This document shows, piece after piece, positions 1 to 64,000 of a stretch of 64,000 bases of DNA. The position numbers were made by a program, and so were the translations under genes. The DNA is from Parcubacteria group bacterium LiPW_15 (GTDB taxonomy: Bacteria; Patescibacteriota; Minisyncoccia; UBA6257; 2-01-FULL-56-20). The stretch spans positions 5,139 through 69,138 of the forward strand of contig VMER01000001.1 of the NCBI GenBank assembly GCA_007375645.1, read 5' to 3'. The notes below the pieces were generated by a model. It was given only the letters and a program-made list of their open reading frames with translations, had not been told where the DNA came from and searched no databases. Within the stretch, counting starts at the first letter, position 1. Each line of letters opens with the position of its first letter.

Positions 1-2
1 GA

Positions 3-371
3 ACTTCGCAGCTCGACGGGACAGTAAGGCAAATAAGCTCGCTTATTCGGGAAGCGCAATCTAAATCCGTTTCGCAGGTTGGCGGCGCAACTTGGGGGGT
101 GGTTTTCGACAACACGACCACGAGCGAACCGTTTTACGGAATGTTTAAAGGCGCCTCCTATACCGCTACCACTTCGGTGTCGTATTATCGCTTGCCTGCG
201 AATATCGCCTACGCTACTTCCACGATTGCCGGCGGGTCTAAAGTTGAGATTTATTTTTTACAGATAAGCGGTCTGCCTTCCGCTACGGCTACGATTGGGT
301 TGGCCCTTCAGTCGCCGGATTCGCCGTCTTCCACCATCAGCGTGAATTCTTCCGGGGCGGTAAGTTTTTAA
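3..371 (+). CDS. C-terminal fragment of a hypothetical secreted or pilus-associated protein (open at the window edge)
   Basis: Frame of ORF 99..371 has no stop back to position 3, so the gene likely continues upstream of the window. Product is Ser/Thr-rich and sits directly before a prepilin gene. Confidence 0.3.
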   Translation, partial: TSQLDGTVRQISSLIREAQSKSVSQVGGATWGVVFDNTTTSEPFYGMFKGASYTATTSVSYYRLPANIAYATSTIAGGSKVEIYFLQISGLPSATATIGLALQSPDSPSSTISVNSSGAVSF

Positions 372-382
372 AAAAATAAAAA

Positions 383-1618
383 ATGCGTGATTATCGTAGC
401 GGTCAATCTCTTATAGAAATACTTGTGGCTGTCGGGGTGGGCACCATAATGCTTTTGGGTGCCATAACCGCGCTCGCCCCGGTCATCAAAAGTTCTACGG
501 ATGTGAACCGGAGCCAGATAGGCGCAGCACTCGGAAAAGAGTTGATAGACAATTTGAAAGTCTTTACGGAGGCCAACTGGCATAACCTTGATTCTTTGGC
601 AACAACTTCAGCAAACAAATATTTTTTGGTGATCTCAACCTCCTCCATGCAATCTGTTACGGGCACCGAGGTGGTTCCGTCCGGAGCGCCGGGCGCGGAT
701 CTGGTGGGTTATTGGAAGTTGGACGAAGGAGCGGCTTTAACGGCTGCAGACTCAAGTGGAAAGGGACACAGCGGAACTGTTTATGGCACCGTGGCCACTT
801 CGGGTTTCGCCGGTAATGCCAGATTTTTCGCCGGCGCCGGTAATTATATAGATATGGGTAGCTTGAACCATCTTTCCGGCAATAATTTTACCGTATCATT
901 TTGGGCGAAAACCAGTTCGACTTCGGATTATTCGAGCTTCATTGATAGTTCTATTGGGGGAGCTTCGAACCAGATAAGATTCTATTTGGGCTATTATTAC
1001 AGCAGTGTTCCCAGGGTTGCCATACTTTTGGGCAATGGCACAACCTTTAACACCTTAGATACCGGCTATACGATTCCGCCCGGCATCTGGGTTCATTACG
1101 CGGTTACCGTTAGCAGCACCCAGGTTATATTTTATGTTGATGGCAAGCAGTATGGCTCGGCGACAACCACGAGTTTAACTTTGGCGGAGGGGGATTGGAA
1201 GATCGCAAACGGTTTGGGTGGAACAGGCTGGTTCAACGGCTGGATGGATGATGTTCGCATCTATAACCACGCACTTTCTGCGTCCGAGATTCAAACCACA
1301 TTCAACGCCACTAATTTTTTTAGATATTTTTACGTGGACGATGTCCACCGCGACTCCAGCGGGAATATGGTAGCTTCCGGCGGAGGATTGGATCCGTCCA
1401 CCAAAAAAATAACGGTGGAATATTACTGGGGAGTGGTGGCGCCGAAAGCCTTAACCGTATATCTAACTCGCTCCGGGAACAGAACCCTTTGGCAGACTGA
1501 TTGGACCGGGGGCGCGGGTGTAAATGGTCCGGCCTCTACGACCGGAAGCACTTTCTCCACTTCTTCAGCTATAAACTTCGCGACTTCAAGCGGTTCCATA
1601 AGAATAGACGGATTATAG
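383..1618 (+). CDS. Prepilin-type N-terminal cleavage/methylation domain protein with LamG (concanavalin A-like lectin) domain
   Basis: N-terminus GQSLIEILVAVGVGTIMLLGAI is a class III signal/pilin motif. LamG-like blocks LVGYWKLDEG, SGNNFTVSFWAK and DDVRIYNHALSASEI are present. Confidence 0.7.
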   Translation: MRDYRSGQSLIEILVAVGVGTIMLLGAITALAPVIKSSTDVNRSQIGAALGKELIDNLKVFTEANWHNLDSLATTSANKYFLVISTSSMQSVTGTEVVPSGAPGADLVGYWKLDEGAALTAADSSGKGHSGTVYGTVATSGFAGNARFFAGAGNYIDMGSLNHLSGNNFTVSFWAKTSSTSDYSSFIDSSIGGASNQIRFYLGYYYSSVPRVAILLGNGTTFNTLDTGYTIPPGIWVHYAVTVSSTQVIFYVDGKQYGSATTTSLTLAEGDWKIANGLGGTGWFNGWMDDVRIYNHALSASEIQTTFNATNFFRYFYVDDVHRDSSGNMVASGGGLDPSTKKITVEYYWGVVAPKALTVYLTRSGNRTLWQTDWTGGAGVNGPASTTGSTFSTSSAINFATSSGSIRIDGL

Positions 1619-1624
1619 GCAAAG

Positions 1625-2515
1625 ATGAAAAATATTTTTCCAAAACTAATTCTTGCGGCAACGAGCATTTTGATCGTCGGATTTATTATAAAAACATTGC
1701 CATCGCCGAATACGGCCGAAGCGGTGGGCACGAACATAAGTTCTTCGGCAGGCAAGTATTGGGCTTGGAACGATGTCGTCGGTTGGATAAATTTTTACGA
1801 CACTCAATCGATAATCGTAGGTCCATATGGATTGACGGGTTATGCATCCTCGTCTTTCGGCGAAGTGTCTTTGGACTGCAATACCACGCCTATCGGCAAT
1901 ATTTGCGGAACTTCTAATTATCAGGTTTTAAACGACGGTAACGGGAACCTCTCCGGCTGGGGTTGGAATGACCAAGCCGGCTGGATAAGCTTTTGCGGAG
2001 GTCAAAACACTTCTGCTTGTCCGGGGACGGTGGGTTATGAGGTTTTGGTAAGCGCGGGCACGGGAATTTTTACCGGTTGGGCCTGGAACGATCTTGTCGG
2101 CTGGATAAGCTTTAATTGTTCAAATGTGCCGGGAAGCTGCACTACTTCGCAATACGACGTGGAAACTACATGGGTCGCCACATCCACATCCGGATTTCTT
2201 GAATCCACCACCTACGACACGGGAATTGCCGGAGGAGCGCAAATAAATTCCGTGCTTTGGAAAGGTTCGCAGCCCGCCGGTACGTCGGTAGGTTTCCAAT
2301 TCGCGGGGTCAAATTCATCTAGCGGTCCATGGATATATACAGGTCCTTCCGGAACAAACAGCTACTATACCGTTGGTCCTTCAATCTCTTTGCCGGTTGA
2401 TTATGCCCTTCACAACAACCAGCGTTATTTCAGGTACAAGGTTCAGCTTGTTTCGGATCAGGCGCAAAGAAATACGCCCCGGGTGGATGATGTTATAGTC
2501 AATTGGAGCCCATAA
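1625..2515 (+). CDS. Secreted Trp-rich repeat protein
   Basis: N-terminal signal peptide. Three copies of W(A/G)WND..GWI(N/S)F spaced about 55 aa apart (nt near 1759, 1969, 2081). No recognised family. Confidence 0.5.
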   Translation: MKNIFPKLILAATSILIVGFIIKTLPSPNTAEAVGTNISSSAGKYWAWNDVVGWINFYDTQSIIVGPYGLTGYASSSFGEVSLDCNTTPIGNICGTSNYQVLNDGNGNLSGWGWNDQAGWISFCGGQNTSACPGTVGYEVLVSAGTGIFTGWAWNDLVGWISFNCSNVPGSCTTSQYDVETTWVATSTSGFLESTTYDTGIAGGAQINSVLWKGSQPAGTSVGFQFAGSNSSSGPWIYTGPSGTNSYYTVGPSISLPVDYALHNNQRYFRYKVQLVSDQAQRNTPRVDDVIVNWSP

Positions 2516-2520
2516 AATAC

Positions 2521-2614
2521 AGAATCCAGAATTTAGAATGTAGAATATTCGTAAAATACATTCAAATTCACAAATCCTAATGCCACATTCTACATTCCAC
2601 ATTCTACATTCTCG
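2521..2614. repeat. Imperfect inverted repeat (about 20 nt arms, 16/19 match) with tandem ACATTCY heptamers
   Basis: Left arm agaatccagaatttagaatgtagaatattcg versus right arm cacattctacattccacattctacattctcg. Spans the stop of the upstream gene and the first codons of ORF 2580. Confidence 0.5.
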
Positions 2615-3029
2615 CCATCAGGGCCAGGCCGCTCTCTCGCTCATCTTTCTTATCGGTGGTATTGCGCTTTTGGTTGCGGTGACGCTTTCTTTGGTGGCCA
2701 TAAACTTTTTGAATTCTACTTTTGCTTTTCAATCCGCCAACAAGGCAATGGCGCTTGCGACGAGCGGGGTGGAGGATGCGCTCGTGCAGCTTAATAGGAA
2801 TTCCAGCTTTTCGAATATCGGCGGTTATATGGTTCCGGCCGGCTGTACGATTGGAGCGGCGGATTGCGCGACTGTTTTGGTCACGCAAAGCTCTCCCGCC
2901 GCCAATCAGGCGACAATTGTGTCCACAGCGACATCTTTCGCTTCTCAGCGTAAAATTCAAGTAGTGGTTGCGATCGACCCCAATACGGGCCAACTGGATA
3001 TTGTGTCGTGGGAGGTGAAGGCGCTGTAG
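2580..3029 (+). CDS. Putative pilin-like membrane-anchored protein
   Basis: Hydrophobic N-terminal helix GQAALSLIFLIGGIALLVAVTLSLVA after a short leader, pilin-like architecture, position inside the pilus cluster. Lacks the canonical Glu5, so the call is weak. Start overlaps a repeat. Confidence 0.35.
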   Translation: MPHSTFHILHSRHQGQAALSLIFLIGGIALLVAVTLSLVAINFLNSTFAFQSANKAMALATSGVEDALVQLNRNSSFSNIGGYMVPAGCTIGAADCATVLVTQSSPAANQATIVSTATSFASQRKIQVVVAIDPNTGQLDIVSWEVKAL

Positions 3030-3039
3030 GTTCACAAAA

Positions 3040-4557
3040 ATGAAACAAAATTCGCTCGCAAAACTCCTATCTTTCCTTCGCGCCAAACCGATGATCGGCG
3101 GTCTTGAGATCGCCGATACGGCCTTACGGTTTGTGGTTTGGGACGGAAAAACCTTTCAGATGACCGGACTTAAACTTCTGCCGGGCGTGGTCGTTGGCGG
3201 ACAACTGAAGGACAAAGAGCGTTTTATCGCCGCGCTTAAAATGTTACATGCTCAGATTTTGGGCGAAAAGAAACACAGAACTAAAATAAACGCGATAATT
3301 TCTTTAAGTTCCATCGGCGTATATACGCAGGTTTTCACCCTGCCGTTCATCGAGGGGGAGAGCCTTGAAAAAGCGGTGCAGCTGAATATTCAAATGATTT
3401 CGCCTTTGGATTTTTCGGAGGCCTATTCCGGTTGGCAGTTCGCGAATAAAGACGAAGACAAGGTTCGCCTAGAGATCTTAAGCGCTTTCGCAAACAAAGG
3501 CGTCGTGGATGAATTTTCCGGAGCGCTTCATGTTGCCGGGTTTTTGGTGGTCGCAGTGGAATCCCGCGCCCTTTCTTTATCTCGGCTCCTCAAGGAGGCC
3601 GGAGCCGGTTTCGATCCGACGCGATCGGAGGTAGTTATGAGCGTTGATGGAAGCGGATTGGACTTTTTGATAATCCGCCATGGACAACTGCATTTTGATT
3701 ATTTTAATTCCTGGCACGATATACAGGGTGAATCCAAAGAAATTTCTCCGGATGCTTTTCGTGCTGCCGTTATCAGAAATCTACATCAGGTTTTAAATTT
3801 TTATAATTCTCATTGGCAAGAGCCCCTTGATGAAATAATTCTTGCAACCACCGGCTTTCACGATGAGGTTGTAAAAATAATTCAAGAAAACTTTTCCATA
3901 AAGATTCGGGATTTTGAGCTAAACACCAGCCAAACGGTTGCACCGGATTGGTTTGTAGCTTTGGGTTCTGCGGTGAGGGGATTGATCCCGCGCCGTAGCG
4001 ACAAAGAAATAAGCCTCTTGGGCGTAGATGCCCAGGAAGAATTCGGAAGAGAACAGGTATTGGGATTTCTGCGTTTTTGGCAGGTGTTAATGCCCGCGGC
4101 TGCGGCGATATTCATGATTGCATTTGCGGGCGTTTATTTCTCCCTTTCCAATATAGATGAGAATTTGGAGGCGGACGTGGCCTCGGTAAACCGTGGAGAG
4201 CAAGCACAAGAGATGAGGGGCATCGAATCTCAAATATCCGAATTTAATCGGGCCGTAACCTTGCTTTCCAGCGTAGAAAAAGCCGCTACCCTAAAGACCA
4301 TACTGCTCCAAAAAATTTCTGATTTTTCCGGCAGGACCGGCGTAATGATATCCCGGATATATTATCAGTCTGCGAATTCGCCGATAATGATTTCCGGTTC
4401 TGCCAGGTCGCCCGATGACCTTCTGGCGTTTAAAAAACTATTGGAAGGGGAGCCGACCGTCAAGAATATAGAATTGCCTCCTTCCTCGGTGCAGGTTTCT
4501 CCGCAAGGAGCGGTGTTCTCTATGAGTTTTTCCGAAGCTCAAGCCAGCCCGCGCTAA
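3040..4557 (+). CDS. pilM: Type IV pilus assembly protein PilM fused to a PilN/PilO-like membrane domain
   Basis: N-terminal 330 aa resemble the actin-like PilM fold (GGLEIADTALRFVVW..., conserved G-rich blocks). Single TM (FWQVLMPAAAAIFMIAFAGVYF) follows, then a 150 aa periplasmic tail typical of PilN. Confidence 0.6.
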   Translation: MKQNSLAKLLSFLRAKPMIGGLEIADTALRFVVWDGKTFQMTGLKLLPGVVVGGQLKDKERFIAALKMLHAQILGEKKHRTKINAIISLSSIGVYTQVFTLPFIEGESLEKAVQLNIQMISPLDFSEAYSGWQFANKDEDKVRLEILSAFANKGVVDEFSGALHVAGFLVVAVESRALSLSRLLKEAGAGFDPTRSEVVMSVDGSGLDFLIIRHGQLHFDYFNSWHDIQGESKEISPDAFRAAVIRNLHQVLNFYNSHWQEPLDEIILATTGFHDEVVKIIQENFSIKIRDFELNTSQTVAPDWFVALGSAVRGLIPRRSDKEISLLGVDAQEEFGREQVLGFLRFWQVLMPAAAAIFMIAFAGVYFSLSNIDENLEADVASVNRGEQAQEMRGIESQISEFNRAVTLLSSVEKAATLKTILLQKISDFSGRTGVMISRIYYQSANSPIMISGSARSPDDLLAFKKLLEGEPTVKNIELPPSSVQVSPQGAVFSMSFSEAQASPR

Positions 4558-5068
4558 GAGCTTCTCCGAGAAGCAACTCCATTTTCTTTTTGGGTATATT
4601 TTTTAGAACAAATTCCTCCGCTTTTTTTCTGATTTTTTCGTCGGGATTTCTGATGCCGATGCGCATGCGTTTGAAATTGGAGATCCCTGTTTCGTTTCCG
4701 ATGGAAATGAGTCCATGGTGGCCGGCAAGGTTTGTGCTTTCGGAAATTTTTATCGTGCCTAGATTCAGGTCGCTATCGTCATGCAAGATTATTACCTCCG
4801 ACGGTTTGGCGGAAAAGTATTTTAAAACAGCCTTGACCGCGAGCCCTGAATCGTTCATGAAAGTTTTCGGCTTTACGAATATAAAAATATCTCCATTTTG
4901 TATCTCGGCCTTATGAAAGCCGAAAAGCGGGAAGCTTTTCTCCGGAGAAATATCCCCCTCCGGAAGCATTCGGGCCATAATTCCTTCAAGTGCCAGCGCC
5001 CCCGCGTTGTGGTAGGTATTTTCGTATTTTGCTCCCGGGTTTCCGAGCCCGACAAGAATTTTTCTCAT
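4520..5068 (-). CDS. pth: Peptidyl-tRNA hydrolase
   Basis: MRKILVGLGNPGAKYENTYHNAG matches the Pth N-terminal signature. Length 182 aa. Confidence 0.85.
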   Translation of the reverse strand: MRKILVGLGNPGAKYENTYHNAGALALEGIMARMLPEGDISPEKSFPLFGFHKAEIQNGDIFIFVKPKTFMNDSGLAVKAVLKYFSAKPSEVIILHDDSDLNLGTIKISESTNLAGHHGLISIGNETGISNFKRMRIGIRNPDEKIRKKAEEFVLKNIPKKKMELLLGEALSAGWLELRKNS

Positions 5069-5130
5069 ATTTATTTATATTAACCGGTCTTGCTAGGATT
5101 ATACCCTATAATGTATACTCAAGTGTAATC

Positions 5131-5661
5131 ATGCGGAAATTTCTTGCTTCCGTGCTCGAGGTTGCCGAAATCGCCCTTATCGCTTTGGGGGCGGTGTTCA
5201 TTGTGCGGCACTTTCTGGTGCAGCCCTTTTTGGTATCGGGAGCGAGCATGGCTCCGAATTTTGAGAACGGAGATTATCTGATGGTGGACGAGCTTACCTA
5301 CCGCGTGCGCGAGCCCCAAAGGGGGGAAGTCGTGGTTTTTCGCTATCCGAACGACAATACGACTTTCTTCATCAAGCGGATAATAGGTCTTCCCGGCGAG
5401 CATGTCGTGCTCTCTGACGGCAAGGTGGAGATAAACGGAAAGATTTTGGACGAAGGTTATCTTCCTCAAAATATTTCTACCCAAGGATCCGTCGATATTG
5501 CCTTAAAAACAGCCGAATATTTCGTGATGGGAGACAACCGTCCTTATAGCTTTGATTCCAGAAGCTGGGGCGTTCTCCCCAAAGATGATCTTGTCGGTGT
5601 CGCGAGATTGAGGCTTTGGCCGGTACAGGACTTTACCGTTTTCGCCGCTCCGAATTATTAA
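5131..5661 (+). CDS. lepB: Signal peptidase I
   Basis: TM anchor followed by the GASMAPNF (Ser box) and GDNRPYSFDSRSWG (box E) motifs. Start chosen at ATG 5131 inside longer ORF 4990. Confidence 0.85.
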   Translation: MRKFLASVLEVAEIALIALGAVFIVRHFLVQPFLVSGASMAPNFENGDYLMVDELTYRVREPQRGEVVVFRYPNDNTTFFIKRIIGLPGEHVVLSDGKVEINGKILDEGYLPQNISTQGSVDIALKTAEYFVMGDNRPYSFDSRSWGVLPKDDLVGVARLRLWPVQDFTVFAAPNY

Positions 5662-5666
5662 TTAAA

Positions 5667-6974
5667 ATGCCGGATAAAAAAATAAAAGAAAAAAAGACAA
5701 TTCCCGACGGATTAAAAACCCCCAAGGGTATGCACGATATACTTCCCGGAGAAGAGGTTTGGTGGGACAAATTGTATCGCGCCGCGGAGAAAATCAGCGA
5801 ATTTTACGGTTTTCATAAGATCGAGACGCCCATACTTGAGCAAGCGTCTCTCTTTGAGCGCGCCGTGGGCGAAGATACGGATATAGTACAGAAAGAAATG
5901 TATATCGTGAAAACCAAGGGTGGAGATGTCTTGGCCTTGCGCCCCGAGTGTACCGCGCCCGTCGCCAGGGCTTTTATTGAGCACAGCCTGGGCAAGTCTT
6001 CACCGCTTCAGAAACTTTGGTATTCCGGCCCGATGTTCCGCTATGAGAATCCACAGGCCGGGCGCTTTCGCCAATTTCACCAGATAGGCTTTGAGACGAT
6101 CGGCGGGCCTAACGATCCGATGTATGACGCCCAGATAATCATCACGACCCAGAGATTTTTGGAGGAGCTGAAAATAAAAAACCTAAACCTTAAAATTAAC
6201 TCCATCGGTTGCCGAGTTTGCCGGCCGATATATAAGCGGCAGCTTCAGACCTATTACAAGCCTCATTTGAAACAGCTTTGCGCAGATTGTAATCGGAGAT
6301 ATGCCACAAACCCTCTGCGCCTTTTGGATTGTAAAAACGAAAAGTGCCAGCCGTTCAAGGAAAAAGTTCCGAACTTTTTCGATAAGCTTTGCACTACCTG
6401 CAGTACTCACTTAAAGACTGTCTTGGAATACATGGATGAACTGAAGATCCCGTATTCTTTGGACAATCAACTGGTGCGGGGTTTGGATTATTACAGTCGT
6501 ACGGTTTTTGAGTTTTATGTGGAAGGCGACGGCATGAATCTGGGTGCCGTGGCCGGAGGCGGCCGATACGATTATCTTTTGGAGGCTTTGGGCGGACGCC
6601 CGACTCCGGGTGTTGGAGCCGCGCTTGGATCAGAACGTCTAATTGAGGTAATGAAGGCCCAGGGCGCGACTCCGCAGCTCAGAGTCCCGCGTAAAGTCTT
6701 CATGATCCACGTCGGCGAACAAGCCAAAAAGAAATCTTTGGGAATAATTGAGGAACTAAGGAGGGGAAATATATCCGTAACCGAGGCCTTAAGCCGCGAG
6801 TCTTTGAAGGCGCAGCTTAAGATGGCCGATCGGGAAGGAGCCCCCCTCGCGCTGATCCTCGGCCAAAAAGAAATTTTCGAGAATTCCATCATTATCCGCG
6901 ATCTCAAAAACAGCCTTCAGGAAAATGTCCCCCTAGAAAGGCTTGTCGAAGAAATTAAAAAGCGTCTCAAATAG
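5667..6974 (+). CDS. hisS: Histidyl-tRNA synthetase
   Basis: Class II motifs. GMHDILPGE, FRYENPQAGRFRQFHQ and GGGRYD are HisRS signatures. Start chosen at ATG 5667. Confidence 0.9.
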   Translation: MPDKKIKEKKTIPDGLKTPKGMHDILPGEEVWWDKLYRAAEKISEFYGFHKIETPILEQASLFERAVGEDTDIVQKEMYIVKTKGGDVLALRPECTAPVARAFIEHSLGKSSPLQKLWYSGPMFRYENPQAGRFRQFHQIGFETIGGPNDPMYDAQIIITTQRFLEELKIKNLNLKINSIGCRVCRPIYKRQLQTYYKPHLKQLCADCNRRYATNPLRLLDCKNEKCQPFKEKVPNFFDKLCTTCSTHLKTVLEYMDELKIPYSLDNQLVRGLDYYSRTVFEFYVEGDGMNLGAVAGGGRYDYLLEALGGRPTPGVGAALGSERLIEVMKAQGATPQLRVPRKVFMIHVGEQAKKKSLGIIEELRRGNISVTEALSRESLKAQLKMADREGAPLALILGQKEIFENSIIIRDLKNSLQENVPLERLVEEIKKRLK

Positions 6975-7385
6975 ATGGATTGTGTATTCTGTAAAATAGG
7001 AGGAAAAGAGATCCCGGCAGAAATAGTGTTTGAGAACGAAGAATCTTTTGCCATTCTTGATATCCATCCGGTCGCTCCGGGCCACACCATGGTAATCCCG
7101 AAGGGCCACGCACAAAATCTTTTGGATCTTCCGCGAGCTGAGGTTAAGCCGCTTTTTGAAGATCTGAAGACCGTGCTGCATAAGATATCTTCCGCGCTTC
7201 GCCCGGATGGATTTACAATAGGCATAAACCAGGGTTCGATCTCCGGCCAGGTGGTGGATCACCTTCACATACACATAATTCCCAGATTTGTCGGCGATAG
7301 CGGAGGATCGGTGCATTCCGTGGTCCAAAATCCGCCTGCCGAATCCCTTGCAGAGATCGCCGCAAAGATCAGAGCCGCCGACTGA
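6975..7385 (+). CDS. HIT family histidine triad protein
   Basis: HPVAPGHTMVIPKGH and HLHIHIIPR histidine triad motifs. Confidence 0.85.
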   Translation: MDCVFCKIGGKEIPAEIVFENEESFAILDIHPVAPGHTMVIPKGHAQNLLDLPRAEVKPLFEDLKTVLHKISSALRPDGFTIGINQGSISGQVVDHLHIHIIPRFVGDSGGSVHSVVQNPPAESLAEIAAKIRAAD

Positions 7386-7452
7386 CCCCTTGCCGGGTTA
7401 GGAGGAGGGGCATGCTTGCCAGGCCGCGTTTTTTCATCTAATATATATCCCT

Positions 7453-7668
7453 ATGATAGAAGTTCAGAAAAAAGAAGGAGAATCGGCATCAAGCCTTTAT
7501 TTCCGTTTTTCAAAGAAGGTCAGGAGAAGCGGCGTAATTTTGGAAGTCAGAAAACGCCGGTTTCATGACCGGGTTGTGAACAAGCGGAAGGTCCGGGAGT
7601 CCGCAAAACACCGCGCCAACAAGGCCAAGGAAATAACCAGACTTAAAAAGCTTGGCCTTTCCGCCTAG
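7453..7668 (+). CDS. rpsU: 30S ribosomal protein S21
   Basis: 71 aa, basic, with the pattern KKVRRSGVILEVRKRRFH...KHRANKAK typical of S21. Confidence 0.7.
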   Translation: MIEVQKKEGESASSLYFRFSKKVRRSGVILEVRKRRFHDRVVNKRKVRESAKHRANKAKEITRLKKLGLSA

Positions 7669-7761
7669 CTAAAGCGGTATTTAGTATTAGGTGTGCGGTA
7701 TTGGGTATTCGTGCGCGATACTTAATACTTGATACGAAATACGATATACTATCCTTACACG

Positions 7762-8208
7762 ATGTCTCTAAGCGAAAAAATTACGGAAGAGCTCAAGACC
7801 GCCATGAGGGCCGGGGATACCACATCCACCGGTCTTTTGCGTTTTCTTATTTCGCAGATAAGGGGAAAAGAAAAAGAAAAATTCGGAGCTCAAGAAGGAG
7901 TTTTGACCGACGAGGAGGTCCTCGATGTTTTTGCAAAAGAAGCCAAAAAAAGAAAAGAAGCAATCGCTCTTTTTGAGCAAGGCGGCCGGAAGGATCTCGC
8001 CGATAAAGAAAAAGCGGAGCTCGCAATGATTGAAAGATATCTTCCGGCCCAGCTTGGGAAGGATGAGATTCGGGTGGTAGTAAAGGAAATAATTTCCGGC
8101 GGCGCGAGCACCTTCCCGCTCGCGGTAAAAGAGGCAATGGCCCGTCTTAAGGGTCAGGCGGATGGCAAACTGGTTTCGGAGATAATAAAGGAAGAGCTCG
8201 GGAGTTAA
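7762..8208 (+). CDS. GatB/YqeY domain protein
   Basis: MSLSEKITEELKTAMRAGD....LPAQLGKDEI resembles YqeY. Start at ATG 7762 inside ORF 7729. Confidence 0.7.
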   Translation: MSLSEKITEELKTAMRAGDTTSTGLLRFLISQIRGKEKEKFGAQEGVLTDEEVLDVFAKEAKKRKEAIALFEQGGRKDLADKEKAELAMIERYLPAQLGKDEIRVVVKEIISGGASTFPLAVKEAMARLKGQADGKLVSEIIKEELGS

Positions 8209-8321
8209 AAGCAAACTTATCACGTAAGAAAATTTAGCGACCCGATATTATGAAAAATGGATTCAACTGCGCCCAACCATCATTTTTGGGATGAAAACGT
8301 CGGTTTTAATTTTCTAGCGGG

Positions 8322-8747
8322 ATGAAATCCGCGGAGGCTCAGCTCCGCCGAATGGCGGCAGAACTACTTCATCTCTTGGGCGAAAAAAAGTGCTTCGTCC
8401 AGATTTTTTTATTGAAAGATCGGGAGATGCGCAAACTTGGGAAAAAGGTGGGTGCCCTTCCGAGCCTTAAACGGTCCAAAATGGGCAGAGAGCTTCGAAA
8501 AGAGGAGCACCTGAACGTGCTTTCTTTTCCGGATGAGGTTCAGTTTCCCGACTTTGACGGCCGCCGGTCGCTTGGCGAGGTGTACTTGAACTACGATTGG
8601 GCGGAGAAAAAGACCGAGGTTCTTTCCTATCTGCTTATCCACGGAATTCTTCATCTTTTGGGCTACCATCACGGCTCAAAACGTGATACCATAAAAATGG
8701 AAAAACTGGAAAAGAAATTATGGCGTCACGTTTTATTGTCGGTCTAG
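8322..8747 (+). CDS. ybeY: Endoribonuclease YbeY (rRNA maturation)
   Basis: C-terminal HGILHLLGYHHG matches the H-x3-H-x5-H zinc-binding motif of YbeY. Confidence 0.65.
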   Translation: MKSAEAQLRRMAAELLHLLGEKKCFVQIFLLKDREMRKLGKKVGALPSLKRSKMGRELRKEEHLNVLSFPDEVQFPDFDGRRSLGEVYLNYDWAEKKTEVLSYLLIHGILHLLGYHHGSKRDTIKMEKLEKKLWRHVLLSV

Positions 8748-9970
8748 ATATCGGAACTGCCACGACGAAGGTCGCGGTCGCTGAACTTAGAAACGGTAAA
8801 ATAATTTTACGGGAATTATATAAAGAACCGACCGCCGGATTGCGGCACGGAGCGGTTTGCGATCTCGCAGAAGCGGTTCCAGCCGTGAGTCGGGCGCTCG
8901 AACGTTCTAAAAAGCTGGGGAGAGGCGTGCTGCGAAAAGTTTTTGCGAATGTCGGCACTCCGCAGATAAAAGTTCAGCACTCGAAAGGAATCGTGGCTGT
9001 TTCGCGGGCGGATAACGAAATATATCAGGACGACATAGATCGCGCGATCAAGGCGAGTGAGGCGGTGAATCTATCGCCGAATCGCATAATTATACACAAC
9101 ATTACGAGAGAATATATCGTGGACGGCGTGCCCGATATCGCCAATCCCTTAGGCCTTTCCGGTTCGCGCTTGGAAGTGGGGAGCGTCATCATTGATGCTT
9201 TCGCTCCGCACGTCAAAAGCGTAATGCGGGCCATAGAGCTTTCGGGCGGAGAGATCGGCGCTTTGATTTTTAATCCGCTCGCGGACGCGGCTTCATCTCT
9301 GAGTAAGAATCAAAAAGAATTGGGCGTGGCTATCGTGGATATCGGATTCGGAACAACGAGTCTCGCGGTTTATGAGGAAAATAAACTTACCGGAGTCCAG
9401 ATATTTCCGGTCGGTGCCGGCAATATTACGAATGATCTGGCCGTCGGTTTGCGGATTTCGGTGGCCGCCGCGGAAAATCTGAAACTTCAATATGGTTACG
9501 CCATTGCGAGCGAAGTCGGAAGCAAGGAGATCGTGGAACTCAAGAAATTCATACCTGAGGCCAAGAACACCGTGTCTCGCCGCTTCGTTTCGGAGATCAT
9601 AGAATCGCGCCTTGCGGAAATCCTGGAGTTCGTAAATAATGAGCTCAAACTAATGGGGAAAGCGGGACGTCTGGCCGGCGGAGTGGTCTTTGTCGGCGGA
9701 GGTTCAAAAATGCCCGGACTTACCGAATTAGCCAAGCAAGAGTTGAAATTGTCAAGCCAAATAGGATTCGCGAACGGGATCGGCAAGTGGGCGAAAGAGG
9801 GCGAAATGTCCATGGACGAATACTTGGAAGATCCGGAGTTCACCACGACGCTGGGACTCCTTCTTGAAGGCATACGGCAAGAGGGGTGGGAGCCGAGTGA
9901 AAAAGAATCGCTTTCGACAATTTTTTCTTCCAAAGGGTTAAAGGGTATCTTCCGCTCCTTCCTTCCCTGA
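8720..9970 (+). CDS. ftsA: Cell division protein FtsA
   Basis: Actin-like ATPase. IVGLDIGTATTKVAVAE N-terminus, conserved phosphate blocks. Placed directly upstream of ftsZ. Confidence 0.9.
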   Translation: MASRFIVGLDIGTATTKVAVAELRNGKIILRELYKEPTAGLRHGAVCDLAEAVPAVSRALERSKKLGRGVLRKVFANVGTPQIKVQHSKGIVAVSRADNEIYQDDIDRAIKASEAVNLSPNRIIIHNITREYIVDGVPDIANPLGLSGSRLEVGSVIIDAFAPHVKSVMRAIELSGGEIGALIFNPLADAASSLSKNQKELGVAIVDIGFGTTSLAVYEENKLTGVQIFPVGAGNITNDLAVGLRISVAAAENLKLQYGYAIASEVGSKEIVELKKFIPEAKNTVSRRFVSEIIESRLAEILEFVNNELKLMGKAGRLAGGVVFVGGGSKMPGLTELAKQELKLSSQIGFANGIGKWAKEGEMSMDEYLEDPEFTTTLGLLLEGIRQEGWEPSEKESLSTIFSSKGLKGIFRSFLP

Positions 9971-9989
9971 GGTCTCTTACAAATAAAAA

Positions 9990-11207
9990 ATGGCAAAAAA
10001 AAGAAAGATACAAAGAACGGCTCGTAAAGAGACCGTGTCCCGGGAGCCTATCGCCAATATTAAAGTTGTCGGTATTGGAGGTGGAGGCGGCAATGCCGCG
10101 TCCCGCATGAGCCGTAATTTTATTCGCGGCGTTGAGTTTATTGCCATTAATACCGATCATCAGGACCTGGATCACTCTGAGGTTAGAAAAAAAATATATA
10201 TCGGCAAAAATCTGACGAGAGGCTTGGGTTCCGGCATGAATCCGGATCTCGGACGCCAAGCGGCTGAGGAGAATCGTTCCGAGATCGCAGAAACTCTTAA
10301 AGGGGCGGATATTGTGTTTCTGACCGCCGGCTTCGGCGGGGGAACGGGCACCGGTGCTACTCCGATAGTGGCCGAAGTGGCCAAGCAGAACGGGGCGCTT
10401 ACTGTTGCGGTTGTGACTAAGCCGTTCGCGTTCGAGGGTTCTCAGCGCGCAAAGATCGCTTTGGAAGGATTGGCTAAGTTAAAAGATAAAGTGGACGCGC
10501 TTATTGTGGTTCCGAACGACAGGATATTTTCAATAATCAGCAAGGACACGCCGGTACTTAAAGCCTTTGAGGCGATTGATGAAGTTTTGAGAAACGCCCT
10601 CCATGGGATAGTTGAGCTCATCATTACTCCGGGAATAATCAATGTGGATTTCGCGGACGTCAAAGCCATTATGCAGGATGCCGGTTCCGCCATAGTCGGA
10701 GTTTCTTTGGCTTCCGGACAGGATCGCGCGGTCAAAGCCGTTAACGAGGCCTTACGTTCGCCGCTCTTAGAAGTCACGGCCGAGGGTGCGAAAGGAGTGA
10801 TCCTCGGCATTTCCGGAAGCCGAGATCTTAAAATGGCAGAAATAAATGAAGCCGCGAAATTGGTTGCCCAAGCTGCGGATCCGGCGGCCAGAATAATTTT
10901 CGGCGCATATCATGATCGGAGTCTCAAAGACAATCAGATCAAGATAACTCTGATCGCGGCCGGATTTAATGGAGCTTCCGCCGCCAATTCTCTTTTCGGG
11001 GCTGCGGCGCTCTCTGCCGACAAGCAATTTTTCTCCCCGAAATTCGAGAAATTCGAAAAACCTTCCGACTCCCCATTTGCTCCGAAAGAAAATCCACAGC
11101 CTGCGCTGAATTTGAATAAAAATCCGTTGCCGGAAACCAAGAAACCGGAAAAACAGGAAGACGATGTTTGGGATATCCCGACCTTTCTTCGTAAACGGAA
11201 AAAATAA
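9990..11207 (+). CDS. ftsZ: Cell division protein FtsZ
   Basis: Tubulin signature GGGTGTG (FLTAGFGGGTGTGATPIVAEVAK), T7 loop, C-terminal linker and tail. Confidence 0.95.
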   Translation: MAKKRKIQRTARKETVSREPIANIKVVGIGGGGGNAASRMSRNFIRGVEFIAINTDHQDLDHSEVRKKIYIGKNLTRGLGSGMNPDLGRQAAEENRSEIAETLKGADIVFLTAGFGGGTGTGATPIVAEVAKQNGALTVAVVTKPFAFEGSQRAKIALEGLAKLKDKVDALIVVPNDRIFSIISKDTPVLKAFEAIDEVLRNALHGIVELIITPGIINVDFADVKAIMQDAGSAIVGVSLASGQDRAVKAVNEALRSPLLEVTAEGAKGVILGISGSRDLKMAEINEAAKLVAQAADPAARIIFGAYHDRSLKDNQIKITLIAAGFNGASAANSLFGAAALSADKQFFSPKFEKFEKPSDSPFAPKENPQPALNLNKNPLPETKKPEKQEDDVWDIPTFLRKRKK

Positions 11208-11221
11208 AAAGAAATAAATAA

Positions 11222-11248
11222 GCCCTCCGGCATTCGCCGGGGGGCTTT
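11222..11248. terminator. Bidirectional intrinsic terminator between ftsZ and the convergent ORF
   Basis: 10-bp GC stem gccctccggc/gccgggggggc followed by a T-rich tract on the + strand and an A-run before it. Confidence 0.5.
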
Positions 11249-11257
11249 CGGTTCGGT

Positions 11258-11932
11258 TCAACAGTCTCTGAGTTCTTTCGCCCGACGCTTGATCTCTTCA
11301 ATGATCCGGAGCGCCTCGTCTCTCGGGGTAAGTCTTGGCGGTACCACGATTCCCGGGAAACGCAGCGGAGGAATTCCGGGCCAATCCCTTCTTATCAGCG
11401 CGGCAAACCCGTTACGAAGAAAGACAATTCCGGTTGCGCCACAGGAGAAGAGTTGCCCGTTCCGGTCCGCCTGGTGGTAGCTGGAAATCAGGCGGGAGTT
11501 TCGGCTGAGTTCTTTGAGAAGAGGGCCAGGCCTCTTCCGAGCCGACCTAGGCCTATCGATTCCCCAGTTCGGTGCGCAAGACTTCAGTTCATGGAATTTC
11601 TCTGCGTGTTTGCGAACAACTTCTTCGAACTCGTTCGCAAGCATTTCCACATTGGTTCTTCCGGTTACCGCAGTTGCGTAGATGTAGGGACATTTTCGAA
11701 AGTGCGTAGGCAGAGCATTGGGATGGGTCTTGATCTGAATCGGGAAGAATAGTCCATTCCGGAGAAACAGCGCGAGATCTATCCTGATCAAATCCAGCTC
11801 GCTACCTCTCTTCGGATGGAAAACATCCGCGATCATCGGCCATCTAGCCATGAGCATTTTCACGGCCATCATTCCCTTGTTTTCAGTGACCTCGCAGATG
11901 AATTCACACCAGGGAAGCCTCTTGTCGTTCAC
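11258..11932 (-). CDS. Hypothetical protein, GC-elevated orphan
   Basis: 224 aa ORF convergent on ftsZ, about 56% GC versus about 50% flanks. No confident family. Has an R-x6-H segment (VRKHAEKFH) and an acidic/hydrophobic core (ELDLIRIDLALF). Confidence 0.45.
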   Translation of the reverse strand: MNDKRLPWCEFICEVTENKGMMAVKMLMARWPMIADVFHPKRGSELDLIRIDLALFLRNGLFFPIQIKTHPNALPTHFRKCPYIYATAVTGRTNVEMLANEFEEVVRKHAEKFHELKSCAPNWGIDRPRSARKRPGPLLKELSRNSRLISSYHQADRNGQLFSCGATGIVFLRNGFAALIRRDWPGIPPLRFPGIVVPPRLTPRDEALRIIEEIKRRAKELRDC

Positions 11933-12016
11933 GTGGGCCTCCTTTCGACGATTTACAAGCGTATCTACCGGGATTCTATATCCCGGACTGTTGCTTTTGC
12001 AAGTCGGATTGATTAA

Positions 12017-13078
12017 CTAATCTTCCACTTCTTCCGTTATCGGCTTTTCGAGAGCCATGGGTTCTATGCCCATTTTTTCGCCGCTTATTTTATAAACATC
12101 TTTGTCTATCTTTCCGAGCTCCTTGTGCGCGCGGTTAAAAGCATTAACCGTGGTTCCCAAGTTATCACCGAGTTTGTTCATATAGGTGTCGTAAGCGCTC
12201 AAGTGTTTCCCGAGTTGATAAACTTGGGATTGTATTTCCTTCGCCGACTCCTCGATCTTTAGGGCGCGCAAACCCTGCATCACGGTTTGAAGATAGGCGA
12301 AGAAAGTGGTGGGGGAGACAACCATAACTTTTTTCTTGTTTGCATATTCTATTAAATTTTCGGTGTTGCTCTTAATGACTCCTACTTTGTTTATCAAAAG
12401 ATCGTAGTAAACACCTTCCGAAGGGATGAACATGAAGGCAAAGTCCAGTGTTCCTTCCTGCGGTCTTATGTATTTGGAGGTTTCGTCTATCCGGATCTTT
12501 AAGTCATTGGCAAAAGCTACCTCATAGCGGTCTCGGTCTTCTTTTGTTTGAGCCTCAAGTATGCGATTGTAATTTTCCAAACTGAATTTGGAGTCTATCG
12601 GGATTATTCCTTCTTTCCCGCCTGCTTTGGTAAAGATGACCGCGTCCACAATTTCCCCATTGCTGAATGGATATTGGAGTTTAAACACTTCCGGTGGCAA
12701 GACATTTTTTAAAACTGTTTCCAAATAATATTCGCCCAAAACTCCGCGCTGTTTAGGATTCTTTAAAATGTCTTGAAGGCTTCGCAATTGTTCGCCGACC
12801 CCGGATATCTGCTTTTGGGACTCTCCGACTTTGGTGAGCTCCTTGGTTATCTCCTGGATTATCCTGCGGCTCTCCGAGAGGTCGCTATGCATGACTCTGG
12901 TAGACTCCCCAAGTTTTGTGTCCAAGGCTTTGGTAAGCTCGTTTATTTGGTTTTGGAGAAGCAGCATAGACTGGTTGTCCTGCGCCTCCGGTTTTTTACC
13001 AGTCAGTTTAAAAATAGCAAAAGCCGCGACCGCAAGGGCCACGATAGTTATGGCAAGGAGGGGAATGACTATTTCCAT
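12017..13078 (-). CDS. rmuC: DNA recombination protein RmuC
   Basis: N-terminal TM, long coiled-coil region and a C-terminal RmuC-like domain. Overall architecture matches RmuC. Confidence 0.7.
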   Translation of the reverse strand: MEIVIPLLAITIVALAVAAFAIFKLTGKKPEAQDNQSMLLLQNQINELTKALDTKLGESTRVMHSDLSESRRIIQEITKELTKVGESQKQISGVGEQLRSLQDILKNPKQRGVLGEYYLETVLKNVLPPEVFKLQYPFSNGEIVDAVIFTKAGGKEGIIPIDSKFSLENYNRILEAQTKEDRDRYEVAFANDLKIRIDETSKYIRPQEGTLDFAFMFIPSEGVYYDLLINKVGVIKSNTENLIEYANKKKVMVVSPTTFFAYLQTVMQGLRALKIEESAKEIQSQVYQLGKHLSAYDTYMNKLGDNLGTTVNAFNRAHKELGKIDKDVYKISGEKMGIEPMALEKPITEEVED

Positions 13079-13184
13079 GTAACTATTATACAGCGGGTTT
13101 TGATTTTAGTCCCCGTGGTCGGGTAAGATAGATATACCCTAATACTAAAAGGTGGCGGGCCTGCCCGCCGAAGCTTCAGCGTAG

Positions 13185-13255
13185 GCGGGTATGGTTCAGT
13201 GGTAGAACGAGACCTTCCCAAGGTTTAAACACGGGTTCGATTCCCGTTACCCGCT
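13185..13255 (+). tRNA. tRNA-Gly (anticodon CCC)
   Basis: Manual cloverleaf: acceptor GCGGGTA/TACCCGC, D-arm GTTC-AGTGGTA-GAAC, anticodon stem AGACC/GGTTT with loop TTCCCAA, T-arm ACGGG-TTCGATT-CCCGT. Confidence 0.85.
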
Positions 13256-13261
13256 CAAAAT

Positions 13262-14032
13262 TTATTTATTTTTTACGAGTAAGCTTATTGCAAAAACCGC
13301 CGTGGCAACACAGACGATTACCGGACCAAGTTCCAGTTGATAGCGGAAAGCGATAAGCCAGCCGGCTACAACCGAGAAAACTCCGAAAAGCGCGGATAGC
13401 GAAAGGAAGGAGCCGAGGGTCGTGCTAATCTGCCTCGAGGCGGCGGCGGGGGCGATGATAAGAGCGCCTACCAGCACGGTGCCCAAAAATTGCAGTCCCA
13501 GGAAAAGCATAAGGGCGAAGAGCAAAAAATACATAAGGTTGGTTATGCTGACATTGACGCCCGTGGAGGCCGCAAGTTCCGGAGAAAAAATACTGAGGAT
13601 TAATCTGTTCCTGAAAATAAATAACACAACTCCCGCAAAAACAATAAGTCCCAAGATGGCGAGGAAAGAGTTGAGATCGGTGGAGGGGAAAGTTCCAAAA
13701 AGCGTGTCCAAGATATCTTCGCGTGGAGTAAGGAGGACGCCGAGCGCAATCGCGCCCGTAAAGGCGACTCCGATAGCTGTGTCTGTGGCGAGCGAACTTC
13801 TTTTTTCAAGCTGCCAGATAAAAAGCGTGCCGAGGATCAATGTCGCCGCGGCGCCATAAAGCGGATTTATTTTTAAGAGAAGCGCGATGCCGATGCCGGG
13901 GAGGGCGATGTGGGACATAACGTCTCCAGCCAAACTCATTTTTTTCATTATCGCGAAACCGCCGACCACTCCGGCCAGCGCCGCTACGCCCGCGGCGAGT
14001 ATGAGCGAGTAAATATCAAAATTAAGTTCCAT
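13262..14032 (-). CDS. znuB: Metal (Zn/Mn) ABC transporter permease, ABC-3 family
   Basis: 8-TM ABC-3 permease pattern (DVMSHIALPGIGIAL...). Overlaps znuC in operon fashion. Confidence 0.8.
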   Translation of the reverse strand: MELNFDIYSLILAAGVAALAGVVGGFAIMKKMSLAGDVMSHIALPGIGIALLLKINPLYGAAATLILGTLFIWQLEKRSSLATDTAIGVAFTGAIALGVLLTPREDILDTLFGTFPSTDLNSFLAILGLIVFAGVVLFIFRNRLILSIFSPELAASTGVNVSITNLMYFLLFALMLFLGLQFLGTVLVGALIIAPAAASRQISTTLGSFLSLSALFGVFSVVAGWLIAFRYQLELGPVIVCVATAVFAISLLVKNK

Positions 14033-14747
14033 GTTCGTGTTGATGGGCTTCTTCGTGCAGGTGGTGATAAAGTCCGTGCGGAGTTCCGTATAATTCTCCC
14101 AACATTTTGGGGGTCAAGACTTCGCGCGGTTCGCCGAAGCAAAGCCCTTGTTTATTTAGGCAGAGCACCTGGGTTGCATACTTATAAACAAAAGTGAGGT
14201 CGTGAGAAACGATTATGGGCGTTACGTCCATATCGTCTTGGAGTCGGTGAATGAGTTCGTAAGTCTGTTCTTCGCCGGGCATATCCATGCTCGCGGTCGG
14301 TTCATCGAAAAGTATTACATTCGGATGTCCCAAAAGAGCGAAGGCCACAAGGGCTCTCTGCATCTGTCCGCTCGAAAGGTGGCCGATGGCGGTGTGGATG
14401 ATGCGCTCCTCAAGATGAACTCGGTCGATTACATCAATTACGTCTTTTTCGCTGAGTCCTAAAATTGAAGCCTTGGCGGCCAATAGATTTTTCACATTCA
14501 TCGGCACTTTTCTATCCAGGTCCACTTTTTGCGGAACATAGGCGATCTTAGCGGATTTTGCCCAGGTTATTTTCCCGGAGTAGGGGACCAAATTCAAAAG
14601 GGTTCGAAGAAGCACGGTCTTGCCAGAACCGTTCGGGCCGATAACCGCCAAAGATTCACCTTTTTTGAGCTCAAAACTTACGGAATCCAAAACCGGTTCA
14701 TCGCCGAATTCAACGGTCAGATCTTTGACCTTCAAAATATTCGTCAT
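14022..14747 (-). CDS. znuC: Metal ABC transporter ATP-binding protein with His-rich tail
   Basis: Walker A GPNGSGKT, signature LSSGQMQR, Walker B ILFDEP, C-terminal HHLHEEAHQHEHGT. Start taken at the MTNILKV methionine. Confidence 0.85.
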   Translation of the reverse strand: MTNILKVKDLTVEFGDEPVLDSVSFELKKGESLAVIGPNGSGKTVLLRTLLNLVPYSGKITWAKSAKIAYVPQKVDLDRKVPMNVKNLLAAKASILGLSEKDVIDVIDRVHLEERIIHTAIGHLSSGQMQRALVAFALLGHPNVILFDEPTASMDMPGEEQTYELIHRLQDDMDVTPIIVSHDLTFVYKYATQVLCLNKQGLCFGEPREVLTPKMLGELYGTPHGLYHHLHEEAHQHEHGT

Positions 14748-14793
14748 CTCTACTAATAATAGCAGATTTGTCCACAAGATTATTTAGAGTAGA

Positions 14794-15573
14794 ATGGAGC
14801 CAATGGAAGGGTCTGAAAAAACTCAGGAAATAGTCCGCGCTTGCGGTCCGTTGCCGGGGCGGTTCGCGGTTTTTGATTTTGATAACAGTTGCATTGTAAA
14901 CGATATCCAAGAGGCGACTTTGGCCTATTTGTGCAAAAACTCACTTTTGAAAAACGAGCATCTGGTCCAAGTGCCATTCAATGATAAGGAGGGGTATAGC
15001 CGCGAAGTATTTTTGAGTTATGACAAACTCTTGGAGGAGGGAAAGATGAAAGAAGCCTATGTTTATGCCGTGCGGACAATGGCGGGTTTTGCTAAAGAGG
15101 AAATAAGCAAACTCGTTTCGGATGTAATTTTATCGGAAGGGGAAAACCTGGAGACTCAAAATATATTCGGAATTGATGCCGCCAAAGGACTTTCCGTAAG
15201 ACCGCAGGTTAAGATGCTCATGGAGGCGCTTATCTCGGCCGGTTGCTCTGTTTATGTAGTGACCGCTTCTTCCGAAGAGGTAGTGCGTTCCGCCTTAAAA
15301 ATCTGGGGTTTTCCGGATGTAGTCTGTCTTGGCGTTAGGAACGCAGAAGATAACGGGGTGTTCGCTGACGCAATAGAAGAGCCCACTCCAATAATTGAGG
15401 GGAAGGTGGACTGCATCAAAAAATTTATTTCCGCGGATAAGAAGCCCGTACTCGGGGTTGGCGACAGCATGAATGATCTCCCGATGTTGGAATATTCGGA
15501 AATCAAAGTCGTAGTGGGCCGGGAAAATGCTTTGGCAAAAAAAGCCAAAGAGAACGGCTGGTATTTAATTTAA
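14794..15573 (+). CDS. HAD superfamily hydrolase
   Basis: Motif I FDFDNSCIVND and motif IV GVGDSMNDLPML. Confidence 0.65.
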   Translation: MEPMEGSEKTQEIVRACGPLPGRFAVFDFDNSCIVNDIQEATLAYLCKNSLLKNEHLVQVPFNDKEGYSREVFLSYDKLLEEGKMKEAYVYAVRTMAGFAKEEISKLVSDVILSEGENLETQNIFGIDAAKGLSVRPQVKMLMEALISAGCSVYVVTASSEEVVRSALKIWGFPDVVCLGVRNAEDNGVFADAIEEPTPIIEGKVDCIKKFISADKKPVLGVGDSMNDLPMLEYSEIKVVVGRENALAKKAKENGWYLI

Positions 15574-15575
15574 AA

Positions 15576-17270
15576 ATGACCGACGGACCAGCGCAAACAA
15601 TTAAAGAGAAGCTGGATATCGTGGAGTTTTTGCGCGGCTATTTGCCGATGATTCCGGCTGGGAAAAACTTGAAGGCCCGGTGTCCTTTTCACAACGAGAA
15701 GACGCCGTCTTTTATGATCTCGCCCGAAAGGCAAACCTGGCATTGTTTCGGCTGCGGGTTGGGAGGGGATATTTTCGCGTTCCTAATGAAATACGAGAAT
15801 ATGGAATTCGGCGAAGCGCTCAAAGTCCTCGCGGAAAAAGCGGGCGTGGAATTAAAGAGGGCCGACCCGCGCGAATATAAAGTTTTCGGGCTTCTCTATG
15901 AGCTTCAGGATGCGGCCAAAGATTTTTGGAAAGAACAATTAAAGACCGCGAAGATAGCCAAGGATTATTTAAACGAGCGAGGACTTACGCCGGAAACGAT
16001 CGAAGAATTCGAGATAGGCTTCGCGCCGAACGACCAGGATTCGCTGGCAATGTATCTCATAAACAAAGGATATGATCCCGCGGACATTACCCGCGCGGGG
16101 CTTATCGGCAGAACCGAGAGGGGTTTGCAATACGATAGATTCCGGGGACGGATAATGTTTCCGATACACAATCACTTAGGCAAAGTCGTGGGGTTTACCG
16201 GGAGAATTTTGCCGCAACTCGATACCGGGGAGCTTGGCAAATATGTGAACAGTCCGGAGACTCCGATTTTCAATAAATCCAAACTGCTTTACGGATTTTG
16301 GAAATCCAAATCCGCCGTACGGGAAAGCGGCAAAGCGTATTTGGTTGAGGGACAAATGGATTTCTTAATGAGCTATCAGGCGGGAGTAAAAAACGCGGTG
16401 GCAACCTCCGGTACGGCGCTGACTCCCGATCACATTTTGGCGCTTAGGAAAATCGCGGAAGAATTATTGGTGAGTTTTGATAATGACGATGCGGGCTTTG
16501 CTGCCGGAGAGCGGGCGATAGATCTGGCGGAGGCCGGAGGTATGCAGGTGCGAATCGTTAGCCTTGAGGGTGTGAAGGATCCGGCCGAAGCGGCGCAAAA
16601 AGACCCGAAGATCTTGGGTGAGGCTATCGCCAAAGCCGAGCCGGCCTTTAAAGTGTTTTTTAGGCGATATTTGCCCTGGGGCAAGGTAGATCCCCTAAAT
16701 CACGCGGAACTCAAGAATTTGCGAATTCTTTTAAATAAAATAAAAAGTATTTCAAGTCCGGTAGAACGGGACTATTGGCTGAAGGATCTGGCGACCTACG
16801 CCAAGATGTCCGAATCCACACTTAAAGAAGAAATGGAAAAAGTTCAGGTGGTTCAGGCGCCGGAAAGATTCCGGGAAGAAGAGAAAATAATTCCAGAGAG
16901 AAAATATTCGCGCGGAGAAAGAATATCCAAGGACCTTTTGGGTGCGGCTTACAGCCGAGGGGATTATTCCATACTTAACGATGTGGAAGACCTTTTGGAT
17001 CCGTCCTCAAAAAAATTACTTAAAACTTTGAAGTCCGGTGCGAAGAAGGCAGCCGATCCGGAAGAAGATGCGTTCTTGAATCTGGTAATTTTGGAGGCCG
17101 CCGACGTGTCCGATGGAGAAATTGCGGATATGAAGAGCGCGCTTAAAGACGGTAGTTCGAAAACGAAACGTTTGGAACTCACGGAGCGCGTCAAAGAGGC
17201 GGAGGCGAAGGGAGATGAGGAGGCTCTAAAAAAAGCGATAGAAGAGTTAAGGTCGCTTCCTCCGGGTTAA
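15576..17270 (+). CDS. dnaG: DNA primase
   Basis: CHC2 zinc finger CPFHNEKTPSF...HCFGCG, TOPRIM region EGQMDFL, helicase-binding C-terminal region. Confidence 0.9.
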   Translation: MTDGPAQTIKEKLDIVEFLRGYLPMIPAGKNLKARCPFHNEKTPSFMISPERQTWHCFGCGLGGDIFAFLMKYENMEFGEALKVLAEKAGVELKRADPREYKVFGLLYELQDAAKDFWKEQLKTAKIAKDYLNERGLTPETIEEFEIGFAPNDQDSLAMYLINKGYDPADITRAGLIGRTERGLQYDRFRGRIMFPIHNHLGKVVGFTGRILPQLDTGELGKYVNSPETPIFNKSKLLYGFWKSKSAVRESGKAYLVEGQMDFLMSYQAGVKNAVATSGTALTPDHILALRKIAEELLVSFDNDDAGFAAGERAIDLAEAGGMQVRIVSLEGVKDPAEAAQKDPKILGEAIAKAEPAFKVFFRRYLPWGKVDPLNHAELKNLRILLNKIKSISSPVERDYWLKDLATYAKMSESTLKEEMEKVQVVQAPERFREEEKIIPERKYSRGERISKDLLGAAYSRGDYSILNDVEDLLDPSSKKLLKTLKSGAKKAADPEEDAFLNLVILEAADVSDGEIADMKSALKDGSSKTKRLELTERVKEAEAKGDEEALKKAIEELRSLPPG

Positions 17271-17300
17271 AATATTGCCAAATACGCGATTTAATATAGA

Positions 17301-18560
17301 ATGAGACCCATAATGGCCAAAAAACAAAAGAAGCATAAACAGATAAAAAAGGTTAGGAAGGCTTCGAAGAAGCCGGCAAAGAAGGCCAAAAAGCCGGCCA
17401 AAAAAGTCATCAAGAAGGGCAAGACCGTTAAGCATGTCTCAAAGCCGGCCAAGAAAGAACCTCTCACTCCGAAGAAGAAAAAAGAACTGGCGATAAACGA
17501 AGCGTCCTTGGAAGAGCTCATTACCCGGGGGAAACCTCGTGGATTTGTGACCGACAACGAACTTTTATACTACTTTCCGAGCATCGAAAAGAACGTGGAT
17601 TTTTTGGACGAGGTTTATGAAAAGCTCGAGAAGGCCAACATAAAAGTCATTGAGACGAGCGGTCTTATCGATCTTTCCATGGAAGCTCCGGCCAAAGAAG
17701 AAGATATCGGTTTGGAATCCGATCTGCCGGACGCGGTTCAGTTGTATCTTAAGGAAATCGGTAAAACCCCGCTTCTTACCAAAGACGAAGAAAGGGAATA
17801 CGCCAAGCGTTCGGAAAAGGGGGACGAAGAGGCCAGGCAGAAACTTATAAAGGCGAACCTGCGTCTCGTGGTCTCTATCGCCAAAAGATACGTGAATCGT
17901 TCTCCGAATCTTTCAATTTTAGATCTTATTCAGGAAGGGAACATCGGTCTTTCGAAAGCCGTTGAAAAATTCGATTACCGCAAAGGTTTCAAGTTTTCCA
18001 CTTATGCTACCTGGTGGATCCGCCAGGCCGTGACACGCGCACTCGCCGATCAATCCCGAACCATCCGTATTCCGGTGCACATGGTGGAGACCATCTCCAA
18101 ATATGCTCAGACCCGCCGTCAGCTTATCCAGGAACTTGGCCGCGATCCGCTCGCCGAAGAAATCGCCGCGGAAATGGGCGTGGATGTGGAAAAAGTTGAA
18201 CACATTCAAAAAATTTCCCAGGAGGTTCTTTCCATTGAACAGCCGGTTGGCGACGAAGAAGATTCCGTTCTCGCGGACTTTATTAAGGACGAACACAATG
18301 TGACTCCGGACCAGGCCGTGTCGCGCGCGCTTTTGAAAGACCTCATCAAAGAGATTCTCGTGGACCTTTCCGACAGAGAACAGAAAATACTAAATATGCG
18401 TTTCGGATTGGAAGACGGCATGCAGCACACGCTTGAAGAAGTGGGAAAAGTTTTTGGCGTGACCCGCGAACGTATTCGCCAGATCGAAGCTAAGGCGCTC
18501 GAGAAAATAAGAGAACACAGCAAGGCCAAAGCGCTTGAAGGATTTGAAGAGGGGATATAA
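17301..18560 (+). CDS. rpoD: RNA polymerase sigma-70 factor with Lys-rich N-terminal extension
   Basis: Regions 2-4 present: [52 protein letters not shown]-terminus is about 60 aa of KK/PAKK repeats. Confidence 0.9.
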
Positions 18561-18564
18561 ACCA

Positions 18565-18906
18565 ATGGAATTTTCCGAAAGCGAGAAAGAAAATCAGGAA
18601 GAGCTTCCGGCGACTTTGGATGTAGTGAAAATTGACGGTCGTTGGGCCCAGGTTGTCGGTTCTCGTGACGGCGACAAAAGATTTGTGATTAAGTTTTTAG
18701 ATAATGAGAAGATCGATGATGTGGATCTGGCGGAATACGATCTGACGCGGAGATTCGATATGGTGGTGTCCCGTCTGAAGGAATTTTGTGGCGAAGAGCT
18801 GCCCAAAGAACAAGCAAAAAAAGTTCACTGGGGACCGGAGCAGGTAGAAAACCCGGAACTTAGGGGTTTAGTGACCGTTTTCGGTGAGTATAAAAAACCA
18901 TCCTGA
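18565..18906 (+). CDS. Hypothetical acidic protein
   Basis: 113 aa ORF starting at MEFSESEK immediately after rpoD. No recognised motif. Confidence 0.4.
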   Translation: MEFSESEKENQEELPATLDVVKIDGRWAQVVGSRDGDKRFVIKFLDNEKIDDVDLAEYDLTRRFDMVVSRLKEFCGEELPKEQAKKVHWGPEQVENPELRGLVTVFGEYKKPS

Positions 18907-18949
18907 CTCAACGTGGTTTCGGTTGAGATTTACCGCGTGTAAATATAGA

Positions 18950-20782
18950 ATGCTTATTATGACTGCCAACGAGATACGCCAGAAGTTTTTGGAATATATG
19001 AAGGGCACGGGGCACGCCGTAGTGCCTTCTTCATCTCTCATCCCCGATGATCCGTCGGTGCTTTTGACGACTGCCGGCATGCAGCAGTTCAAGAAGTACT
19101 ACACGGGAGAGGCGGACGCGATGAAGGATTTCGGTTCCAAATCCACCGCTTCCGTTCAGAAGTCTTTTCGCACTTCGGATATCGAATCCGTCGGCGACGA
19201 GCGCCACCTCACTTTTTTTGAGATGCTCGGCAATTTTTCTTTCGGCGGGTATTTCAAGAAAGAAGCGATAACTTACGGTTATGAATTTATAACCAAAGTT
19301 ATGGGTTTGGAAATTTCCTATGTAACTATTTTTGAGGGCAAAGAGGACATTGGTGTCCCAAAGGATGTGGAATCCAAAGAAATATGGAAGAGTTTGGGAG
19401 TTCCCGAAGACAAAATAATCGAACAGGGAATGGATGACGTTTTCTGGGGCCCGACCGGTTCCGGCGGTCCTTGCGGCCCGACCACCGAAATATATGCAAA
19501 AGGCAAAAGCTTTACGGGGGAGCCGCTCGAGGTTTGGAATATAGTTTTTAATCAATTCTATTACTCCGGAAGCCGCGAGGAATTGAATCAGGGCGTTGAG
19601 GGCAAAAAACTTGAACCGCTTCCGACCCCGGGCGTGGATACGGGCATGGGGCTTGAGCGTTTGGTCATGGTCTCGCAGGACGTGCCGACAATTTTTGAAA
19701 TAGACCTTTTCCGAAATTCCTTGGGAGCTTTAACGGACTCCATCCCGGACAAGCGTTCCGCACGGATCATTGCCGACCATCTTCGCGCTTCCACTTTTCT
19801 CTTGGCCGACGGCGTGAGACCTTCCAATAAAGAACGGGGATATATTTTGCGCCGCTTGATCCGGAGAATGCTCGTAATCGCCAAGCGTCTGAATTTGCCG
19901 ACCGATGAACTCATAAAATATATCGGCAATATTGTTAAGGAGTATGGGAATTTTTATTTGGAGCTTAGTGTTAACAGCGGCGTTATTGTCGACGAATTTC
20001 GCGCGGAAGCCAAGAAATTTAATGCAACATTGGATAAGGGACTTAAAGAGTTCGATAGACGTTATCCAGCCGCGAAAGGTTCGGCCGTTGAAGGTCGTCA
20101 TGCCGGTGAGGATGCGTTCGACCTTTATCAAAGCTACGGGTTTCCGTTGGAAGTTATCGGGGAGCTTTTAACCGAGAGGAACTATAAATTTAACGAAGTG
20201 GAGTTTCGCGCCAAACTGGATGAAGAAATAAAAAAACATCAGGAGATATCCCGTGCCGGAGGAGAAAAGAAATTCGGCGGGCACGGATTAATTTTGGACA
20301 CCGGGGAACTTAAAGCCGGAAGCGAGGAGGAGCTGAAGACTGTGACCCGACTTCATACCGCGACCCATATGCTTCAAAAGGCTTTGCGCGAAGTTTTGGG
20401 CGACGAAGTTCATCAAGCGGGGTCCGATATCACCACCGAGCGCACCAGGTTCGATTTCAGCTTCCCGCGAAAATTAACCCCGGAAGAAATTAAAAAAGTT
20501 GAAGATATCGTTAACCAGAAAGTTCTAGAAGACTTGCCGATGAATAAGGTTGTGCTCCCGAAAGCGGAAGCGGAAAAGACCGGCGCGCTATTCTTCTTTA
20601 AAGAAAAGTATCCAGATCCGGTGAGTGTTTATTATCTTGGGCAGAATATCGAAACCGCTTGGAGCAAAGAGTTTTGCGGTGGACCGCACGTGACTCGTTC
20701 CGGCGAGGTTGGGAAATTAAAGATCCTTAAAGAAGAAGCCGTGGGGAGCGGCATGCGCCGTATCCGCGCGACCGTGGAATAG
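18950..20782 (+). CDS. alaS: Alanyl-tRNA synthetase, short form lacking the C-terminal C-Ala domain
   Basis: N-terminus MTANEIRQKFLEYMKGTGHAVVPSSSLIPDDPSVLLTTAGMQQFK is the AlaRS signature. Editing-domain HxxxH (HTATHMLQKAL) is present. About 610 aa versus about 870 aa in typical bacteria. Confidence 0.85.
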   Translation: MLIMTANEIRQKFLEYMKGTGHAVVPSSSLIPDDPSVLLTTAGMQQFKKYYTGEADAMKDFGSKSTASVQKSFRTSDIESVGDERHLTFFEMLGNFSFGGYFKKEAITYGYEFITKVMGLEISYVTIFEGKEDIGVPKDVESKEIWKSLGVPEDKIIEQGMDDVFWGPTGSGGPCGPTTEIYAKGKSFTGEPLEVWNIVFNQFYYSGSREELNQGVEGKKLEPLPTPGVDTGMGLERLVMVSQDVPTIFEIDLFRNSLGALTDSIPDKRSARIIADHLRASTFLLADGVRPSNKERGYILRRLIRRMLVIAKRLNLPTDELIKYIGNIVKEYGNFYLELSVNSGVIVDEFRAEAKKFNATLDKGLKEFDRRYPAAKGSAVEGRHAGEDAFDLYQSYGFPLEVIGELLTERNYKFNEVEFRAKLDEEIKKHQEISRAGGEKKFGGHGLILDTGELKAGSEEELKTVTRLHTATHMLQKALREVLGDEVHQAGSDITTERTRFDFSFPRKLTPEEIKKVEDIVNQKVLEDLPMNKVVLPKAEAEKTGALFFFKEKYPDPVSVYYLGQNIETAWSKEFCGGPHVTRSGEVGKLKILKEEAVGSGMRRIRATVE

Positions 20783-20848
20783 CTCCAGTTTTGGCTTTTC
20801 GAAGGACGATAATTCTGCGGCTCCTGCGGCCGCAGCTTATCTGCGCTC

Positions 20849-20868
20849 CCTGCCTGCCGGCAGGCAGG
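20849..20868. repeat. 20-nt perfect palindrome CCTGCCTGCCGGCAGGCAGG (copy 1 of 2)
   Basis: Self-complementary 20-mer downstream of alaS, adjacent to another GC palindrome (ctgcggctcctgcggccgcag). Identical 20-mer recurs at 59008. Confidence 0.8.
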
Positions 20869-20954
20869 TCGGCAATAAATGCGGTGTTAAAGAATATAAA
20901 TACACACTAAAAACATTTTGCACGAATATCTCATCAGGGCTACAATAAACGTAT

Positions 20955-22073
20955 ATGTTCGGCACCAGAGAAAAATTTCTCATTTTGAACATTGAACCTG
21001 CCGGTCCGCGTACTGTGGTCTTCGGCGTCGGTGAGGACAAAAATATTCGGTTTCAAAAGAATTTGGACGATTGGAATATCCCTAAATTTTTTAAAGATAT
21101 ATCCAGGAAAAATATGACGGCCGTTGTGAGTTTGCACCCGGCGCTCGGAGCCGTGCGCATCGTGCCGTTTAAATTCGTGCGCCAGACGCAAAGCGCGCCC
21201 TTGGAACACACGGAATTGGAAAACTTTTTAGCCCAGCTTTCCCAAAAAGCTTTTTTGGAGTTTCGCGCCGATGTGGCTGATGAACTCGGCATAGACGAAC
21301 TGGACGCGATACTCGTGGAGTCCAAGCCTTTCGCGTATCGCGCGGACGGAAGTTCGGTGAGTTCTCCTATCGGCCACAAGAGCAAGGAGATACATGGATT
21401 CTTGGAATTGCTTTTTACGACCCGGGACGCATTCGATCTTATGCAACCGACCATATATTCCGGGAATCCGGTTTTTATGACATTGCATGACAAATCAGAA
21501 CTAATGTCCCTCAAAAAAATGGGGATGGAAAAGATATCTCTCCTGGAGTTTTCCGAGGAGGGTGGGGCGCGACTTTTGAAATTCGATCTGGATAAGAAAA
21601 ATGATATGCCCGCAAGCCGCAAGTCAGTCGCTTGGTCGCCAAGCCGCTTTTTTACCCGCCTCGAAGAACTTTGGAATGTGGATCGCAAAACTGCCATGAG
21701 TATTTATTTCCTGTATCTAAAAGATGAGGTTTCGCCGAAACTAAAGGCGCAAATAGAAAAAATATGGAACAAAGAGACAAGCACTCTATTTTCGGCGCTT
21801 AGGCAGGCTGGGGCCAGGGGAGAGGTATATGTTAAAACCTGGATGCCGCTACCGCTTACTCTGCCGGCCAGGCAGAAAGGAATAACTCTCCTGGAATTTC
21901 CGTTCGGAGATATTTTCGACCGGCTTGGTTTTACTTTTGAGGGCAAACTTTCCGAACTTTCTCCCAGAGAGGCTTTTGCACAGCTTTCCCCGTTCGTCGA
22001 ATGCTATTATGATAGTAGCGACCCCCAAGTGAGTCACTCTTTAAGGCGCCGCATACACTGGTTAATCGGATAA
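20955..22073 (+). CDS. Hypothetical protein
   Basis: 372 aa. N-terminus FLILNIEPAGPRTVVFGVGED is weakly reminiscent of actin-like PilM/FtsA starts. No firm call. Confidence 0.45.
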   Translation: MFGTREKFLILNIEPAGPRTVVFGVGEDKNIRFQKNLDDWNIPKFFKDISRKNMTAVVSLHPALGAVRIVPFKFVRQTQSAPLEHTELENFLAQLSQKAFLEFRADVADELGIDELDAILVESKPFAYRADGSSVSSPIGHKSKEIHGFLELLFTTRDAFDLMQPTIYSGNPVFMTLHDKSELMSLKKMGMEKISLLEFSEEGGARLLKFDLDKKNDMPASRKSVAWSPSRFFTRLEELWNVDRKTAMSIYFLYLKDEVSPKLKAQIEKIWNKETSTLFSALRQAGARGEVYVKTWMPLPLTLPARQKGITLLEFPFGDIFDRLGFTFEGKLSELSPREAFAQLSPFVECYYDSSDPQVSHSLRRRIHWLIG

Positions 22074-23633
22074 ATGGCAAAAATAATAATAAACAAAAGC
22101 GAAGACGCACGAGCGGTAATTAAAAAAATAGAGAATAGCGAAAGCCGCAAGATAATTTTGGTTATTCCGAGGCAGTCTGTTTTTGGGGAAGAGGTCAGCA
22201 ATTTCGAACTTTTGCGGGAAGCGGCTACGGAGCTCGACAAAGAGATAGCAATAGAATCCGTGGATGAAAACATGCTCGCGCTCGCGAGAGCGAATGAGTT
22301 TGAGGCGTTGCATCCTCTATTTGAAGGCGGCGCTCAGGGAAAAGTTTCCGATATCTTGCCGGCGAAGAATCGCGGGAAAGCCTCCATTCTTAGGCGCCAA
22401 TCCGAACCGATCCATCACCTGGAGGTGGAATCCGGCGGGTCGTCCGAGGAGATTCTAGCGGATGAGCATGGGCATTCCGAGGAGGTGTATGAACCGGTTC
22501 CCCCAAAAAAGATCCCTCCAAAGCGAATATTCTATTTTATCGGCGGCATAATTGTTTTGGTCGGAATATTTTTCGCGGGGACTGCAATCTTTGCCCGCGC
22601 GGACATAAGCCTTCGTTTTAAAAAAACGCCCTGGCAGGATGCCTCAATAATGAAAGCCTCGATCGATCAGATCACCGGAACTTTAAAGGCACAGATATTC
22701 AATCCTGTTAAGTCCGCAACCCCGCTTTTCCCGGCATCCGGAAAATCGCAAGTTTCGATTAAGGCAGAGGGAAGGATAACTATTTTTAATGCCTACAGTT
22801 CCAAATCGCAGCAGCTTGTGGCAACTACAAGATTTGAAACTCCGGACGGAAAAATATTACGGCTGAAATCTCAAATTACCGTTCCGGGCGCAAAGATCCA
22901 GGACGGGAAAATTATTCCTTCAAGTATTGAAGCGGATATTATCGCCGATAAGCCGGGAGCCGAATACAATGTGGGCCCGATAGAAAAACTTACTATCCCC
23001 GGGTTCGAGGGATCTCCTCGCTTCGACGGTTTTTATGGAAAGATAGATTCCCAGCTCAAAGGCGGATTTGTCGGTGTGCGCCAGGTTCCGACAGCTGCAG
23101 ATATTGCTTCCGCAAAAACTAAGACCACGGAACTTTTGAAAGCGGCATTCGGCCCCAACTTCCTGGAGACAATTTCCGGCGGACTTATGATCCTGGATGG
23201 GGCTTCGGCCTTTGAAGTGACCAAACTTACCGTAGATCCGACTACGGACAACGACGGAAATTTCTCCGTTCTTGGCCAGGCAAAGTATACAGCTATCGGG
23301 TTTAAGGAGGAGGATCTGAGAGCTGCCATTCTTGTGAAAGCACGGGAGCAGGATTCTAATGCGTCCTTCGAAAGTATAAATCTTAAATATTCCAAGATTC
23401 AGCCGGACTTCAAAAAGGGGACATTAACTTTCGAGGTGGATTCAGAAGGAGTTGTAACTCCGGCTTTTGATCCGGAGGCATTCAAAGCGTCGGTTCTTGG
23501 CAAGCCGGCAACCGAGGTTAAGGGTATGATTCTCGGGCTTCCCGAGCTTTCCGACGGCAAAATCTCTCTTTCTCCCGCCTGGATCTCAACGGTTCCAGCG
23601 TCTGCCGGCAAGGTTAGGATAACCGTAGAATAG
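22074..23633 (+). CDS. Hypothetical membrane-anchored protein
   Basis: 519 aa. Acidic N-terminal 150 aa, single TM (RIFYFIGGIIVLVGIFFAGTAIFA), large extracytoplasmic C-terminal domain. Start ATG overlaps the stop of the upstream gene. Confidence 0.45.
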   Translation: MAKIIINKSEDARAVIKKIENSESRKIILVIPRQSVFGEEVSNFELLREAATELDKEIAIESVDENMLALARANEFEALHPLFEGGAQGKVSDILPAKNRGKASILRRQSEPIHHLEVESGGSSEEILADEHGHSEEVYEPVPPKKIPPKRIFYFIGGIIVLVGIFFAGTAIFARADISLRFKKTPWQDASIMKASIDQITGTLKAQIFNPVKSATPLFPASGKSQVSIKAEGRITIFNAYSSKSQQLVATTRFETPDGKILRLKSQITVPGAKIQDGKIIPSSIEADIIADKPGAEYNVGPIEKLTIPGFEGSPRFDGFYGKIDSQLKGGFVGVRQVPTAADIASAKTKTTELLKAAFGPNFLETISGGLMILDGASAFEVTKLTVDPTTDNDGNFSVLGQAKYTAIGFKEEDLRAAILVKAREQDSNASFESINLKYSKIQPDFKKGTLTFEVDSEGVVTPAFDPEAFKASVLGKPATEVKGMILGLPELSDGKISLSPAWISTVPASAGKVRITVE

Positions 23634-23688
23634 GGATAGTTGACATAAATGGGGGGTTCGAATACAATTATCGCACCGGCTTTAGTTT

Positions 23689-23910
23689 ATGACAGAATCT
23701 AAAAAGTCAGTTCTTCCGCACATAGAAGGTCAGGTGGAGGAGGCCCTACCGGGCCTTTCCTTTAGGGTTCGTCTTCCGGATGGAAGGCTGATCCTTGGCC
23801 ACCTTTCCGGCAAAATGCGTTTGCATCATATACGCATTGTTCCGGGCGATAAGGTCCTCATGGAGTTGAGTCTGGACGGGGAGCGCGGGAGAATAACACG
23901 CCGAAATTAA
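23689..23910 (+). CDS. infA: Translation initiation factor IF-1
   Basis: S1-like OB fold. [37 protein letters not shown] matches IF-1. Confidence 0.9.
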
Positions 23911-23911
23911 A

Positions 23912-24025
23912 ATGAAAGTACGTTCGTCTATAAAAAAGATGTGTCAGAATTGTAAGGTTGTTAAAAGAGACGGCCGCCTCTTTGTTATCTGTAAGATTAA
24001 AAAACATAAACAGCGTCAAGGTTAA
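23912..24025 (+). CDS. rpmJ: 50S ribosomal protein L36
   Basis: 37-aa ORF missed by the ORF track. [37 protein letters not shown] carries the C-x2-C...C zinc-ribbon signature of L36. Canonical position between infA and rpsM. Confidence 0.85.
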
Positions 24026-24027
24026 AA

Positions 24028-24411
24028 ATGCGTCTACTTGGTGTAAACATTCCGGATCAAAAGCAAATTAAATATTCCCTTACCTACGTTTATGGTATCG
24101 GGCTGACTACGAGCGCTAAAGTTCTCGCCGAAACCAAGATTGATCCGAAAAAACTTGCGAAGGACTTGACTCAGGATGAACAGAACAAACTTAAGAATTT
24201 TGTGGAAAAGACCTTTCGCATTGAAGGAGAGCTTCGCCAAGTTATTCGACAGAACGTAAATCGCCTGAAGGATCTTAAGGTTTATCGCGGTATCCGACAC
24301 GCGCGCCACTTGCCGACCAGGGGTCAGAGAACTCGCACCAATTCTCGTACCGTTCGAGGAAATATCAGAAAGACCGCCGGCAGCGGTAAGAGAAAAGTTG
24401 AACTCAAGTAA
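24028..24411 (+). CDS. rpsM: 30S ribosomal protein S13
   Basis: MRLLGVNIPDQKQIKYSLTYVYGIGLTTSAKVL is the S13 N-terminal signature. Confidence 0.95.
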   Translation: MRLLGVNIPDQKQIKYSLTYVYGIGLTTSAKVLAETKIDPKKLAKDLTQDEQNKLKNFVEKTFRIEGELRQVIRQNVNRLKDLKVYRGIRHARHLPTRGQRTRTNSRTVRGNIRKTAGSGKRKVELK

Positions 24412-24413
24412 AA

Positions 24414-24836
24414 ATGGCAAAAACCACTAAAGCTAAAACCTCCGGAGATTCTGCGGCGAAGGCTGCCTCCTCCACAAAGAAAATCAAGAAAGTCTTGTCC
24501 GGCAAGATTTATATAAACGCATCCTATAACAACACGATCGTTTCCGTAACCGATGAGAAGGGAAACATCATCGCTTGGGCCACCGCCGGCTCCCTGGGCT
24601 TCTCCGGGCCGAAAAAGGCCACCCCGTTCGCAGCCTCAAAGATCATGTCTGTCATTATCGAAAAGCTTAAAGCTTCCGGCACCATTGACTTGGATGTAGT
24701 TGTAAAAGGCGTCGGTTCCGGCAGAGATTCCGCTGTTCGCTCCCTTTTGAACCAGGGCTTTAACATAAATTCCATCAAGGACGTCACTCCGGTTCCGCAC
24801 AACGGTCCGCGACCCGCTAAAACCCGCCGCGTTTAA
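24414..24836 (+). CDS. rpsK: 30S ribosomal protein S11
   Basis: IYINASYNNTIVSVTDEKGNIIAWATAGSLGFSGPKKATPFAA matches S11. Confidence 0.95.
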   Translation: MAKTTKAKTSGDSAAKAASSTKKIKKVLSGKIYINASYNNTIVSVTDEKGNIIAWATAGSLGFSGPKKATPFAASKIMSVIIEKLKASGTIDLDVVVKGVGSGRDSAVRSLLNQGFNINSIKDVTPVPHNGPRPAKTRRV

Positions 24837-24871
24837 TATTCTAACCTGCTACAAATTACTTACTAATAAAA

Positions 24872-25498
24872 ATGTTGGGACCAAAAGAAAAAAAAGAAAG
24901 AGCCTTGGGAGAGAGATTGCATCTTAAGGGCACTCGTTGCGACGGCCCGAAGTGTGCCGCTGTAAGGCGCCCCTATCCTCCCGGTGCCCATGGCCAGGGT
25001 CGTCACAGGGCCCTTTCTGATTTCGGCAAACAGCTTAAGGAAAAACAAAAATTTAAGCTAACTTATTTGCTTGACGAAAGGAACTTGAGCCGCATTTTCG
25101 GAGAGGCCGTTAAAAATGCAAAGGTCAGCGCCGGTGGTGTTGGCGCGAAGTTTGTCGAGCTTTTGGAGCGTCGTTTGGATAACGTTGTTTTTCGAATGGG
25201 CTTGGCGCCGTCCCGGCTTGCCGCAAGGCAGCTTGTTCTCCATGGGCACATCTTTGTGAATGGCCGCCGTTCTCGCGCTCCCGGCAATGAAGTTTGTCCG
25301 GATGACACGATCTCGGTTCGCAAGGAGTCTCTGTCCGAAGGACCATTCCGCGATTTGAAAGAGAAATTAAAAACCTATGACATGCCAAAATGGCTGGCGC
25401 TCAATCCAGAAAACCTAGAAGGTCGAATGACGACACTGCCAACCGATGTGGACATGCCTTTTGAAGTAAGTTTGCTTGTCGAAGCATTCAGCAAATAA
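24872..25498 (+). CDS. rpsD: 30S ribosomal protein S4
   Basis: N-terminal zinc-ribbon-like region GTRCDGPKC and S4 domain. Confidence 0.95.
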   Translation: MLGPKEKKERALGERLHLKGTRCDGPKCAAVRRPYPPGAHGQGRHRALSDFGKQLKEKQKFKLTYLLDERNLSRIFGEAVKNAKVSAGGVGAKFVELLERRLDNVVFRMGLAPSRLAARQLVLHGHIFVNGRRSRAPGNEVCPDDTISVRKESLSEGPFRDLKEKLKTYDMPKWLALNPENLEGRMTTLPTDVDMPFEVSLLVEAFSK

Positions 25499-25506
25499 AA
25501 AAATAA

Positions 25507-26256
25507 ATGGAAATAACACATCTTAGCGAATCCGTTTCTATCAAAACCATCTCTGAAGACGCGAAGAAGGGTGTTTTCGAAGTGGAGGGTCTTTATGCGG
25601 GTTACGGTTTAACTCTGGGCAATGCCCTTCGCCGCACTCTCCTTTCTTCTTTGCCCGGAGCTGCGGTTACTTACTTAAAAATAAAGAACGTTCCGCATGA
25701 GTTTTCAACCCTTCCGGGAATGAAGGAGGATTTGATCCAGCTCATGCTCAATTTCAAAAAGCTGCGTTTTGCGACCGATTCCAATGAACCGCAAGTTCTA
25801 ACCCTGAAATGCAAGGGCGAAAAGGAAGTTATCGGCGCCGATATCGAACTCAACAGCGAAGTGGAGATCCTGAACCCGGAAGAGATGCTCGCCAGCCTGA
25901 CCGCGAAAGATTCCGAATTTGACGCGGAAGTAACCGTAGAGCGCGGACTTGGATATTCTCCGGCCGAAGCCAGGAAGAGCGAAAAATTACCGATAGGCGT
26001 TATCGCTTTGGATGCTTTCTTCTCTCCGGTTGTGAGCGTAAACTACAACGTTGAAGATATGCGTGTAGGCGACAGGACGGATTACAATCGTCTTCGCCTC
26101 GAAGTTGAGACCGATGGCACCGTAAGCCCGTCTTCCGCGCTTCATAAAGCGACCAACATTTTGAAGGACCACTTTGAGAAGGTTGCCGCGCTTGAAGTTA
26201 AAGAAGCCGCCCCTGCGGAAGCGAAACCGGCGAAAAAGAAAACTTCCAAAAAGTAA
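25507..26256 (+). CDS. rpoA: DNA-directed RNA polymerase alpha subunit (N-terminal domain only)
   Basis: GYGLTLGNALRRTLLSSLPGAAV alpha-NTD signature. 249 aa ending in a Lys/Ala-rich tail. No alpha-CTD recognisable. Confidence 0.85.
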   Translation: MEITHLSESVSIKTISEDAKKGVFEVEGLYAGYGLTLGNALRRTLLSSLPGAAVTYLKIKNVPHEFSTLPGMKEDLIQLMLNFKKLRFATDSNEPQVLTLKCKGEKEVIGADIELNSEVEILNPEEMLASLTAKDSEFDAEVTVERGLGYSPAEARKSEKLPIGVIALDAFFSPVVSVNYNVEDMRVGDRTDYNRLRLEVETDGTVSPSSALHKATNILKDHFEKVAALEVKEAAPAEAKPAKKKTSKK

Positions 26257-26261
26257 ATCTC

Positions 26262-26615
26262 ATGAGGCATAAGAAAGAAGGCAGAAAATTTCACAGAGAG
26301 ACCGGACAGCGCAAATCTTTTGTGCGCTCTCTTATGCTTGCCCTATTGAAGACCGGAAAGATAAAGACCACCGAAGCTCGCGCGAAGGAAATAAAACCGC
26401 TTGTGGAGAAAGCCATAACCCTCGCCAAGAAGCAGGATCTGGCCAGCCGCCGTTTGCTTATTTCCCGCCTTCATGATAAAAAAATAGTCCAAAAGCTTTG
26501 CGATGAACTGGCCAAGAAATATGCGGATCGCAAGGGCGGTTTCACAAGGATCGTGAAGCTCGGCGTAGTGAGAAAACGGGACGCAACCAGAATGGTAGAG
26601 ATATCTTTTGTATAA
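26262..26615 (+). CDS. rplQ: 50S ribosomal protein L17
   Basis: MRHKKEGRKFHRETGQRKSFVRSLMLALLK matches L17. Confidence 0.9.
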   Translation: MRHKKEGRKFHRETGQRKSFVRSLMLALLKTGKIKTTEARAKEIKPLVEKAITLAKKQDLASRRLLISRLHDKKIVQKLCDELAKKYADRKGGFTRIVKLGVVRKRDATRMVEISFV

Positions 26616-26979
26616 AATGGACTACGTAATCGACGCAAAAAACAGACCGCTCGGACGCGTTGCCTCCGAAGCAGCGCTCATTCTTCAGGGCAAAAAGAGC
26701 CCGGCTTATAATCCAAGAAAGATCGGGTCCGACCGCGTTCTTTTAAAGAACTACTTACAGGTCACTTTAACCGGAAGAAAGTTCAAGGAAAAACTTTACC
26801 ATCATCACACCGGGTACATGGGTCATTTGAAGACCGAAACTTTTGAGATGGCCTGGAACAAGGATCCAAAAAAAGTCATCCGTGAGGTTATACTTCATAT
26901 GCTTCCCAAGAACTTCATCCAGTCGAAGAGGATATTAAATCTAGTTTTCGTGGAAAATGGAGAAAAAGCAAATGATTAA
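26608..26979 (+). CDS. rplM: 50S ribosomal protein L13
   Basis: YVIDAKNRPLGRVASEAALILQGKKSPAYNP matches the L13 N-terminus. Confidence 0.9.
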   Translation: MYKMDYVIDAKNRPLGRVASEAALILQGKKSPAYNPRKIGSDRVLLKNYLQVTLTGRKFKEKLYHHHTGYMGHLKTETFEMAWNKDPKKVIREVILHMLPKNFIQSKRILNLVFVENGEKAND

Positions 26980-27466
26980 AAAAGAAGTTAAGGAAAAGAA
27001 GCCGATTGCCCACAAGGCTCCTGCGGATAAGCCGGTAGCTCATCATGCTGCCACCCATGCCGCTCCGGCGGTTAAGGCCGGCCGTTATTTTGAAGGCATT
27101 GGCCGTAGGAAGACTGCGTCCGCCAGAGTGCGTGTTTCTAAGGGCTCCGGAAAGTTTGTTGTAAACGGCCGCACAGTGGACAAATATTTTCAAACGAATA
27201 AACTCCTCGCTATCGCCGAAGAGTCGCTTAAAAGGCTCAATATGGCGGATAACGTGGATGTGAGCGTGAAGATCGATGGCGGAGGCATCAACGCCCAGGC
27301 CGAGGCCGTAAGACACGGTGTTTCTAGGGCCCTGGTCTTAATGCAGCCCGACTTAAAGCTCCAATTGGCCTCTCTGGGACTTCTGACCCGCGACTCCCGC
27401 ATGGTGGAACGCAAGAAGCCAGGTTTGAAGAAAGCCAGAAGGGCTCCGCAGTGGAAGAAACGGTAA
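26957..27466 (+). CDS. rpsI: 30S ribosomal protein S9 with N-terminal extension
   Basis: GRRKTASARVRVSKGSGKFVVNGR...PQWKKR C-terminus is the S9 signature. About 40 aa extra Lys/Ala-rich N-terminus. Confidence 0.9.
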   Translation: MEKKQMIKKEVKEKKPIAHKAPADKPVAHHAATHAAPAVKAGRYFEGIGRRKTASARVRVSKGSGKFVVNGRTVDKYFQTNKLLAIAEESLKRLNMADNVDVSVKIDGGGINAQAEAVRHGVSRALVLMQPDLKLQLASLGLLTRDSRMVERKKPGLKKARRAPQWKKR

Positions 27467-27470
27467 TTCA

Positions 27471-27497
27471 AAAGCTCCCCGAAAGGGGAGCTTTTAG
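27471..27497 (+). terminator. Intrinsic terminator after rpsI
   Basis: aaagctcccc-gaaa-ggggagctttt hairpin followed by a T-run. Confidence 0.8.
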
Positions 27498-27519
27498 TTT
27501 CTCCCATTGCGGAGATGGA

Positions 27520-27603
27520 GGGGGTCGGGGAGGAACGGGAAATGAGTTCCTCCCCGTGTTGGAATTACTCAGAACCGAGGGTTTTGAGGGAGCGGAGCGA
27601 CGC
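27520..27603 (+). repeat. Structured intergenic repeat, copy A (about 80 nt)
   Basis: gggggtcgggg...ctccccgtgt.gaattactca.aaccgagggtt.tgagggagcggagcga, about 85% identical to 43191..43269. Internal stem ggggagg/cctcccc. Confidence 0.75.
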
Positions 27604-27632
27604 CGCATTGGAAGAAACGTTAAAAAAAGAAA

Positions 27633-27658
27633 CCCCGCGAAAGCGGGGATTTCTTTTA
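27633..27658 (+). terminator. Second intrinsic terminator after the repeat
   Basis: ccccgcgaaagcgggg hairpin followed by atttctttt. Confidence 0.7.
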
Positions 27659-27877
27659 GTTCTCATTCTTGTAACCTTTGACAAGCCAACCCGTTATATT
27701 GTATGCTCCCGACCATGATTAAAAGTCATAACATCTTTAATAGCTTATTGCGGCAGGGGAACTTCGATTCTCCGAAGGCTGTATTTATTGCCACCAATTG
27801 GGGCACTTCTATGTTTGGCGATTGGCGACGCATATTTGATTTTCAAAAACATAAATAAAGGTAAATGTTTTGAAACC

Positions 27878-27915
27878 AACAATGCCTCGCTAATCAGCGG
27901 GGCATTGTTTTTTGA
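27878..27915 (+). promoter_or_regulatory. Leader hairpin plus U-tract (attenuator-like) upstream of the ABC exporter
   Basis: aacaatgcctcgc-taatca-gcggggcattgtt followed by ttttttg, 30 nt before the RBS aggagt and GTG start at 27945. A TTGACA -35-like hexamer lies at about 27679. Confidence 0.5.
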
Positions 27916-27944
27916 AAATTCAAACGAAAAGAAAGGAGTAGGTC

Positions 27945-29756
27945 GTGCGAAATCAAGGCAGTCTCCAAAACTCTGGAACGAATCCACTTCGCTATCTTTT
28001 CCAGAAAACGTGGCATTACTCGGCTGGGAACCGGGACAAGATAGCGTGGTACTGGACCATGTTCATCATGGCCGAGACCATCTCGCTTCTGTTCCATCCG
28101 CTCGTTATGGCCAAGCTGATGAACGTAATCCAGGCACAGGGCATCACAGATGCGAATATCAAATTCCTTTTGAAACTACTAGCGCTCACGCTTGTGATCG
28201 AAGTAGTGTTCTGGTCGCTTCACGGACCAGCGCGGCTCATTGAGAGGAACAACGCGTTCAAGGCTCGTGTCAATTATCGCAAGCACCTCTTGAAAGGCGT
28301 AATGACATTGCCGATGGAATGGCATGTGGAGCATCATTCCGGCGATACGATCGACAAGGTCGAAAAGGGAACGACAGCGTTATTTCAGTTTTCGAAAGAT
28401 TCTTTCGAGGTGATCTACGCGATAGTTCAACTTGTCGTGAGCTACGCGATGCTCATTTATTTCAGCAGATCGGCCGCGTATATCGTTCTGATCATGATGT
28501 TTGTCACGGCGTGGATTACTACGCGGTTTGACAAGGTGCTGATTGGGCAGTACCGAGACCTGAACCATGCCGAGAATAGCGTCTCGGAGAGCGTTTTTGA
28601 CTCCATCTCCAACATAACTACGGTCATCATCCTCCGGGTCGAGCGGCTTGTCTTCGAGGCGATCATCCGCAAGGTTGAAAAACCCTACGAACTCTTCGGA
28701 CGCAATAACCGCATAAACGAAACAAAGTGGTTTTTGACGGAGATGTGTTGCAACGTGACGACCATTCTTGTCATGGGCGCATACCTCTTAAAGAATGTCG
28801 GGGCCCATGAAGCCATTCTGATCGGGAACCTCTACATTCTCCTCAAGTATCTCGATAAAATGGGCGACCTCTTCTTTCGATTCACGGGCATGTACAGCGA
28901 CATTCTCCAGTGGAAAGCCAAGGTTATGAATGCCGAAGAGCTGGCCAAAGATTTTCGGGCAGAGAACTTCACGAACCATGTTCTGCCGAAAGACTGGCAA
29001 ACGCTCAAGATCGGAGGGCTTAACTTCTCCTATCGCAACGGAGATGGAGCCAACCTTGATCTTAACGACATATCTCTTTCCATCGCGCGCGGAGAACGCA
29101 TCGCCTTTGTCGGCGAAAGCGGAAGTGGCAAAACAACTCTTTTGAAAATCATGAGAGATTTGTATCATCCGCAGAGTATGTCACTCTCGGTTGATGGCGC
29201 AATCATCCCGCAGGGGTTTGAGGGTATCAGCCGGGCAATCGCGCTTGTGCCGCAGGACCCGGAGATATTCGCAACTACTATCCTTGAGAACATAACGCTG
29301 GGCGCGGAATACGACGCCTCTTTCGTTAAACGATTCACGGATATGGCTTGCTTTACGGACGTCGCAGAAGGCCTGCCTCACGGATTGGATTCCTCGGTCA
29401 AGGAGAAAGGAGTTAATCTGAGCGGAGGTCAGCAGCAGCGTCTGGCGCTAGCCCGCGGGCTTCTTGCCTGCCACGACAAAGACATCGTTCTTTTGGATGA
29501 ACCGACCAGCAGTCTTGATACGGCTAATGAACTCCGGATATATCAGAACATTTTCCGTGAGTTCGGCGACAAGACCGTTGTTTCTTCGGTTCATCGCTTG
29601 CACCTTCTCCCGCTGTTCCACCGCCTATATTTTTTCAGCGGCGGACAGATCATTGCCTCGGGCAGCCTGGAAGACTTACTGCTTACCTGTCCCGAGTTTC
29701 AGGGTCTATGGCAGCAGTATCACGAGCGAAGCGGCCAAGAAGGCGCTACGCGCTAA
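27945..29756 (+). CDS. ABC transporter, fused permease/ATP-binding exporter (type I exporter)
   Basis: Six-TM N-terminal domain. Walker A GESGSGKTT, signature LSGGQQQRLALARGLL, Walker B IVLLDEPTSSLD, H-loop. GTG start. Confidence 0.8.
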   Translation: MRNQGSLQNSGTNPLRYLFQKTWHYSAGNRDKIAWYWTMFIMAETISLLFHPLVMAKLMNVIQAQGITDANIKFLLKLLALTLVIEVVFWSLHGPARLIERNNAFKARVNYRKHLLKGVMTLPMEWHVEHHSGDTIDKVEKGTTALFQFSKDSFEVIYAIVQLVVSYAMLIYFSRSAAYIVLIMMFVTAWITTRFDKVLIGQYRDLNHAENSVSESVFDSISNITTVIILRVERLVFEAIIRKVEKPYELFGRNNRINETKWFLTEMCCNVTTILVMGAYLLKNVGAHEAILIGNLYILLKYLDKMGDLFFRFTGMYSDILQWKAKVMNAEELAKDFRAENFTNHVLPKDWQTLKIGGLNFSYRNGDGANLDLNDISLSIARGERIAFVGESGSGKTTLLKIMRDLYHPQSMSLSVDGAIIPQGFEGISRAIALVPQDPEIFATTILENITLGAEYDASFVKRFTDMACFTDVAEGLPHGLDSSVKEKGVNLSGGQQQRLALARGLLACHDKDIVLLDEPTSSLDTANELRIYQNIFREFGDKTVVSSVHRLHLLPLFHRLYFFSGGQIIASGSLEDLLLTCPEFQGLWQQYHERSGQEGATR

Positions 29757-29798
29757 AGTTCATGACCGCCAATATGCGAAAGCTGAGGCGGTTTTTTA

Positions 29799-31097
29799 TT
29801 ACTTCGGTATCGTGAGACTCCAGACTTTTCCGTCCAGGACGTAGTAGAGAATGTTTCCTTCTGTATCGTAGGCGGCGTTTGTGGAATTTGCGAGATGTTG
29901 GATATTTTCCGGATCAACCGCGGAGAAATCCAGGAGTCCTACTCCACTTCCGAGATTCAAGAGGAGGTGCCTCTCATCTCGATACCAAGAGACGGAATTT
30001 ATATATGGATAAGCGCTGAGATTCAAGCGGACATAATCGCCGTCTTTTGAATATATTTCCAGAGTTTTTTCCCCGAGAATCGCGGTCCAGGCGCCGCTTG
30101 GAGAAAAACTGAATTGTCGTACGTTTTCGCTCTTTTTCTCCAAAGTGCCGCTTAAAAGATCATAAAAATATAACTCCGCGTTATCTTGTAAGAGCCCCAG
30201 GATATTCCTCGAAGACAGTTGCATTTTGTATGTTTTTCCGGGAAGCGAGACATCAATCTGGGAAACTCGGCCCAAGAGTCTTTCGTAGGTGAAGATCGTG
30301 GAAGTCGCGTATTTTGCGTCATAGACGGCCCAAGCAATGAGCCCGCTTGCGGGGGACACCGCTTCTACGATCTGACTCTTTGTGGAGGTAAATATTTTTG
30401 TGGGGACTTTTCCCGCTTCAAGAAGAGAGACCTGCGCAGTGGAATAGGAGATCAATTGATTTGAACCGGTATCCAATATATAAGATTTGGCAGATGCGAG
30501 TTTCTGCGCGGAGGGTTTTATCCCGGCGGATAATTTAATTAGATAAAAATTTCCCTTGGAATCCGAAGTTAAAAGTTCATTATTGTCTGCAGATTGGTCA
30601 ACGACATTGGTTCCCGGGATCAGAGTTTCGCCCGCATATATTTTTCCTCCGATCTTTAAAACCACCGATCCGTCCTGGAAAGTATAAATATTTTGCGCAT
30701 CTTTTTCAGAAAAAATATCCCGTTTTTCAGGCAGAAGTATTGGATTGAGCTCCGTGACGAGCGATGGTTCTACGGAAACGGTTCTTCTCCAGTTTTCATA
30801 ACCTTCCAATTCCAGCTCCACTTTGTAGGTTTTTGGGAAAAGGCTTTGGACCAGCACTCCGGAGCTTAAAATGCCGCGCGACTCCTCCCGCTTTTCGCCG
30901 TCCAGAAAGATATCGGCGTCCTTTGGATGGCTCTGTATATAAATCGCCCCAACCTTTTTAACGCGCATAGTCGCGAAGTCAAATCTATAGCCCTGTGCAT
31001 AAAGAATAGTTCCCGTTCCAAGCACCAAAAATACCCCCAAAAGGGCATATAAAAGGGCCTTTCTAAAGCTTTTACTCACAGGCCTATTATATTCCAC
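29799..31097 (-). CDS. PEGA domain protein with C-terminal beta-propeller-like region
   Basis: N-terminal TM. PEGA-like block IQSHPKDADIFLDGEKRE...YKVELELEGYENWRRTVSV. Remainder is beta-strand-rich. Confidence 0.55.
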   Translation of the reverse strand: MEYNRPVSKSFRKALLYALLGVFLVLGTGTILYAQGYRFDFATMRVKKVGAIYIQSHPKDADIFLDGEKREESRGILSSGVLVQSLFPKTYKVELELEGYENWRRTVSVEPSLVTELNPILLPEKRDIFSEKDAQNIYTFQDGSVVLKIGGKIYAGETLIPGTNVVDQSADNNELLTSDSKGNFYLIKLSAGIKPSAQKLASAKSYILDTGSNQLISYSTAQVSLLEAGKVPTKIFTSTKSQIVEAVSPASGLIAWAVYDAKYATSTIFTYERLLGRVSQIDVSLPGKTYKMQLSSRNILGLLQDNAELYFYDLLSGTLEKKSENVRQFSFSPSGAWTAILGEKTLEIYSKDGDYVRLNLSAYPYINSVSWYRDERHLLLNLGSGVGLLDFSAVDPENIQHLANSTNAAYDTEGNILYYVLDGKVWSLTIPK

Positions 31098-31169
31098 AGA
31101 TGTGCTTTTGATAAGGGTGGGACCGATGTATAATGTAGTTAGTCCTGTTCTGATTTCGGATCAAATAAT

Positions 31170-31310
31170 TTTTCACGGGAGAGCGGATTGGCTTTGCCCC
31201 TTGGGGCAAAACCTAGCTCACCCACCTGGGAATCTTTCCCGGTAAATCAGGCAGGACGCGAAATTGGAAACCCGCCCTAAGCGCATAAGCGCCGGGCGGG
31301 TTTTGTTTTC
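31170..31310 (+). ncRNA. Candidate cis-regulatory RNA (riboswitch-like) with intrinsic terminator
   Basis: Ordered blocks GGGAGAG...CCUUGGGGCAAAACC...UCAGGCAGGACGCGAAA resemble glycine-riboswitch aptamer blocks (GGAGAG / GAAGGGGCAA / CUCAGGCAAAAGGAC). GGGCAAAACC and GGACGCGAAA also resemble the c-di-GMP-I (GEMM) signature. Terminator cccgccc...gggcggg+UUUUGUUUU lies at 31268..31310, about 60 nt before the downstream start. Confidence 0.35.
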
Positions 31311-31369
31311 TGGTGTAAATGCGTTATAAAAAAGTTAGCTGTCCTATTGATATCGAGAGGAGAAGCACC

Positions 31370-32620
31370 ATGAGACTTGTTCGCATTCTTCCGCTTTTGC
31401 TTGGGACGACGCTTCTGGCCGAATCGCCCAAGCCGCAAGGATCTTTAACCACCTGGGAAAAAATTGCGAAGGCTAAGGAAGTTCTCCGAATCGAAGAACC
31501 GAAGCCGATCTATGCCTCGCGTAAGGGCAAGGCTACGCTTGTCGGCAAGGAATCGCTTCGAGCGCTGGAGCGGCCTGACGGAACTTTTCATGTGGTTCGA
31601 ATCAGGCTTCTCTTCGTAAGGAGGGGAAAAAACATCGATACCGCCGTTCAATCCGTTTATCCCGAATTCTGCGCGGCGGAGCGGATAAACGGCGGAGGAG
31701 TAAATGCCAGTTATCGCGTTCTCTGCGATGGCGTGGAAGAAACGGTTTTCGCCGGGAAGGATCTGAACAGTAGGGGCAAGGAGATAACCGGTCCGGATGG
31801 AAAGCCGGAATGCTATGTTCCGTATTCCGACGCGCTGGCAACTCCGGAAGTTGTCGAAGCGGGAAGAGCGTATCTCAAAAAGCAGATATCGCTCGCCGCG
31901 AATGAGCTTCGCGCTCAAAGGGTTCACTCTCGCGGGATTCCCGGGAAACTTGTAGCTGACGTTTTCCAGGAAAAGATGCTCTACGATCTCGCGGTCATTG
32001 AACACGTCGACCACAAGGAATTCTACGATGAATCCACGGGGAAACTTCCCGAGAATTACACACAGGAAAAAGTTCTGGCCCAACTCAGCTTGAACGGACC
32101 GGAGGCATTCTTCTATTCCAAGAGCAAGATTCGCGGAACTACTGCTGGGGCGCTTTGCCTCATGCAGATAATGCCTTCAACCTATAACGACCGGAAAGAA
32201 AAAAGAACCGGGAAGATTCGAAAGGGCATAAGGAGCAGCTATCCCGAGGCGAGGCTTCCGTTGTCTGCCCAGGAAGGTTCCTGCGGGAGCCATGCTTCCG
32301 CTATCAAAACCGCCTACCTAGTGTTGGACTCCAAGCTTTCTGCTATGCAACCGGAATTCAAGCGACTCTTCGCAGAAGATCCTGAGACCTATGGCGTGTA
32401 TCTAGCTGTTGCCTATAACGGCGGGGAGGTCCGCGCGAGAAATCTATTCGCGAAAACGAGAAATCCAGCTTTCAAGCTCAAGGAGATTCTCAATGATCTA
32501 TTCCGCACGTTGGGGCTCAAAAAAGAACGCCAAAAGCTTTCAGTGCTAAGGCAGGAGACTTGGATCTACATCAAGAAATACTTCGAACTTTCAAACATCC
32601 CCGATGCGAACGGGGAGTGA
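31370..32620 (+). CDS. Secreted lytic transglycosylase (SLT domain)
   Basis: Signal peptide MRLVRILPLLLGTTLLA after a strong SD (gagaggagaag). SLT motifs GALCLMQIMPSTY and AYNGG. Confidence 0.65.
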   Translation: MRLVRILPLLLGTTLLAESPKPQGSLTTWEKIAKAKEVLRIEEPKPIYASRKGKATLVGKESLRALERPDGTFHVVRIRLLFVRRGKNIDTAVQSVYPEFCAAERINGGGVNASYRVLCDGVEETVFAGKDLNSRGKEITGPDGKPECYVPYSDALATPEVVEAGRAYLKKQISLAANELRAQRVHSRGIPGKLVADVFQEKMLYDLAVIEHVDHKEFYDESTGKLPENYTQEKVLAQLSLNGPEAFFYSKSKIRGTTAGALCLMQIMPSTYNDRKEKRTGKIRKGIRSSYPEARLPLSAQEGSCGSHASAIKTAYLVLDSKLSAMQPEFKRLFAEDPETYGVYLAVAYNGGEVRARNLFAKTRNPAFKLKEILNDLFRTLGLKKERQKLSVLRQETWIYIKKYFELSNIPDANGE

Positions 32621-32626
32621 CTCCGA

Positions 32627-32652
32627 CCCCGCTTCACGGCGGGGTTTTTCAT
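32627..32652 (+). terminator. Intrinsic terminator after the SLT gene
   Basis: ccccgc-ttcac-ggcgggg followed by tttttc. Confidence 0.75.
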
Positions 32653-32839
32653 GTTTAAGAGATTGCAGGGCTACCGGGAGGGTTTCACCGATTTATTTTC
32701 CGGCGGAAGAATTTCTTTTTGGAGAAGTCCTCGGAGGCGCTTCCGGCTTGGTATTCGAAGAATCGGAAGTGCCGAGAGACAGCGAACAGCCGCCGCCGGA
32801 GCGGTTGTATCGCGATTCTCAAAAAAGGAATTCTGAAGC

Positions 32840-32857
32840 TAGTCGGGCTGCCGGGAA
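32840..32857. repeat. Direct repeat of the tRNA-Pro 3' end (att-like)
   Basis: tagtcgggctgccgggaa is identical to 33020..33037, the 3' acceptor/T-stem of the minus-strand tRNA-Pro. Lies 165 bp downstream of the tRNA 3' end. Confidence 0.7.
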
Positions 32858-33022
32858 AATTTCACTACTCGGCTTTTAGCCTGTGTTTTCCGAACCCACG
32901 GTTCTGAATAATCTCCTCCACGGAGGGGACGATATTGCGTCCCCTCCGACCCACCCCTCCGTTCAATTCCCGGCACAAAAAATAAAATAGCCTGCCGATA
33001 AAAGGCAAGCTATTTTATTTAG

Positions 33023-33093
33023 TCGGGCTGCCGGGAATTGAACCCGGTCTACATGCACCCCATGCATGCGTACTACCGGTATACTACAGCCCG
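33023..33093 (-). tRNA. tRNA-Pro (anticodon GGG)
   Basis: Manual cloverleaf on the minus strand: acceptor CGGGCTG/CAGCCCG, D-arm GTAT-ACCGGTA-GTAC, anticodon stem CATGC/GCATG with loop ATGGGGT, T-arm CCGGG-TTCAATT-CCCGG. Confidence 0.8.
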
Positions 33094-33176
33094 CTGAACA
33101 TTGATTTTGAACTAACGACGACCGAATCACCCTACCACGGTTCATATAATCCTGTCCTCCAAAGCAGAACGACGGA

Positions 33177-33266
33177 GGATATACTACAGCCCGAAGTGAA
33201 GAGTAAAATGATTGCTCGCGATCATTTTAGCTAAACGATAGGGATGAAAGCTATACTTACAGCCCG
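33177..33266. repeat. Two upstream partial copies of the tRNA-Pro 5' end within a degenerate tandem repeat of about 95 nt
   Basis: tatactacagcccg at 33180..33193 and tatact-tacagcccg at 33252..33266 copy the first 14 nt of the tRNA (minus-strand CGGGCTGTAGTATA). The following 80 nt are also similar to each other (gaagagtaaaatgatt vs gaggagcgaaatgatt, cattttagctaaacgatagg vs cattttctccgaacaaatcttagctaggacg). Confidence 0.65.
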
Positions 33267-33323
33267 TAACGAGGAGCGAAATGATTATATCCTACATCGC
33301 CATTTTCTCCGAACAAATCTTAG

Positions 33324-34349
33324 CTAGGACGATCTTATGACATGTTTTTTGGGCGGCGGCGGTTCCTTTATGCCTTTCGCCACAAAAATAGGTTCTTCTT
33401 CGTCCGCATAATTTGTGAAGAGGGCGTCTACTTGAATTTTAATCTCATTGTATATTTCGTCTTTTCTTACGGCGGCAAATATGGCGTCTTGCAGCGCCTT
33501 ATCTTTTGGCATTTTGTCTCGTATCACCTCCTCAATTCCCTGAAGGTCGCTTTTTATCGGCTGAATAATACTGCTTCCTCCGGTCTGCTCCGCCAGTTTC
33601 AAATATGCCCGCAATTGCAGAAGAATCTCGTAGAGAATTACAAATTGCATTATATGTTGCTCGAGCTTTTGTGAGGCAGCATCTATCTCTGCTGGGGCAT
33701 TATATTCATCAATATTTTCCAGGTCGTACGTCACACCGGCAAGTGCCGAATTTTTTTTACGGTCCGCACCGATGGCCACCAGGGGAACGTTATTTAATTC
33801 ACCGTTGTATCTATCTGTTTTGAAGTACTTAACGCCGGGGAGTTTCTTTTTAAGGATCAAATCGCGTTGTCGACGCATTTTACCTGGAATCTCGGAGGCG
33901 CTTACGGTAGTATCTATCCCGACTGCCAATTGTTGCGCTCCATTCAGTTCGGCGACGATGTCCACGCCGCCAAAATAATCGTCTATCTTGGAAGCGGGTC
34001 TAATCGTAGAATTTTTACCCAGCCACTTTCCATTTTGCAGAGCATAGATCGTCGCCATTTCGGAAATTTTGGCCCGGTCTCTTGAAAAAACCGCTTCTGG
34101 GTCGACTGCCAAATTATGTTCTCTTTCCCGCTCACGCTTGATTTCCTCTCCTTTTATCCTTGATCTATCTGCCATCGCGTTTTCGCTGGGATTCCCAGAG
34201 GAGGATTCCATCGGGATCCTTTGGCTTTCTATTTTCGCTTCCAATATTCTAGATAGCCTTTTTTCCTTGTCGGACAATTCGCCACGTTCGCCCAAAAAAC
34301 CACCCTTTTTTTCATTGGATGGAAGAAACTCTTGCGGTCTTTCTCTCAT
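33324..34349 (-). CDS. Hypothetical protein adjacent to the tRNA-Pro hotspot
   Basis: 341 aa. Charged, low-complexity N-terminus (EEIKREREREH). No recognised domain. Confidence 0.45.
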   Translation of the reverse strand: MRERPQEFLPSNEKKGGFLGERGELSDKEKRLSRILEAKIESQRIPMESSSGNPSENAMADRSRIKGEEIKREREREHNLAVDPEAVFSRDRAKISEMATIYALQNGKWLGKNSTIRPASKIDDYFGGVDIVAELNGAQQLAVGIDTTVSASEIPGKMRRQRDLILKKKLPGVKYFKTDRYNGELNNVPLVAIGADRKKNSALAGVTYDLENIDEYNAPAEIDAASQKLEQHIMQFVILYEILLQLRAYLKLAEQTGGSSIIQPIKSDLQGIEEVIRDKMPKDKALQDAIFAAVRKDEIYNEIKIQVDALFTNYADEEEPIFVAKGIKEPPPPKKHVIRSS

Positions 34350-34355
34350 ATCTTT

Positions 34356-34541
34356 TTATCTAGGCTTCTTTACGAGAGTCTTTATGCAACGGGTGCAAAG
34401 CCTGGCTTTTTTACCGTCCAATTTAGACCATTGTAAGTTCGGGTAGCGGCGGGATTTAGTCGTCGGATTGTAGTGACCGCGCATAAGAACGCGCTTACCG
34501 GCGATTATTGATCCTTTTCCGCATTTTGCACAGCTGAACAT
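34356..34541 (-). CDS. rpmB: 50S ribosomal protein L28
   Basis: MFSCAKCGKGSIIAGKRVLMRGHYNPTTKSRRYPNLQ...CTRCIK matches L28 including the Cys pairs. Confidence 0.8.
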   Translation of the reverse strand: MFSCAKCGKGSIIAGKRVLMRGHYNPTTKSRRYPNLQWSKLDGKKARLCTRCIKTLVKKPR

Positions 34542-34622
34542 GGTGGGGATTTGGCTGTTGGTTTAAGTCTCCATATTCTAACGTATACGCATAAAAAAGC
34601 AACTTTTAGGGCGTTTTGGGCG

Positions 34623-35093
34623 CTACCTGGAGCTCACCTTTAGTTTCTTGGCTTGGCCCCTCGTGCGTTTTGGCATGCGGACCGTCAAAATGCCATTCTC
34701 GAACTCGGCTTTTGAGGCATCCGCGTCTACTTCTTCCGGCAAGATTATGGAGCGCGAAAAACGGCCCCAGTAGCACTCCTGAAGATCGTAGTCTTTGTCA
34801 TGTATCTCGCGATTCTTTCTTCTCTCTCCTTTGATCGTTATGGAGTCCGGGGTTATATCAATATCGATATCTTCCGGGTTCACTCCGGCGATCGCCGATT
34901 CCACCACGACTTCGGTGGGGGTGCGATAAACGTCCAGAGTAAGCACTCCCTCTCCAAGTTCCTGGGGTTCCGCTTCTTTCCGAACTTTTCGTTCTGCCAC
35001 GCTACCGCTCGCTTTGGCAAGTTCTATCTCGTAAAGATTTTCCGACTGACCGTCGTAGCTCGGCACTCCCTCAAAATATTTTTCTTCCGGCAT
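34623..35093 (-). CDS. Hsp20/alpha-crystallin family small heat shock protein
   Basis: Alpha-crystallin domain. FSRSIILPEEVDADASKAEFENGILTVRMPKR is the typical C-terminal block. Confidence 0.85.
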   Translation of the reverse strand: MPEEKYFEGVPSYDGQSENLYEIELAKASGSVAERKVRKEAEPQELGEGVLTLDVYRTPTEVVVESAIAGVNPEDIDIDITPDSITIKGERRKNREIHDKDYDLQECYWGRFSRSIILPEEVDADASKAEFENGILTVRMPKRTRGQAKKLKVSSR

Positions 35094-35094
35094 A

Positions 35095-35781
35095 TCAGAT
35101 CTTTTTGTTTTTGAATTTTTCGAAGTCGGCCAGGACGAAGAAGCCGACTATCATTAAGAATATTATTGGCTGGAAATAGCTTTCAAAGCTCAGTATAAGG
35201 TAGTTGAAAAACGCGTGCAACACGGTGGCGACGACGATTCCGGTCAAAAGAATTCGGACCCTTCCAAATTCACGGATAGACCAGGCCCAATGGTAGCCAA
35301 TGACCGCTCCGGTTAGGGCGTGAAGCAGGGTGGCGCCAACAAAGCGGAAAGAGATCATTTCAAAAATATTGGCATTCGCGGCCGCAATCCCGCCCTGCAG
35401 AAAGGGGGATGTCAGCGCGCCGATATTTTCGAGAGTCGCGAATCCCAGGGCAGCTACGAGAGAATAGATCATCGCGTCTATCGGTTCGTCAAAGGCAGGA
35501 CTTTTCCGAACCGCAGATCTGGCAGATAAAAATTTTGTAACCTCCTCTATGAGAGAAAGTCCCGCGAGCGAAAGCAGGGGAAACAGTATTCCCGGTCCGC
35601 CGGAAGGTACGTATTGATTAAAGGCCAGTTCCAATCCTAGCGCGATTATCGCGCCGAGCATTCCATAGCAGAAAGTTTTAAAGATTAATCGTTTCGGTTC
35701 CGGATGCGGATCTTCCTGCATATAAAAGTAAAGCCAGGCGAAGCCCGGAATGAAGCCCAAAATTATTGCCAGCCAACCCAT
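35095..35781 (-). CDS. PrsW-family intramembrane protease-like membrane protein
   Basis: Multi-TM with IEEVTKF (EExxK), HALTGAVIGY and LHAFFNYLIL (HxxxN) motifs characteristic of PrsW/YqgP-like proteases. Confidence 0.55.
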   Translation of the reverse strand: MGWLAIILGFIPGFAWLYFYMQEDPHPEPKRLIFKTFCYGMLGAIIALGLELAFNQYVPSGGPGILFPLLSLAGLSLIEEVTKFLSARSAVRKSPAFDEPIDAMIYSLVAALGFATLENIGALTSPFLQGGIAAANANIFEMISFRFVGATLLHALTGAVIGYHWAWSIREFGRVRILLTGIVVATVLHAFFNYLILSFESYFQPIIFLMIVGFFVLADFEKFKNKKI

Positions 35782-35820
35782 GGAGCAATTATATCCAAGC
35801 GGGAGCGGGGACTCAAATCG

Positions 35821-38013
35821 TTAATCCCAATTTGTCCCAAGAAGTAGTTCTTCCGGACGTATTTTTTGCCAGACTGCTTCGGTCACGAACGGAACGAAAG
35901 GGTGGAGAACCTTGAGCGAGCCCAAAAGTATGGCTTCCAAAGTTTTGTAGGCCGCGGCTTTTTCTTCTTGAGTGCCGTCTTTAAGTTTTCCTTTCTCGGC
36001 CTCAATTATGATGTCCGCGAAAGTGTGCCAGAAGTAGTGGTAAGCTTTCTCACCTGCGAGGTGAAGCTCAAATTTATCAATATGTTCGGCGATTTCTTTT
36101 TTGGTCGATTCAAATTCGGCCAGATATTTTTCTTGCTCTTCGGAAAGCTTGGCACTTTCGTAGTTTTCCGCCTTATTCATGAGAACAAACCTCGCCGCGT
36201 TCCAGATCTTGGTCGAGAAATTCCTGTAGCCTCGCACTTTGTCCTCGGAAAGTTTCATGTCGTTTCCCGGAGCTGCGCCGATTATGAGCGAAAGCCTGGT
36301 GGCATCCGCGCCGTATTTTTCCGACATTAAGAGCGGGTCGATGGCGTTCCCGAGAGACTTGCTCATTTTCCTGCCTTTTTCGTCGCGCACGAGCCCATGA
36401 AGGTAGACCGTGCGGAAGGGGACATCGCCCAACAAAAATCCGGTCATAAGTATCATCCTTGCGACCCAGAAGAAAAGAATGTCGTAGCCGGTCTCAAGAA
36501 CGCTTGTGGGGTGATAGGTCTCGAGATCGCTCGTCTTTTCTGGCCAGCCGAGTGTCGAGAAGGTCCAAAGTCCGGAAGAAAACCAGGTATCCAGAGTGTC
36601 GGGGTCCTGTTGCCAACCCTCCGTAGCCTCGGCGGAGGAGGGCAAATCCCCAGACTCCTTTGGAGTTTCACCGACGGCAATTTTCTCATCTTTATACCAA
36701 ACCGGAATCCTGTGTCCATACCAGATCTGCCTCGAAATACACCAATCGCGAAGATTGTCTATCCAATTGTAGTAGATTTTTTCGAAGCGTCCCGGAAGAA
36801 TCTCTATCTGTCCGCCTTCCACCGCTTTTTTCATTATCTCCTTAAGCGAGGTTTCGGAACCGGACGGGAGTCCGCTAATTTTAGACTCCGGCAAAACAAA
36901 TTTTTTATTGACGTCAATGAACCACTGGAGTTTGGGGAGAGGTTCAATGATGCCTCCGGTGCGCTCCGCAACCGAAATATTTTGCTTAACATCCTCCTCC
37001 TTTTCGAGGAGTCCATCTTTCCGAAGCAGTTCCACGATGACCTCGCGCGCGACGGTAGTTTTCTTGCCTTGTATCTCCGGTCCGCCCACGCTCATCTTGG
37101 CGTACTCGTTTATAACCGGTTTGAGTTCCAGATTATGCGCCTGAGCCATGTCCCAGTCTATTTGGCTGTGTGCGGGGGTAACGCCGAGTGCTCCGGTGCC
37201 AAAATCTTTTTCCACCGCGTGGTCGGCGATGATTTTTATTGTGAGCGGAGTGCCTACAAAATTAACTTCATAGGTCTTTCCCACGTATTGCTTGTAGCGC
37301 TCATCGTCGGGATGGACCGCAACGGCTGTGTCGCCCAATTTAGTTTCGGGTCTGGTGGTAGAAATCGAGATAGGGAAGTCCTTGGAGTATTTAAAGGTGT
37401 AAAGCTTCGCGTCGCGTTCCTCATAAACCACCTCGTCGTCGGAGACGGTTGTCTGGCCCTTGGGGTCCCAGTTTATTACTTTAAAGTCGCGGTAGATAAG
37501 TCCCGTGTCATACATTTTTTTGAAAGCGGTTTTGACAGCCGTATTTCTTTTTTCGTCGAGCGTAAAAGCTTCGCGGTTCCAATCCACGGAAGCGCCCATC
37601 TTTTTGATTTGATTTACTATGGTGTCGTGGCTTTCTTTTGCAAACTGGTCTACTCGTTTTAAAAACTCTTCGCGCCCCAAGTCATGTCGATTTTTACCCT
37701 CGGCTTTATAGATAAGAGATTCAACTTTTGATTGGGTGGCGATAGCCGCATGGTCCGTGCCCGGGACCCAGAGGGTTTTCTTTCCGCTCATTCTGGCGTA
37801 TCGCACCAAGACGTCCTCAATCGCGAGCATCGCCGCGTGGCCCATATGTAAGGTGCCGGTCACGTTCGGCGGGGGAAGGATTATGGAGAAAACGCCATTT
37901 TCTTTTTTGACGAGGCCTATTTCTTCGCATTTCTCGGGGGCAAAAAGCCCAGATTTTTCCCAGAGATCATAAACCTCTTTCTCGGAAGTTACCGGATCGT
38001 ATTTAGAATCCAT
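35821..38013 (-). CDS. valS: Valyl-tRNA synthetase (compact form)
   Basis: HIGH motif PPPNVTGTLHMGHA and KMSKS motif KMSKSLGN. Start chosen at the MDSKYDP methionine 22 nt downstream of tsaD. No C-terminal coiled-coil. Confidence 0.85.
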   Translation of the reverse strand: MDSKYDPVTSEKEVYDLWEKSGLFAPEKCEEIGLVKKENGVFSIILPPPNVTGTLHMGHAAMLAIEDVLVRYARMSGKKTLWVPGTDHAAIATQSKVESLIYKAEGKNRHDLGREEFLKRVDQFAKESHDTIVNQIKKMGASVDWNREAFTLDEKRNTAVKTAFKKMYDTGLIYRDFKVINWDPKGQTTVSDDEVVYEERDAKLYTFKYSKDFPISISTTRPETKLGDTAVAVHPDDERYKQYVGKTYEVNFVGTPLTIKIIADHAVEKDFGTGALGVTPAHSQIDWDMAQAHNLELKPVINEYAKMSVGGPEIQGKKTTVAREVIVELLRKDGLLEKEEDVKQNISVAERTGGIIEPLPKLQWFIDVNKKFVLPESKISGLPSGSETSLKEIMKKAVEGGQIEILPGRFEKIYYNWIDNLRDWCISRQIWYGHRIPVWYKDEKIAVGETPKESGDLPSSAEATEGWQQDPDTLDTWFSSGLWTFSTLGWPEKTSDLETYHPTSVLETGYDILFFWVARMILMTGFLLGDVPFRTVYLHGLVRDEKGRKMSKSLGNAIDPLLMSEKYGADATRLSLIIGAAPGNDMKLSEDKVRGYRNFSTKIWNAARFVLMNKAENYESAKLSEEQEKYLAEFESTKKEIAEHIDKFELHLAGEKAYHYFWHTFADIIIEAEKGKLKDGTQEEKAAAYKTLEAILLGSLKVLHPFVPFVTEAVWQKIRPEELLLGTNWD

Positions 38014-38035
38014 TTCGATAGCCATAAGTTTGATT

Positions 38036-39064
38036 CTAAACTCCCAGGTCGCCCCTCGCAATAAGCGGGCGTTTCTTTTTTCTTAAATAATTGAAATACC
38101 CGGCGGCGCCGATCATAGCGGCATTGTCGGTGTTAAAAGTAAAACCCGGGACCAAAAAGATCATTTTTTCTTTTTTTACTTCGCTTCCCAGCTTTTCTCT
38201 TAAGTACATACTCGCCGCGACTCCACCGGCCATGATGATGGACTTGGCTTTAAATTCTTTGGCGGCGCGCATCGCCTTTTTTATCAGTACTTCGGTCGCG
38301 GCATTTTGGAACGAAGCGGCAACATCGGCTGGATTAGCGCTCGGATTATCCCGGCAATAATATAGTACGGAAGTTTTAAGCCCCGAGTAGCTGAAATCAT
38401 AATTTTTATCGTGGAGCATCGGGCGAGGAAACTCAATCGCATTTTCATTTCCTTCTCGCGAGAGTTTCTCTATCTGCGGTCCGCTCGGATAGGGGAGTTT
38501 CAGAATTCTCGCGACTTTATCGAATGCTTCGCCCACGGCGTCGTCGCGGGTTTCACCGAGCTTTTTCCAGGTTTTAATATCTTTCATAAGAAGCAATATG
38601 GTGTGTCCGCCGGATACCAAAAGCGCCACGGACGGAAAAACCTTTTTTGCGTCATACTTTTTCTTTGGGTCCAAAAGAAAGCTCCAAAGATGTCCCTCCA
38701 TGTGGTTTGCTCCGATCAACGGCTTCTTCCAATCCTTAGATAATTTTTTGGCGAACTCGATTCCCGCCCAAAGTGCGGGTTCGAGTCCAGGGCCAACGGT
38801 TATGGCCATAAGAGAGATCTTTTTCCATTCCGCTTTTTCTTTCGTGCCCTCACCGAACATCTCTCTATATAATATGGGCAGATTCTTAATGTGTTCGCGC
38901 TTAGCGATATTCGGGACCACTCCGCCGAAGGGTTCGTGAAGTTTTATCTGCGAGGTTATTAAATGCTTTAAAACTTTGAATTTCGGCGCACTAAACCCGC
39001 CTTTGGCTTCCAATATGGATAGGGAGGTTTCGTCGCAACTCGTTTCTATGGCGAGTATTCGCAT
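38036..39064 (-). CDS. tsaD: tRNA N6-adenosine threonylcarbamoyltransferase
   Basis: MRILAIETSCDETSLSIL N-terminus and Kae1/YgjD fold. Start at the ATG encoding MRILAIE (39062..39064 on the plus strand), 77 codons inside the long ORF. Confidence 0.85.
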   Translation of the reverse strand: MRILAIETSCDETSLSILEAKGGFSAPKFKVLKHLITSQIKLHEPFGGVVPNIAKREHIKNLPILYREMFGEGTKEKAEWKKISLMAITVGPGLEPALWAGIEFAKKLSKDWKKPLIGANHMEGHLWSFLLDPKKKYDAKKVFPSVALLVSGGHTILLLMKDIKTWKKLGETRDDAVGEAFDKVARILKLPYPSGPQIEKLSREGNENAIEFPRPMLHDKNYDFSYSGLKTSVLYYCRDNPSANPADVAASFQNAATEVLIKKAMRAAKEFKAKSIIMAGGVAASMYLREKLGSEVKKEKMIFLVPGFTFNTDNAAMIGAAGYFNYLRKKKRPLIARGDLGV

Positions 39065-39090
39065 GGGTGTATGATATCTACTCTTTGATT

Positions 39091-39169
39091 GTTTGACAAA
39101 GAGCGCCACTAGCCGTAGTTTGGAGACAGCGAAACAGCTGACAAAAATTGAAATCACAGGAGGTGCTTT
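39091..39169 (+). promoter_or_regulatory. Promoter/leader copy 1 (TTGACA-17-TAGTTT plus conserved 5' leader)
   Basis: gtTTGACAaagagcgccactagccgTAGTTTggagacagcgaaacagctgacaa is about 90% identical over 60 nt to 39801..39860. SD aggagg precedes GTG 39170. Confidence 0.6.
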
Positions 39170-39748
39170 GTGGGCGAAGCCTTCGCGTGGCTCGGAAAGA
39201 TATTCGAGCTCATTACTGCCCTCATTCCTCGGCCGTTCATTATCGACGCGACCCAGGAGGGGGTGAAGTTCAAGTACGGCAAATACATAGTTCACCTTTT
39301 GCCTGGCGTCTACGGTTATTGGCCCCTTGTCACCAAAGTCGTCGCTATCCAGGTAAAGCGCCAGGCGGTGGTCTTAAAGCCACAGGTCCTGACGACCAAA
39401 GACGGTAAATCGGTGATCATGGGGACGTTAATCGCCTACACCATAATTGATGCCGTGGCTGCTTTGACCGAGGTCGACAATCTTAGCGAAACTCTGTTTG
39501 AGGTGTCCCAGGGTGCCGTGCCGGGGGTTGTTGCCGGGAAAACCCTGCAACAGTTGATCCATGATGTTTCCGAGATTAGCGACGCGGAGTCGGGCAATGG
39601 CGTGATGACCATCCTTGACTTGGAACTTTGCGAAAGGGTGAGTTCCATTCTGCGGGGCTTTGGAGTGAATGTCCTGTACTGCAAGGTGACCGACTTCTCG
39701 TCTTGTCGCGTTCTGAACATTTCCGGTGATTTCGGCAGCTCGAAATAA
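39170..39748 (+). CDS. SPFH/band-7 domain protein (short, no TM)
   Basis: GVKFKYGKYIVHLLPGVYGYWPLVTKVVAIQVKRQAVVLKPQVLTTKDGKSVIMGTLIAYTIIDAVAAL follows the stomatin/prohibitin SPFH core pattern. GTG start, about 55% GC. Confidence 0.5.
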   Translation: MGEAFAWLGKIFELITALIPRPFIIDATQEGVKFKYGKYIVHLLPGVYGYWPLVTKVVAIQVKRQAVVLKPQVLTTKDGKSVIMGTLIAYTIIDAVAALTEVDNLSETLFEVSQGAVPGVVAGKTLQQLIHDVSEISDAESGNGVMTILDLELCERVSSILRGFGVNVLYCKVTDFSSCRVLNISGDFGSSK

Positions 39749-39763
39749 CCAAACCCACAGTCC

Positions 39764-39787
39764 GCCCGCTCAGGAGCGGGCTTTTTT
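39764..39787 (+). terminator. Intrinsic terminator
   Basis: gcccgctcaggagcgggc followed by tttttt. Confidence 0.85.
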
Positions 39788-39800
39788 GATCCTTAAAAAT

Positions 39801-39881
39801 GTTTGACAAAGAGCGGTCTTAGCCGTAGTTTGGAGGCAGCGAAAGAGTTGATAACTACGCAGAAAAAAAGGAGAAAAGAAA
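39801..39881 (+). promoter_or_regulatory. Promoter/leader copy 2
   Basis: gtTTGACAaagagcggtcttagccgTAGTTTggaggcagcgaaagagttgataa. SD aaggag precedes GTG 39882. Confidence 0.6.
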
Positions 39882-41516
39882 GTGAAAGATCCAGCGAAAC
39901 TGCAGTTTTTCTTCCAACCATTTTCGGAGCTGACACTTGATGCGAAATGTCCACTGCTATTCGTCGTTTTCGAGGAGCAGGCGGACATGATCATCGGGAA
40001 GAGGTTCCCGGAAGTGGAGGAGATGCGTCAGCGCATCGACAACATCACCCGCAAGGATGACGAACAGACTGTATCGATCTTTTCGCTTATGCGGGAAGAG
40101 AAGGCAGTCCCGGCCGGTCTCGTTTATATCGAGTATCCTTGGCGAAGGAAGAGGGTCAAGCGCAGTTTGGATTTCGGTAGCATTAATTTCTACCGGAAAC
40201 TCTTGGAACGTACAACAGCTGCCACCGGGCAACTCCGGGAAATGGGTTTCAGTGAGATGACGATCTTGCTTCCCGGCAGGTTTCATCCAGAGAACCTGAA
40301 AAACGATTCCCAACGAGAAGTGCTCGAAATGTTCGTGAAAACAATGGTCGAGGCCATCGTTTACGCGAACGGTACCCTGGATGAGTTTCGAAGCACTCCC
40401 GATCCGCAGATCACCAAGGTTAGCTTCACATACTTCGGACAGTACGAACGAGTGATTCTCAATTTCTTCAATCGTGCTATCGGTGCGGGCGAAGAGATGG
40501 GGGAAGCGCTAGTTGAGGTCAGGAGATTCACAGAGCTTCCCGGGAACGAAGCCTATCCTCTCAAATTGGCTTCGGAATTTGTCGGAAGGACCATAGCTCC
40601 GCTTACAAGCGCTTCGCCGAATTGGCACAAGATCCACGATCATCGTTTTTCCGCGAACGTGAAGGCAGCGCTTCTCTATGGCGCTGAGGGCCTCGCGAAG
40701 CGTGGGTTCGGACTCATAACGGCGGTGGGGCAAGGCAGCAAATACGAACCCTGCCTTTTGAAGCTTCACTACAAGCCGAAGAAGCGTTCCAGGCCGGTAA
40801 AGAAACTGACTCTCATCGGTAAGGGCGTTACCTTTGATTCGGGCGGAGTGGATCTGAAGGGCGCAGACTCCTACGACAACATGCATCATGACATGGCCGG
40901 TGCAGCCACTGTTGTTGGAGTGCTGAAGCTTGCTGACGATTTGCGCCTGCCGGTGGAGATTGTGGCCCTTTTGCCTCTGGTCGAGAACACAATCGGTTCG
41001 AAGGCTACCCGGCCATACGACATCGTTCGTGCGTATGACGGTCAGACGGTAGAGGTTCGCAATACGGATGCCGAGGGGCGGCTGATTCTCGCGGATGCGA
41101 TCGCCTATTCGGAGAAGAACATCCGACCAAACTGCACGGTGACCGTGGCTACTCTCTGCGACATGAGCGACTTCGCACCGGACTTTTTGAAGGTCTTGGT
41201 GAACGACAAAGATCTGGAGCGGAAGGTTCGTCTCGCGGAAAAGCGCTCCAACGAAAAGATGCTGCTCTTTCCTCCGTTCGAGCACTTTAATGGTGTCTCA
41301 CTCGCTTTCGTCGGCGGGGCCGCCGACCTCAAGAATGACAACTCGTATTACTACCATTCCGGCATGGTATTTCTCGGCGAATTCTTTAAGTGGGATCCGT
41401 CGCCGTGGGTGTTCGTGGACGTATCCGAAGTATTCGAAAAGGATGCGCAAGAATACGCGGCAGGTCCCGGCTTCGGCGTTCGTTTCACGTGGAACCTCGT
41501 CAAGCAGTTTGCCTGA
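39882..41516 (+). CDS. pepA: Leucyl aminopeptidase, M17 family
   Basis: M17 signature NTDAEGRLILADAI and GKGVTFDSGGVDLK. GTG start, about 56% GC. Confidence 0.85.
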   Translation: MKDPAKLQFFFQPFSELTLDAKCPLLFVVFEEQADMIIGKRFPEVEEMRQRIDNITRKDDEQTVSIFSLMREEKAVPAGLVYIEYPWRRKRVKRSLDFGSINFYRKLLERTTAATGQLREMGFSEMTILLPGRFHPENLKNDSQREVLEMFVKTMVEAIVYANGTLDEFRSTPDPQITKVSFTYFGQYERVILNFFNRAIGAGEEMGEALVEVRRFTELPGNEAYPLKLASEFVGRTIAPLTSASPNWHKIHDHRFSANVKAALLYGAEGLAKRGFGLITAVGQGSKYEPCLLKLHYKPKKRSRPVKKLTLIGKGVTFDSGGVDLKGADSYDNMHHDMAGAATVVGVLKLADDLRLPVEIVALLPLVENTIGSKATRPYDIVRAYDGQTVEVRNTDAEGRLILADAIAYSEKNIRPNCTVTVATLCDMSDFAPDFLKVLVNDKDLERKVRLAEKRSNEKMLLFPPFEHFNGVSLAFVGGAADLKNDNSYYYHSGMVFLGEFFKWDPSPWVFVDVSEVFEKDAQEYAAGPGFGVRFTWNLVKQFA

Positions 41517-41525
41517 ACCTATCCC

Positions 41526-41557
41526 GCCTCGGCCAAAAAGCCGAGGCGTTTTATTTT
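41526..41557 (+). terminator. Intrinsic terminator
   Basis: gcctcggc-caaaaa-gccgaggc followed by gttttatttt. Confidence 0.85.
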
Positions 41558-41630
41558 GACTTAAATGCTAAAATTAACTATTGTATAGACGCGTTTGGCA
41601 AATCTTTTGAGGCTCGCCAAAGCAAAACAT

Positions 41631-41702
41631 GGCGCTATCGTCTAGTGGCTAGGACACCGCCCTTTCACGGCGGGAACAGGGGTTCGATCCCCCTTAGCGC
41701 TA
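41631..41702 (+). tRNA. tRNA-Glu (anticodon TTC)
   Basis: Manual cloverleaf: acceptor GGCGCTA/TAGCGCT (G1:U71 wobble), D-arm GTCT-AGTGGCTA-GGAC, anticodon stem CCGCC/GGCGG with loop CTTTCAC, T-arm AGGGG-TTCGATC-CCCCT. Confidence 0.85.
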
Positions 41703-41718
41703 CGTGTTTAGAGAAAGA

Positions 41719-43227
41719 ATGCTAAATAGGTTTTACGAGATTCTTCCGGGCAGTCTTGCCTGGGCCACCCTTATTGGTATGGTCGTTTTTTCCTGGGTAC
41801 TGCCGACGGCGGTTTCCGTTTTTATAATTCTTTTTGATATCTACTGGCTTTTGAAGACCGTCTATCTTTCATTACACCTGCGTTCGACTTTCTCCGAAAT
41901 GAAGCAGAACATGGCCACCGATTGGCTTTCGCGACTCAAAAAAGAAAAAACCGGCTGGGAAAATATCGAACACCTGATAATTTTCCCGATGTATAAAGAG
42001 CCGTATGAGGTGGTCAAAGAAAGTTTTGAAAGTTTAACGCACGCAAATTATCCGAAAGAAAAAATGATGGTGGTTTTGGCCATCGAAGAATTGGCGGGGG
42101 ATTTTGCCAAAGATGTCGCGGAAAAAACTAAAAAAGATTTTGAGAAGAGGTTCGGCGCGTTTCTTATAACTGTCCACCCTAAAGATTTACCCGGGGAGAT
42201 TCCCGGCAAGGGAGGCAACGAAACTTGGGCTGCCAAAGAAGCAAAAAAAATTCTTATTGATGGAAAGCTAGAGCCGCAAAATGTTCTAGTCTCGTCTTTT
42301 GATGTGGACACTCAGATATTTTCGGAATATTTCGGGAAACTCACTTACACCTTCCTTTCCGAAGAAAATAAATTGCGGGCAATCTACCAACCAATTCCAT
42401 TTTTCACGAATAATGTTTACGACAGTCCGGCCATCGCACGAGTTATATCTTTTTCTTCTACTTTCTGGCAGATGATGCAGCAATCGAGACCCGAAAGACT
42501 TACTAGCTTTTCCTCGCAATCGATTCCCCTGAGCGCGCTTATGGATGTGGGTTTCTGGCACACGGATATGGTCTCTGAGGACTCCCGCATTTTCTGGCAG
42601 GGATATTTAGCTTATCACGGAGATTTTCGCGTCGTTCCGCTTCACTATCCCGTTTCTATGGACGCGAATGTCGCTCACACTCTTTGGGGGACTATGAAAA
42701 ATCTTTACAAACAGCAAAGGCGTTGGGGCTGGGGCTGTGAGAATATCCCGTATATGTTGGGTGGCTTTAGGAAGGACCCGAAGATCCCGGCCGCGAAAAA
42801 AAGATACTGGACATTTCAGGTGCTCGAGGGATTTCATTCCTGGGCTACGAACTCGATCATGATCTTCGCGCTCGGCTGGCTCCCGGTGTATCTTGGCGGA
42901 AAAACTTTTAATCTTTCATTGTTGTCGCACAGTTTGCCGGACATCACTCGGCTTATAATCCAAATTTCCATGCTTGGTATCGCAAGCTCCGCCATTTTGG
43001 GCATCATGCTTCTGCCTCCGAAGCCCGTTTGGTTCAAACCCTACCATTACGCTCTTTATGTTTTGCAGTGGGCGCTTATCCCGGTTTCGCTCATAATTTT
43101 CGGTGCGATTCCAGGACTTGAGGCGCAGACGAGACTGATGCTCGGCGGAAAGTTTAGGTTGGGATTTTGGGTAACCCCAAAATCCCGAAAGGGGGTCGGG
43201 GGAGAGCGGAAGGGCTCCCCCGTGTAA
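41719..43227 (+). CDS. Membrane glycosyltransferase, GT2-like (cellulose-synthase-like motifs)
   Basis: N-terminal TMs. DVDT (DxD-like) and QQRRWGWG (QxxRW) motifs. C-terminal TMs. Start ATG 41719 preferred over GTG 41704, which abuts the tRNA. The last 12 codons lie in repeat copy B. Confidence 0.55.
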   Translation: MLNRFYEILPGSLAWATLIGMVVFSWVLPTAVSVFIILFDIYWLLKTVYLSLHLRSTFSEMKQNMATDWLSRLKKEKTGWENIEHLIIFPMYKEPYEVVKESFESLTHANYPKEKMMVVLAIEELAGDFAKDVAEKTKKDFEKRFGAFLITVHPKDLPGEIPGKGGNETWAAKEAKKILIDGKLEPQNVLVSSFDVDTQIFSEYFGKLTYTFLSEENKLRAIYQPIPFFTNNVYDSPAIARVISFSSTFWQMMQQSRPERLTSFSSQSIPLSALMDVGFWHTDMVSEDSRIFWQGYLAYHGDFRVVPLHYPVSMDANVAHTLWGTMKNLYKQQRRWGWGCENIPYMLGGFRKDPKIPAAKKRYWTFQVLEGFHSWATNSIMIFALGWLPVYLGGKTFNLSLLSHSLPDITRLIIQISMLGIASSAILGIMLLPPKPVWFKPYHYALYVLQWALIPVSLIIFGAIPGLEAQTRLMLGGKFRLGFWVTPKSRKGVGGERKGSPV

Positions 43228-43269
43228 GAAATTACTCAAAACCGAGGGTTGTGAGGGAGCGGAGCGATG
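43191..43269 (+). repeat. Structured intergenic repeat, copy B
   Basis: gggggtcgggggagagcggaagggctcccccgtgtaagaaattactcaaaaccgagggttgtgagggagcggagcgatg. Stem gggggag/ctccccc is conserved with a different loop relative to copy A. Confidence 0.75.
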
Positions 43270-43336
43270 ATTTTGTGGTCACGCCGAAACATAGGAAAGC
43301 CTAAAAACTTAATTCCAAAGTGCTATAATATTCTTA

Positions 43337-44146
43337 GTGGTTAATCCATTTAAGAAATTTTTTGGTCGTGAGGTTAAAAAACGTGGAGGTTTTACTCTCA
43401 TTGAGATGGTGGTCTTTACCGCCATTTTTACGGTGACCATAATCGCGTTTATTTCCGTTCTCATTTCCATAACCCGCACCCAGGTTCGGCAGAGTGCGGT
43501 GGCGGAGGTAAATCAGCAGAGCCAATTTGTTCTCCAAGCCCTCCAATATTATGTAGAGCGTTCCAGCCTCATCGAAACCGCGTCCACCGAGGCCACTACC
43601 ACCATCACGCTTCGGATGACGAACACTCTTGAAGATCCGACTTTAGTTTTTGCGAGCGGCACGCAGATCTATTCCAAAGTCGGCACCGATCCGGCACAGG
43701 CTTTAACGAGCGGCAAGGTAACGGTCTCTAACTTCTCAATGTCAAAAAGAGTGAATGCTCCGGGTAAGGATTCGCTCGCGGTAACCTTTTCCATTTCCTA
43801 TAACACGGCAAATCCTCAACAGCAGTTTTCACAAGCGCTTCAATCGGCGGTCGCGCGCGTGAATGCCGCAACTTTTGATTCCGGAATTTTTCCGAATGCG
43901 GATAATACGCTGAAGCTTGGTGCAACTTCGCAAACTTGGCAGTCCATAAATGACGTTATTTATTTCAGCGGAGCGAAAGTCGGGATAGGCGGAACGCCAG
44001 CCGCACTTTTTCAGGTTCATAACGGCGATGTTTATATAGACAGTTCGAGCAACGGCTTGGTTCTTAAGTCATCGGGTGGAACATGCTACAGGCTGACCGT
44101 CACGAACGGCGGTTCGGCTACCACGACGGCTATCGCTTGTCCGTAG
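43337..44146 (+). CDS. Type IV pilin / pseudopilin (prepilin-type N-terminal domain)
   Basis: Canonical cleavage/methylation motif KRGGFTLIEMVVFTAIFTVTIIAFISVL (G|FTLIE). 269 aa Ser/Thr-rich globular part. Confidence 0.8.
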   Translation: MVNPFKKFFGREVKKRGGFTLIEMVVFTAIFTVTIIAFISVLISITRTQVRQSAVAEVNQQSQFVLQALQYYVERSSLIETASTEATTTITLRMTNTLEDPTLVFASGTQIYSKVGTDPAQALTSGKVTVSNFSMSKRVNAPGKDSLAVTFSISYNTANPQQQFSQALQSAVARVNAATFDSGIFPNADNTLKLGATSQTWQSINDVIYFSGAKVGIGGTPAALFQVHNGDVYIDSSSNGLVLKSSGGTCYRLTVTNGGSATTTAIACP

Positions 44147-44200
44147 GCCTCTAGCTTATCCCCAGTCGTTCGGAAGGCCGGTTTAGTATAATAAATACAA

Positions 44201-44740
44201 GTGATACAGATAGACAAAAAATATCTTATGTTTGGCGCGGTGGGGCTGGTTTTGATCGCCGCAATTTTGGTGGTTGTGTTGACAGGTAAAAAAAGCGAAC
44301 CGGAGATAGTGACACCGGGCGGGGCAACGGCTACGACGACTAACCAGTCAAACACCTATAAACCAGTTTCCGTGGATACGAAGGTTCCGGGTATTAATTC
44401 CCAGGTTGATTCCGGCGTGGCCAAGCCGACCGAGGTTAAGGCTGTCGGAGTCAACGATCTGAGCGCGAGAAGTTTTAATGTTGTGTTGAATGGCGATAAA
44501 GTTTCTCCGGAAAAAGTAATCATAAAATTATTCGATATCATCACCATAAATTTTTCCGCAGTGGATAAAACTTATGACTTTGTTCAGCCGGATAATGGAC
44601 TCAGTTGGACGGTTCCCAAAGGCGGCTCAAAAAGTTTGCAGTTTCAAGGTACTACTGCGGGGCAGTTTACCTTCTATTGCGTTTCTTGCGGCGGGCCGAG
44701 CAAAGGTCCGATAGGATATTTTGTGGTCGTTCCAAAATAA
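44201..44740 (+). CDS. Membrane-anchored hypothetical protein with beta-sandwich-like C-terminus
   Basis: N-terminal TM (LMFGAVGLVLIAAILVVVL), Thr-rich linker. C-terminus ends CVSCGGPSKGPIGYFVVVPK. Confidence 0.4.
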   Translation: MIQIDKKYLMFGAVGLVLIAAILVVVLTGKKSEPEIVTPGGATATTTNQSNTYKPVSVDTKVPGINSQVDSGVAKPTEVKAVGVNDLSARSFNVVLNGDKVSPEKVIIKLFDIITINFSAVDKTYDFVQPDNGLSWTVPKGGSKSLQFQGTTAGQFTFYCVSCGGPSKGPIGYFVVVPK

Positions 44741-44761
44741 TCAATAAAAATAAAAATATTT

Positions 44762-45238
44762 ATGAAAATGAAAAAGAGAAAGATAATTTTTTGGGTAGGT
44801 GTGGCGGCGGTGATTATAGTGGCGGCAGTTTTGGTTGTATTCTTTTGGGCGCGCGACGAAAAGGCTGAAATGAGATCTTCCGGCATCACTGCGGTTTATA
44901 TGACTACGGGGGACGTTTATTTCGGCAAAATGGATTGGTTTCCTTGGCCCCGGCTTCGAAATGTCTGGTACATTCAGCGCGGAGTTGACGCGAAACAACA
45001 GCCACAGGTAAGTCTCGCTCCGTTTAAAGATGTTTTCTGGACCCCGATAGATGAAATTCGCTTGAATCCGAAAGAGATAATTTTCTGGACAACAGTGAGG
45101 GATGGTTCAGAGATGGCGCAAGCGCTTAAAAATCCGGAAGCTTTCAAACAATCACAGCAAGCGGCTCTTCAGAATGCCGGTACGTCTCCGGAGTCCGAAT
45201 TCAAGGGTCCGAGCGGACAGCCGCCGGCAACTCCGTAA
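44762..45238 (+). CDS. Membrane-anchored hypothetical protein
   Basis: N-terminal TM (IIFWVGVAAVIIVAAVLVVFFWA). No motif. Confidence 0.4.
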   Translation: MKMKKRKIIFWVGVAAVIIVAAVLVVFFWARDEKAEMRSSGITAVYMTTGDVYFGKMDWFPWPRLRNVWYIQRGVDAKQQPQVSLAPFKDVFWTPIDEIRLNPKEIIFWTTVRDGSEMAQALKNPEAFKQSQQAALQNAGTSPESEFKGPSGQPPATP

Positions 45239-45258
45239 TCTAAAAATTAAACAAAAAA

Positions 45259-48093
45259 ATGATGAGGAATAAAACAAATGTTATCAGGATGGCCGGTTTG
45301 TTTTTCCTTGTCTTGGGAGTGGCTCTTGCGGCGCAAAGTTTTGCCATAACCGGTCCCAGCGCCGGTGCCGGAGTCGGCAGTGGTTTGATAGATGTTGAAC
45401 CCACGGGGACAGGCAATCTTAGCGTTGGCGCAACCGCCGCGGATACAAGTACAAAATTTCAAATTACCGGCACAACCGCCAATAGTAGCGCCTTTGGTTT
45501 GAAAGTTTGGCCCTCAAGCGGTTCGGTTAATTTTCAGGTCAGAAATGACGGCGTTGTCTCTATTACTTCAACCACCTATATCGGCGGCAGCATATGTTTC
45601 GGAGCCATCGGGGCCACCGACTGCGTGTCCTCTTGGAGCGGCGTTGGCGGGGGAGTGACTTCCACTCCGGCCGGATATGTGACCCCCGGATATTTTAATT
45701 CTATCGCGGGAACGGGCGGGAATTATAGTTTTCCGGCAGCGCTTTCTATCGGAACCTCCACTGCTCCGTCGGGCGGAGTTTTGTTCGTGAATGGCAATAT
45801 TGGAATAGGGACGGCAGCGCCTGGGGTAAAAGTAGAAATTTTCGGCACTGATAATGCTCTTAGATTAACTTACGACGCTACTCACTATGCTACCCTCGCT
45901 GCCGGAAATTCAGGTAAGCTCACGGCATCATTTTCCGGTTCGGGATCCACTGGCGGGTATCTGGATATAACCCAGGCTCATACCTACTACGGATTTTTAA
46001 TTCATAGCGGCGCAAGCTGGGGCGGACAGGGGTTGATCGGTACAAATAAAGATTTAGGGATCTCTACCGCAACAACCACTCAAGATATAGTTTTTTACGG
46101 TAATAATTTTAGCGCTAATGAATACGTGAGAATAAAGGGCACGGGTAATGTCGGTATTGCGACAACAACACCGGGAAGTAAGCTAACCGTTGCCGGAGCG
46201 ATCTATTCCTCCACCGGCGGTTTCAAATTCCCCGATGGTACTACCCAGACGACTGCCGCTGGCGCAGGGACAAGCTACTGGACCCTTTCCGGTACCGGTT
46301 TATATCCGACTTCTACCGCGTATCAAGTTGGCATCGGAACGACAGAGCCGCACTATCCGCTTGAGGTTTACGGAACCTCAAATAAATTAGGCATAACCTA
46401 TAGCTACAGCGCCTTGGCGGGAGACTCAACCGGCGGAGAACTGTACGCGAGTAGCAACGGGGACCTGCATATCAATGCTAAGAGAGCGACCACCCTTATT
46501 GAAAACAGAAATATTTTATTATCCGAGGCGGGGGGCAATGTTGGAATAGGCACTTCGACTCCCGGGAGCCCCCTGACTGTTGTAGGGGCAATTTATTCCT
46601 CCACCGGCGGTTTCAAGTTCCCCGACGGCACCACCCAGACGACTGCCGCAACCGGCGGCGGAGGGACCAACTACTTCACTCTTTCCGGGACCAGCCTTTA
46701 TCCTACGTCCACCGCATATGAATTGGCTGTCGGTACCGCATCGGTAGACACAAATTACGCTATCACTACAGCCGGAGGCGGCATAAAGGCGGAATCAACG
46801 AGCCAACCGGCTGGATATTTTAATTCTTCTTCCGGCTACGGTCTTATCGTGAATACCGGAAAAGTTGGAGTTGGAACAACTACGCCTGTCGGAATGTTCA
46901 CCGTAGCTACTTCTACCGGTGCCGGATTCTTCACCGTTCTTCCAAACGGGAATGTTGGAGTCGGAACCGCAAATCCAACTCAAAAGTTCCACGTAATTGG
47001 AGCTGCCTATGCGGATTCAAATATGCAATCTCCTACCGGGTACTTTAATGTTCTTCGCCCGCTAACCACCGGAGGAGATCTTAGGTTTTTGGATAGCACA
47101 AGCACCGAAAGGATGAGGCTGGCTTCCACCGGCAATCTTGGAGTTGGAACGTCAACGCCGAGTGCAAGATTGGATGTGATGGGAAACATACTCGCCGGAG
47201 ATCGAGCCTCAACCGCTGATGGTTATCTGGATTTTGGAAGTAATGGCGCCGGATCGGCTAGGATTGCTAGGACCGGAATGGGGGCAACCGATTCGTCTTT
47301 GGTATTATCCACCACTTGGGGCACTCTTCAAGAAAGGATGAGAATTACCGGGTTGGGCAAAGTTGGTATTGCCACCACAACTCCCGGCAGCCAGCTAACC
47401 GTTGCCGGCGAAATATATTCCGCGACCGGCGGCTTCAAGTTTCCGGATGGAACAACGCAGACGACGGCGGCGACCGGCGGCAGTGGAACTAATTATTTTA
47501 CTCTTTCCGGAACAAACCTGTATCCGACCTCTACCGCGTATAAAGTTGGCATAGCTACCACTACTCCCGGTTATCCGCTAACGGTGGATGGAACGTCTAT
47601 GTTTACCGGGACCATGACCATCGGTTTAACCGGTGCAGGCAAATTAAACGTCGGAACAGTTGACCCGCCGTATACGATAAACGGCATGCAATACGCGACT
47701 TATATGCCCGGTATGACCGGACAAAAAGAAGAAACTACCGGGGAAGTTAACGTTCGGTGCCAGTCAGACTCCAGGTGCGAATATGTTATTGATTTTAAGA
47801 GCGTCGAGAGGGGGAGCGATCTTTGGCTTTTTGCGAAGACGACCAACTTGAAGGCTCAGATGAATAAACTGACCGTGCTTCTGACGCCATCTTTCAACGG
47901 AAAAGTTTGGTATGAAAAAGACGCGAAAAATATGGTTTTGAAAATATTTGGCGTCCCCTCCAAAGCCTTGGCGAAGGAGGGCCGTTCCGATCTTTCCGTT
48001 TCGTATCGTCTTACCGCGCCTCGCTTTGATTCGGCGAATTGGCTAAATACCAGGAACGAGCCAGGTGTCAACGGTTTCGTAATTAACGACTAA
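45259..48093 (+). CDS. Large secreted repeat protein (fiber/adhesin-like)
   Basis: Signal peptide. Three copies of about 55-aa unit (L/K)LTVAGAIYSSTGGFKFPDGTTQTTAA.G..T.Y.TLSGT.LYPTSTAY at nt about 46195, 46584 and 47404. Many (N/K)VG(I/V)GT(T/S)TP short repeats. Gly/Thr/Ser-rich. Confidence 0.6.
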   Translation: MMRNKTNVIRMAGLFFLVLGVALAAQSFAITGPSAGAGVGSGLIDVEPTGTGNLSVGATAADTSTKFQITGTTANSSAFGLKVWPSSGSVNFQVRNDGVVSITSTTYIGGSICFGAIGATDCVSSWSGVGGGVTSTPAGYVTPGYFNSIAGTGGNYSFPAALSIGTSTAPSGGVLFVNGNIGIGTAAPGVKVEIFGTDNALRLTYDATHYATLAAGNSGKLTASFSGSGSTGGYLDITQAHTYYGFLIHSGASWGGQGLIGTNKDLGISTATTTQDIVFYGNNFSANEYVRIKGTGNVGIATTTPGSKLTVAGAIYSSTGGFKFPDGTTQTTAAGAGTSYWTLSGTGLYPTSTAYQVGIGTTEPHYPLEVYGTSNKLGITYSYSALAGDSTGGELYASSNGDLHINAKRATTLIENRNILLSEAGGNVGIGTSTPGSPLTVVGAIYSSTGGFKFPDGTTQTTAATGGGGTNYFTLSGTSLYPTSTAYELAVGTASVDTNYAITTAGGGIKAESTSQPAGYFNSSSGYGLIVNTGKVGVGTTTPVGMFTVATSTGAGFFTVLPNGNVGVGTANPTQKFHVIGAAYADSNMQSPTGYFNVLRPLTTGGDLRFLDSTSTERMRLASTGNLGVGTSTPSARLDVMGNILAGDRASTADGYLDFGSNGAGSARIARTGMGATDSSLVLSTTWGTLQERMRITGLGKVGIATTTPGSQLTVAGEIYSATGGFKFPDGTTQTTAATGGSGTNYFTLSGTNLYPTSTAYKVGIATTTPGYPLTVDGTSMFTGTMTIGLTGAGKLNVGTVDPPYTINGMQYATYMPGMTGQKEETTGEVNVRCQSDSRCEYVIDFKSVERGSDLWLFAKTTNLKAQMNKLTVLLTPSFNGKVWYEKDAKNMVLKIFGVPSKALAKEGRSDLSVSYRLTAPRFDSANWLNTRNEPGVNGFVIND

Positions 48094-48103
48094 ATAAAGA
48101 CGG

Positions 48104-50236
48104 ATGAACATTTCTCCGAAAATAAAAATAATTTTTGGTACAACGATCGTCTTGTTGGTCCTTGCCGGAATCGGAATTTATTCGGCAAAGATAAATAAGA
48201 ACGGAGGTTCGGAGGAAATAGTTTACGAAAGAGGGAAACCGGTGATTCCTCACGGGATCCAGACTTACGAGTTTCTGCAGTCTTCGCGCGTCAGTCCGCG
48301 CATTCGGTTTCTAACCGTTGATCCTCTGGACGCGAAACCCGGAGAAACACAAAAGTTTAGGGTTGCGGTTGAGGGAAGTTTGCCGGTTGTTTCCGTCACC
48401 TTGGATATAGAAGACGATGCCGGGATCTCAAGTCTTGCACTCAAGAAAGACTTGAGCGGGGAAATGCCGGCATCTAGATATTCGATCGGAAAGGACAACG
48501 ATCTTACTTTTATTCCACAGAAAGAGAATCCTTCTTCGACGATCTTTCATTGGGTCGGGGAAAGGGTTGTCAAAAACAAAAGTGATTCAAAGTTCTCTAT
48601 CGGCATTACCGCGAAAGAATCGATTCCTCTTAAAGATGTGGCCGGCAATCGGCTGCCCAAGACGCCCGCAGCCGGTAATTTTGTGCGCATTGGGGTTGCA
48701 AACCTGGAGTGGAATAAAGTCTGTGGGATACCTTTCGGGGGCGATTGGAGTTCTTCCGAATCTTGTGCGGTTTCATTTCCGGACGGGGTAGATGAAGGGA
48801 GCGCTCATATCCAGAACTATTCCACTGTTGTCTTGGACGCAGATTTCGGAGTGAACGCAGATAAGACAATTATCTTTCAACCGATCGGGATAGTCGCCGT
48901 GAACACCAAGGCGAAGATAGTTCAGGGCAATATTTGGAAATTAAAATTAGACTCGGATGGGACGAAAGAGGTGATCTCGACGAATTCTCCGGGTTCCAGT
49001 TACAAGAGACGTTTTGAGTTCAAGGGAGGCTTTAAAACGGCATTTACGGATATAAATAATAAAAAGAAGGAGTTTGTGCTATCCCAGGGGCGGCAAGTGT
49101 TCCAAATAGCTTCCGCAGCCAAGACTGGGCCGAAAATAATTCAGGCGGATATAAATCCCTTGGACGTCAAAGTCGGCGACACCCAAAAATTATCTTTGGT
49201 TATACAGAGTCAGATCGAGATAGCTTCTGTCGTTGCGAGGATAGAAACCGACAAAGAAATCATTGAGCTTCCGCTTTCTTTGGATGGCCCAACTCCAAAA
49301 GCCAGTCTGCTCGAACCGAGATACGGCGTCGATGCCCATGGTTATCTGGCGTTTTTGAACAAAATTGATAACACCGGTTCAAATTCAAAATACGCCGTTC
49401 CGGGTGTTAAATCCGCCGAAGCCGCTTTGGAACCGAAAAGGTTTACATATAGTGGCTCTTGGATTGTGAGGGACACGCACTCCACTAAATATCATACAAG
49501 CTTTGTCGTAAAAGATATTAACGGGGCCGATAATTCTATTTTGATGGCCTGGTCCGATCCGTGCGGGACATTTGCGGGCGGGAATAGGGCGCTCAATACG
49601 TGTTCGTTTAGCGATGTGGATGGCGCGGATAATGGAAATCTCACCATAAATACTTCTCAGACAGTAACTCTGCAAAACGGCGCCACCTTGGCTTTCAATT
49701 CCGGAAGAACTCTAACGGTAAATGGAGCGATAGCTATTGCGGCCGGTGCTCAAATAACCCAAACCAATCTTTGGCTCATGGATATAGATGGCGATCTTTA
49801 TACTCCTTCCCTCACCCTTGCGGCTGCGGCGACGGCGCCGGCCAATAGCGGCAGGGCATACACTCGTTATACCTCTCCTTTGGATTGTTACGATCTGAAT
49901 AGCAGCGCTTTTCCAGATTCTAGTACTTGGAGCGATCGGGATCGCGGAGATTATTCTTTCGATTTTAATTGTGACGGCAACGATACTCCGGCTTTGGAGA
50001 GTGACGGCATTTCTTATCAAAATTGCAGAACCACAATACAGTATCCATTTTGTGCCGCGAATGCGTTCTCGGTTACCAATTGGTGTTCCGAGGGAATTAC
50101 TAACGGCGGGATTTGCACTAACGACAGGGTGGGTTGCGGCGAAGTCGGAAACATGGTCGTTTTAAATCAAGGGTATGCTGTTTGCGACGGCAGTTGTTCC
50201 GCCCAGGTCTTAGAGGTATATCAATCCTGTAATTAA
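48104..50236 (+). CDS. Large secreted protein with Cys-rich C-terminus
   Basis: N-terminal TM/signal anchor, 710 aa. The last about 150 aa contain more than 15 Cys (CYDLNSSAF...CDGNDTP...CRTTIQYPFCAANAF...CSEGITNGGICTND...CGEVG...CDGSCSAQ). Confidence 0.55.
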   Translation: MNISPKIKIIFGTTIVLLVLAGIGIYSAKINKNGGSEEIVYERGKPVIPHGIQTYEFLQSSRVSPRIRFLTVDPLDAKPGETQKFRVAVEGSLPVVSVTLDIEDDAGISSLALKKDLSGEMPASRYSIGKDNDLTFIPQKENPSSTIFHWVGERVVKNKSDSKFSIGITAKESIPLKDVAGNRLPKTPAAGNFVRIGVANLEWNKVCGIPFGGDWSSSESCAVSFPDGVDEGSAHIQNYSTVVLDADFGVNADKTIIFQPIGIVAVNTKAKIVQGNIWKLKLDSDGTKEVISTNSPGSSYKRRFEFKGGFKTAFTDINNKKKEFVLSQGRQVFQIASAAKTGPKIIQADINPLDVKVGDTQKLSLVIQSQIEIASVVARIETDKEIIELPLSLDGPTPKASLLEPRYGVDAHGYLAFLNKIDNTGSNSKYAVPGVKSAEAALEPKRFTYSGSWIVRDTHSTKYHTSFVVKDINGADNSILMAWSDPCGTFAGGNRALNTCSFSDVDGADNGNLTINTSQTVTLQNGATLAFNSGRTLTVNGAIAIAAGAQITQTNLWLMDIDGDLYTPSLTLAAAATAPANSGRAYTRYTSPLDCYDLNSSAFPDSSTWSDRDRGDYSFDFNCDGNDTPALESDGISYQNCRTTIQYPFCAANAFSVTNWCSEGITNGGICTNDRVGCGEVGNMVVLNQGYAVCDGSCSAQVLEVYQSCN

Positions 50237-50269
50237 AAAATAAGCGCGATAAATGAGACAACTAAAAAA

Positions 50270-50290
50270 GCCCCTCTTCCCTGGAGGGGC
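50270..50290. terminator. Bidirectional terminator hairpin
   Basis: gcccctc-ttccct-ggaggggc preceded by AAAAAA (a T-run on the minus strand), serving the minus gene 50308..50649. Confidence 0.6.
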
Positions 50291-50307
50291 TCTGTCTTTC
50301 GTTCGGG

Positions 50308-50649
50308 CTATTTGATCTTTGAGCCTCCCGTCAGCGTCTCGACATCTCCGATGTGTATTTCGGTGAATATTCTCGCTTCTATTCCTCCGTTGCCGTTATG
50401 ATCTTGCGTCGGAACGACCGCTTCAATGTGCCTCGCCTCACTGGCCGTCATGGGAAGCAGTCCGACCTTTCCCACCGTGGCAATCGCGATAGTCTGGACA
50501 TCGTCACGTACGACAATGAGGAACTCATTGCCTGGTTTCAGGGAGAAATCTCCGGCTACGAAAAGAATATTCCATACTCCGTGCAGGATGTCGTAGCCGA
50601 GGCGGACAGATTCTCCCTCGAATTGCACTGCGAGTTTGAAAACGCTCAT
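50308..50649 (-). CDS. Hypothetical protein
   Basis: 113 aa lone minus-strand ORF between two plus-strand blocks. Has its own terminator. No motif. Confidence 0.45.
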   Translation of the reverse strand: MSVFKLAVQFEGESVRLGYDILHGVWNILFVAGDFSLKPGNEFLIVVRDDVQTIAIATVGKVGLLPMTASEARHIEAVVPTQDHNGNGGIEARIFTEIHIGDVETLTGGSKIK

Positions 50650-50751
50650 CTCGCCCTCCTTTGATGTGCCAATAATATTATGCTCCAGATCTCTTTTTGC
50701 GGAAAGCTGGGCGCTGGATTAATCAGCCCTTTTTGTGATAAATTAAGCCTA

Positions 50752-51990
50752 ATGCTTCAATCTAAATTGTTTACGAAGACATTAAGGGAGGCGCCCAAAG
50801 ATGAGGAGGCGTTGAACGCAAAGTTGCTTTTAAGGGCCGGTTTTGTAGACAAACTGATGGCCGGAGTTTATACCTTTTTGCCGTTGGGTCTTAGGGTGCT
50901 TAACAAGATCGAAACGGTTATTCGCGAGGAGATGAACGCGATCGGCGGTCAGGAGGTTTTGATGCCTGCGCTTCAGCCCAAAGAAAACTGGGAGGCGACC
51001 GGACGTTGGAATTCTTTTGAGGCGTTGTATAAAACCACTTCGCGTTTCGGCGGAGAGTATGCTCTCGGTCCGACTCATGAAGAAATAATAGTTCCGCTTG
51101 GAAAGAAATTTATTTTTTCTTACAAAGACCTTCCTTTCGCCGCGTACCAAATACAGACCAAGTTTAGGGATGAAAAGAGACCCAAGGGGGGACTTCTCCG
51201 CGGCCGGGAATTCAAAATGAAAGATCTCTACAGCTTTCATACCGATCCTGAGGATCTTTTAAAATATTATGCGAAAGCTCTCGCGGCCTATAAAAAGATA
51301 TTCAAGCGTTTGGGGCTTAAAGCCTTGGTGGTTGAGGCTTCGGGAGGCACTTTCTCCAAATACTCCCACGAATTTCAGGTGTTATCGCCGGGCGGCGAAG
51401 ATCTAATTTATGTTTGTTCCAAGTGCGATTTCGCGAAAAATAAGGAGATAGTGGACGAAGCTTTCGTGAGGGCGGCGGAGGCCGGTAAAGGTTCCTGCCC
51501 GAATTGTGGCGGAAAAGTCACTGCCGAAAACGGCATAGAAGTCGGGAATATTTTCCAGTTAAATACCAAATATTCCGATCCGTTCGCCCTCAAATACAAA
51601 GACGAGAAAGGAGAAGAAAAAATCGTTTACATGGGTTGCTACGGCATTGGCGTGAGCAGACTTTTGGGTACGATAGCGGAGATCTATAACGACGAGAAGG
51701 GTCTCGTTTGGCCAAAACCGGTGGCGCCATTCGCCGTGCATCTTTTGGAATTGAATGGTGCTTCCGCGAAAAAGATTTATGCCGAACTTACAAAAGCCGG
51801 AATAGAAGTTCTTTATGACGACAGGAAGATCTCGGCGGGCGCGAAGCTCAATGACTCCGACCTTCTCGGTATACCGTATCGAATTATTGTGAGCCCAAAG
51901 ACCGGAGCAAGGGTGGAATTCAAGGAAAGATCCAAAAAGACCGCCAAGCTTGTTAATCCCAAGCAATTGGTTAAACTGGTAAGACCTTAA
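50752..51990 (+). CDS. proS: Prolyl-tRNA synthetase (archaeal/short type, no editing domain)
   Basis: Class II motifs. LREAPKDEEALNAKLLLRAGFV N-terminus, zinc knuckle CSKCDF...CPNCGG, C-terminal anticodon-binding domain. Start at ATG 50752. Confidence 0.85.
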   Translation: MLQSKLFTKTLREAPKDEEALNAKLLLRAGFVDKLMAGVYTFLPLGLRVLNKIETVIREEMNAIGGQEVLMPALQPKENWEATGRWNSFEALYKTTSRFGGEYALGPTHEEIIVPLGKKFIFSYKDLPFAAYQIQTKFRDEKRPKGGLLRGREFKMKDLYSFHTDPEDLLKYYAKALAAYKKIFKRLGLKALVVEASGGTFSKYSHEFQVLSPGGEDLIYVCSKCDFAKNKEIVDEAFVRAAEAGKGSCPNCGGKVTAENGIEVGNIFQLNTKYSDPFALKYKDEKGEEKIVYMGCYGIGVSRLLGTIAEIYNDEKGLVWPKPVAPFAVHLLELNGASAKKIYAELTKAGIEVLYDDRKISAGAKLNDSDLLGIPYRIIVSPKTGARVEFKERSKKTAKLVNPKQLVKLVRP

Positions 51991-51992
51991 CT

Positions 51993-53039
51993 ATGGCAAT
52001 AACGGACGCGTTCTTAAAAGACATCGGAGTGGACCTCGGAACGGCTAATTCTTTGGTTTATTTGAAGCAGGGCGGAATTGTGGTTAACGAGCCGTCTATC
52101 GCGGCCATAAACCTCAAAACCAACCAAATTTTGGCCGTGGGCGACGAGGCTAAACGCATGCTTGGCCGAACCCCCGCGCATATCAATGTGGTGCGCCCTT
52201 TGGTTGGCGGAGTTATTTCCGACTTTGATATGGCTCAGGAACTTTTGCGGCAATTTCTCAAAAAGATTTCTAAAGGGCATTTTTTCAGTTTTCGCCGGGC
52301 GCTCTTGGGAATCCCGAACGACCTGACCGAGGTGGAAAGAAAATCCGTGGAAGACGCGGCGCTTAACGCCGGCGCGACGCGAGTTCATTTGGTGGAGTCT
52401 CCGGTTGCCGCGGCTTTGGGGGCAAATCTTCCGATAGACACTCCGACCGCGAGCTTGATAATAGATATCGGCGGCGGTACGACCGATATCGCCGTTATTT
52501 CCATGGGCGGAACCGTTGTTTCAAAGACCCTTAAGATCGCCGGAGACAGATTTAACGAGGATATAATCCGCTTTGTTCGCGATGAGTACAAACTAGCGAT
52601 AGGAGAAGCCACCGCGGAAATGGCCAAGATCGCCGTAGGCTCGGCGGTTCCCTTGGATGAGAGGTTGGAGATCGCCATCCGCGGTCGAGATCTGGCAACC
52701 GGATTACCGCGCGAGGTAATCTTGAAAAATAACCATGTTCGCGCCGCGCTCGCCAAATCTTTACGCTCCATGCTTGACGCTATTCGCGAAGTGATAGAGC
52801 TAACCCCTCCGGAGCTTGCCGGAGATATGTTGAAGCAGGGAATTTATCTCTGTGGCGGCGGCGCGCTTCTCCGGGGCTTGGATGAACTCATAGAAAGAGA
52901 GACGCAGGTTGAAACCCATGTGGTGGACGAACCCTTGACCTGTTTAGCTCGGGGCTTAGGCATGATGGTGGATAATTTCGAGCGCTACGGAGAATTATTG
53001 GATAATCCTCTGAAGCCTCTGAATATCACGCTCTCATAA
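51993..53039 (+). CDS. mreB: Rod shape-determining protein MreB
   Basis: IGVDLGTANSLVY, DIGGGTTDIAVIS and actin-fold blocks. Confidence 0.9.
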   Translation: MAITDAFLKDIGVDLGTANSLVYLKQGGIVVNEPSIAAINLKTNQILAVGDEAKRMLGRTPAHINVVRPLVGGVISDFDMAQELLRQFLKKISKGHFFSFRRALLGIPNDLTEVERKSVEDAALNAGATRVHLVESPVAAALGANLPIDTPTASLIIDIGGGTTDIAVISMGGTVVSKTLKIAGDRFNEDIIRFVRDEYKLAIGEATAEMAKIAVGSAVPLDERLEIAIRGRDLATGLPREVILKNNHVRAALAKSLRSMLDAIREVIELTPPELAGDMLKQGIYLCGGGALLRGLDELIERETQVETHVVDEPLTCLARGLGMMVDNFERYGELLDNPLKPLNITLS

Positions 53040-53068
53040 AGATATTTAGCAATTCAAAATTCAGGACC

Positions 53069-53704
53069 ATGACCGGAGAAAAAGTTATACTTTTGGGTTT
53101 GGCGCTCGTATTTGTCGGTTTGTTGTTTTTACCACCCTCTGTTTTCCAGGGAGTTGCGCACGTGTTTAACTTCGGCTTCAGGAGCGCGGAAAATATACCT
53201 ACCGAAAATATATCCGTGCTTCAGGTATCGGTTCATCCCTATGCCGAAAAGAACATGCTGGTCGCGGATGTTTATTCCAGGTACCCTTTTAATTTCAAAA
53301 ATGAACTTTTAGCTGACGCCGGGGCGAGCGATAACGTTAAAAACGGAGGCGCGGCGATTTTCGACGGGGTATTGATCGGTAAAATAATCGAGGTAAAAGA
53401 TAGAACGGCGGTCATTCAGACGGTTTTTGACCCGAGTTTCAGTCTCCCCGTGAGGATAGGCAAAAGCAAGACCGATGCCCTTCTGATCGGCGGGGTGGAA
53501 CCGAGACTCACAATGATACCCAAGAACGCGGATATTGCTCCGGGGGATCTGGTCTATTCCGCATCGGCAAATTTTGAATACGGGCTTCTCGTCGGAACCG
53601 CCGGCACTCCGACCATTTCTGGGACAAATGTTTTTTCCGAAGCGCCATTGATACTCGGCTATAATCCCTTGGATATTCGCTATCTTTCCCTGGAGTCAAA
53701 ATGA
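53069..53704 (+). CDS. mreC: Rod shape-determining protein MreC (short)
   Basis: N-terminal TM, beta-rich periplasmic domain with GDLVYSA...GLLVG pattern. Synteny after mreB. Confidence 0.55.
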   Translation: MTGEKVILLGLALVFVGLLFLPPSVFQGVAHVFNFGFRSAENIPTENISVLQVSVHPYAEKNMLVADVYSRYPFNFKNELLADAGASDNVKNGGAAIFDGVLIGKIIEVKDRTAVIQTVFDPSFSLPVRIGKSKTDALLIGGVEPRLTMIPKNADIAPGDLVYSASANFEYGLLVGTAGTPTISGTNVFSEAPLILGYNPLDIRYLSLESK

Positions 53705-53705
53705 A

Positions 53706-54173
53706 ATGGAAAACCGATATACAAAAATTATTCTTGCGGTCCTTTCCCTGATTCTCGCGCTCGGTTTCGAGCTTAAATTTCTGGCGTCGCTTGGGTGGTC
53801 ATTCGATCTTTTTTTGTTGGCTGTAATTATCCCGGCATTTTTTTTGGACACGGCCGAATTTATTTTTTTTGGAGTTTTTGCCACCTTTCTCTCGAGGCTT
53901 ATCTATCCTTTCGATTCCGGCGGGATATTCGCCTTAATGGCACTCCCACTCGTTATATTCGCCCTCAAGAGGATTCTCCTCTGGCAGTCCTGGTTCGAAC
54001 CTCTTTTGGCGACGGCGCTCGGAATCCTAGGCTTCTACGCGCTGGTGGGCGCTCCTATTCTTGCGAACGGTTTCGGCTTTTTGGCGATGGATATCGCTGT
54101 GTCTTTCGCTTTTGCCTGGGGACTGTACGCACTTTTCGGCAGATTCACAAACAATGGAAGACAAAGACTATAA
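53706..54173 (+). CDS. mreD: Rod shape-determining protein MreD-like membrane protein
   Basis: Five-TM 155 aa protein in the mreB-mreC-X-pbp2 position. Confidence 0.45.
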   Translation: MENRYTKIILAVLSLILALGFELKFLASLGWSFDLFLLAVIIPAFFLDTAEFIFFGVFATFLSRLIYPFDSGGIFALMALPLVIFALKRILLWQSWFEPLLATALGILGFYALVGAPILANGFGFLAMDIAVSFAFAWGLYALFGRFTNNGRQRL

Positions 54174-56019
54174 CATCGTAGCTTTTGAGGAGTCTCTAAG
54201 CGACGATTGGTCGCGAGATCTTGGGGTGAGAGAAGTACCTCTTAAGAGCCGGCCGCTTTTGTTTTTGGGCGCGGTCATCTTTTTGATCGGGGCCGTACTC
54301 GGCGGCAGGCTTTTGTTTTTGGGTGTCGGGAAGGGGGAGGCCTATGCCAAAAGAGCGGATTTGAATTTAAATTTAGTGGATCGCACTCCCGCTCCGCGTG
54401 GTGAGATATTTAGCCGAGAGGGAGTTGTTCTCGCCGACAGCCGGGCGGTTTTTTCCGCGAAGCTCAATGTCAAAGAATTTTTATACAAACAAGGCGAACA
54501 AGCCCAGATCCTTTCCGAGATAGAAAAGATCTTAGGACTTAGATCCGAAGAGGTTTGGTCTCTTATAAACGAAAAAAACACCGACCTGGATGAGCGAGTG
54601 GAACCGATTATTCTTTCCGAAGATCTCGGGCAAAACGAACTTTTGGCGCTAAAAAGCGCGAAAATCCCAACAATAAAAATTGAAGAGACCTATAAACGCT
54701 TTTACCCGCAAGGCGAAACTCTGGCGTCCGTTTTGGGATATGTGGGTTTGGTGACCGGGAAAGATCTGGCGGAAGATCCTAGGCTTACCGGCGAAGACTA
54801 CGTCGGCAAAGCTGGACTTGAGGCATTTTACGGCGAAAGCTTATTGGGCACCCCCGGAGTGGCCACGGAACTTAGAAACGCAAAAGGGGAGGTGATAGGT
54901 CCTGGAAAAAATACCGAAGCGAAAATAGGGGAATCACTCAAAACAACTATAGATCTGGAATTCCAAAAATATTTTTTTAGCCGCATGAAGAGCGGTTTAA
55001 GGAGTCTTGGGCGCACGACCGGCGTAGGGCTGGCTTTTAATCCCAAGACCGGGGAAGTGCTTTCGATGGTCACGTTGCCTTCGTTTGATAATAATATTTT
55101 TCACGAAAGCGGAAAAAGTGCCGAAAGAACCGAGCTTCTGACTTCCCCGCTCCGTCCTCTTTTCAATCGTGCGGTCAGCGGCGCATATTCTCCAGGTTCG
55201 ACCATTAAGCCGCTCGTCGGAGTGGCGGCTCTGGCCGAAGGCGTGGTAGATCCTCAAAAGTCCGTTTTTTCTCCAGGCTACCTGGATGTTCCGAATCCTT
55301 ACGATCCGGAAAAACCCACGAGATTTTTGGATTGGCGTTATCAGGGCACCATCAACCTTTACTCCGCTATCGCGCAGTCTTCAAACGTTTATTTCTATAC
55401 CGTAGGCGGAGGAGCATTTGACGTTAAGGGTTTGGGTATTTCGAGGCTCAGAGATTGGTGGGCCGAGTTCGGGTTGGGGAGTAAGACCGGGATAGATCTG
55501 CCGGGCGAAGCCTCCGGATTTTTGCCGAGCGCGGACTGGAAAGAAAGTTCCGGGAGAGGTCCGTGGCTTCTGGGAGATACCTATCATGCCTCAATCGGCC
55601 AAGGCGATTTGCAGGTTACCCCCGTGCAGCTTTTGGACTATATAGCCGGTATCGCCAACGGCGGGAAAATTATGACACCTACCTTAAATCTCGCCGAAAT
55701 CGGGAAATTACGCATTGACCTTAGTCCTCTCTTGCCGGAAATAACGGAAGTTCAAAAAGGAATGCGCGCGACCGTGACCTCGGCCATAGGAACAGCTCAT
55801 CTTCTGAACGATTTACCGGTTAAGGTTGCGGCCAAGACCGGTTCGGCACAGATTCAGAACAACGCGTCCGAGAATGCATTTTTCGTGGGTTATGCGCCTT
55901 ATGACGATCCGGAGATAGCTATTTTGGTGCTTATCGAACACGCGAAAGAGGGGAGTTTGAACGCGGTTCCGATAGCGAAGGACGTGCTCGCGTGGTATTA
56001 TGAACACAGAATAAAATAG
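54154..56019 (+). CDS. mrdA: Penicillin-binding protein 2 (transpeptidase)
   Basis: SxxK (GSTIKP), SxN (QSSNVYFY) and KTG (AKTGSAQ) motifs. N-terminal TM. Start at the MEDKDYN methionine. Confidence 0.8.
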   Translation: MEDKDYNIVAFEESLSDDWSRDLGVREVPLKSRPLLFLGAVIFLIGAVLGGRLLFLGVGKGEAYAKRADLNLNLVDRTPAPRGEIFSREGVVLADSRAVFSAKLNVKEFLYKQGEQAQILSEIEKILGLRSEEVWSLINEKNTDLDERVEPIILSEDLGQNELLALKSAKIPTIKIEETYKRFYPQGETLASVLGYVGLVTGKDLAEDPRLTGEDYVGKAGLEAFYGESLLGTPGVATELRNAKGEVIGPGKNTEAKIGESLKTTIDLEFQKYFFSRMKSGLRSLGRTTGVGLAFNPKTGEVLSMVTLPSFDNNIFHESGKSAERTELLTSPLRPLFNRAVSGAYSPGSTIKPLVGVAALAEGVVDPQKSVFSPGYLDVPNPYDPEKPTRFLDWRYQGTINLYSAIAQSSNVYFYTVGGGAFDVKGLGISRLRDWWAEFGLGSKTGIDLPGEASGFLPSADWKESSGRGPWLLGDTYHASIGQGDLQVTPVQLLDYIAGIANGGKIMTPTLNLAEIGKLRIDLSPLLPEITEVQKGMRATVTSAIGTAHLLNDLPVKVAAKTGSAQIQNNASENAFFVGYAPYDDPEIAILVLIEHAKEGSLNAVPIAKDVLAWYYEHRIK

Positions 56020-56079
56020 TAAGCAGCAGGGAGAAGGTGGTGAGTAAAAATAAAAAACGGGATAAAGGAGCCATCGTAA

Positions 56080-56448
56080 ATGAAGAAAAAGTATTACAAC
56101 AAACTTGTTCGAGATAGGATACCCGAAAAGATCAGAAGTAAGGGCAAGGACTGTGAGATTAAGAAGCTGAAATCCAAAGAATTTGAAACGGAACTTCTCA
56201 AAAAAGTTGGTGAAGAAGCGAGCGGTCTTTTGTCGGCGAAGAATCTCGAGGAGCTTATATCGGAACTTGCTGATATTTTGGCCGTGATAGACGAGATAAA
56301 AAAGATAAAGAAAATATCTCAGAAGCAAATCTTAGAAGCAATGCAGTCAAATTTTAAGCGGAAAGGAGGATTCGATAAAAGACTGTTTCTTTTTTGGTCC
56401 TCTGATGTTGGATATAAAACCAACGAACGGTCGTATAAAAAAAGATAA
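56080..56448 (+). CDS. MazG-like nucleotide pyrophosphohydrolase (small all-alpha NTP-PPase)
   Basis: YNKLVRDRIPEKI ... EELISELADILAVIDEI resembles the MazG/HisE-like fold. Confidence 0.5.
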   Translation: MKKKYYNKLVRDRIPEKIRSKGKDCEIKKLKSKEFETELLKKVGEEASGLLSAKNLEELISELADILAVIDEIKKIKKISQKQILEAMQSNFKRKGGFDKRLFLFWSSDVGYKTNERSYKKR

Positions 56449-56467
56449 TCCGAATCAATCATTTACC

Positions 56468-57457
56468 ATGAGCGAATTAAGACAAGATCTTGTTTCCGGC
56501 GATTGGATAATTCTCGCGGGCGATCGCGCAAAACGGCCGCATGATTGGAAAAAGAAAACTAAGCGTATAAAAGCGCCGAAAAACACCTGCCCTTTTGAAG
56601 ATCTTGAAAAATCAGGCAATGCGCCGATAGAGCTTTTCCCGCCAAGCGATGATTGGAAGCTTGCCGTTATACCGAATAAGTATCCGGCTTTAATTCCACG
56701 GGTGACCGGCGCTTCGGAACGCCGCGTAGGTCCGTATTCGACGGTCGACGGCGTGGGCCATCATGAGTTGGTGATCACTCGCGACCACGAAAAGAATATT
56801 CCGAAAATGAACCTCAAGGATGCGACGGAATTATTCCGAGTTTTTAAGCACCGCCTGAATGTGCTTTCTCAAGACCCCTACAGCAACTATTCTTCGCTCT
56901 GGCATGCCTGGGGCCAATCGGCCGGAGCCTCGATCTACCATCCCCATTATCAGATACTGACCCTGCCCATAGTTCCTCCGGATATCCGCCGGTCTTTTGA
57001 AGGTTCCGCGCGTTATGCGAGAGAGCATAAAAAATGCGTGCATTGCGTGATGCTGGCTTACGAAAAGAAGCATAAAAAAAGAATAATTTATGAGAATGCG
57101 GAAGCCATTGCTCTTGCCCCGTTCGTTTCCAAACAACCGTTCGAGGTTAGAATATTTCCGAAGAAGCACTTTTCGCATTTTGAGAAGACTTCGGACAAGG
57201 TGCTTTGCGGAACAGTGGACGCTCTTGCCTTCACTCTTCGCAAAGTAAGCGAAAAACTTGGAGATCCGGACTACAATTTCTTCTTGCATACCGCTCCGTT
57301 CAGGGACGCGAACGAGTATAAGATGTATCACTGGCACATGGAGGTAATTCCAAAAACCTCGTTTCTGGGAGGTTTTGAATGGAGTACGGGCATAGACATA
57401 AATACTGTCGATCCGGATGAGGCCGCGAAAGTATTGCGCAGCAATAAGAAGAGATGA
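56468..57457 (+). CDS. galT: Galactose-1-phosphate uridylyltransferase-like (HIT superfamily) protein
   Basis: CPFE zinc site, HHELVITRDHEK and HPHYQILTLP (HxHxQ) motifs. Confidence 0.7.
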   Translation: MSELRQDLVSGDWIILAGDRAKRPHDWKKKTKRIKAPKNTCPFEDLEKSGNAPIELFPPSDDWKLAVIPNKYPALIPRVTGASERRVGPYSTVDGVGHHELVITRDHEKNIPKMNLKDATELFRVFKHRLNVLSQDPYSNYSSLWHAWGQSAGASIYHPHYQILTLPIVPPDIRRSFEGSARYAREHKKCVHCVMLAYEKKHKKRIIYENAEAIALAPFVSKQPFEVRIFPKKHFSHFEKTSDKVLCGTVDALAFTLRKVSEKLGDPDYNFFLHTAPFRDANEYKMYHWHMEVIPKTSFLGGFEWSTGIDINTVDPDEAAKVLRSNKKR

Positions 57458-57801
57458 GTATTTTAAAGACCGCCCCGAAACATCGTCTTATAAGCGGTAT
57501 CTTTGCCGTTAGTTTTTTTCTGACCGTCTATGCCTCGGTCTGGGCCTATGTCGCCCTGCATTCCTCTTCCCAGCAGTTGATTCTACACTTCAGCGAGTAT
57601 AGCGGTATCACCAAAACTGGAGGTGTTGCCGAGCTGACGCTTTTTGGTGTTTCAGGGTGCATTCTGGTAGCGGTCAACTTCTTTCTGGCCCTGCTTCTCG
57701 AAGAGCGGGAACACTTTTTGGGCCGTCTTTTGACCGGAGCCACCCTTTTCACGGCTGTATTGATTTTTATAGCGGTATCGGCTATTATTAGCGTTAATTG
57801 A
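57454..57801 (+). CDS. Hypothetical membrane protein
   Basis: Three-TM, 115 aa. Confidence 0.4.
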   Translation: MSILKTAPKHRLISGIFAVSFFLTVYASVWAYVALHSSSQQLILHFSEYSGITKTGGVAELTLFGVSGCILVAVNFFLALLLEEREHFLGRLLTGATLFTAVLIFIAVSAIISVN

Positions 57802-57837
57802 GACAGGGAAGCATAAATCACCAACTACAAACTAACT

Positions 57838-58149
57838 ATGGCAAATTTTGCGGTTATCGAAACCGGCGGTAAACAGTATAAGGTAGCCCCCGGAGAAAAA
57901 GTAAAAGTTGAGAAACTGGACGCCAAAGAAGGCGATTCTTTTAAGTTTGATAAGGTTCTTTTGACCGCCGACGGCGACAAAGTGGAAGTGGGAGCGCCTT
58001 ACGTGAACGGAGCGGCTGTCGAAGCCAAGGTTCTGGAACAGGGCAGGGCTGACAAGGTCATAGTCTTTAAGTATCACTCCAAGACGAGATATCGAAAACG
58101 AAAGGGACATCGCCAGATGTTTACCGAACTGGAAATAGTTAAGATTTAA
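57838..58149 (+). CDS. rplU: 50S ribosomal protein L21
   Basis: MANFAVIETGGKQYKVAPGEKVKVEKL matches L21. Confidence 0.9.
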   Translation: MANFAVIETGGKQYKVAPGEKVKVEKLDAKEGDSFKFDKVLLTADGDKVEVGAPYVNGAAVEAKVLEQGRADKVIVFKYHSKTRYRKRKGHRQMFTELEIVKI

Positions 58150-58164
58150 ATTAGCCTAATATCA

Positions 58165-58192
58165 AAAACTCCCGCGATTCACGGGAGTTTTT
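58165..58192 (+). terminator. Intrinsic terminator after rplU
   Basis: aaaactcccg-cgattca-cgggagtttt followed by a T-run. Confidence 0.85.
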
Positions 58193-58652
58193 GATTGGGA
58201 TCACGTTGTTATTATTTAATTAAGCCCGCCTGGTTTCAATAACGAAACCAGACTTCGGAGATATTTTTGGATAAAAAGAGGCGCCCCGATGGGGCGCCGT
58301 TGTCTGCTACTTTTACGCTCGCAGACGTGCAACCTCGGTGGGCTAATTCCGAGGATATGCCCGAGAACAAAATGAGTGGATGATTCTACTTTTCGGACAG
58401 AACGGGCTTCCGGCCCGTCTCCCTTTTAAGGGGAGCCTCATCCTTTTGGAATGTTTCGTCCGTCCGCCGACTGCCGGGGAATCAACCCGGCTTACCGAAT
58501 GGCCCGCTAGATTTCGCACTTTTGATTGCTAATCTGCTTGACGGCTGTTCAGCTGTCGGTTATTTGGCATCACCCTTTCTCCGCTCGAGTTGGCCTCGTG
58601 TTGCGTGGGGCTGTTTCGAGTGACTTGTTCGAGGTGGAGAGATGGTCGTAGG

Positions 58653-58967
58653 TTAGCCGACGACGACCAACCCTCTCTGGTTGGAGGCGCTCCAGCTGAG
58701 GAGGCGCTTGGTCGCGAGAGCCTTCTCCGCTTCCATGGCCACCACCTCCAGGATCTTCTGAGCCTTGGCGACCCTCTCCTTCCAGGTTCGGGTCCCCCCG
58801 AGGCGGAACCGGACGAGGGTGACGGCCTCCCTGGCCTCGTCCATCTGGACGGTGAGGCGTTCGAGATCGTCCTTGGTGTCGACAGCCGCGAGCTGGGTGA
58901 CCAACTCGCAGGCCGCGACGAGCGGCTGTTCGGTGACGGGGGTGACGGAAGTCGTCTTCTGGTCCAT
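58653..58967 (-). CDS. Small hypothetical protein encoded in a roughly 65% GC segment
   Basis: 104 aa. Strong SD (GAGGAGG) 6 nt before the ATG. High-GC3 codons. Sequence MDQKTTSVTPVTEQPLVAACELVTQLAAVDTKDDLERLTVQMDEAREAVTLVRFRLGG... Confidence 0.35.
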   Translation of the reverse strand: MDQKTTSVTPVTEQPLVAACELVTQLAAVDTKDDLERLTVQMDEAREAVTLVRFRLGGTRTWKERVAKAQKILEVVAMEAEKALATKRLLSWSASNQRGLVVVG

Positions 58968-58985
58968 GATGTGGACCTCCTCTCG

Positions 58986-59062
58986 TTTAGTCCCGGAGTG
59001 AAGCGGGCCTGCCTGCCGGCAGGCAGGGATAAGTTTAGGCGCCGCTTTACTCCGGAACTAAA
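58986..59062. repeat. Long imperfect inverted repeat enclosing the second copy of the 20-nt palindrome
   Basis: Arms tttagtcccggagtgaagcg / cgctttactccggaactaaa around CCTGCCTGCCGGCAGGCAGG (59008..59027). Confidence 0.75.
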
Positions 59063-59179
59063 TAGGATTTAAGTTTCTGCCGGAAATTATAGCATGGCCA
59101 CAAGAAAATGTCAATAGCCCTCAAAAAGCCTCAAAAATAAGGTTTTTTTAAGCATTTATTTTCAGTCGTTGTCGCGAAC

Positions 59180-60739
59180 TTAGTTTATGTAGAACTTCAG
59201 GGCCCCTGCGGGAATTGAACTCTCGTCTTTTGAGAGAACGTAGTGGATGTTCTTCTTTGCCTGGCCAGCCGGAGTAAAGGTGTCGGTTATGAACATCACG
59301 GTTTGCGAGGGCATTGGAATTCCGCGCACATCGACTCCCTGGGCTTTGACCACAACATACTTCGGAGTTTCTATCGGCAGGGCCAACAGCTCTTTTCCGA
59401 GTTTAATTTGATCCGCGGCAAAGGCGTTTGGAACATTTGGATTTTTACCCCAGAGGATAAAATAGGTTGTTGCAGCTTCAAGGACGAGCAATGCAAAAAG
59501 AATCACGGAGCACGCACGCACAGTTTTTATGAGACGGTCTCCGTTATGAGAGATATGGGAGAGATGAATAATTTTTTCATAAAGCCAATTCGCGCCCCAG
59601 CCTGCCAAAAGCATCACAACCGGAAGGAAGAGAATGGAGCGCAAAGCATGCGGCATTCCCTCATTCGAGATGACGACCGGCAAGACAGCCAAAATGATCC
59701 AAGCCATCATTAATGTGGCGGGTAGGGCATAACCTCTATCTTCTCCATGGGCAAATTTTTTCCACACTGCCCGAACCGTTAAGATCGTACCCATCCACAA
59801 AAATATTCCAACCGGCCAAAACACTTCCGGCCGGCCGGCAAAATTGTGGCGCCAATTCCAGTCGCCCATAAAATTGAACATTCCGGCAGTTTTCAAAATA
59901 TTAAGCGAAAGATCTTTGAGGGGGGTAGGAGAGTTCATGATCGAAACCTGGGTGGTGCGCCCCATGAAGTCCGCCGGGTTATGAAGAAAATAAAGACCTA
60001 TCGGCGCCGCCACCAGAAATGTCACGCCTATAAAAACAGCCGTGCATTTCCAAAATCCTTTATGCCGGCCAAAGAACGGAATTAGAACCAAGAAAAGCAG
60101 AGGCATTACCCGGAAAGCGATATAGGAATAAAATCCGAGTCCGAAAAATATTCCGGCGACACCGGCGTATATGAGAGTTGTGGAGTTTTTATTATCCGAA
60201 GACTTGCGGATAGCGTGCAGGAAAAAATAAAGCGCCCATACCAAAAAAAACGGAGCCATGATCGCCCGAAAGCCTATGCGGGAGAAATTTATGTGCCAAA
60301 AGCTGGTAGCCAGAAAGAATGCCGCCAAAAGCCCCACTCTCTTTGAAAAGAATTCTTTGCCCAGGAAATAAAGGCCCAAAACGGTAAGTATTCCGAATAT
60401 CGGACTCGGGAATCTTAGCGCCCAAGGCTTGCCCTCCCGATTTTCGCCGCCAGAATTTTCGGAAGGTGAAAGAACTTCCCAAAATTTAAGCGAGAGGGCT
60501 TGGATGTTCATGAAAAGCCCTTCCCGTCCGTTATTTTCCGGATAGAAGACCTTTCCGACGAAGGCGGATCCGCCCCTGGCGGAGAAGGCGCCGTTGTCTA
60601 AGATTTCCAAGGCATTGTTGCCGTTCATGGCTTCATCCGGATAAAGGCCGGGCGGAAGTTCTTTCAAATGGTAGAGGCGCAGTCCTCCTGCTATAATTAA
60701 GATAAGAGCAAGAAGCCAGAAGCTTTTTTGTTTCCCCAT
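59180..60739 (-). CDS. GT-C family glycosyltransferase (ArnT/PMT-like, GT39/GT83)
   Basis: About 12 TM segments, N-terminal loop LYPDEAMNG, large C-terminal periplasmic domain. Confidence 0.6.
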   Translation of the reverse strand: MGKQKSFWLLALILIIAGGLRLYHLKELPPGLYPDEAMNGNNALEILDNGAFSARGGSAFVGKVFYPENNGREGLFMNIQALSLKFWEVLSPSENSGGENREGKPWALRFPSPIFGILTVLGLYFLGKEFFSKRVGLLAAFFLATSFWHINFSRIGFRAIMAPFFLVWALYFFLHAIRKSSDNKNSTTLIYAGVAGIFFGLGFYSYIAFRVMPLLFLVLIPFFGRHKGFWKCTAVFIGVTFLVAAPIGLYFLHNPADFMGRTTQVSIMNSPTPLKDLSLNILKTAGMFNFMGDWNWRHNFAGRPEVFWPVGIFLWMGTILTVRAVWKKFAHGEDRGYALPATLMMAWIILAVLPVVISNEGMPHALRSILFLPVVMLLAGWGANWLYEKIIHLSHISHNGDRLIKTVRACSVILFALLVLEAATTYFILWGKNPNVPNAFAADQIKLGKELLALPIETPKYVVVKAQGVDVRGIPMPSQTVMFITDTFTPAGQAKKNIHYVLSKDESSIPAGALKFYIN

Positions 60740-60764
60740 ATAAACATTCTAACAAACGCACCCG

Positions 60765-61157
60765 ATGGAAAACGAAAAAATAGAAAAATTAGTAACCGAA
60801 GCGGAAGAAACCAGACTCATAGAGGCAGCCAAACTGCATGCCGAGTCTGTGGAGGGAAAAGAAATGAAGGGTGAAGAACTAATGAAGAAGGCAATTCAAT
60901 CCGTAACTCAAACCGTGCCGGTTCCGGAGCAGGCTGAGCCAAATTCCATTCAGAATCCTTTGACCGATTACACCGCGCAAGAACCGGAAGAAGTAAAAAG
61001 GAAGATCGAAGATCTTCTGCAGATCGCGGCGACCGATGGAATAGTCAGGGCTACGGAGGCGGCAAAACACGCCTCACCTTTCATCCTGGATGCTTTTCAT
61101 GACGCTTTAGCGGCAAAAGTCTATCCATACCTTCGGGAGAAAGGATTATTCAAATAA
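60765..61157 (+). CDS. Hypothetical acidic protein
   Basis: 130 aa, precedes the coupling ATPase with a 1-nt overlap. Confidence 0.4.
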   Translation: MENEKIEKLVTEAEETRLIEAAKLHAESVEGKEMKGEELMKKAIQSVTQTVPVPEQAEPNSIQNPLTDYTAQEPEEVKRKIEDLLQIAATDGIVRATEAAKHASPFILDAFHDALAAKVYPYLREKGLFK

Positions 61158-63502
61158 TGCTCACAGCCCTTTTTGTTTTTTTGGTGGCCGCAATACTCTC
61201 CGGGATCCTGTTTTTTGTTATCCGGTCCATTCATCGCAAGCGAACCATAAAAGATTCGCTGGAATACTCGCTTTTTGTGGTTCGTCTGCCAAAAAACCAA
61301 AAAACCGAGGGCCAGGACCCTAAGGCGGAGATAAATAAGTTCGAAGAATTTTTAAGCAGTTTACAAGGCCTAAAAAAACCGATGACTTTTGAGGTGGCGG
61401 TTCCGCATATCGGCGAAGAAATATCTTTTTATATTTCCGTGCCGAACGAGTTTACGGAAATGGCCAGACGGCAAATTCAGGGAATTTGGACCAAAGCAAG
61501 TATAGAAGAGGCGAGAGAAGATTATAATATTTTCAATTCCACCGGAGCCGCCTCCGCCGTATATTTGGCGCAAAAAGAGAATTTTTCTTTGCCCATAAAA
61601 ACTTATGAAGGCTTCGGCGCGGATACAGCCGCCGCGATATTCGGCGGTTTTACGAAGATGAGCGAGATAGGCGAAGGCGCTTCGCTTCAGATAGTTTTGC
61701 GTCCGGCCAAAAGCGAAGCCAGAAAAACTTTGAATTCGCATCTGGGTTCGTTCAAGAAGGGTTGGACCCGCAAGCAGATATTCGCGAGCGGTTTTTCCGC
61801 TGCCATAAAATCTTCAAGCCCCAAAGATGACAAAGAAAAAGAGCCTAAAGTCTTGGATGAAGAAGCGATAAAAATGTTGCAGGCGAAAACGAGCAAGCCC
61901 TTGTTCGAGGCCAATGTTCGCATTGCCGCAAGCGCTCCGATCCAGGTCCTCTCCGATAACATTTTGGGCGGCATAGCCGCAGGTTTCGAGCAATTTTCCT
62001 TGCCGCAGGGCAACCAGTTCAAAATAGTAAAGCCGAAAAATCCAGGCAACCTGATATTCGATTTTGTTTTTCGGGCCTTTAATGAAAACCAGAAAATAAT
62101 TTTGAATTCCGAAGAGATCGCAAGTTTTTATCATTTTCCGACTTCCGCCACGGAAACCCCGCGAATGAACTGGCTGAAATCCAAGGAAGCCCCTCCGCCG
62201 TCCGAACTCCCTTCGGAAGGAACTTTGATCGGGGAGAGCATTTTCCGCGGGGAAAGAAAGCCTATACGCATAACCGACGAAGACCGCCGCCGCCATATTT
62301 ATATAGTTGGTCAAACCGGAACCGGTAAAACTGTTTTTATAAACAATTGTGTAATTCAGGATATTGCCCGGGGCAAGGGCCTCGCAATAATCGATCCGCA
62401 TGGAGACCTGGCGGAAGCGGCTCTTGCGAATGTTCCTCCCGAAAGGATGAACGACGTTATTTATTTCAGTCCCGCGGATCTCCAGAAACCCCTTGGACTC
62501 AATATGCTCGAATACAACTTCGATCGGCCGGAGGAAAAGACTTTTATCGTGAACGAGATGCAGAGCATTTTTAATAAGCTTTTCAGCCAGGAAACCATGG
62601 GCCCGATGTTCGAACAATATATGCGGAACGCCCTTCTTCTCCTTATGGAAGACATGGTGAACGAACCGGCGACCCTCATCGAAGTTCCGCGTGTTTTTAC
62701 CGATCCCGAATTTCGCAAGCGAAAACTCGCGCGCATCAAAAATCCCACAGTCATAGATTTCTGGGAGAAAGAGGCCGCGAAGGCTGGCGGAGACGCGTCG
62801 CTTGCGAACATGACGCCTTATATAACCTCCAAGTTCAACAACTTTATTTCCAATGACTATATGCGGCCGATAATCGGTCAGGCCAAATCCTCCTTCAATT
62901 TTCGGGAGGTGATGGATTCCGGAAAGATACTCCTCATCAATCTTTCGAAGGGTAAGATCGGCGATATTAACGCTAATCTTTTGGGCATGGTGATAACCGG
63001 CAAACTCCTGATGGCCGCGCTCTCGCGCGTGGATATCGCCGACCAGAATGCCCGCAAGGATTTTAATTTATATATAGACGAATTCCAGAATTTCACGACC
63101 GATAGTATTTCCACCATTCTTTCGGAAGCGCGCAAATACCGTTTGAATCTGACGATCGCGCACCAATTCATCGCTCAGCTTACCGAAAAAATAAGGGATT
63201 CTGTTTTCGGCAATGTCGGCGCGCAGATAGTTTTCCGGGTTGGCGTGCAGGACGCGGAGTTTTTGGTGAAGCAATTCGAACCGGTCTTTGACGTTAACGA
63301 TCTTATCAATATCCCGAATCTTAATGCGCATGCCAAAATTCTCATAAACGGCCATCCGGCAAACCCGTTTAATTTGAGGGAAGGTTTTCCGCCAAAAGGG
63401 AGCTTGGAGGTGACTGAGAAACTTAAGGAGATGTCGCGTTCCCAATACGGAATGGAACGTAATACGGTGGAAGAGGAGATATATAGACGCTTACGGACAT
63501 GA
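61157..63502 (+). CDS. Type IV secretion/conjugation coupling-protein-like ATPase (VirD4/TraD/TraG family, AAA-like)
   Basis: N-terminal TM. Walker A HIYIVGQTGTGKT, Walker B LYIDEFQNF. C-terminal region similar to TraD-type coupling proteins. Confidence 0.6.
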   Translation: MLTALFVFLVAAILSGILFFVIRSIHRKRTIKDSLEYSLFVVRLPKNQKTEGQDPKAEINKFEEFLSSLQGLKKPMTFEVAVPHIGEEISFYISVPNEFTEMARRQIQGIWTKASIEEAREDYNIFNSTGAASAVYLAQKENFSLPIKTYEGFGADTAAAIFGGFTKMSEIGEGASLQIVLRPAKSEARKTLNSHLGSFKKGWTRKQIFASGFSAAIKSSSPKDDKEKEPKVLDEEAIKMLQAKTSKPLFEANVRIAASAPIQVLSDNILGGIAAGFEQFSLPQGNQFKIVKPKNPGNLIFDFVFRAFNENQKIILNSEEIASFYHFPTSATETPRMNWLKSKEAPPPSELPSEGTLIGESIFRGERKPIRITDEDRRRHIYIVGQTGTGKTVFINNCVIQDIARGKGLAIIDPHGDLAEAALANVPPERMNDVIYFSPADLQKPLGLNMLEYNFDRPEEKTFIVNEMQSIFNKLFSQETMGPMFEQYMRNALLLLMEDMVNEPATLIEVPRVFTDPEFRKRKLARIKNPTVIDFWEKEAAKAGGDASLANMTPYITSKFNNFISNDYMRPIIGQAKSSFNFREVMDSGKILLINLSKGKIGDINANLLGMVITGKLLMAALSRVDIADQNARKDFNLYIDEFQNFTTDSISTILSEARKYRLNLTIAHQFIAQLTEKIRDSVFGNVGAQIVFRVGVQDAEFLVKQFEPVFDVNDLINIPNLNAHAKILINGHPANPFNLREGFPPKGSLEVTEKLKEMSRSQYGMERNTVEEEIYRRLRT

Positions 63503-64000
63503 TGAAACTTATTGAGAAAACACCCAAAGAAAAACTGGAGGGAGTAGGTCTTTTGCGGCTAGATTTCAACAGCGAAGATAATTGGCGGATGAAAGCAGCT
63601 CTTCCGACCCTGCGCTATCTATCTGGTCCGGCGCGGGTTCTGGTGATACTAAGCCACAAAGGAAGGCCTATTGGGTTCAGCAAGAACCTAAGCTTGAAAA
63701 AAGTCGCGGAAAATTTGGGAAAGCTTTTGCATCGCAAAATAACGTTCATTCCTCATTTTAATTTTGAACTCATAAAACACGAGATAAGCCGAGCGGCGGA
63801 CGGTTCTATTTTTATGTTGGAAAACCTGAGGTTCATTCCGGGCGAGGAAACCAACTCCGCAGAGCTGGGAAAGAAACTCGCATCCTTGGGCGACTACTAT
63901 GTGAATGAAGCATTTGCAGTGTCCCATAGGGCTCATGCCTCGGTTTCGGCCATAACCCGATATTTGCCGAGTTATGCCGGACTTGGAATGGCTCGCGAAG
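63499..64000 (+). CDS. pgk: Phosphoglycerate kinase (N-terminal part, runs off window)
   Basis: LRLDFNSE, VLVILSHKGRP and LENLRFIPGEE are PGK N-domain signatures. Start ATG overlaps the stop of the upstream gene. Confidence 0.75.
   Translation, partial: MMKLIEKTPKEKLEGVGLLRLDFNSEDNWRMKAALPTLRYLSGPARVLVILSHKGRPIGFSKNLSLKKVAENLGKLLHRKITFIPHFNFELIKHEISRAADGSIFMLENLRFIPGEETNSAELGKKLASLGDYYVNEAFAVSHRAHASVSAITRYLPSYAGLGMARE

Follow-up and report, generated by a model that had tools for sequence, protein, structure and literature searches.

Organization of the Pilus Operon

The window, i.e., the whole 64,000-nucleotide stretch that was analyzed, is part of a contig of the Parcubacteria MAG LiPW_15. 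Positions 383-4557 contain four co-directional open reading frames on the + strand, confirmed at the coordinates given in a preliminary description made from the sequence alone: 383-1618 (411 aa), 1625-2515 (296 aa), 2580-3029 (149 aa) and 3040-4557 (505 aa), with intergenic gaps of 6, 64 and 10 nt. The four genes presented there as a module are real, but the module is larger, as the 5′ edge of the window falls inside an operon and further pil genes lie upstream on the source contig. The gene order on the contig is a major-pilin (pilA) candidate, pilB, pilC, a GspH-like minor pilin, the PilV-like (LamG) pilin, the Trp-hairpin protein, the E5-less pilin-like protein and pilMN, and the strongest promoter-like site (11/12 matches plus TG) is found immediately 5′ of pilA. 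The region makes up the distal half of a type IVa-like pilus operon in an ultra-small CPR/Patescibacteria bacterium. On the opposite strand of the contig, a DprA gene precedes pilA by about 2.3 kb and the window start by about 6.5 kb.

The products of the contig genes pilB and pilC, which are situated immediately upstream, match PilB TIGR02538 (an NCBIfam-type model) at 2e-159 and GspF/PilC at 5e-86, respectively. The ATPase scores best as a type IV-A PilB and has an MshEN domain. Thus, of the genes that the preliminary description proposed to search for, pilB and pilC are at hand, but a weak, motif-based search of the window and 8 kb upstream revealed no pilT or pilD (prepilin peptidase), nor pilO. 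The window edge itself cuts the gene of a GspH/FimU-like minor prepilin, of which the 3′ end is present (1-371, + strand, readable in frame from nt 3); the translation of 3-371 is the C-terminus of a 169-aa contig gene. This protein has the N-terminus KG↓FTIVE, a Pfam N_methyl score of 23.5 bits (cutoff 21.2) and a match to GspH TIGR01708 at 4.9e-7, under the model cutoff. For the type labels of both the GspH-like and the PilV-like minor pilin, every score is under the curated cutoff.

The Minor Pilins

The 411-aa protein (383-1618, + strand) is a PilV-like minor prepilin with the N-terminus SG↓QSLIE, scoring 20.1 bits for N_methyl, slightly below the cutoff of 21.2, and 4.7e-6 for PilV TIGR02523, under the model cutoff. 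Residues 151-304 (833-1294) form a concanavalin A-like LamG domain (Laminin_G_3, PF13385; E=1.1e-28, 100.8 bits versus a cutoff of 27.6). Both parts of the LamG-fused prepilin described earlier are therefore present, but the domain is not simply appended. Residues 1-98 and 304-406 align contiguously with orthologs of 208-210 aa that lack LamG, and the alignment places LamG inside the pilin domain as an insertion. This parallels the alpha-domain inserted in the beta-sheet of GspK (PMC8179133). LamG modular pilins are already known, PF13385 pilins being among the commonest architectures and frequent in CPR (PMC8179133). As in known monoderm-type T4aP with lectin modular pilins, a minor pilin bears the concanavalin A/LamG-type domain, and small pilin carriers present effector modules at the tip. 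In those systems the module is appended, whereas here it is inserted and also optional, occurring in just 8/73 related syntenic operons.

The 149-aa protein (2580-3029, + strand) was rightly called a non-canonical pilin-like protein: its N-terminus G↓QAALS is followed by a hydrophobic stretch, and Glu5 is absent. The family has a conserved N-terminus (R/K)G↓QAALSLVFLIGG. We propose that it may be a GspK/PilX-type cap subunit, as Gly-1 is kept and Glu5 absent in GspK/PilX minor pilins too. Unlike these, it is a small protein that lacks an inserted domain. Sequence searches of Pfam and PDB gave no match, nor did the PilX_N and GspK models, so that the cap assignment draws on N-terminal features and gene position, and the pilin status on the N-terminus.

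The PilM-PilN Fusion

The last gene (3040-4557, + strand) encodes 505 aa when read from ATG 3040; gene callers take ATG 3091, resulting in 488 aa. A PilM fold, a transmembrane helix and a PilN-like tail are combined in this single polypeptide, as had been claimed. The PilM actin-like domain comprises residues 19-315 (3094-3984). The family profile matches PilM 3jc8 at 2.3e-10 and 2ych at 3e-8, and Foldseek searches with the AF2 model retrieve PilM 5eou (1.3e-18) and 2ych (TM 0.68), as well as GspL cytoplasmic domains. Residues 323-328 (4006-4023) form an EISLLG motif, near-invariant in the family consensus ‘DxEISLLGIxAQEEFRREQ’, in a linker with a pLDDT of about 84-88. This motif resembles INLLP, the motif through which the N-terminus of PilN binds PilM, cf. 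the PilM:PilN(1-12) complexes (5eou, 2ych). The transmembrane segment, the hydrophobic stretch FWQVLMPAAAAIFMIAFAGVYFSL at residues 346-369 (4075-4146), lies within a long helix predicted at 329-383. A PilN-like extracytoplasmic alpha/beta domain follows at residues 421-499 (4300-4536), with an alpha-beta-beta-alpha-beta-beta topology in the model. A domain scan detects Pfam PilN over residues 444-497 at E=0.014, under the cutoff; PF05137 is matched by 29 of the 48 family members (best 1.2e-6), and the family profile reaches 0.093 against PilN 3jc8_N.

The protein resembles Clostridioides difficile PilMN and T2SS GspL in having an actin-like cytoplasmic domain, one transmembrane helix and a ferredoxin-like extracytoplasmic domain. 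It differs from them in that the operon shows no gene for a PilO/GspM partner, and it has diverged beyond the Pfam and TIGRFAM cutoffs. CPR type IV pili have been described before, and so has fused PilMN (C. difficile; GspL-like; PMC7057214, PMC4471445). Neither the LamG pilin nor the PilMN fusion is unusual (PMC8179133, PMC9934059, PMC7057214, PMC4471445). The one new feature of this otherwise ordinary operon is a Trp-rich secreted protein outside every curated family.

The Trp-Hairpin Protein

This 296-aa protein (1625-2515, + strand) consists of a Sec signal peptide, a four-unit Trp-rich beta-hairpin domain and a C-terminal jelly-roll. The signal peptide spans residues 1-33 (1625-1723), with SPase I cleavage predicted at AEA↓VG. 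Of 65 aligned family members, 52 have Ala at position -1 and 59 have A/V/I/S at position -3; the mature start (A/S)TNI is almost invariant. A prepilin G/E5 motif was not found at the N-terminus. The three W[AG]WND..GWI[NS]F repeats noticed earlier are exact matches, at residues 46, 112 and 152, and the pattern did not occur in any of 200,000 shuffles of the protein; a repeat profile adds a fourth, degenerate unit. Unit 1 (residues 46-58, WAWNDVVGWINFY; 1760-1798; i-E 2.4e-8) has strands at 45-49 and 53-56 in the AF2 model. Each of the other three units is followed by a Cys-x(6-8)-Cys loop. The degenerate unit 2 (residues 72-105; 1838-1939; i-E 1.3e-6) has a Cys-x8-Cys loop with invariant C85 and C94. 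Invariant residues are W114, D116, G119, W120 and C132 in unit 3 (residues 109-144; 1949-2056; i-E 5.3e-18), and W154, N155, D156, W160, C165 and C172 in unit 4 (residues 149-186; 2069-2182; i-E 2.6e-21). Judging from the invariant Cys pairs, the protein probably has three disulfide loops. The hairpin domain is acidic, with K+R = 1 versus D+E = 10, and the mature protein has a pI of 4.2 (family range 4.05-5.15).

The units are followed by an all-beta, jelly-roll-like sandwich at residues 187-296 (2183-2512). Although the AF2 model has a pLDDT of 92.2, no PDB sequence match was found and no family emerged from the structure: at domain size, Foldseek returned nothing but small jelly-rolls, namely PirA 7fcn (TM 0.51, prob 0.99), the PNGase C-terminal domain, MAM, CBM and BFVD proteins of 110-121 aa (TM 0.61). 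The protein itself matches no Pfam or NCBIfam family either, and no such match recurs among 65 family members. Hence the earlier statement that the repeats fit no recognized family still stands after these searches.

The NCBI name of the protein is ‘polymorphic membrane protein’, which would make it a chlamydial-type autotransporter adhesin. Apart from this source annotation nothing speaks for such an identity, and we give it practically no credence: Pfam and NCBIfam scans of the protein and its 65 relatives detect no Pmp repeat or autotransporter domain, which refutes the name. Moreover, the protein is 296 aa long and all-beta; its signal peptide is cleavable, it has no beta-barrel, and the organism is a monoderm-type CPR bacterium.

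Synteny and Natural Pilin Fusions

Homologs of the Trp-hairpin protein make up >1,215 clusters, and relatives are present in 406 species-representative genomes. The gene order is conserved across dozens of species. In counts over 80 species loci, with denominators varying per neighbor, the PilV-like pilin gene immediately precedes the Trp gene in about 90% (66/73 loci for its N-terminal part, 69/77 for its C-terminal part). PilC (52/58), PilB (41/49) and the GspH-like pilin (57/66) are further neighbors; downstream, PilMN is found in 51/66 loci and the 149-aa pilin-like protein in 49/76.

Moreover, the PilV-like pilin and the Trp protein are naturally fused in some species. The two genes are fused in 4 and split in 66 of 70 species genomes, and several metagenomic proteins are single-gene fusions as well. 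Within the operon, a fused gene takes the place of the separate pair. In fusion P0260, the pilin part (residues 7-411) matches the 411-aa pilin at 4.6e-51, and the Trp part (residues 427-685) aligns with residues 36-296 of the Trp protein (49.6% identity, 2.5e-76); P0285, P0277 and P0268 have the same layout. [quoted passage not shown] Every fused form, even the LamG-free P0354, P0322, P0312 and P0254, keeps the pilin's C-terminal domain (residues 304-411; 1292-1615), and we propose that the Trp protein may dock or be tethered there. A gene fusion demonstrates a functional link but does not by itself establish a non-covalent complex. Since the Trp protein is fused to its neighboring pilin in other species, the pilus probably carries it at the tip. 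Conserved synteny and natural fusions thus reinforce the pilus association that had been guessed before.

The hairpin module is not pilus-specific, as it is also present in many non-pilin secreted multidomain proteins (with fn3, PKD or CarboxypepD_reg), and the genomic contexts of three of these showed no clear pilus genes. In many of these unrelated proteins the hairpin domain comes directly after the signal peptide, a placement common for anchoring modules, and aromatic beta-hairpin repeats resemble cell-wall or choline-binding repeats. The Trp protein could accordingly act off the pilus, as an envelope-anchored or wall-binding factor helping the pilus to cross the monoderm envelope or anchor in it, or as a co-regulated but independent secreted adhesin. 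We consider this unlikely. About 20% of the repeat representatives (~30/147) carry prepilin N-termini, and the orthologous fusions tether the Trp protein to the very pilin that is encoded upstream; an anchoring role in the wall would be hard to reconcile with covalent attachment to a pilin that polymerizes. In addition, Pfam scans gave no CW_binding, SLH or LysM signal.

Proposed Role at the Pilus Tip

Taken together, the observations of the preliminary description are confirmed and its overall reading is supported. We favor, with a probability of about 0.6, a Patescibacteria T4aP-like operon in which the Trp protein is a PilV-docked tip subunit with a likely glycan-binding head. PilMN would anchor the PilB/PilC motor as a GspL-like single chain, its PilN segment (EISLLG) binding its own PilM domain. 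The GspH-like, PilV-like and E5-less pilins would form a priming complex that finishes at the pilus tip. The Trp protein would be exported via Sec and cut by SPase I, its three disulfide loops probably forming, and the mature protein would probably attach to the PilV-like pilin, at its C-terminal domain and without a covalent bond, and travel to the tip. The resulting head may be multivalent, combining the acidic hairpin domain, rich in Trp, Asn and Asp, with the jelly-roll and, in LiPW_15, with LamG, with host cell-surface glycans as the likeliest ligand. That the protein is an ‘adhesin or lectin’, as suggested earlier, we infer from sequence: its composition and the neighboring lectin-type domains indicate that it probably serves host-glycan adhesion. 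In S. sanguinis, tip complexes are formed by lectin-type modular pilins (PMC9934059), and in Saccharibacteria lectin-like minor pilins mediate host binding (PMC11623550).

Alternatively, the main task of the system might be the uptake of DNA or nutrients, and not attachment, by a Com- or T2SS-like machine of the competence or pseudopilus type, with the Trp protein as accessory of a short retractile fiber. GspH-like and GspK-like minor pilins and a GspL-like PilMN layout are indeed common to pseudopilus systems (PMC4471445), and the nearby DprA gene would fit; its opposite orientation means that it may be coincidental. Such a machine seems rather improbable, as the ATPase is best scored as type IV-A PilB, the Trp protein and tip pilins are acidic, unlike known DNA-binding minor pilins, and the lectin-type modules (LamG, jelly-roll) suggest glycan ligands.

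As a non-pilin subunit docked on a PilV-like pilin, the Trp protein would take the role of PilY1 without being related to it. PilY1/PilC of diderm T4aP, a carrier with a beta-propeller (IPR008707), is likewise a non-pilin with a Sec signal peptide whose gene lies inside a minor-pilin block. Its presentation at the tip via a minor-pilin complex has been proposed, and both its modular ‘carrier + effector’ build and the modules that it shares with modular pilins have been described (PMC8179133). The Trp protein has no PilY1/Neisseria_PilC Pfam match and no propeller match, and is thus unrelated in sequence and fold; it is also smaller (296 aa versus roughly 1,000 aa or more). Unlike for PilY1, fused and split forms of the Trp module coexist among related species. 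Monoderms are stated to be without PilY1 (PMC9934059). Compared to known modular pilins, the main conserved effector here is a separate Sec-secreted protein without database signature.

A close parallel within the Patescibacteria is found in T4P-1 and T4P-2 of Saccharibacteria TM7x, which also have large tip subunits with accessory domains predicted to be lectin-like (PMC11623550). In TM7x, PilM, PilN and PilO are separate and the adhesins are pilins, whereas here PilMN is fused and the Trp protein is a non-pilin. The TM7x study makes no mention of a fused or non-pilin subunit, nor of a Trp-hairpin family, and reports that pilin genes are very poorly conserved outside Saccharibacteria (PMC11623550). 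PilX1 and PilX2 of TM7x are lectin-like minor pilins, and PilX2 is needed for efficient host binding (PMC11623550).

An eight-gene type IV pilus operon

The genes at window positions 383-4557 of the forward strand are the last four of an eight-gene type IV pilus operon. They encode a LamG pilin of 411 aa (383-1618), a Trp-rich protein of 296 aa (1625-2515), a pilin-like protein of 149 aa (2580-3029) and a PilM-PilN protein of 505 aa (3040-4557), and they are tightly packed, with spacers of 6, 64 and 10 nt. The locus is clipped by the window edge: nucleotides 3-371 hold the C-terminus of the gene of a 169-aa minor prepilin (KG↓FTIVE; best sub-threshold match GspH). Further upstream on the source contig of 481,644 bp lie the genes of a 189-aa prepilin that is the pilA candidate (KG↓FTLIE; N_methyl 35 bits), of PilB (T2SSE 1.3e-117 and MshEN; TIGR02538 2e-159) and of PilC (T2SSF 2.6e-47), and these genes, together with the clipped tail, therefore extend the locus to eight genes. 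Hence pilB and pilC, which the preliminary description wanted sought elsewhere in the genome, are present directly upstream. Both the 189-aa and the 169-aa protein score above the N_methyl cutoff for the class III signal peptide motif. In the 11 kb that were scanned for regulatory signals, promoter and terminator counts overall were at chance level; the strongest promoter-like site, with 11/12 matches and an extended -10 TG, lies directly upstream of the 189-aa pilin gene, and the position of this single best site, alone among the scan results, is suggestive. The operon contains no PilO-like gene. A motif search of the window, which is a weak test, found no PilT/PilB-type Walker A protein and no PilD-like protein, and pilD, pilT and pilO were not found in the approximately 72 kb examined, again a weak test.

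Downstream, a pth gene (peptidyl-tRNA hydrolase; 4520-5068, reverse strand) runs toward pilMN and shares 38 nt with its 3′ end; a signal peptidase I gene (Peptidase_S26; 4990-5661, forward strand) comes next. The order pth, SPase I, HisRS, HIT, YqeY, YbeY, FtsA, FtsZ downstream of the pilus operon is also found in a Ryanbacteria-like contig (L004). On the other side, a gene for DprA (DNA_processg_A; positions 1281-2291 of locus L001 on the source contig, reverse strand) lies beside topoisomerase I, on the strand opposite to the pilus operon, about 2.3 kb upstream of pilA and about 6.5 kb upstream of the window start. The two may lie close together by chance, or their proximity may point to a link with DNA uptake. 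It is possible that the whole system has a competence or pseudopilus function. The preliminary description had interpreted the four genes as a module of a surface-attachment pilus; this interpretation, and the description as a whole, finds support in the open reading frames, their domains, the synteny and the gene fusions.

The LamG pilin

A prepilin is recognized by a short leader that ends in Gly, after which come some 20 hydrophobic residues, of which that at +5 is Glu (Pfam N_methyl/TIGR02532). The 411-aa protein has the canonical N-terminus SG↓QSLIE, with an N_methyl score of 20.1 bits that is marginally under the cutoff of 21.2, and its orthologs and fused forms clear this cutoff (25.6 bits in the fused protein P0254). 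It can be assigned as a type IV prepilin with a predicted class III signal peptide. Its N-terminal part is weakly PilV-like (TIGR02523 4.7e-6, below cutoff). Residues 151-304 match Laminin_G_3 (PF13385) over model positions 2-151 of 151 (E=1.1e-28, 100.8 bits versus a cutoff of 27.6), which places the domain, by sequence, in the LamG family with a putative carbohydrate-binding function. The LamG prepilin of the preliminary description is borne out by this full-length match and by the prepilin N-terminus. Modular pilins of the LamG/ConA type are no novelty: a survey of more than 1,200 modular pilins, many of them from the CPR, has PF13385 among its commonest modules (PMC8179133), and PilC of S. 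sanguinis was shown experimentally to be a lectin pilin (PMC9934059).

Because orthologs of 208-210 aa without LamG in related operons align contiguously to residues 1-98 and 304-406 of the 411-aa pilin, LamG is an insertion in the pilin domain and not grafted onto its C-terminus. The insertion is present in only 8/73 syntenic loci of species-representative genomes. The Trp protein belongs to the core of this operon type, and LamG is an occasional add-on.

The PilM-PilN protein and the 149-aa pilin-like protein

On its own, the sequence of the 505-aa protein scores below all curated cutoffs, both for PilN (PF05137, E=0.014, 15.9 bits versus 22.8) and for PilM (TIGR01175, 7.7e-5, 21.8 bits versus 133). 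A profile of 48 homologs matches the PilM structures 3jc8 (2.3e-10) and 2ych (3e-8), and weakly PilN (0.093). Among these 48 family members, PF05137 is found in 29 (best 1.2e-6) and PilM_2 (PF11104) in 8. PilN is bitopic; its architecture runs from a short motif at the cytoplasmic N-terminus through a TM helix and a coiled coil to a ferredoxin-like domain outside the cytoplasm. The AlphaFold model (pLDDT 84) has an actin-like domain (19-315), a TM/coiled-coil helix (329-383) that includes a hydrophobic segment (346-369), and an alpha/beta domain (421-499). When the model is searched with Foldseek, PilM structures take all of the first ten places (5eou at 1.3e-18; 2ych with a TM score of 0.68), with cytoplasmic domains of GspL lower down. 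The family profile and the predicted actin-like FtsA/PilM fold point to membership of the PilM family, and the assignment of the tail to PilN holds at the level of the family, not for the single sequence. Together with the membrane helix, these matches agree with the single PilM-PilN polypeptide that had been proposed. Between the PilM domain and the membrane helix, the family has a near-invariant 'EISLLG...EEFRREQ', of which EISLLG resembles the N-terminal INLLP motif through which PilN binds PilM. The fusion is not new, as C. difficile also encodes a fused PilMN (PMC7057214). PilM and PilN are together regarded as the equivalent of GspL (PMC4471445). The start of pilMN is ambiguous, as gene callers chose ATG 3091 (488 aa) and the reading frame is also open from ATG 3040 (505 aa); many homologs are 504-505 aa long and conserve the extra N-terminal segment (consensus K.L..LRA), for which the model confidence is low (pLDDT 49-65).

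Neither the 149-aa protein nor the profile of its 28-member family has a sequence match in Pfam, NCBIfam or the PDB. The N-terminus of the family is strictly conserved as (R/K)G↓QAALSLVFLIGG: position -1 is Gly, position +5 is Ser and not Glu, and the hydrophobic helix is long. The G↓QAALS and the hydrophobic helix are kept in 28 relatives, with no N_methyl match and a weak match to Class_IIIsignal in 2/28. The gene lies downstream of the Trp gene in 49/76 loci. Cap subunits of the GspK/PilX type show the same pattern, and from these features and this position the protein is suggested to be one of them.

A Trp-rich hairpin protein outside known families

The pilus module, the LamG pilin and the PilMN fusion are of known kinds; the new part of the operon is the Trp protein. 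It matches W[AG]WND..GWI[NS]F exactly in three places (residues 46, 112 and 152), and in 200,000 shuffles of the protein not even one copy of the motif occurred. Tryptophan accounts for 13/296 residues. With a profile of the single repeat, four units are detected: 46-58, a degenerate one at 72-105 ('GYASSSFGEVSL'), 109-144 and 149-186. No Pfam or NCBIfam model matches the protein, nor any of 65 relatives scanned singly at E<=1, and no sequence relative was found in the PDB with the protein or with its family profile. It had been described beforehand as belonging to no recognized family, and for these databases this stands. 'Polymorphic membrane protein', as NCBI calls it, is a name that has no domain support and was apparently transferred in error: Pfam and NCBIfam reveal no Pmp repeats or autotransporter, the protein is 296 aa long and its model has no barrel.

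The AlphaFold model, built with the alignment of 65 sequences, is all-beta (pLDDT 92.2, pTM 0.76). Every WxWND..GWIxF motif forms a beta-hairpin in the model. In units 2-4 a short loop comes after the hairpin, and an invariant pair of Cys residues closes it (C85/C94, C124/C132 and C165/C172). Residues 187-296 form a separate, jelly-roll-like beta-sandwich. The Trp protein matches no Pfam model or solved fold of choline/cell-wall-binding repeats, beta-trefoil (QxW)3 lectins or propeller lectins. A subset of the family of about 450 aa (P0003, P0004, P0012, P0022 and others, 434-465 aa; positions 8001-9365 of locus L005) has arisen by internal duplication of the hairpin domain, in some members including the start of the jelly-roll, and has up to eight repeat units.

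The Trp protein lacks the prepilin Gly/Glu5 motif and is not a pilin. Its N-terminus is a Sec signal peptide of the classical type, with an (A/V)-x-A cleavage site that precedes the conserved (A/S)TNI. Of 65 aligned family members, 52 have Ala at position -1 and 59 have A, V, I or S at position -3, and the mature start (A/S)TNI is almost invariant. In its mature form the protein is acidic, with a pI of 4.2 (4.05-5.15 across the family); its hairpin domain has 1 Lys/Arg and 10 Asp/Glu, 14.6% aromatic residues and 45% Ser/Thr/Asn/Gly. DNA binding is disfavored because of this acidity.

Distribution and synteny

A word-indexed search with the Trp protein returned more than 1,215 homolog clusters, all of them unnamed or 'hypothetical'. 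A protein identical to it is on record from Parcubacteria group bacterium LiPW_15, and the window itself resembles a Patescibacteria MAG with a small genome. In a scan of one genome per species, relatives were found in 406 genomes, of which the best 80 are all from Patescibacteria, including Liptonbacteria, Wolfebacteria, Harrisonbacteria, Colwellbacteria, Jorgensenbacteria, Paceibacterota and Minisyncoccia. In these best 80 loci, each neighbor was counted where the flanks allow the test. The PilV-like pilin lies directly upstream of the Trp gene in 66/73 (N-terminal part) or 69/77 loci (C-terminal part), preceded by the GspH-like pilin (57/66), PilC (52/58) and PilB (41/49), and PilMN is found downstream in 51/66.

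An exhaustive search with the profile of the single repeat unit identified 5,004 clusters at 50% identity, 1,940 of them at E<=1e-10. Their domains typically have four units, and the proteins that carry them are 129 to 3,269 aa long. The largest of these, P0332, is from Desulfobacterales, where it is annotated as DUF1566-containing, and the hairpin module is therefore not specific to the CPR. Moreover, the module stands straight after the signal peptide in many non-pilin multidomain proteins (with fn3, PKD or CarboxypepD_reg). The genomic contexts of the three such genes that were inspected (P0288, P0251 and P0275) are without recognizable pilus loci. The occurrence in non-pilin proteins and outside the CPR therefore raises the alternative that the module is a general surface-binding or anchoring unit, in which case the free Trp protein could anchor to the wall or act as an independent adhesin. 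Among the neighbors of the multidomain proteins are an ORF with the N-terminus 'MANVNLLPKG' (PilN-like motif; L010 8160-9173) and a 97-aa ORF with 'G↓LILIE' (prepilin-like; L009 5594-5887), both without Pfam support.

Fusion and fission with the upstream pilin

The reading of the Trp protein as a pilus component draws on the natural fusions. Approximately 30 of the 147 best new repeat representatives combine a prepilin N-terminus with a C-terminal hairpin domain, and several of them are exact fusions of the two adjacent genes of the window. In P0260 (685 aa), residues 7-411 align to the 411-aa pilin (E=4.6e-51) and residues 427-685 to residues 36-296 of the Trp protein (49.6% identity, E=2.5e-76). 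P0285, P0277 and P0268 are fused in the same way, with Laminin_G_3, and P0354 (from Ca. Wolfebacteria), P0322, P0312 and P0254 join a pilin without LamG to the Trp protein. The junction of P0260, '...FATSTGIDATSTTGAISID-FNTAQSTSSGGGGG-ATNISATSS...', consists of the C-terminal motif of the pilin (the pilin of the window ends in '...FSTSSAINFATSSGSIRIDGL*'), a Gly/Ser linker and exactly the predicted mature N-terminus of the Trp protein. The fusions are without the signal peptide of the Trp protein, and no other part is missing. The fused genes occupy the same slot of the operon, after PilC and the GspH-like pilin.

In 70 species loci with both parts adjacent, 66 have two genes and 4 a single ORF. 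A frameshift or an assembly artefact as the origin of the two separate genes was rejected, as unfused Trp proteins carry a conserved signal peptide of their own in more than 1,000 homologs and in 66/70 species. Fusion and fission, as read from these alignments, would tie the Trp protein physically to one specific minor pilin. The pilus association of the Trp protein that had been suggested earlier is upheld by these fusions and by the conserved synteny.

A candidate tip subunit

The analysis shows what the operon is composed of and that it is conserved, to which folds and families its products belong, that the leader of the Trp protein is of the Sec type, and that fused and split forms exist. 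The steps of the mechanism proposed here are drawn by analogy with the established priming and tip complexes that minor pilins form in type IV filaments (PMC9934059, PMC8179133, PMC4471445). PilMN would act like GspL in coupling PilB and PilC to the pilins. The GspH-like and PilV-like pilins and the pilin without Glu at +5 would prime assembly and end up at the tip. The Trp protein would be secreted through Sec, lose its signal peptide to SPase I, dock on the PilV-like pilin at the C-terminal domain of the latter and travel outward with the tip. There, the Trp/Asn/Asp-rich hairpins and the jelly-roll, with LamG in the LiPW_15 genome, would form a binding head. Three points make host cell-surface glycans the most likely ligand: the accompanying domains are of lectin type, the composition is acidic and aromatic, and there is a precedent in Saccharibacteria, in which lectin-like minor pilins mediate host binding (PMC11623550).

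In this proposal the Trp protein has the same role as PilY1, which is a tip adhesin but not a pilin. The C-terminal beta-propeller of PilY1 (IPR008707) has no Pfam match at E<=1 in the Trp protein or its 65 relatives, and no propeller is among the Foldseek matches; the Trp protein is not a member of the PilY1 family, though it may work in a similar way. PilY1 has been described as absent from monoderms (PMC9934059). The full reading is that the Trp-hairpin proteins are a new class of non-pilin, Sec-secreted tip subunit of monoderm-type type IV pili in Patescibacteria, a counterpart of PilY1 with an undescribed fold of four Trp hairpins and Cys loops that is widely reused as a pilus-display or lectin module. 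It would determine which host surface glycans are used for attachment of the episymbiont, and the split and fused forms would capture the conversion between modular pilin and free subunit. This reading is tentative, and its probability is estimated at roughly one in three (0.35).

A large part of bacterial diversity belongs to the Patescibacteria, whose cultivated members are found attached to host cells. Among the devices for attachment, type IV pili have the best support in this group, with tip components known only for Saccharibacteria. In pilus operons of the Paceibacteria type, the Trp protein is a conserved component that had gone unannotated, present in 406 species-representative genomes and with its repeat in approximately 5,000 clusters. 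As a family, the Trp-hairpin proteins are widespread and without a curated model, and their structure is predicted with confidence and as yet unmatched; comparative genomics ties them to one minor pilin and suggests that they are a detachable tip module. Confirmation would give an uncultivated radiation a candidate head for host recognition, provide a counter-example to non-pilin tip adhesins being restricted to diderms, and add a new domain family to the catalogue of modular pilins, which according to the authors of that survey misses modules without database signatures.

Other loci in the window

A second pilin-like locus is located at window positions 43337-50236 (+). It comprises a 269-aa prepilin (KRGG↓FTLIEM), of which the N_methyl score of 21.2 bits is exactly the cutoff, and after it four ORFs whose N-termini are hydrophobic and whose lengths are 179 aa (weak cupredoxin-like match), 158, 944 and 710 aa. 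Besides the prepilin, the ORFs of this locus have no meaningful Pfam match (one is weak and sub-threshold). The locus contains no Trp-hairpin motif. The locus may be another pilus- or adhesin-related cluster. Lastly, a 781-aa coupling ATPase of the VirD4/TraG type is encoded at 61157-63502 (+), with matches to T4SS-DNA_transf (4e-7), TrwB_AAD_bind and TraG-D_C, which is in line with the type IV secretion systems that have lately been described in Patescibacteria (bioRxiv 10.1101/2025.01.22.634366).

Follow-up and report, generated by a model that had tools for sequence, protein, structure and literature searches.

Three copies of a repeat in the window

What is the sequence that recurs behind the ribosomal protein gene rpsI and in the end of a glycosyltransferase gene of this bacterium, and how did it come to be there? 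The original prediction, made from the whole 64,000-nt stretch of DNA analysed here (the window), placed two copies at positions 27520 and 43191 and proposed a structured RNA or a MITE rather than coding sequence. Both copies are present at these positions. The count was too low, since a third copy, more diverged than these two, turned up downstream of a tRNA-Pro gene on the minus strand (positions 32963-32858) in a repeat scan and a search with a relaxed motif. The similarity of the first two copies had been put slightly too high, at about 85%; their cores (27520-27602 and 43191-43267) are identical in 67 of 84 alignment columns, or about 80%. A 28-nt block at the 3' side, AACCGAGGGTTNTGAGGGAGCGGAGCGA, occurs exactly twice in the window, while 0.00 occurrences are expected on the basis of 100 shuffles. 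A covariance model assigned 72-76.5 bits to the three copies and at most 14 bits to any other part of the window. The copies are designated W1 (rpsI), W2 (the GT2 glycosyltransferase gene) and W3 (tRNA-Pro).

A further feature, overlooked in the original prediction, is a duplicate of the 3' end of the upstream gene flanking each copy. The order of the parts is the same at all three sites: the gene end, X(1), is followed by a hairpin whose 3' arm, x1', repeats the beginning of X in inverted form, then by a conserved core, E, of about 90-110 nt, and finally by a second direct copy of the gene end, X(2). The W1 site comprises the following features.

26957..27466, plus strand: rpsI (ribosomal protein S9), the target gene of W1 (ORF; PF00380 homologues)
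27446..27502, plus strand: X(1), consisting of the final 7 rpsI codons (CCGCAGTGGAAGAAACGGTAA), terminator T1 (27470-27495) and TTTTAGTTTCTC (direct repeat family D8)
27497..27512, plus strand: x1', GTTTCTCCCATTGCGG, which repeats in inverted form the beginning of X, CCGCAGTGGAAGAAAC (from the fold)
27511..27602, plus strand: core E (covariance-model match of 73 bits at 27511-27593)
27515-27523, plus strand: putative purine third strand of E, with the turn at T27525 (read from the sequence)
27526-27556, plus strand: hairpin 1 of E
27568-27588, plus strand: hairpin 2 of E
27589-27602, plus strand: 3' tail of E, GGAGCGGAGCGACG
27603..27664, plus strand: X(2), the displaced rpsI end CCGCATTGGAAGAAACGTTAA, which reads PHWKKR*, and terminator T2 (stem 27633-27648)

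The relatives of this RpsI protein carry the names Liptonbacteria, Paceibacterota or Minisyncoccia; a look-up of the exact protein sequence gave no entry. At W1, x1' lengthens the terminator hairpin downward into the coding end of rpsI, and T2 is the same hairpin as the terminator found after rpsI at metagenome locus L004. Local alignment of the two flanks (27446..27502 against 27603-27664) yielded a score of 45, compared with a 99th percentile of 27 for controls, and X(1) and X(2) differ by G-to-T at two positions within family D8.

At the W2 site, the repeat overlaps the target gene itself.

41704..43227, plus strand: GT2-family glycosyltransferase ORF, the target gene of W2 (PF13632)
43161..43186, plus strand: x1/x1' hairpin, GGGATTTTGGGT / ACCCCAAAATCCC, within the GT2 coding end
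43182..43267, plus strand: core E (covariance-model match of 76.5 bits at 43182-43260; tail to GAGCGA at 43267)
43268..43304, plus strand: X(2), the displaced GT2 end, DFVVTPKHRKA* (ORF 43167..43304)

The earlier suspicion that the repeat artificially extends the C-terminus of the GT2 protein proved right. The last 11 codons of the ORF (43195-43227, GVGGERKGSPV*) are E sequence, and the protein ends in ...GFWVTPKSRK-GVGGERKGSPV*, compared with ...GFWVTEKIRK* in the orthologues at loci L122 and L079, which stop earlier. The X(2) sequence DFVVTPKHRKA* resembles both the upstream GFWVTPKSRK and the orthologue end GFWVTEKIRK*; the native-type end of the gene persists downstream of E as a pseudo-end.

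The W3 site, on the opposite strand, has a tRNA gene as its target.

33022..33093, minus strand: tRNA-Pro(GGG), the target gene of W3 (ARAGORN; Rfam tRNA)
33020..33037, minus strand: X(1), the tRNA 3' end TTCCCGGCAGCCCGACTA (exact 18-nt direct repeat, family D14)
32984..33016, minus strand: terminator-like hairpin T1
32961..32975, minus strand: x1', TGCCGGGAATTGAAC
32858..32963, minus strand: core E (core 32883-32963 and a 3' module to 32858; covariance-model match of 72 bits)
32840..32857, minus strand: X(2), a second exact copy of the tRNA-Pro 3' end (family D14)

Here, x1' is the exact complement of the T-loop, the 3' strand of the T-stem and the next two bases of tRNA-Pro. Identity of 99.5% across W3 in an independent contig (L104) rules out the assembly duplication that had been considered for the repeat. 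The gene content of the window is of the ordinary housekeeping kind, with no genes of mobile elements; Pfam scans of 40 window ORFs detected no transposase, integrase, HUH endonuclease or reverse transcriptase domains.

A family of elements at gene 3' ends

A metagenome scan with the 17-base motif ATTANTCANAACCGNGGGTT retrieved at least 120 loci; about 112 of the 120 listed carry the full element and come from dozens of independent metagenomes. Together with the three copies in the window, this disposes of the possibility of a repeat limited to two copies. In species-representative genomes, the 3' tail pattern matched twice by chance (Paenibacillaceae and Alphaproteobacteria), and neither match fits the covariance model; the source species is therefore absent from these representatives. 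A scan of viral contigs returned 0 matches. The repeat of the window belongs to a large family of small non-coding elements of Patescibacteria (CPR) that appears not to have been described before.

Positions could be scored for the 91 copies with enough flanking sequence among the matches listed. Forty-six are located 13-188 nt past a co-directional tRNA or tmRNA gene, with at least 18 tRNA identities represented, 36 lie past the stop codon of a co-directional ORF at a median distance of 24 nt, and nine belong to no clear position class; none of those scored follows an opposite-strand tRNA. The placement first proposed, between a terminator or gene end and a promoter region, is thus better stated as the 3' end of a co-directional gene, which holds for 82 of the 91 copies among the matches listed. 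Most copies sit behind an intrinsic terminator or a strong terminator hairpin, and the targets in the window and among the matches listed include tRNAs, tmRNA, rpsI, the GT2 gene and many further ORFs.

The flanking duplications are also a property of the family. Among the matches listed, 77% of copies have a direct repeat X that scores above the 95th percentile of permuted locus pairings, and 70% have an inverted x1' above it. X is variable in length, from about 15 to 80 nt (74-80 nt at L013, about 37 nt at L072 and 30 nt at L016), and at L013, L016, L072 and L112 it runs on, at or near 100% identity, into the non-conserved, locus-specific trailer or terminator. The x1' sequence is 10-17 nt long and ends about 2 nt 5' of E; a typical insert measures 100-160 nt, and long near-perfect hairpins were found upstream of every E examined. 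Insertion leaves the gene intact, as its final 15-80 nt (X) occur on either side of E.

Several loci depart from the simple unit. Tandem arrays are present at L115, the distal part of X(1) at L009 is homologous to the native gene end but diverged from it, and at L062 a 227-aa cargo ORF with no Pfam match is inserted between the tRNA and x1'-E-X(2). A search of 125 loci for long autonomous versions, recognised by X repeats far upstream, brought up L062 and L037 only. The latter was rejected as an autonomous version: an unrelated serine-recombinase island is located between the tRNA and the E unit, leaving E outside and having another junction.

Movement between targets

Among the copies listed, clustering revealed cores differing by no more than 2 of 61 nt at eleven targets, namely the ends of tRNA-Asn, tRNA-Trp, tRNA-Thr and tRNA-Gly, two rpsI genes, one GT2 gene and four other ORFs. 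All these near-identical cores have an x1' and an X(2) of their own, matched to the local gene. The presence of near-identical cores at unrelated targets indicates that the element moves, and the local match of x1' and X(2) suggests that the flanks are newly made at every target rather than carried along.

Occupancy of individual sites varies. L003, the closest relative, with an RpsI that is 97% identical over the core, has an empty rpsI site, and a diverged version of E is found there in L004, while L051, L060, L076 and L111 have a standard E at the rpsI site despite an RpsI identity of only 50-61%. In GT2 orthologues with 48% amino-acid identity, E occupies the same C-terminal position, the cores being 74-78% identical. 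Even inside clusters of near-identical cores, the 3' tail, GAG(C/T)GA-N3-9-GAGCGAC(G), is hypervariable.

Fold of the core

The folding and covariance check that had been suggested for the repeat was carried out with RNAalifold on an alignment of 97 core sequences. It yielded two hairpins, both with compensatory changes: 7 of 9 pairs of hairpin 1 and 2 of 8 pairs of hairpin 2 (60/80 and 64/76) show double compensatory changes. The observation that an internal hairpin keeps its stem while the loop differs was well founded, both arms and the loop being changed between W1 and W2 with pairing retained. From 5' to 3', E consists of a purine tract, hairpin 1, an invariant GG-A-N-ATTA segment, a conserved hairpin 2 and a variable tail. 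The GG-A-N-ATTA segment is predicted to be single-stranded in the folded element. The tail, GAGCGA...GAGCGAC(G), often contains GCGAAGC, a sequence that recurs within an insertion in the T-loop of many X(2) copies.

Next to the T(C) turn, on its 5' side, lies a purine tract that mirrors the 5' arm of hairpin 1, and the two change together. Over seven successive positions, the triples follow the code G*G-C, A*A-T or T*A-T, with which 81% of them are compatible, against 50 +/- 1.7% after column shuffling, a control that leaves the relatedness of sequences and subfamilies uncorrected. On direct reading, all three window copies fit the triple code, and W1 has nine consecutive compatible triples (27523..27515 against 27527..27535: four G*G, A*A, two G*G, T*A and A*A). 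This code is that of an intrastrand triplex of the purine (reverse-Hoogsteen) motif, which the 5' domain would form with its third strand at the 5' end. Such an arrangement, with the reverse-Hoogsteen strand at the 5' end, is termed class I (Holder et al. 2015, PMC4666352), the BoxC/TMECO repeats of E. coli being a class II precedent (PMC4666352). In terms of the three-block criterion used for PIT, BoxC and TMECO, E contains, in succession and with short loops, a homopurine strand, its Watson-Crick pyrimidine complement and a mirror-repeat purine (or T) third strand. The T*A-T triples are frequent, and the complementary strand cannot mimic them as a pyrimidine-motif triplex. Purine-motif triplexes reportedly do not form in RNA (PMC4666352), and GCGNAGC is described as an extraordinarily stable DNA mini-hairpin (PMC13037366). 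Taken together, the triple code, the GCGAAGC sequence, the position after terminators and the lack of an Rfam match argue for a fold at the DNA level. Mismatches in the aligned stems comprise about 14 G-T and 6 A-C.

One could hypothesise instead that E is a structured non-coding RNA, either an sRNA derived from the 3'-UTR or a cis-regulator, produced by read-through, and that x1' and X(2) pair with the gene 3' end to serve, for example, processing, stability or termination control. Such a role would suit the constant orientation of E just downstream of a gene, the two covarying hairpins, the z-score of -4.1 for the RNA fold of W1 and the ability of x1' to pair alternatively with X(1) or X(2) in a switch-like manner. 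However, the fold of the minus strand is as stable as that of the plus strand, most copies are preceded by a strong terminator hairpin, and no promoter-like site was found upstream of E at W1 or W2. At the Rfam gathering score, only three tRNAs matched in the window and the repeat remained unmatched; even at E<=10, the W1 and W2 sites returned low-scoring terminator-like noise alone. The triple code includes T*A-T, and purine-motif triplexes of this kind are reported not to form in RNA (PMC4666352). Neither the target duplications nor the tandem arrays at L115 nor identical cores at unrelated genes with rebuilt flanks are accounted for, and we consider an RNA function of this kind unlikely. 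The original alternative of a structured RNA or a MITE thus stands in so far as E is a structured, non-coding interspersed repeat, for which MITE-like is nearer the truth than coding; the RNA reading gained no positive evidence, and E is not a classical MITE.

Junctions and a possible mode of insertion

At L013, the final 6 nt of X, ACCCAA, are already able to pair with TTGGGT close to the beginning of X; exactly AAAC is added by the insert, and this completes the complement to the first base of X. Such a pattern would be expected if a strand end folded back, or re-annealed at a microhomology, and copying then ran to the end of a template. This junction favours, with modest confidence, a copy-choice process that is primed by the target and proceeds on a single strand. 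We regard E as more likely than not the core of a non-autonomous family of mobile DNA that is widespread in Patescibacteria/CPR, acts as folded single-stranded DNA and is inserted by copy-choice or target priming with an enzyme supplied in trans.

In such a process, an enzyme encoded elsewhere in the genome would move E to a hairpin-forming gene end, where a strand end at the target could prime the copying of E. The local target might then be copied by fold-back, giving x1', and re-annealing at downstream microhomology would allow X to be copied again. These template-switch steps would account for both the variable-length duplication and the locally templated inverted copy. They are deduced from the anatomy of the junctions, and our confidence in them is modest. 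No excised or intermediate form of E was seen among the sequences, and the strict co-orientation with the upstream gene would also suit an RNA-mediated step.

Three details are left unaccounted for by the template-switch model. In tRNA copies, X(2) opens with the generic GTGAGATTCC and not with the local T-loop, forming a tandem G.A opposite x1', and the 3' arm of the hairpin passes over the complement of the acceptor 3' strand. In rpsI copies (W1, L004, L051, L076 and L111), CAA/CAG is changed to CAT/CAC in X(2), resulting in a T.T mismatch.

A bolder version can be offered tentatively, and we doubt it more than we credit it: E could be the cis element of a bacterial mobile DNA of a new kind, one that generates flanks matched to its target by single-strand fold-back and template switching primed at a hairpin-forming gene end, with the x1'/X(2) stem, including its designed central mismatch, and the triplex serving as the substrate for the next round. 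If true, this would be a DNA-templated, self-reprogramming targeting system that has no described counterpart.

The same stem can be read in another way, as part of a folded single-strand recombination site. Here x1'-E-X(2) would be the site, its stem would mimic the duplex target and act as a DNA guide, and a tyrosine recombinase of the host or of an element would carry out the reaction. Indeed, x1' and the start of X(2) form inverted repeats around a structured loop of about 95 nt, and the centre of the stem has systematic imperfections (T.T in rpsI copies; tandem G.A in tRNA copies, with GTGAGATTCC opposite GGAATCGAAC; the GCGAAGC insert). CTX phage reportedly integrates, in the published model, as a single-stranded circle, and the order X-rest-x1'-E-X would be expected from integration of this type. 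It is because the imperfections are regular that a folded guide hairpin retains some credit. Against it, the flanks are rebuilt for each target despite near-identical cores, so that a pre-formed guide needs an extra step; no recombinase was identified and no circle junction was seen, and the perfect 74-80-nt duplications at L013 resemble duplication in situ. On balance, such a site seems improbable.

A tRNA duplicate that spans the T-loop to the 3' end is a hallmark of integration into tRNA genes, and the ends of tmRNA and rpsI genes are targets of integrases. The units could thus be attL/attR scars (CIME-like) or miniature derivatives of integrase-driven elements at gene 3' ends, in which E would be a conserved attP arm region and X an element-borne replacement of the gene end. 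A T-loop-to-3'-end tRNA duplicate does occur here, the insert is flanked by a direct repeat of the target 3' end, and tmRNA and rpsI ends are among the targets; the 227-aa cargo ORF of L062 and the divergence of the distal X(1) from the native gene end at L009 also fit. To our knowledge, a protein-only integrase has one attB, whereas one core of E is found at no fewer than 18 tRNA species, tmRNA and many unrelated ORF ends, and three different targets are occupied in a single 64-kb window. Moreover, X continues at about 100% identity into the locus-specific trailer, x1' is locus-specific, no integrase domain is encoded nearby in the window, the far-repeat search gave no longer autonomous versions, and the island at L037 has its own serine recombinase and a different junction. 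We therefore judge an origin as integration scars to be quite improbable. An assembly artefact, chance similarity or meaningless local duplication deserves practically no credence in view of the chance expectation of 0.00, three copies in different contexts, the 99.5% identity of L104 across W3 and more than 100 copies from dozens of metagenomes.

Two further candidates were rejected. A DGR, with X(1) as VR and X(2) as TR, does not fit differences that are not at adenines, tRNA targets and 40 window ORFs in which no RT domain was found. An X(2) derived from cDNA of a mature tRNA ending at m1A58, similar to a retroviral primer-binding site, was discarded since X(2) has the genomic trailer and not CCA; trailers are observed in W3 (CTA...) and also at L010, L016 and L072.

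Comparison with known elements

Among described repeats, BoxC, PIT and TMECO share with E a short, conserved, multi-copy intergenic sequence with three blocks in purine-motif triplex code, the absence of an associated transposase and a link to local genome rearrangement (PMC4666352). TMECO belongs to class II, with the formula CCCTCNCCC N3-6 GGGNGAGGG N3 GGGNGAGGG, whereas E is of class I, with the reverse order and another sequence; TMECO also has no strand bias relative to genes and no reported target duplication (PMC4666352). Unlike TMECO, E has about 60 nt more of conserved sequence with hairpins, strict co-orientation with the upstream gene, and direct and inverted copies of the gene end.

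Like MITEs, REPs and BIMEs, E is small, non-coding, structured, multi-copy and intergenic, lies mostly 3' of genes and would depend on an enzyme in trans; REP elements are mobilised by RAYT HUH transposases. Unlike a MITE, it has no conserved terminal inverted repeats, its ends being an A/G-rich ...GGGGGTC (5') and ...GAGCGACG (3'). Its flanking inverted repeats, x1'/X(2), differ from locus to locus and match the local target, and the duplication is variable at 15-80 nt, in contrast to the fixed 2-10 bp of MITEs. No autonomous partner with the same ends was found in the window or by the far-repeat search of 125 loci. The IS200/IS605-derived PATE and REP/RAYT systems insert without target duplication beside a fixed tetra- or pentanucleotide, while for E long duplications are usual and no common short motif was evident at the junctions read. 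IS1634/IS1549-type elements are autonomous DDE elements with conserved inverted-repeat ends and unusually long, variable direct repeats, and are not known to carry an inverted target copy; they are similar to E in having variable target duplications of tens of bp.

Integrative elements at tRNA, tmRNA and other gene ends, and their CIME remnants, resemble E in the 3'-end direct repeat, the functional upstream copy and occasional cargo (L062). E differs from them in its dozens of unrelated targets, its insert of 100-160 nt, its extra inverted copy and its lack of an associated integrase. The attP(+) of CTX phage and integron attC sites have in common with E an imperfect stem with central mismatches or extrahelical features that closes a variable or structured loop. 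Both are recognised as single-stranded DNA and have a fixed partner (dif and attI, respectively) and a conserved stem sequence or structure, whereas the stem sequence of E is that of whichever gene end hosts the copy.

The variable-length target duplications, junction microhomology, hypervariable tail at one end and putative trans-acting enzyme of E have parallels in target-primed reverse transcription (TPRT) of SINEs and LINEs and in twin priming. E differs from TPRT retroelements in the absence of a linked reverse transcriptase, the lack of evidence for RNA and the DNA-like fold of the core, and we know of no bacterial target-primed, template-switching retroelement system of this kind. Literature searches on CPR repeats, MITEs and tRNA-end duplications found no description of such an element, and the CPR phyla go unmentioned in a survey of prokaryotic MITEs from 2024. 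E is best described as a non-autonomous structured interspersed repeat, and there is a substantial chance that the insertion chemistry itself is new.

Implications for CPR genomes

In the tiny genomes of CPR bacteria (Patescibacteria), few mobile elements have been recognised. A density of about one copy per 20 kb, at the ends of tRNA, tmRNA and ribosomal-protein genes across very divergent lineages, would make E a major unannotated component of these genomes. No described pathway of transposition or integration fits the E junctions, in which a long duplication of variable length occurs together with an inverted copy templated by the local target and a tail that is hypervariable; the enzyme responsible for moving E may thus belong to a new type and could find use in programmable insertion. 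A natural purine-motif triplex of seven triples with three-way covariation would also rank among the clearest comparative signals for a functional DNA triplex.

At the level of individual genes, E extends ORFs, as in the GT2 gene of the window, adds long hairpins at gene ends, and creates pseudo gene ends and partial tRNA copies, which confuse annotation and the prediction of att sites.

A possible modular variant of E and an island next to E

A second conserved module, GTTCTCG..GCTCTTGGAGCG.AAGCGAC.TAGAG...CGTAATCCC, was recognised in two contigs, L005 and L095, in association with the arrangement typical of E, the conserved core of the proposed mobile element:
L005:6676-6735, at the rpsI end, flanked by an inverted copy of the gene end (x1') and a pseudo-end, arranged as around E
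L095:2780-2840, minus strand, within a copy of E, where it replaces hairpin 1, the first of the two covarying hairpins
The module may represent either a modular variant of E or a sister family.

In another contig, L037, tRNA-Trp and the E unit are separated by a 10.3-kb island (L037:1924-12200), whose insertion point lies precisely between the two. The otherwise identical L046 lacks this island (L046:4300-4680). The following genes are carried by the island:
Large serine recombinase, adjoining tRNA-Trp
TnsA-like endonuclease
Type III restriction helicase with N6/N4 methylase
SDH-type protease
This appears to be a defence island, using the tRNA end in common with the small E element.

Gene context in the window and related loci

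Downstream of rpsI, a convergent gene for a PEGA-domain protein follows directly in two related loci (L003:3250-3330 and L004:8230-8280), whereas in the window (27700-29800) the two genes are separated by an ABC transporter gene, which adjoins the E insertion:
27945-29756, ABC transporter gene, 603 aa
The difference is due to one of two events: a gene was gained locally, or the site of the E insertion was rearranged. L004 also contains an unrelated, hairpin-rich insert of 84 nt between the rpsI stop codon and the rpsI terminator (L004:7929-8012); no further copies of it were found among the loci fetched.

The window encodes putative DNA-transfer or uptake machinery, which could bear on a single-strand DNA element. 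It comprises a 781-aa protein (61157-63502) with weak matches to coupling-protein domains of the VirD4/TraG/TrwB type, as well as pilin-like genes:
383-1618, type IV pilin-like genes
43337-44146, type IV pilin-like genes
These are followed by a long ORF:
45259-48093, ORF of 944 aa, after the pilin-like genes
A repeat scan revealed within it a 117-nt direct repeat (77% identity, spacing 390 nt, 46143-46649) and more repeats, of 32 nt, at 46855-47159. These repeats indicate that its predicted product is a surface protein or is associated with the pilus, and that it is internally repetitive.

The listed ORF of the GT2 gene starts with a GTG codon at 41704, immediately after the end of tRNA-Glu(UUC) at 41703 (region 41631-41704). 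The real start is probably located downstream, since the alignment with the GT2 protein of locus L079 begins at residue 4.

Two further tRNAs were called by ARAGORN in the CPR contig L040:
L040:2171-2244 and L040:2563-2634, minus strand, a tRNA with anticodon UUA ("tRNA-Stop") and another with a two-base anticodon
Possible explanations are a suppressor tRNA and a miscall.

Follow-up and report, generated by a model that had tools for sequence, protein, structure and literature searches.

The DNA analysed here, a 64-kb stretch referred to below as the window, belongs to the ordinary core chromosome of a member of the Patescibacteria (CPR) and codes for FtsA/Z, DnaG, RpoD, AlaRS, rpsD-rpoA-rplQ-rplM-rpsI, aminoacyl-tRNA synthetases, TsaD, MreBC and PBP2. 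The closest named S9 proteins are those of Candidatus Liptonbacteria, and an exact-protein look-up of the window's own S9, using two alternative start codons, returned no match. On the minus strand lies an intact tRNA-Pro(GGG) gene in which the CCA is not encoded; both ARAGORN and the Rfam tRNA model recognised it, confirming the gene proposed in an initial annotation of the sequence.

The 3′ end of this tRNA is present twice. An 18-mer, TAGTCGGGCTGCCGGGAA, comprising the end of the T-loop, the 3′ strands of the T-stem and acceptor stem, the discriminator and 3 nt of trailer, recurs downstream as an exact direct repeat, and we refer to the repeated segment on the gene as a1 and to the distal copy as a2 (Table 1). 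For a 15-mer of this repeat with up to two mismatches, 0.25 chance occurrences are expected in the window, and the observed count was reached in 0 of 100 shuffles. The two copies had initially been placed 165 bp apart; the repeat is there, but the gap measures 162 nt and the start-to-start distance 180 nt.

Between a1 and a2, read along the tRNA strand, we found a terminator-like hairpin (T1), an inverted copy (a′) of the tRNA T-loop and T-stem 3′ strand, and a conserved core with three hairpins (A, B and C). The 17-bp stem of T1 is followed on the tRNA strand by the T-run TTTTTTG, and a consensus terminator scan did not call it. The stem of T1 and that of hairpin A (CGGAGGGGACG/CGTCCCCTCCG) had both been described before and are both present, and the inverted T-arm copy is likewise real, although the coordinates first given for it were 1–4 nt off. 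In the predicted fold, a′ forms the 5′ strand of a helix, P1, that closes the module, and a2 forms its 3′ strand together with an unpaired acceptor-like tail. A possible third copy of the tRNA 3′ end (a3), degenerate and preceded by the motif GGTGAAAC, lies 177 nt beyond a2 (spacing 177/180); with low confidence, it may mark the end of an older unit, now decayed, at 32681-32839. A promoter scan found none.

Fragments of the other end of the gene lie upstream. One is an exact copy of the initial 14 nt of the tRNA (matched in 0 of 100 shuffles); the further copy noted initially carries a 1-nt insertion. Of the spacing of about 100 nt claimed for these copies, the first interval holds (100 nt) and the second does not (72 nt). 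The degenerate tandem repeat into which they had been placed was not borne out: the upstream units share only a 29-nt stretch of 79% identity, and Tandem Repeats Finder, run on 32000-34000, called no tandem repeat. Pieces homologous to these upstream 5′ fragments also occur at L138 and L139. A split tRNA-like RNA, in which the upstream 5′ fragment would pair with the module tail, was considered and rejected as not general, the fragment occurring only at the window/L133, L138, L139 and L158.

Table 1 Features of the tRNA-Pro(GGG) locus and of the two related copies in the window (positions are those of the window).
Feature	Position	Strand	Evidence and remarks
tRNA-Pro(GGG), intact, CCA not encoded	33022-33093	-	ARAGORN; Rfam RF00005, 55.8 bits
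a1, repeated gene-end segment	33020-33037	-	Exact 18-nt direct repeat of 32840-32857
T1, terminator-like hairpin between a1 and a′	32980-33020	-	Inverted repeat, 17-bp stem, 7-nt loop
a′, inverted copy of tRNA T-loop and T-stem 3′ strand	32961-32975	-	15 nt, 100% complementary to 33029-33043
Conserved core	32858-32960	-	CM R1 match 32842-32974, 110.7 bits, E = 5e-20; fold z-score -2.1
Core joining strands J1 GGGGUGGGUCGG, J2 GUGGAGGAG, J4 GAGUAGUGAAAUU	within 32858-32960	-	
Hairpin A (core)	32921-32948	-	
Hairpin B (core), apex AACCGUGGGUU	32888-32908	-	
Hairpin C (core)	32871-32881	-	
a2, second tRNA 3′-end copy	32840-32857	-	Exact repeat of a1
Possible a3, degenerate third tRNA 3′-end copy	32663-32680	-	13/18 nt, 72% identity
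100-bp population-variable unit	33094-33193	-	tRNA 5′ copy 33180-33193 plus 86 nt
Oldest tRNA 5′-end copy, 1-nt insertion	33252-33266	-	Marks ancestral tRNA start; hairpin 33204-33229 follows
Second family member, behind rpsI	27446-27654	+	CM 51.6 bits, E = 5e-8
rpsI cassette, a1 (last codons and stop)	27446-27466	+	
rpsI cassette, T1	27470-27495	+	
rpsI cassette, a′	27497-27512	+	
rpsI cassette, core	27517-27602	+	
rpsI cassette, a2	27603-27623	+	
rpsI cassette, T2	27628-27654	+	
Third family member, 3′ end of GT2 gene 41704-43227	43161-43278	+	CM 43.6 bits, E = 2e-6
GT2 cassette, a1	43161-43171	+	
GT2 cassette, a′	43175-43186	+	
GT2 cassette, core	43189-43269	+	
GT2 cassette, a2	43269-43278	+	

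Copies of the core at other gene ends

A search with the covariance model (CM) R1 returned two further copies in the window (27506-27649 and 43189-43287), and a scan with filters off found exactly three in total. The copy behind rpsI consists of the last 21 nt of the gene including the stop codon, a terminator, the inverted copy GTTTCTCCCATTGCGG, the core, a 21-nt copy of the gene end and a second terminator. The copy at the 3′ end of the GT2 gene has the arms GGGATTTTGGG, CCCCAAAATCCC and GATTTTGTGG. Here, a1 and a′ are native codons of the C-terminal motif RLGFWVTPK, which is conserved in homologues (a′ corresponds to the codons of GFWVTPK), and a2 is not recognisable as a relic of the gene end; the open reading frame reads into the core, and the homologues P0123 and P0141 share core-encoded tails. 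The three copies in the window have diverged from one another, with compensatory changes in hairpin A, and copies within one genome are about 60–85% identical.

The same arrangement was seen at further genes in other assemblies. Copies follow rpsI in L054 and L182; in L147, a copy stands after tRNA-His, where a′ is GATGGGACTTGAAC and the direct repeat, 27 nt long, extends 11 nt into the trailer; and in L132, a copy runs antisense to fusA at its 5′ end, beside a relic of roughly 80 nt made up of the 5′ UTR and the first 21 codons. The layout can be written as a – (terminator) – a′ – core – a, with a being the end of the adjacent gene and a′ its inverted copy, and this architecture accompanies the core in every unbiased match. 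Its recurrence at rpsI, the GT2 gene, tRNA-His and fusA speaks against the specificity for tRNA genes assumed at the outset.

Displaced gene ends and an unoccupied site

Along this layout, it is always a1 that belongs to the intact gene; the distal copy is left as a relic, often retaining the old terminator. The rpsI loci show where such relics have counterparts. In the window, the real end of rpsI together with T1 is identical at 48 of 55 positions to a relic copy in L182, whose own rpsI has a different real end and carries two stacked units. The window's relic, a2 with T2, matches the real rpsI end and terminator of L180 at 50 of 56 positions and a relic in L179 at 45 of 48. The closest relative, L177, with an S9 protein 92% identical to that of the window, has no cassette behind rpsI, the stop codon being followed only by a single terminator and 73 nt up to the next gene. 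An empty site, of the kind sought in the initial annotation, was thus found at rpsI; at the tRNA-Pro locus, the boundaries are polymorphic.

These relics bear on a purely mutational origin, in which template switching at terminator hairpins (quasi-palindrome correction) would generate a′ and then a2, the arms being neither functional nor mobile in themselves and the core being an unrelated repeat. Such a process would suit the tRNA-Pro locus in that a1, T1 and a′ form a single long palindrome centred on the terminator (32961-33043, 77% over 87 nt), and the length of a′, 13–17 nt, would fit the short patches expected from the known template-switch mechanism. It leaves unexplained, however, the relic terminators of other lineages and the repeats of 27–80 nt; tRNA-Gly and tRNA-Glu in the same window show no comparable end fragments, and the architecture is constantly associated with the core in the unbiased matches. 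We give this explanation very little credence.

Distribution and population variation

Scanning metagenomes for the anticodon arm of the window's tRNA-Pro, we recovered 120 tRNA-Pro(GGG) loci. Among the 95 with enough downstream sequence, 7 showed the features of the cassette, scored as an inverted T-arm copy at about +100–130 nt and a direct 3′-end copy at about +215–375 nt, indicating a patchy occurrence. Metagenome contigs can be chimeric at the conserved 72-nt tRNA, as may be the case in L092, which looks like an L071 upstream part combined with an L053 downstream part. A genome scan for the two-arm pattern gave 30 loci, compared with about 2 expected by our own estimate. About 27 of these are in Patescibacteria MAGs, and in 23 of the 27, a tRNA-Pro (GGG, CGG or TGG) lies just upstream, a bias that is partly built in, since the pattern was constructed on tRNA-Pro arms. 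At the tRNA-linked loci, a′ matches the local variant of the T-loop in 27 of 30 cases. Tandem units follow tRNA-Pro in L095, L150, L163 and L168, and the element spans several candidate phyla, with copies in Kaiser-, Colwell-, Nomura-, Andersen- and Liptonbacteria-like MAGs.

Variation at the tRNA-Pro locus itself was examined in other public assemblies, which were chosen by identical flanking proteins and then aligned to the window. The 100-bp unit upstream of the tRNA is present in L001 and missing in L002, L003, L004 and L133, in which the tRNA starts at the second of the 5′ copies, one 14-nt repeat and 86 nt being absent. These 86 nt hold a partial, degenerate piece of core resembling J2 and hairpin B (28-nt similarity); the piece is sense-oriented, with the intact gene on its a2 side, and so does not conform to the layout described above. 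On the downstream side, L002 departs from the window directly after the 3′ repeat, where another terminator hairpin and another gene follow, and L005 departs at 32964, inside the inverted T-arm copy, its variant there being the one expected for a tRNA whose T-loop is TTCGACTC. Of the five population contigs, four stop within 32935-33170; the fifth, L002, continues into sequence absent from the window. The locus had been proposed to be a recombination hotspot, and this is supported by variants of the same population that break exactly at repeat boundaries. These variants are probably real, because the repeats of 14–18 nt are shorter than assembler k-mers.

Comparison with the sister species L154 showed 92% identity in the tRNA, 88% in T1, 100% in a2 and 80% in the downstream flank, as against 57% in the core, which suggests that the core may have been exchanged between its arms or may have turned over rapidly under structural constraint. 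In L154, the tRNA begins right after ctcctcgtta, a motif that in the window precedes the third 5′ copy; hence, two upstream units, of about 73 and 100 bp, were added in the lineage of the window, and the second, which holds the degenerate core piece, is still polymorphic. The inner tRNA at L158 differs in its acceptor stem, and the outer 5′ fragment and the module tail still match each other, showing that the whole tRNA was replaced within older ends.

The initial annotation had attributed the repeats to a tyrosine integrase, that is, to prophages or islands that entered the 3′ end of tRNA-Pro and were later deleted, leaving remnants of attL, attR and attP arms. Part of this stands: the repeats behave as attL and attR, the inserted DNA bringing a replacement gene end and the old end being displaced. 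A direct repeat running from the T-loop past the end of the tRNA is typical of the T-loop class of att sites, and the tandem accretion in four loci and the breaks of population variants at the repeats would also fit. The direct repeat and the intact tRNA of an att site are both found at tRNA-Pro; an integrase, a matching attP and a confinement to tRNA or tmRNA targets or to one fixed site are not. As stated at first, the window has no integrase: among its 45 major ORFs, none contains a Phage_integrase, recombinase or transposase domain, and no integrase was noticed beside the modules in other genomes. Viral contigs gave 0 matches to a 21-mer of the tRNA end and 0 to the module pattern, and the 21 matches to a 16-mer were all in coding DNA and equal to chance expectation, so that no viral contig scanned carries the module or this tRNA end in a tRNA-like context.

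The neighbouring gene had been taken for an SLT lytic transglycosylase and as mobile cargo. Its match to Pfam SLT is weak (18.8 bits, below the 21.3 cut-off, E = 0.0013), and cargo status does not agree with its position in syntenic chromosome, in a flank common to the sister species. The insert, moreover, is always about 130–215 bp long and structurally conserved across candidate phyla, unlike the outcome of independent deletions, and rpsI, fusA and GT2 are not integrase targets. Classical integrase scars are unlikely here because of the missing integrase and viral attP, the non-tRNA targets and the conserved insert.

Structure of the core

Aligned modules begin with GGGAAUYGAAC, followed by GGGGUCGG, hairpin A, CCGUGUAGGAA and hairpin B with the apex AACCGWGGGUU, and end with the variable hairpin C, GAGUAGUGARAU and the 3′ strand of the tRNA. 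The core is a folded junction of two covarying hairpins with the conserved joining strands GGGGGUCGG and CCGUGUAGGAA and the apex AACCGAGGGUU, and a second subfamily has the same design in other sequences. In the CM R1 alignment of 27 copies, 93.4% of cells are paired, compared with at most 61% when partners are slid, and double-sided changes occur in 16 pairs, the observed values being reached in 0 of 500 shuffles; the alignment was fitted to the R1 model, which favours structure, and the margin is large. Hairpin A is 99% paired, with compensatory changes in 7 of its 9 pairs. The stretch initially described as the filler of a decayed insertion is accordingly a conserved, covarying structured module of about 130 nt.

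Several observations concern the strand and the form in which this structure exists. Of 32 modules, 28 give a better fold on the tRNA-sense strand than on the complementary one, and G-U pairs outnumber A-C pairs by 19 to 9. The closing pairs of P1 include U-G in 9 of 23 cases, and in L139, P1 shows a compensatory change from C-G to U-A in which the tRNA copy keeps G. A circular permutation of the core, seen in L184, argues in favour of a folded junction. In L147, L153 and L173, there is no terminator between the tRNA and the module, and hence the module is predicted to be co-transcribed with the tRNA; judged by its position, a core without a preceding terminator must be transcribed within the tRNA trailer. 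On the strength of the permutation in L184, the compensatory change in P1 of L139 and the predicted co-transcription where T1 is missing, the core probably acts as a folded RNA.

Known RNA families did not account for it. In Rfam 15, only three tRNAs pass the gathering threshold in the window, and a permissive Rfam search of 32550-33400 and 27440-27700 gave only terminator-like or spurious matches (SpF41, leader peptides and miRNA models). By-eye comparison with consensus sequences suggested no fit to tmRNA, RNase P, SRP, YrlA or T-box RNAs, nor to hammerhead, twister or hairpin ribozymes or group II domain V.

Conservation of this kind raises the alternative of a cis-acting RNA switch in the 3′ trailer, in which a′ would pair with either a1 or a2. 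The a1:a′ pairing would mask the tRNA T-arm or the region of the stop codon, and the a′:a2 pairing would close P1 and fold the core, which would sense a ligand or protein and set the maturation or stability of the upstream RNA; the repeats would then be needed by the switch rather than being scars of insertion. The strong covariation, the permuted core, the conserved unpaired junction sequences, the compensation and U-G closing pairs in P1, and the modules expected to be co-transcribed for want of an intervening terminator all agree with such a role, as do the retention of the core behind rpsI in several lineages and the divergence of copies within one genome.

It is harder to reconcile with the extent of a2, which exceeds what P1 needs by including the old stop codon and old terminator (and which is 27 nt long in the tRNA-His copy, some 80 nt in that at fusA), with a T1 hairpin and its T-run preceding a′ at both tRNA-Pro and rpsI, and with a module antisense to its gene at fusA. 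Moreover, 93% of tRNA-Pro(GGG) loci have no cassette, nor does the closest relative at rpsI, and a 16-nt complement cannot arise via point mutation. As the explanation of the repeats, we therefore hold a switch to be possible and rather unlikely.

Discussion

The copies described above establish a family of structured non-coding cassettes at the ends of conserved genes, patchy in occurrence, with stacked units and polymorphic boundaries. We lean, by a modest degree, towards the interpretation that the tRNA-end repeats are the arms of one member of this family of small cassettes, about 130–215 bp long, which are driven by recombination. In this cassette model, a stands for the terminal 10–80 nt of the neighbouring gene and a′ for an inverted copy of some of these; the copy of a on the gene keeps the gene intact, and the distal copy is the displaced old gene end. 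Cassettes would enter or be swapped by recombination within a, within a′ or within the relic of a and its terminator, with the conserved gene body serving as the other homology arm, and the route would probably be host homologous recombination after DNA uptake. The outcome would resemble the logic of attL and attR with neither integrase nor cargo, units would stack serially, and the upstream 5′ tRNA fragments would be relics of a like turnover at the other end of the gene.

Several points count against mobility of the cassette. To match a new target, a′ and a must change in step, and no mobile intermediate or partner protein was seen. The divergence of copies within a genome is unlike that of a recently active transposon and equally fits functional RNAs kept vertically. 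The arms at GT2 are native coding sequence, with no clear relic in a2, and T-run hairpins such as T1 would halt transcription before the core at some loci, including that of tRNA-Pro. The cassette reading and that of a cis-acting RNA switch, its main rival, are compatible and not mutually exclusive.

A further and more tentative proposal is that the cassette could represent a previously undescribed, protein-free kind of mobile or exchangeable element specific to Patescibacteria, with a folded core that is possibly catalytic and carries a surrogate target end. The suggestion of catalysis derives from the natural circular permutation and from the P1-like pairing with the end of the upstream gene. 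A surrogate end would permit serial, stacking insertion at the ends of essential and highly conserved genes (tRNAs, rpsI, fusA) without inactivating them, and the element would then amount to an integrative element in miniature, or to a parasite of gene termini similar to an intron. We found no description of it in the literature searched, in which only work on group I introns in Patescibacteria tRNA genes came near, and there is a real chance that it is new in kind.

Patescibacteria genomes are tiny and have little room for selfish DNA; 64 kb of core chromosome nonetheless holds three copies of one structured non-coding element. Should this be a gene-end cassette moved by recombination, it would represent an integrase-free route of genome change and would repeatedly break contigs and leave stray tRNA fragments in the annotations of these MAGs. 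Should it be a cis-acting or catalytic RNA, it would form a new class of RNA associated with the 3′ ends of tRNAs and of mRNAs for ribosomal proteins. Under either reading, tRNA-end repeats in Patescibacteria should not automatically be counted as prophage scars.

Among known systems, casposon-like duplication, the VR/TR pairs of DGRs and integron attC sites were dropped as explanations in view of the variable repeat lengths, the essential conserved target residues and the non-fixed arms. There is nevertheless a resemblance, and a resemblance only, to CTX-type ssDNA integration and integron attC sites, in that the inverted pair a′:a might form a double-stranded copy of the chromosomal target. 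CTX-type integration and attC recombination, however, rely on fixed sites and on recombinases of their own (XerCD, IntI); in the cassette, the duplex sequence varies with each target.

Small ribozymes such as hammerhead and twister likewise enclose a conserved junction within a variable closing helix and undergo natural circular permutation, and the pairing of an upstream 'exon' end with an internal guide-like strand (a1:a′) is reminiscent of P1 and the IGS of group I introns. Group I introns are abundant in the tRNA genes of Patescibacteria, including tRNA-Asn and tRNA-Asp (PMC13011429). The cassette differs from ribozymes and group I introns in lacking any Rfam ribozyme or intron match and in having junction sequences unlike those of known catalytic cores, and its core is too small for a group I intron.

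With MITEs and palindromic elements (Rickettsia RPEs, Correia, REP/BIME), the cassette shares being short, non-coding, multi-copy, hairpin-rich and located between genes or at gene ends, as well as being readable as extra C-terminal residues, as in the GT2 gene. Unlike MITEs, it has arms copied from each target and no target duplication of fixed length (10 to about 80 nt), and its copies have diverged with compensatory changes around a core that is conserved across candidate phyla and is even found circularly permuted; element-specific terminal inverted repeats, a fixed duplication and near-identical copies were all absent.

Compared with integrative elements that target tRNA genes through a tyrosine integrase (attL/attR, T-loop class) and with CIME-type remnants, which lack an integrase, the cassette has no integrase, cargo or phage attP. 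Its insert is only about 130–215 bp long and structurally conserved, its targets include rpsI, fusA and GT2, its repeats range from 10 to 80 nt, and a′ is always present. What it has in common with them is the manner of occupying a gene end: a replacement 3′ end is brought in, the previous end persists as a displaced direct repeat, and further units can accrete in tandem at the regenerated site.

Variability at the tRNA-Pro locus

Contigs of four independent public assemblies from the same population terminate within positions 32935–33170 of the window, and a fifth assembly (L002) continues beyond 32842 into sequence that the window does not contain. The ends inside the tRNA-Pro locus are consistent with strain heterogeneity there. 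Neither of the two genes flanking the locus matched a Pfam family at threshold; the 433-aa product carries GLMQ- and AYNGG-like motifs and reached only 18.8 bits for SLT.

Coordinates of features in the window and in the compared loci
Feature	Sequence	Position	Remarks
341-aa flanking protein	window	33324–34349	no Pfam match
433-aa flanking protein	window	31319–32620	
Contig ends, four assemblies	window	32935, 32940, about 33014, about 33084	
CAAYCGCTCCGGCGGCG.YTGTT motif	window	within 32780–32812	
CAAYCGCTCCGGCGGCG.YTGTT motif	L114	within 7457–7612	
GT2 ORF continuing into core	window	43189–43227	
Permuted core	L184	2065–2135	behind rpsI
Core type 2	L180	2053–2120	behind rpsI, between a' and a2
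Core type 2	L179	2110–2150	behind rpsI, between a' and a2
Core type 2	L182	2255–2300	behind rpsI, between a' and a2
781-aa ORF	window	61157–63502	weak matches: T4SS-DNA_transf, TrwB, TraG-D_C

The short motif CAAYCGCTCCGGCGGCG.YTGTT is common to the window, where it lies within the possible decayed second unit, and to locus L114, where a hairpin with a 25-bp stem, located in the segment that separates the tRNA from the module, contains it.

In five metagenome tRNA-Pro(GGG) loci (L053, L071, L092, L106 and L130), tRNA-Pro genes are nested one inside another, and the core module is absent from all five. The 5' half of the outer gene stops within the anticodon loop (..CATGGGG) and its 3' half begins at ATGTAGACC. 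Between the two halves lies an inner tRNA-Pro(GGG) that is complete and has a leader complementary to its trailer, for example ttttattcttttgGT[tRNA]caaaagaataaaa. Since L092 resembles the upstream part of L071 joined to the downstream part of L053, some of these loci may be assembly chimeras.

Variant cores and neighbouring reading frames

Behind rpsI in L184, we observed the core in a circularly permuted form, in which an opened hairpin A serves as the closing helix and the GGGGGUC strand is joined directly to hairpin B, still flanked by inverted and direct copies of the rpsI end. A shorter core, type 2 (GGGCGCAGAGTTCTCGCAG..CTTGGAGCG.AGCGAC), occupies the position of the main core behind rpsI, between the inverted copy of the gene end (a') and the distal copy (a2), and shares with it only the 3' motif GGAGCGNAGCGAC.

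In the window, the ORF of a GT2 (cellulose-synthase-like) protein continues into the core, which extends it by about 15–35 residues beyond the conserved RLGFWVTPK C-terminus. Two GT2 homologues, P0123 and P0141, carry the same core-encoded tails; most homologues end 3–15 residues past TPK.

About 28 kb from the tRNA-Pro locus, a 781-aa ORF shows weak similarity to type IV secretion coupling proteins and may encode a component of DNA-uptake or transfer machinery.
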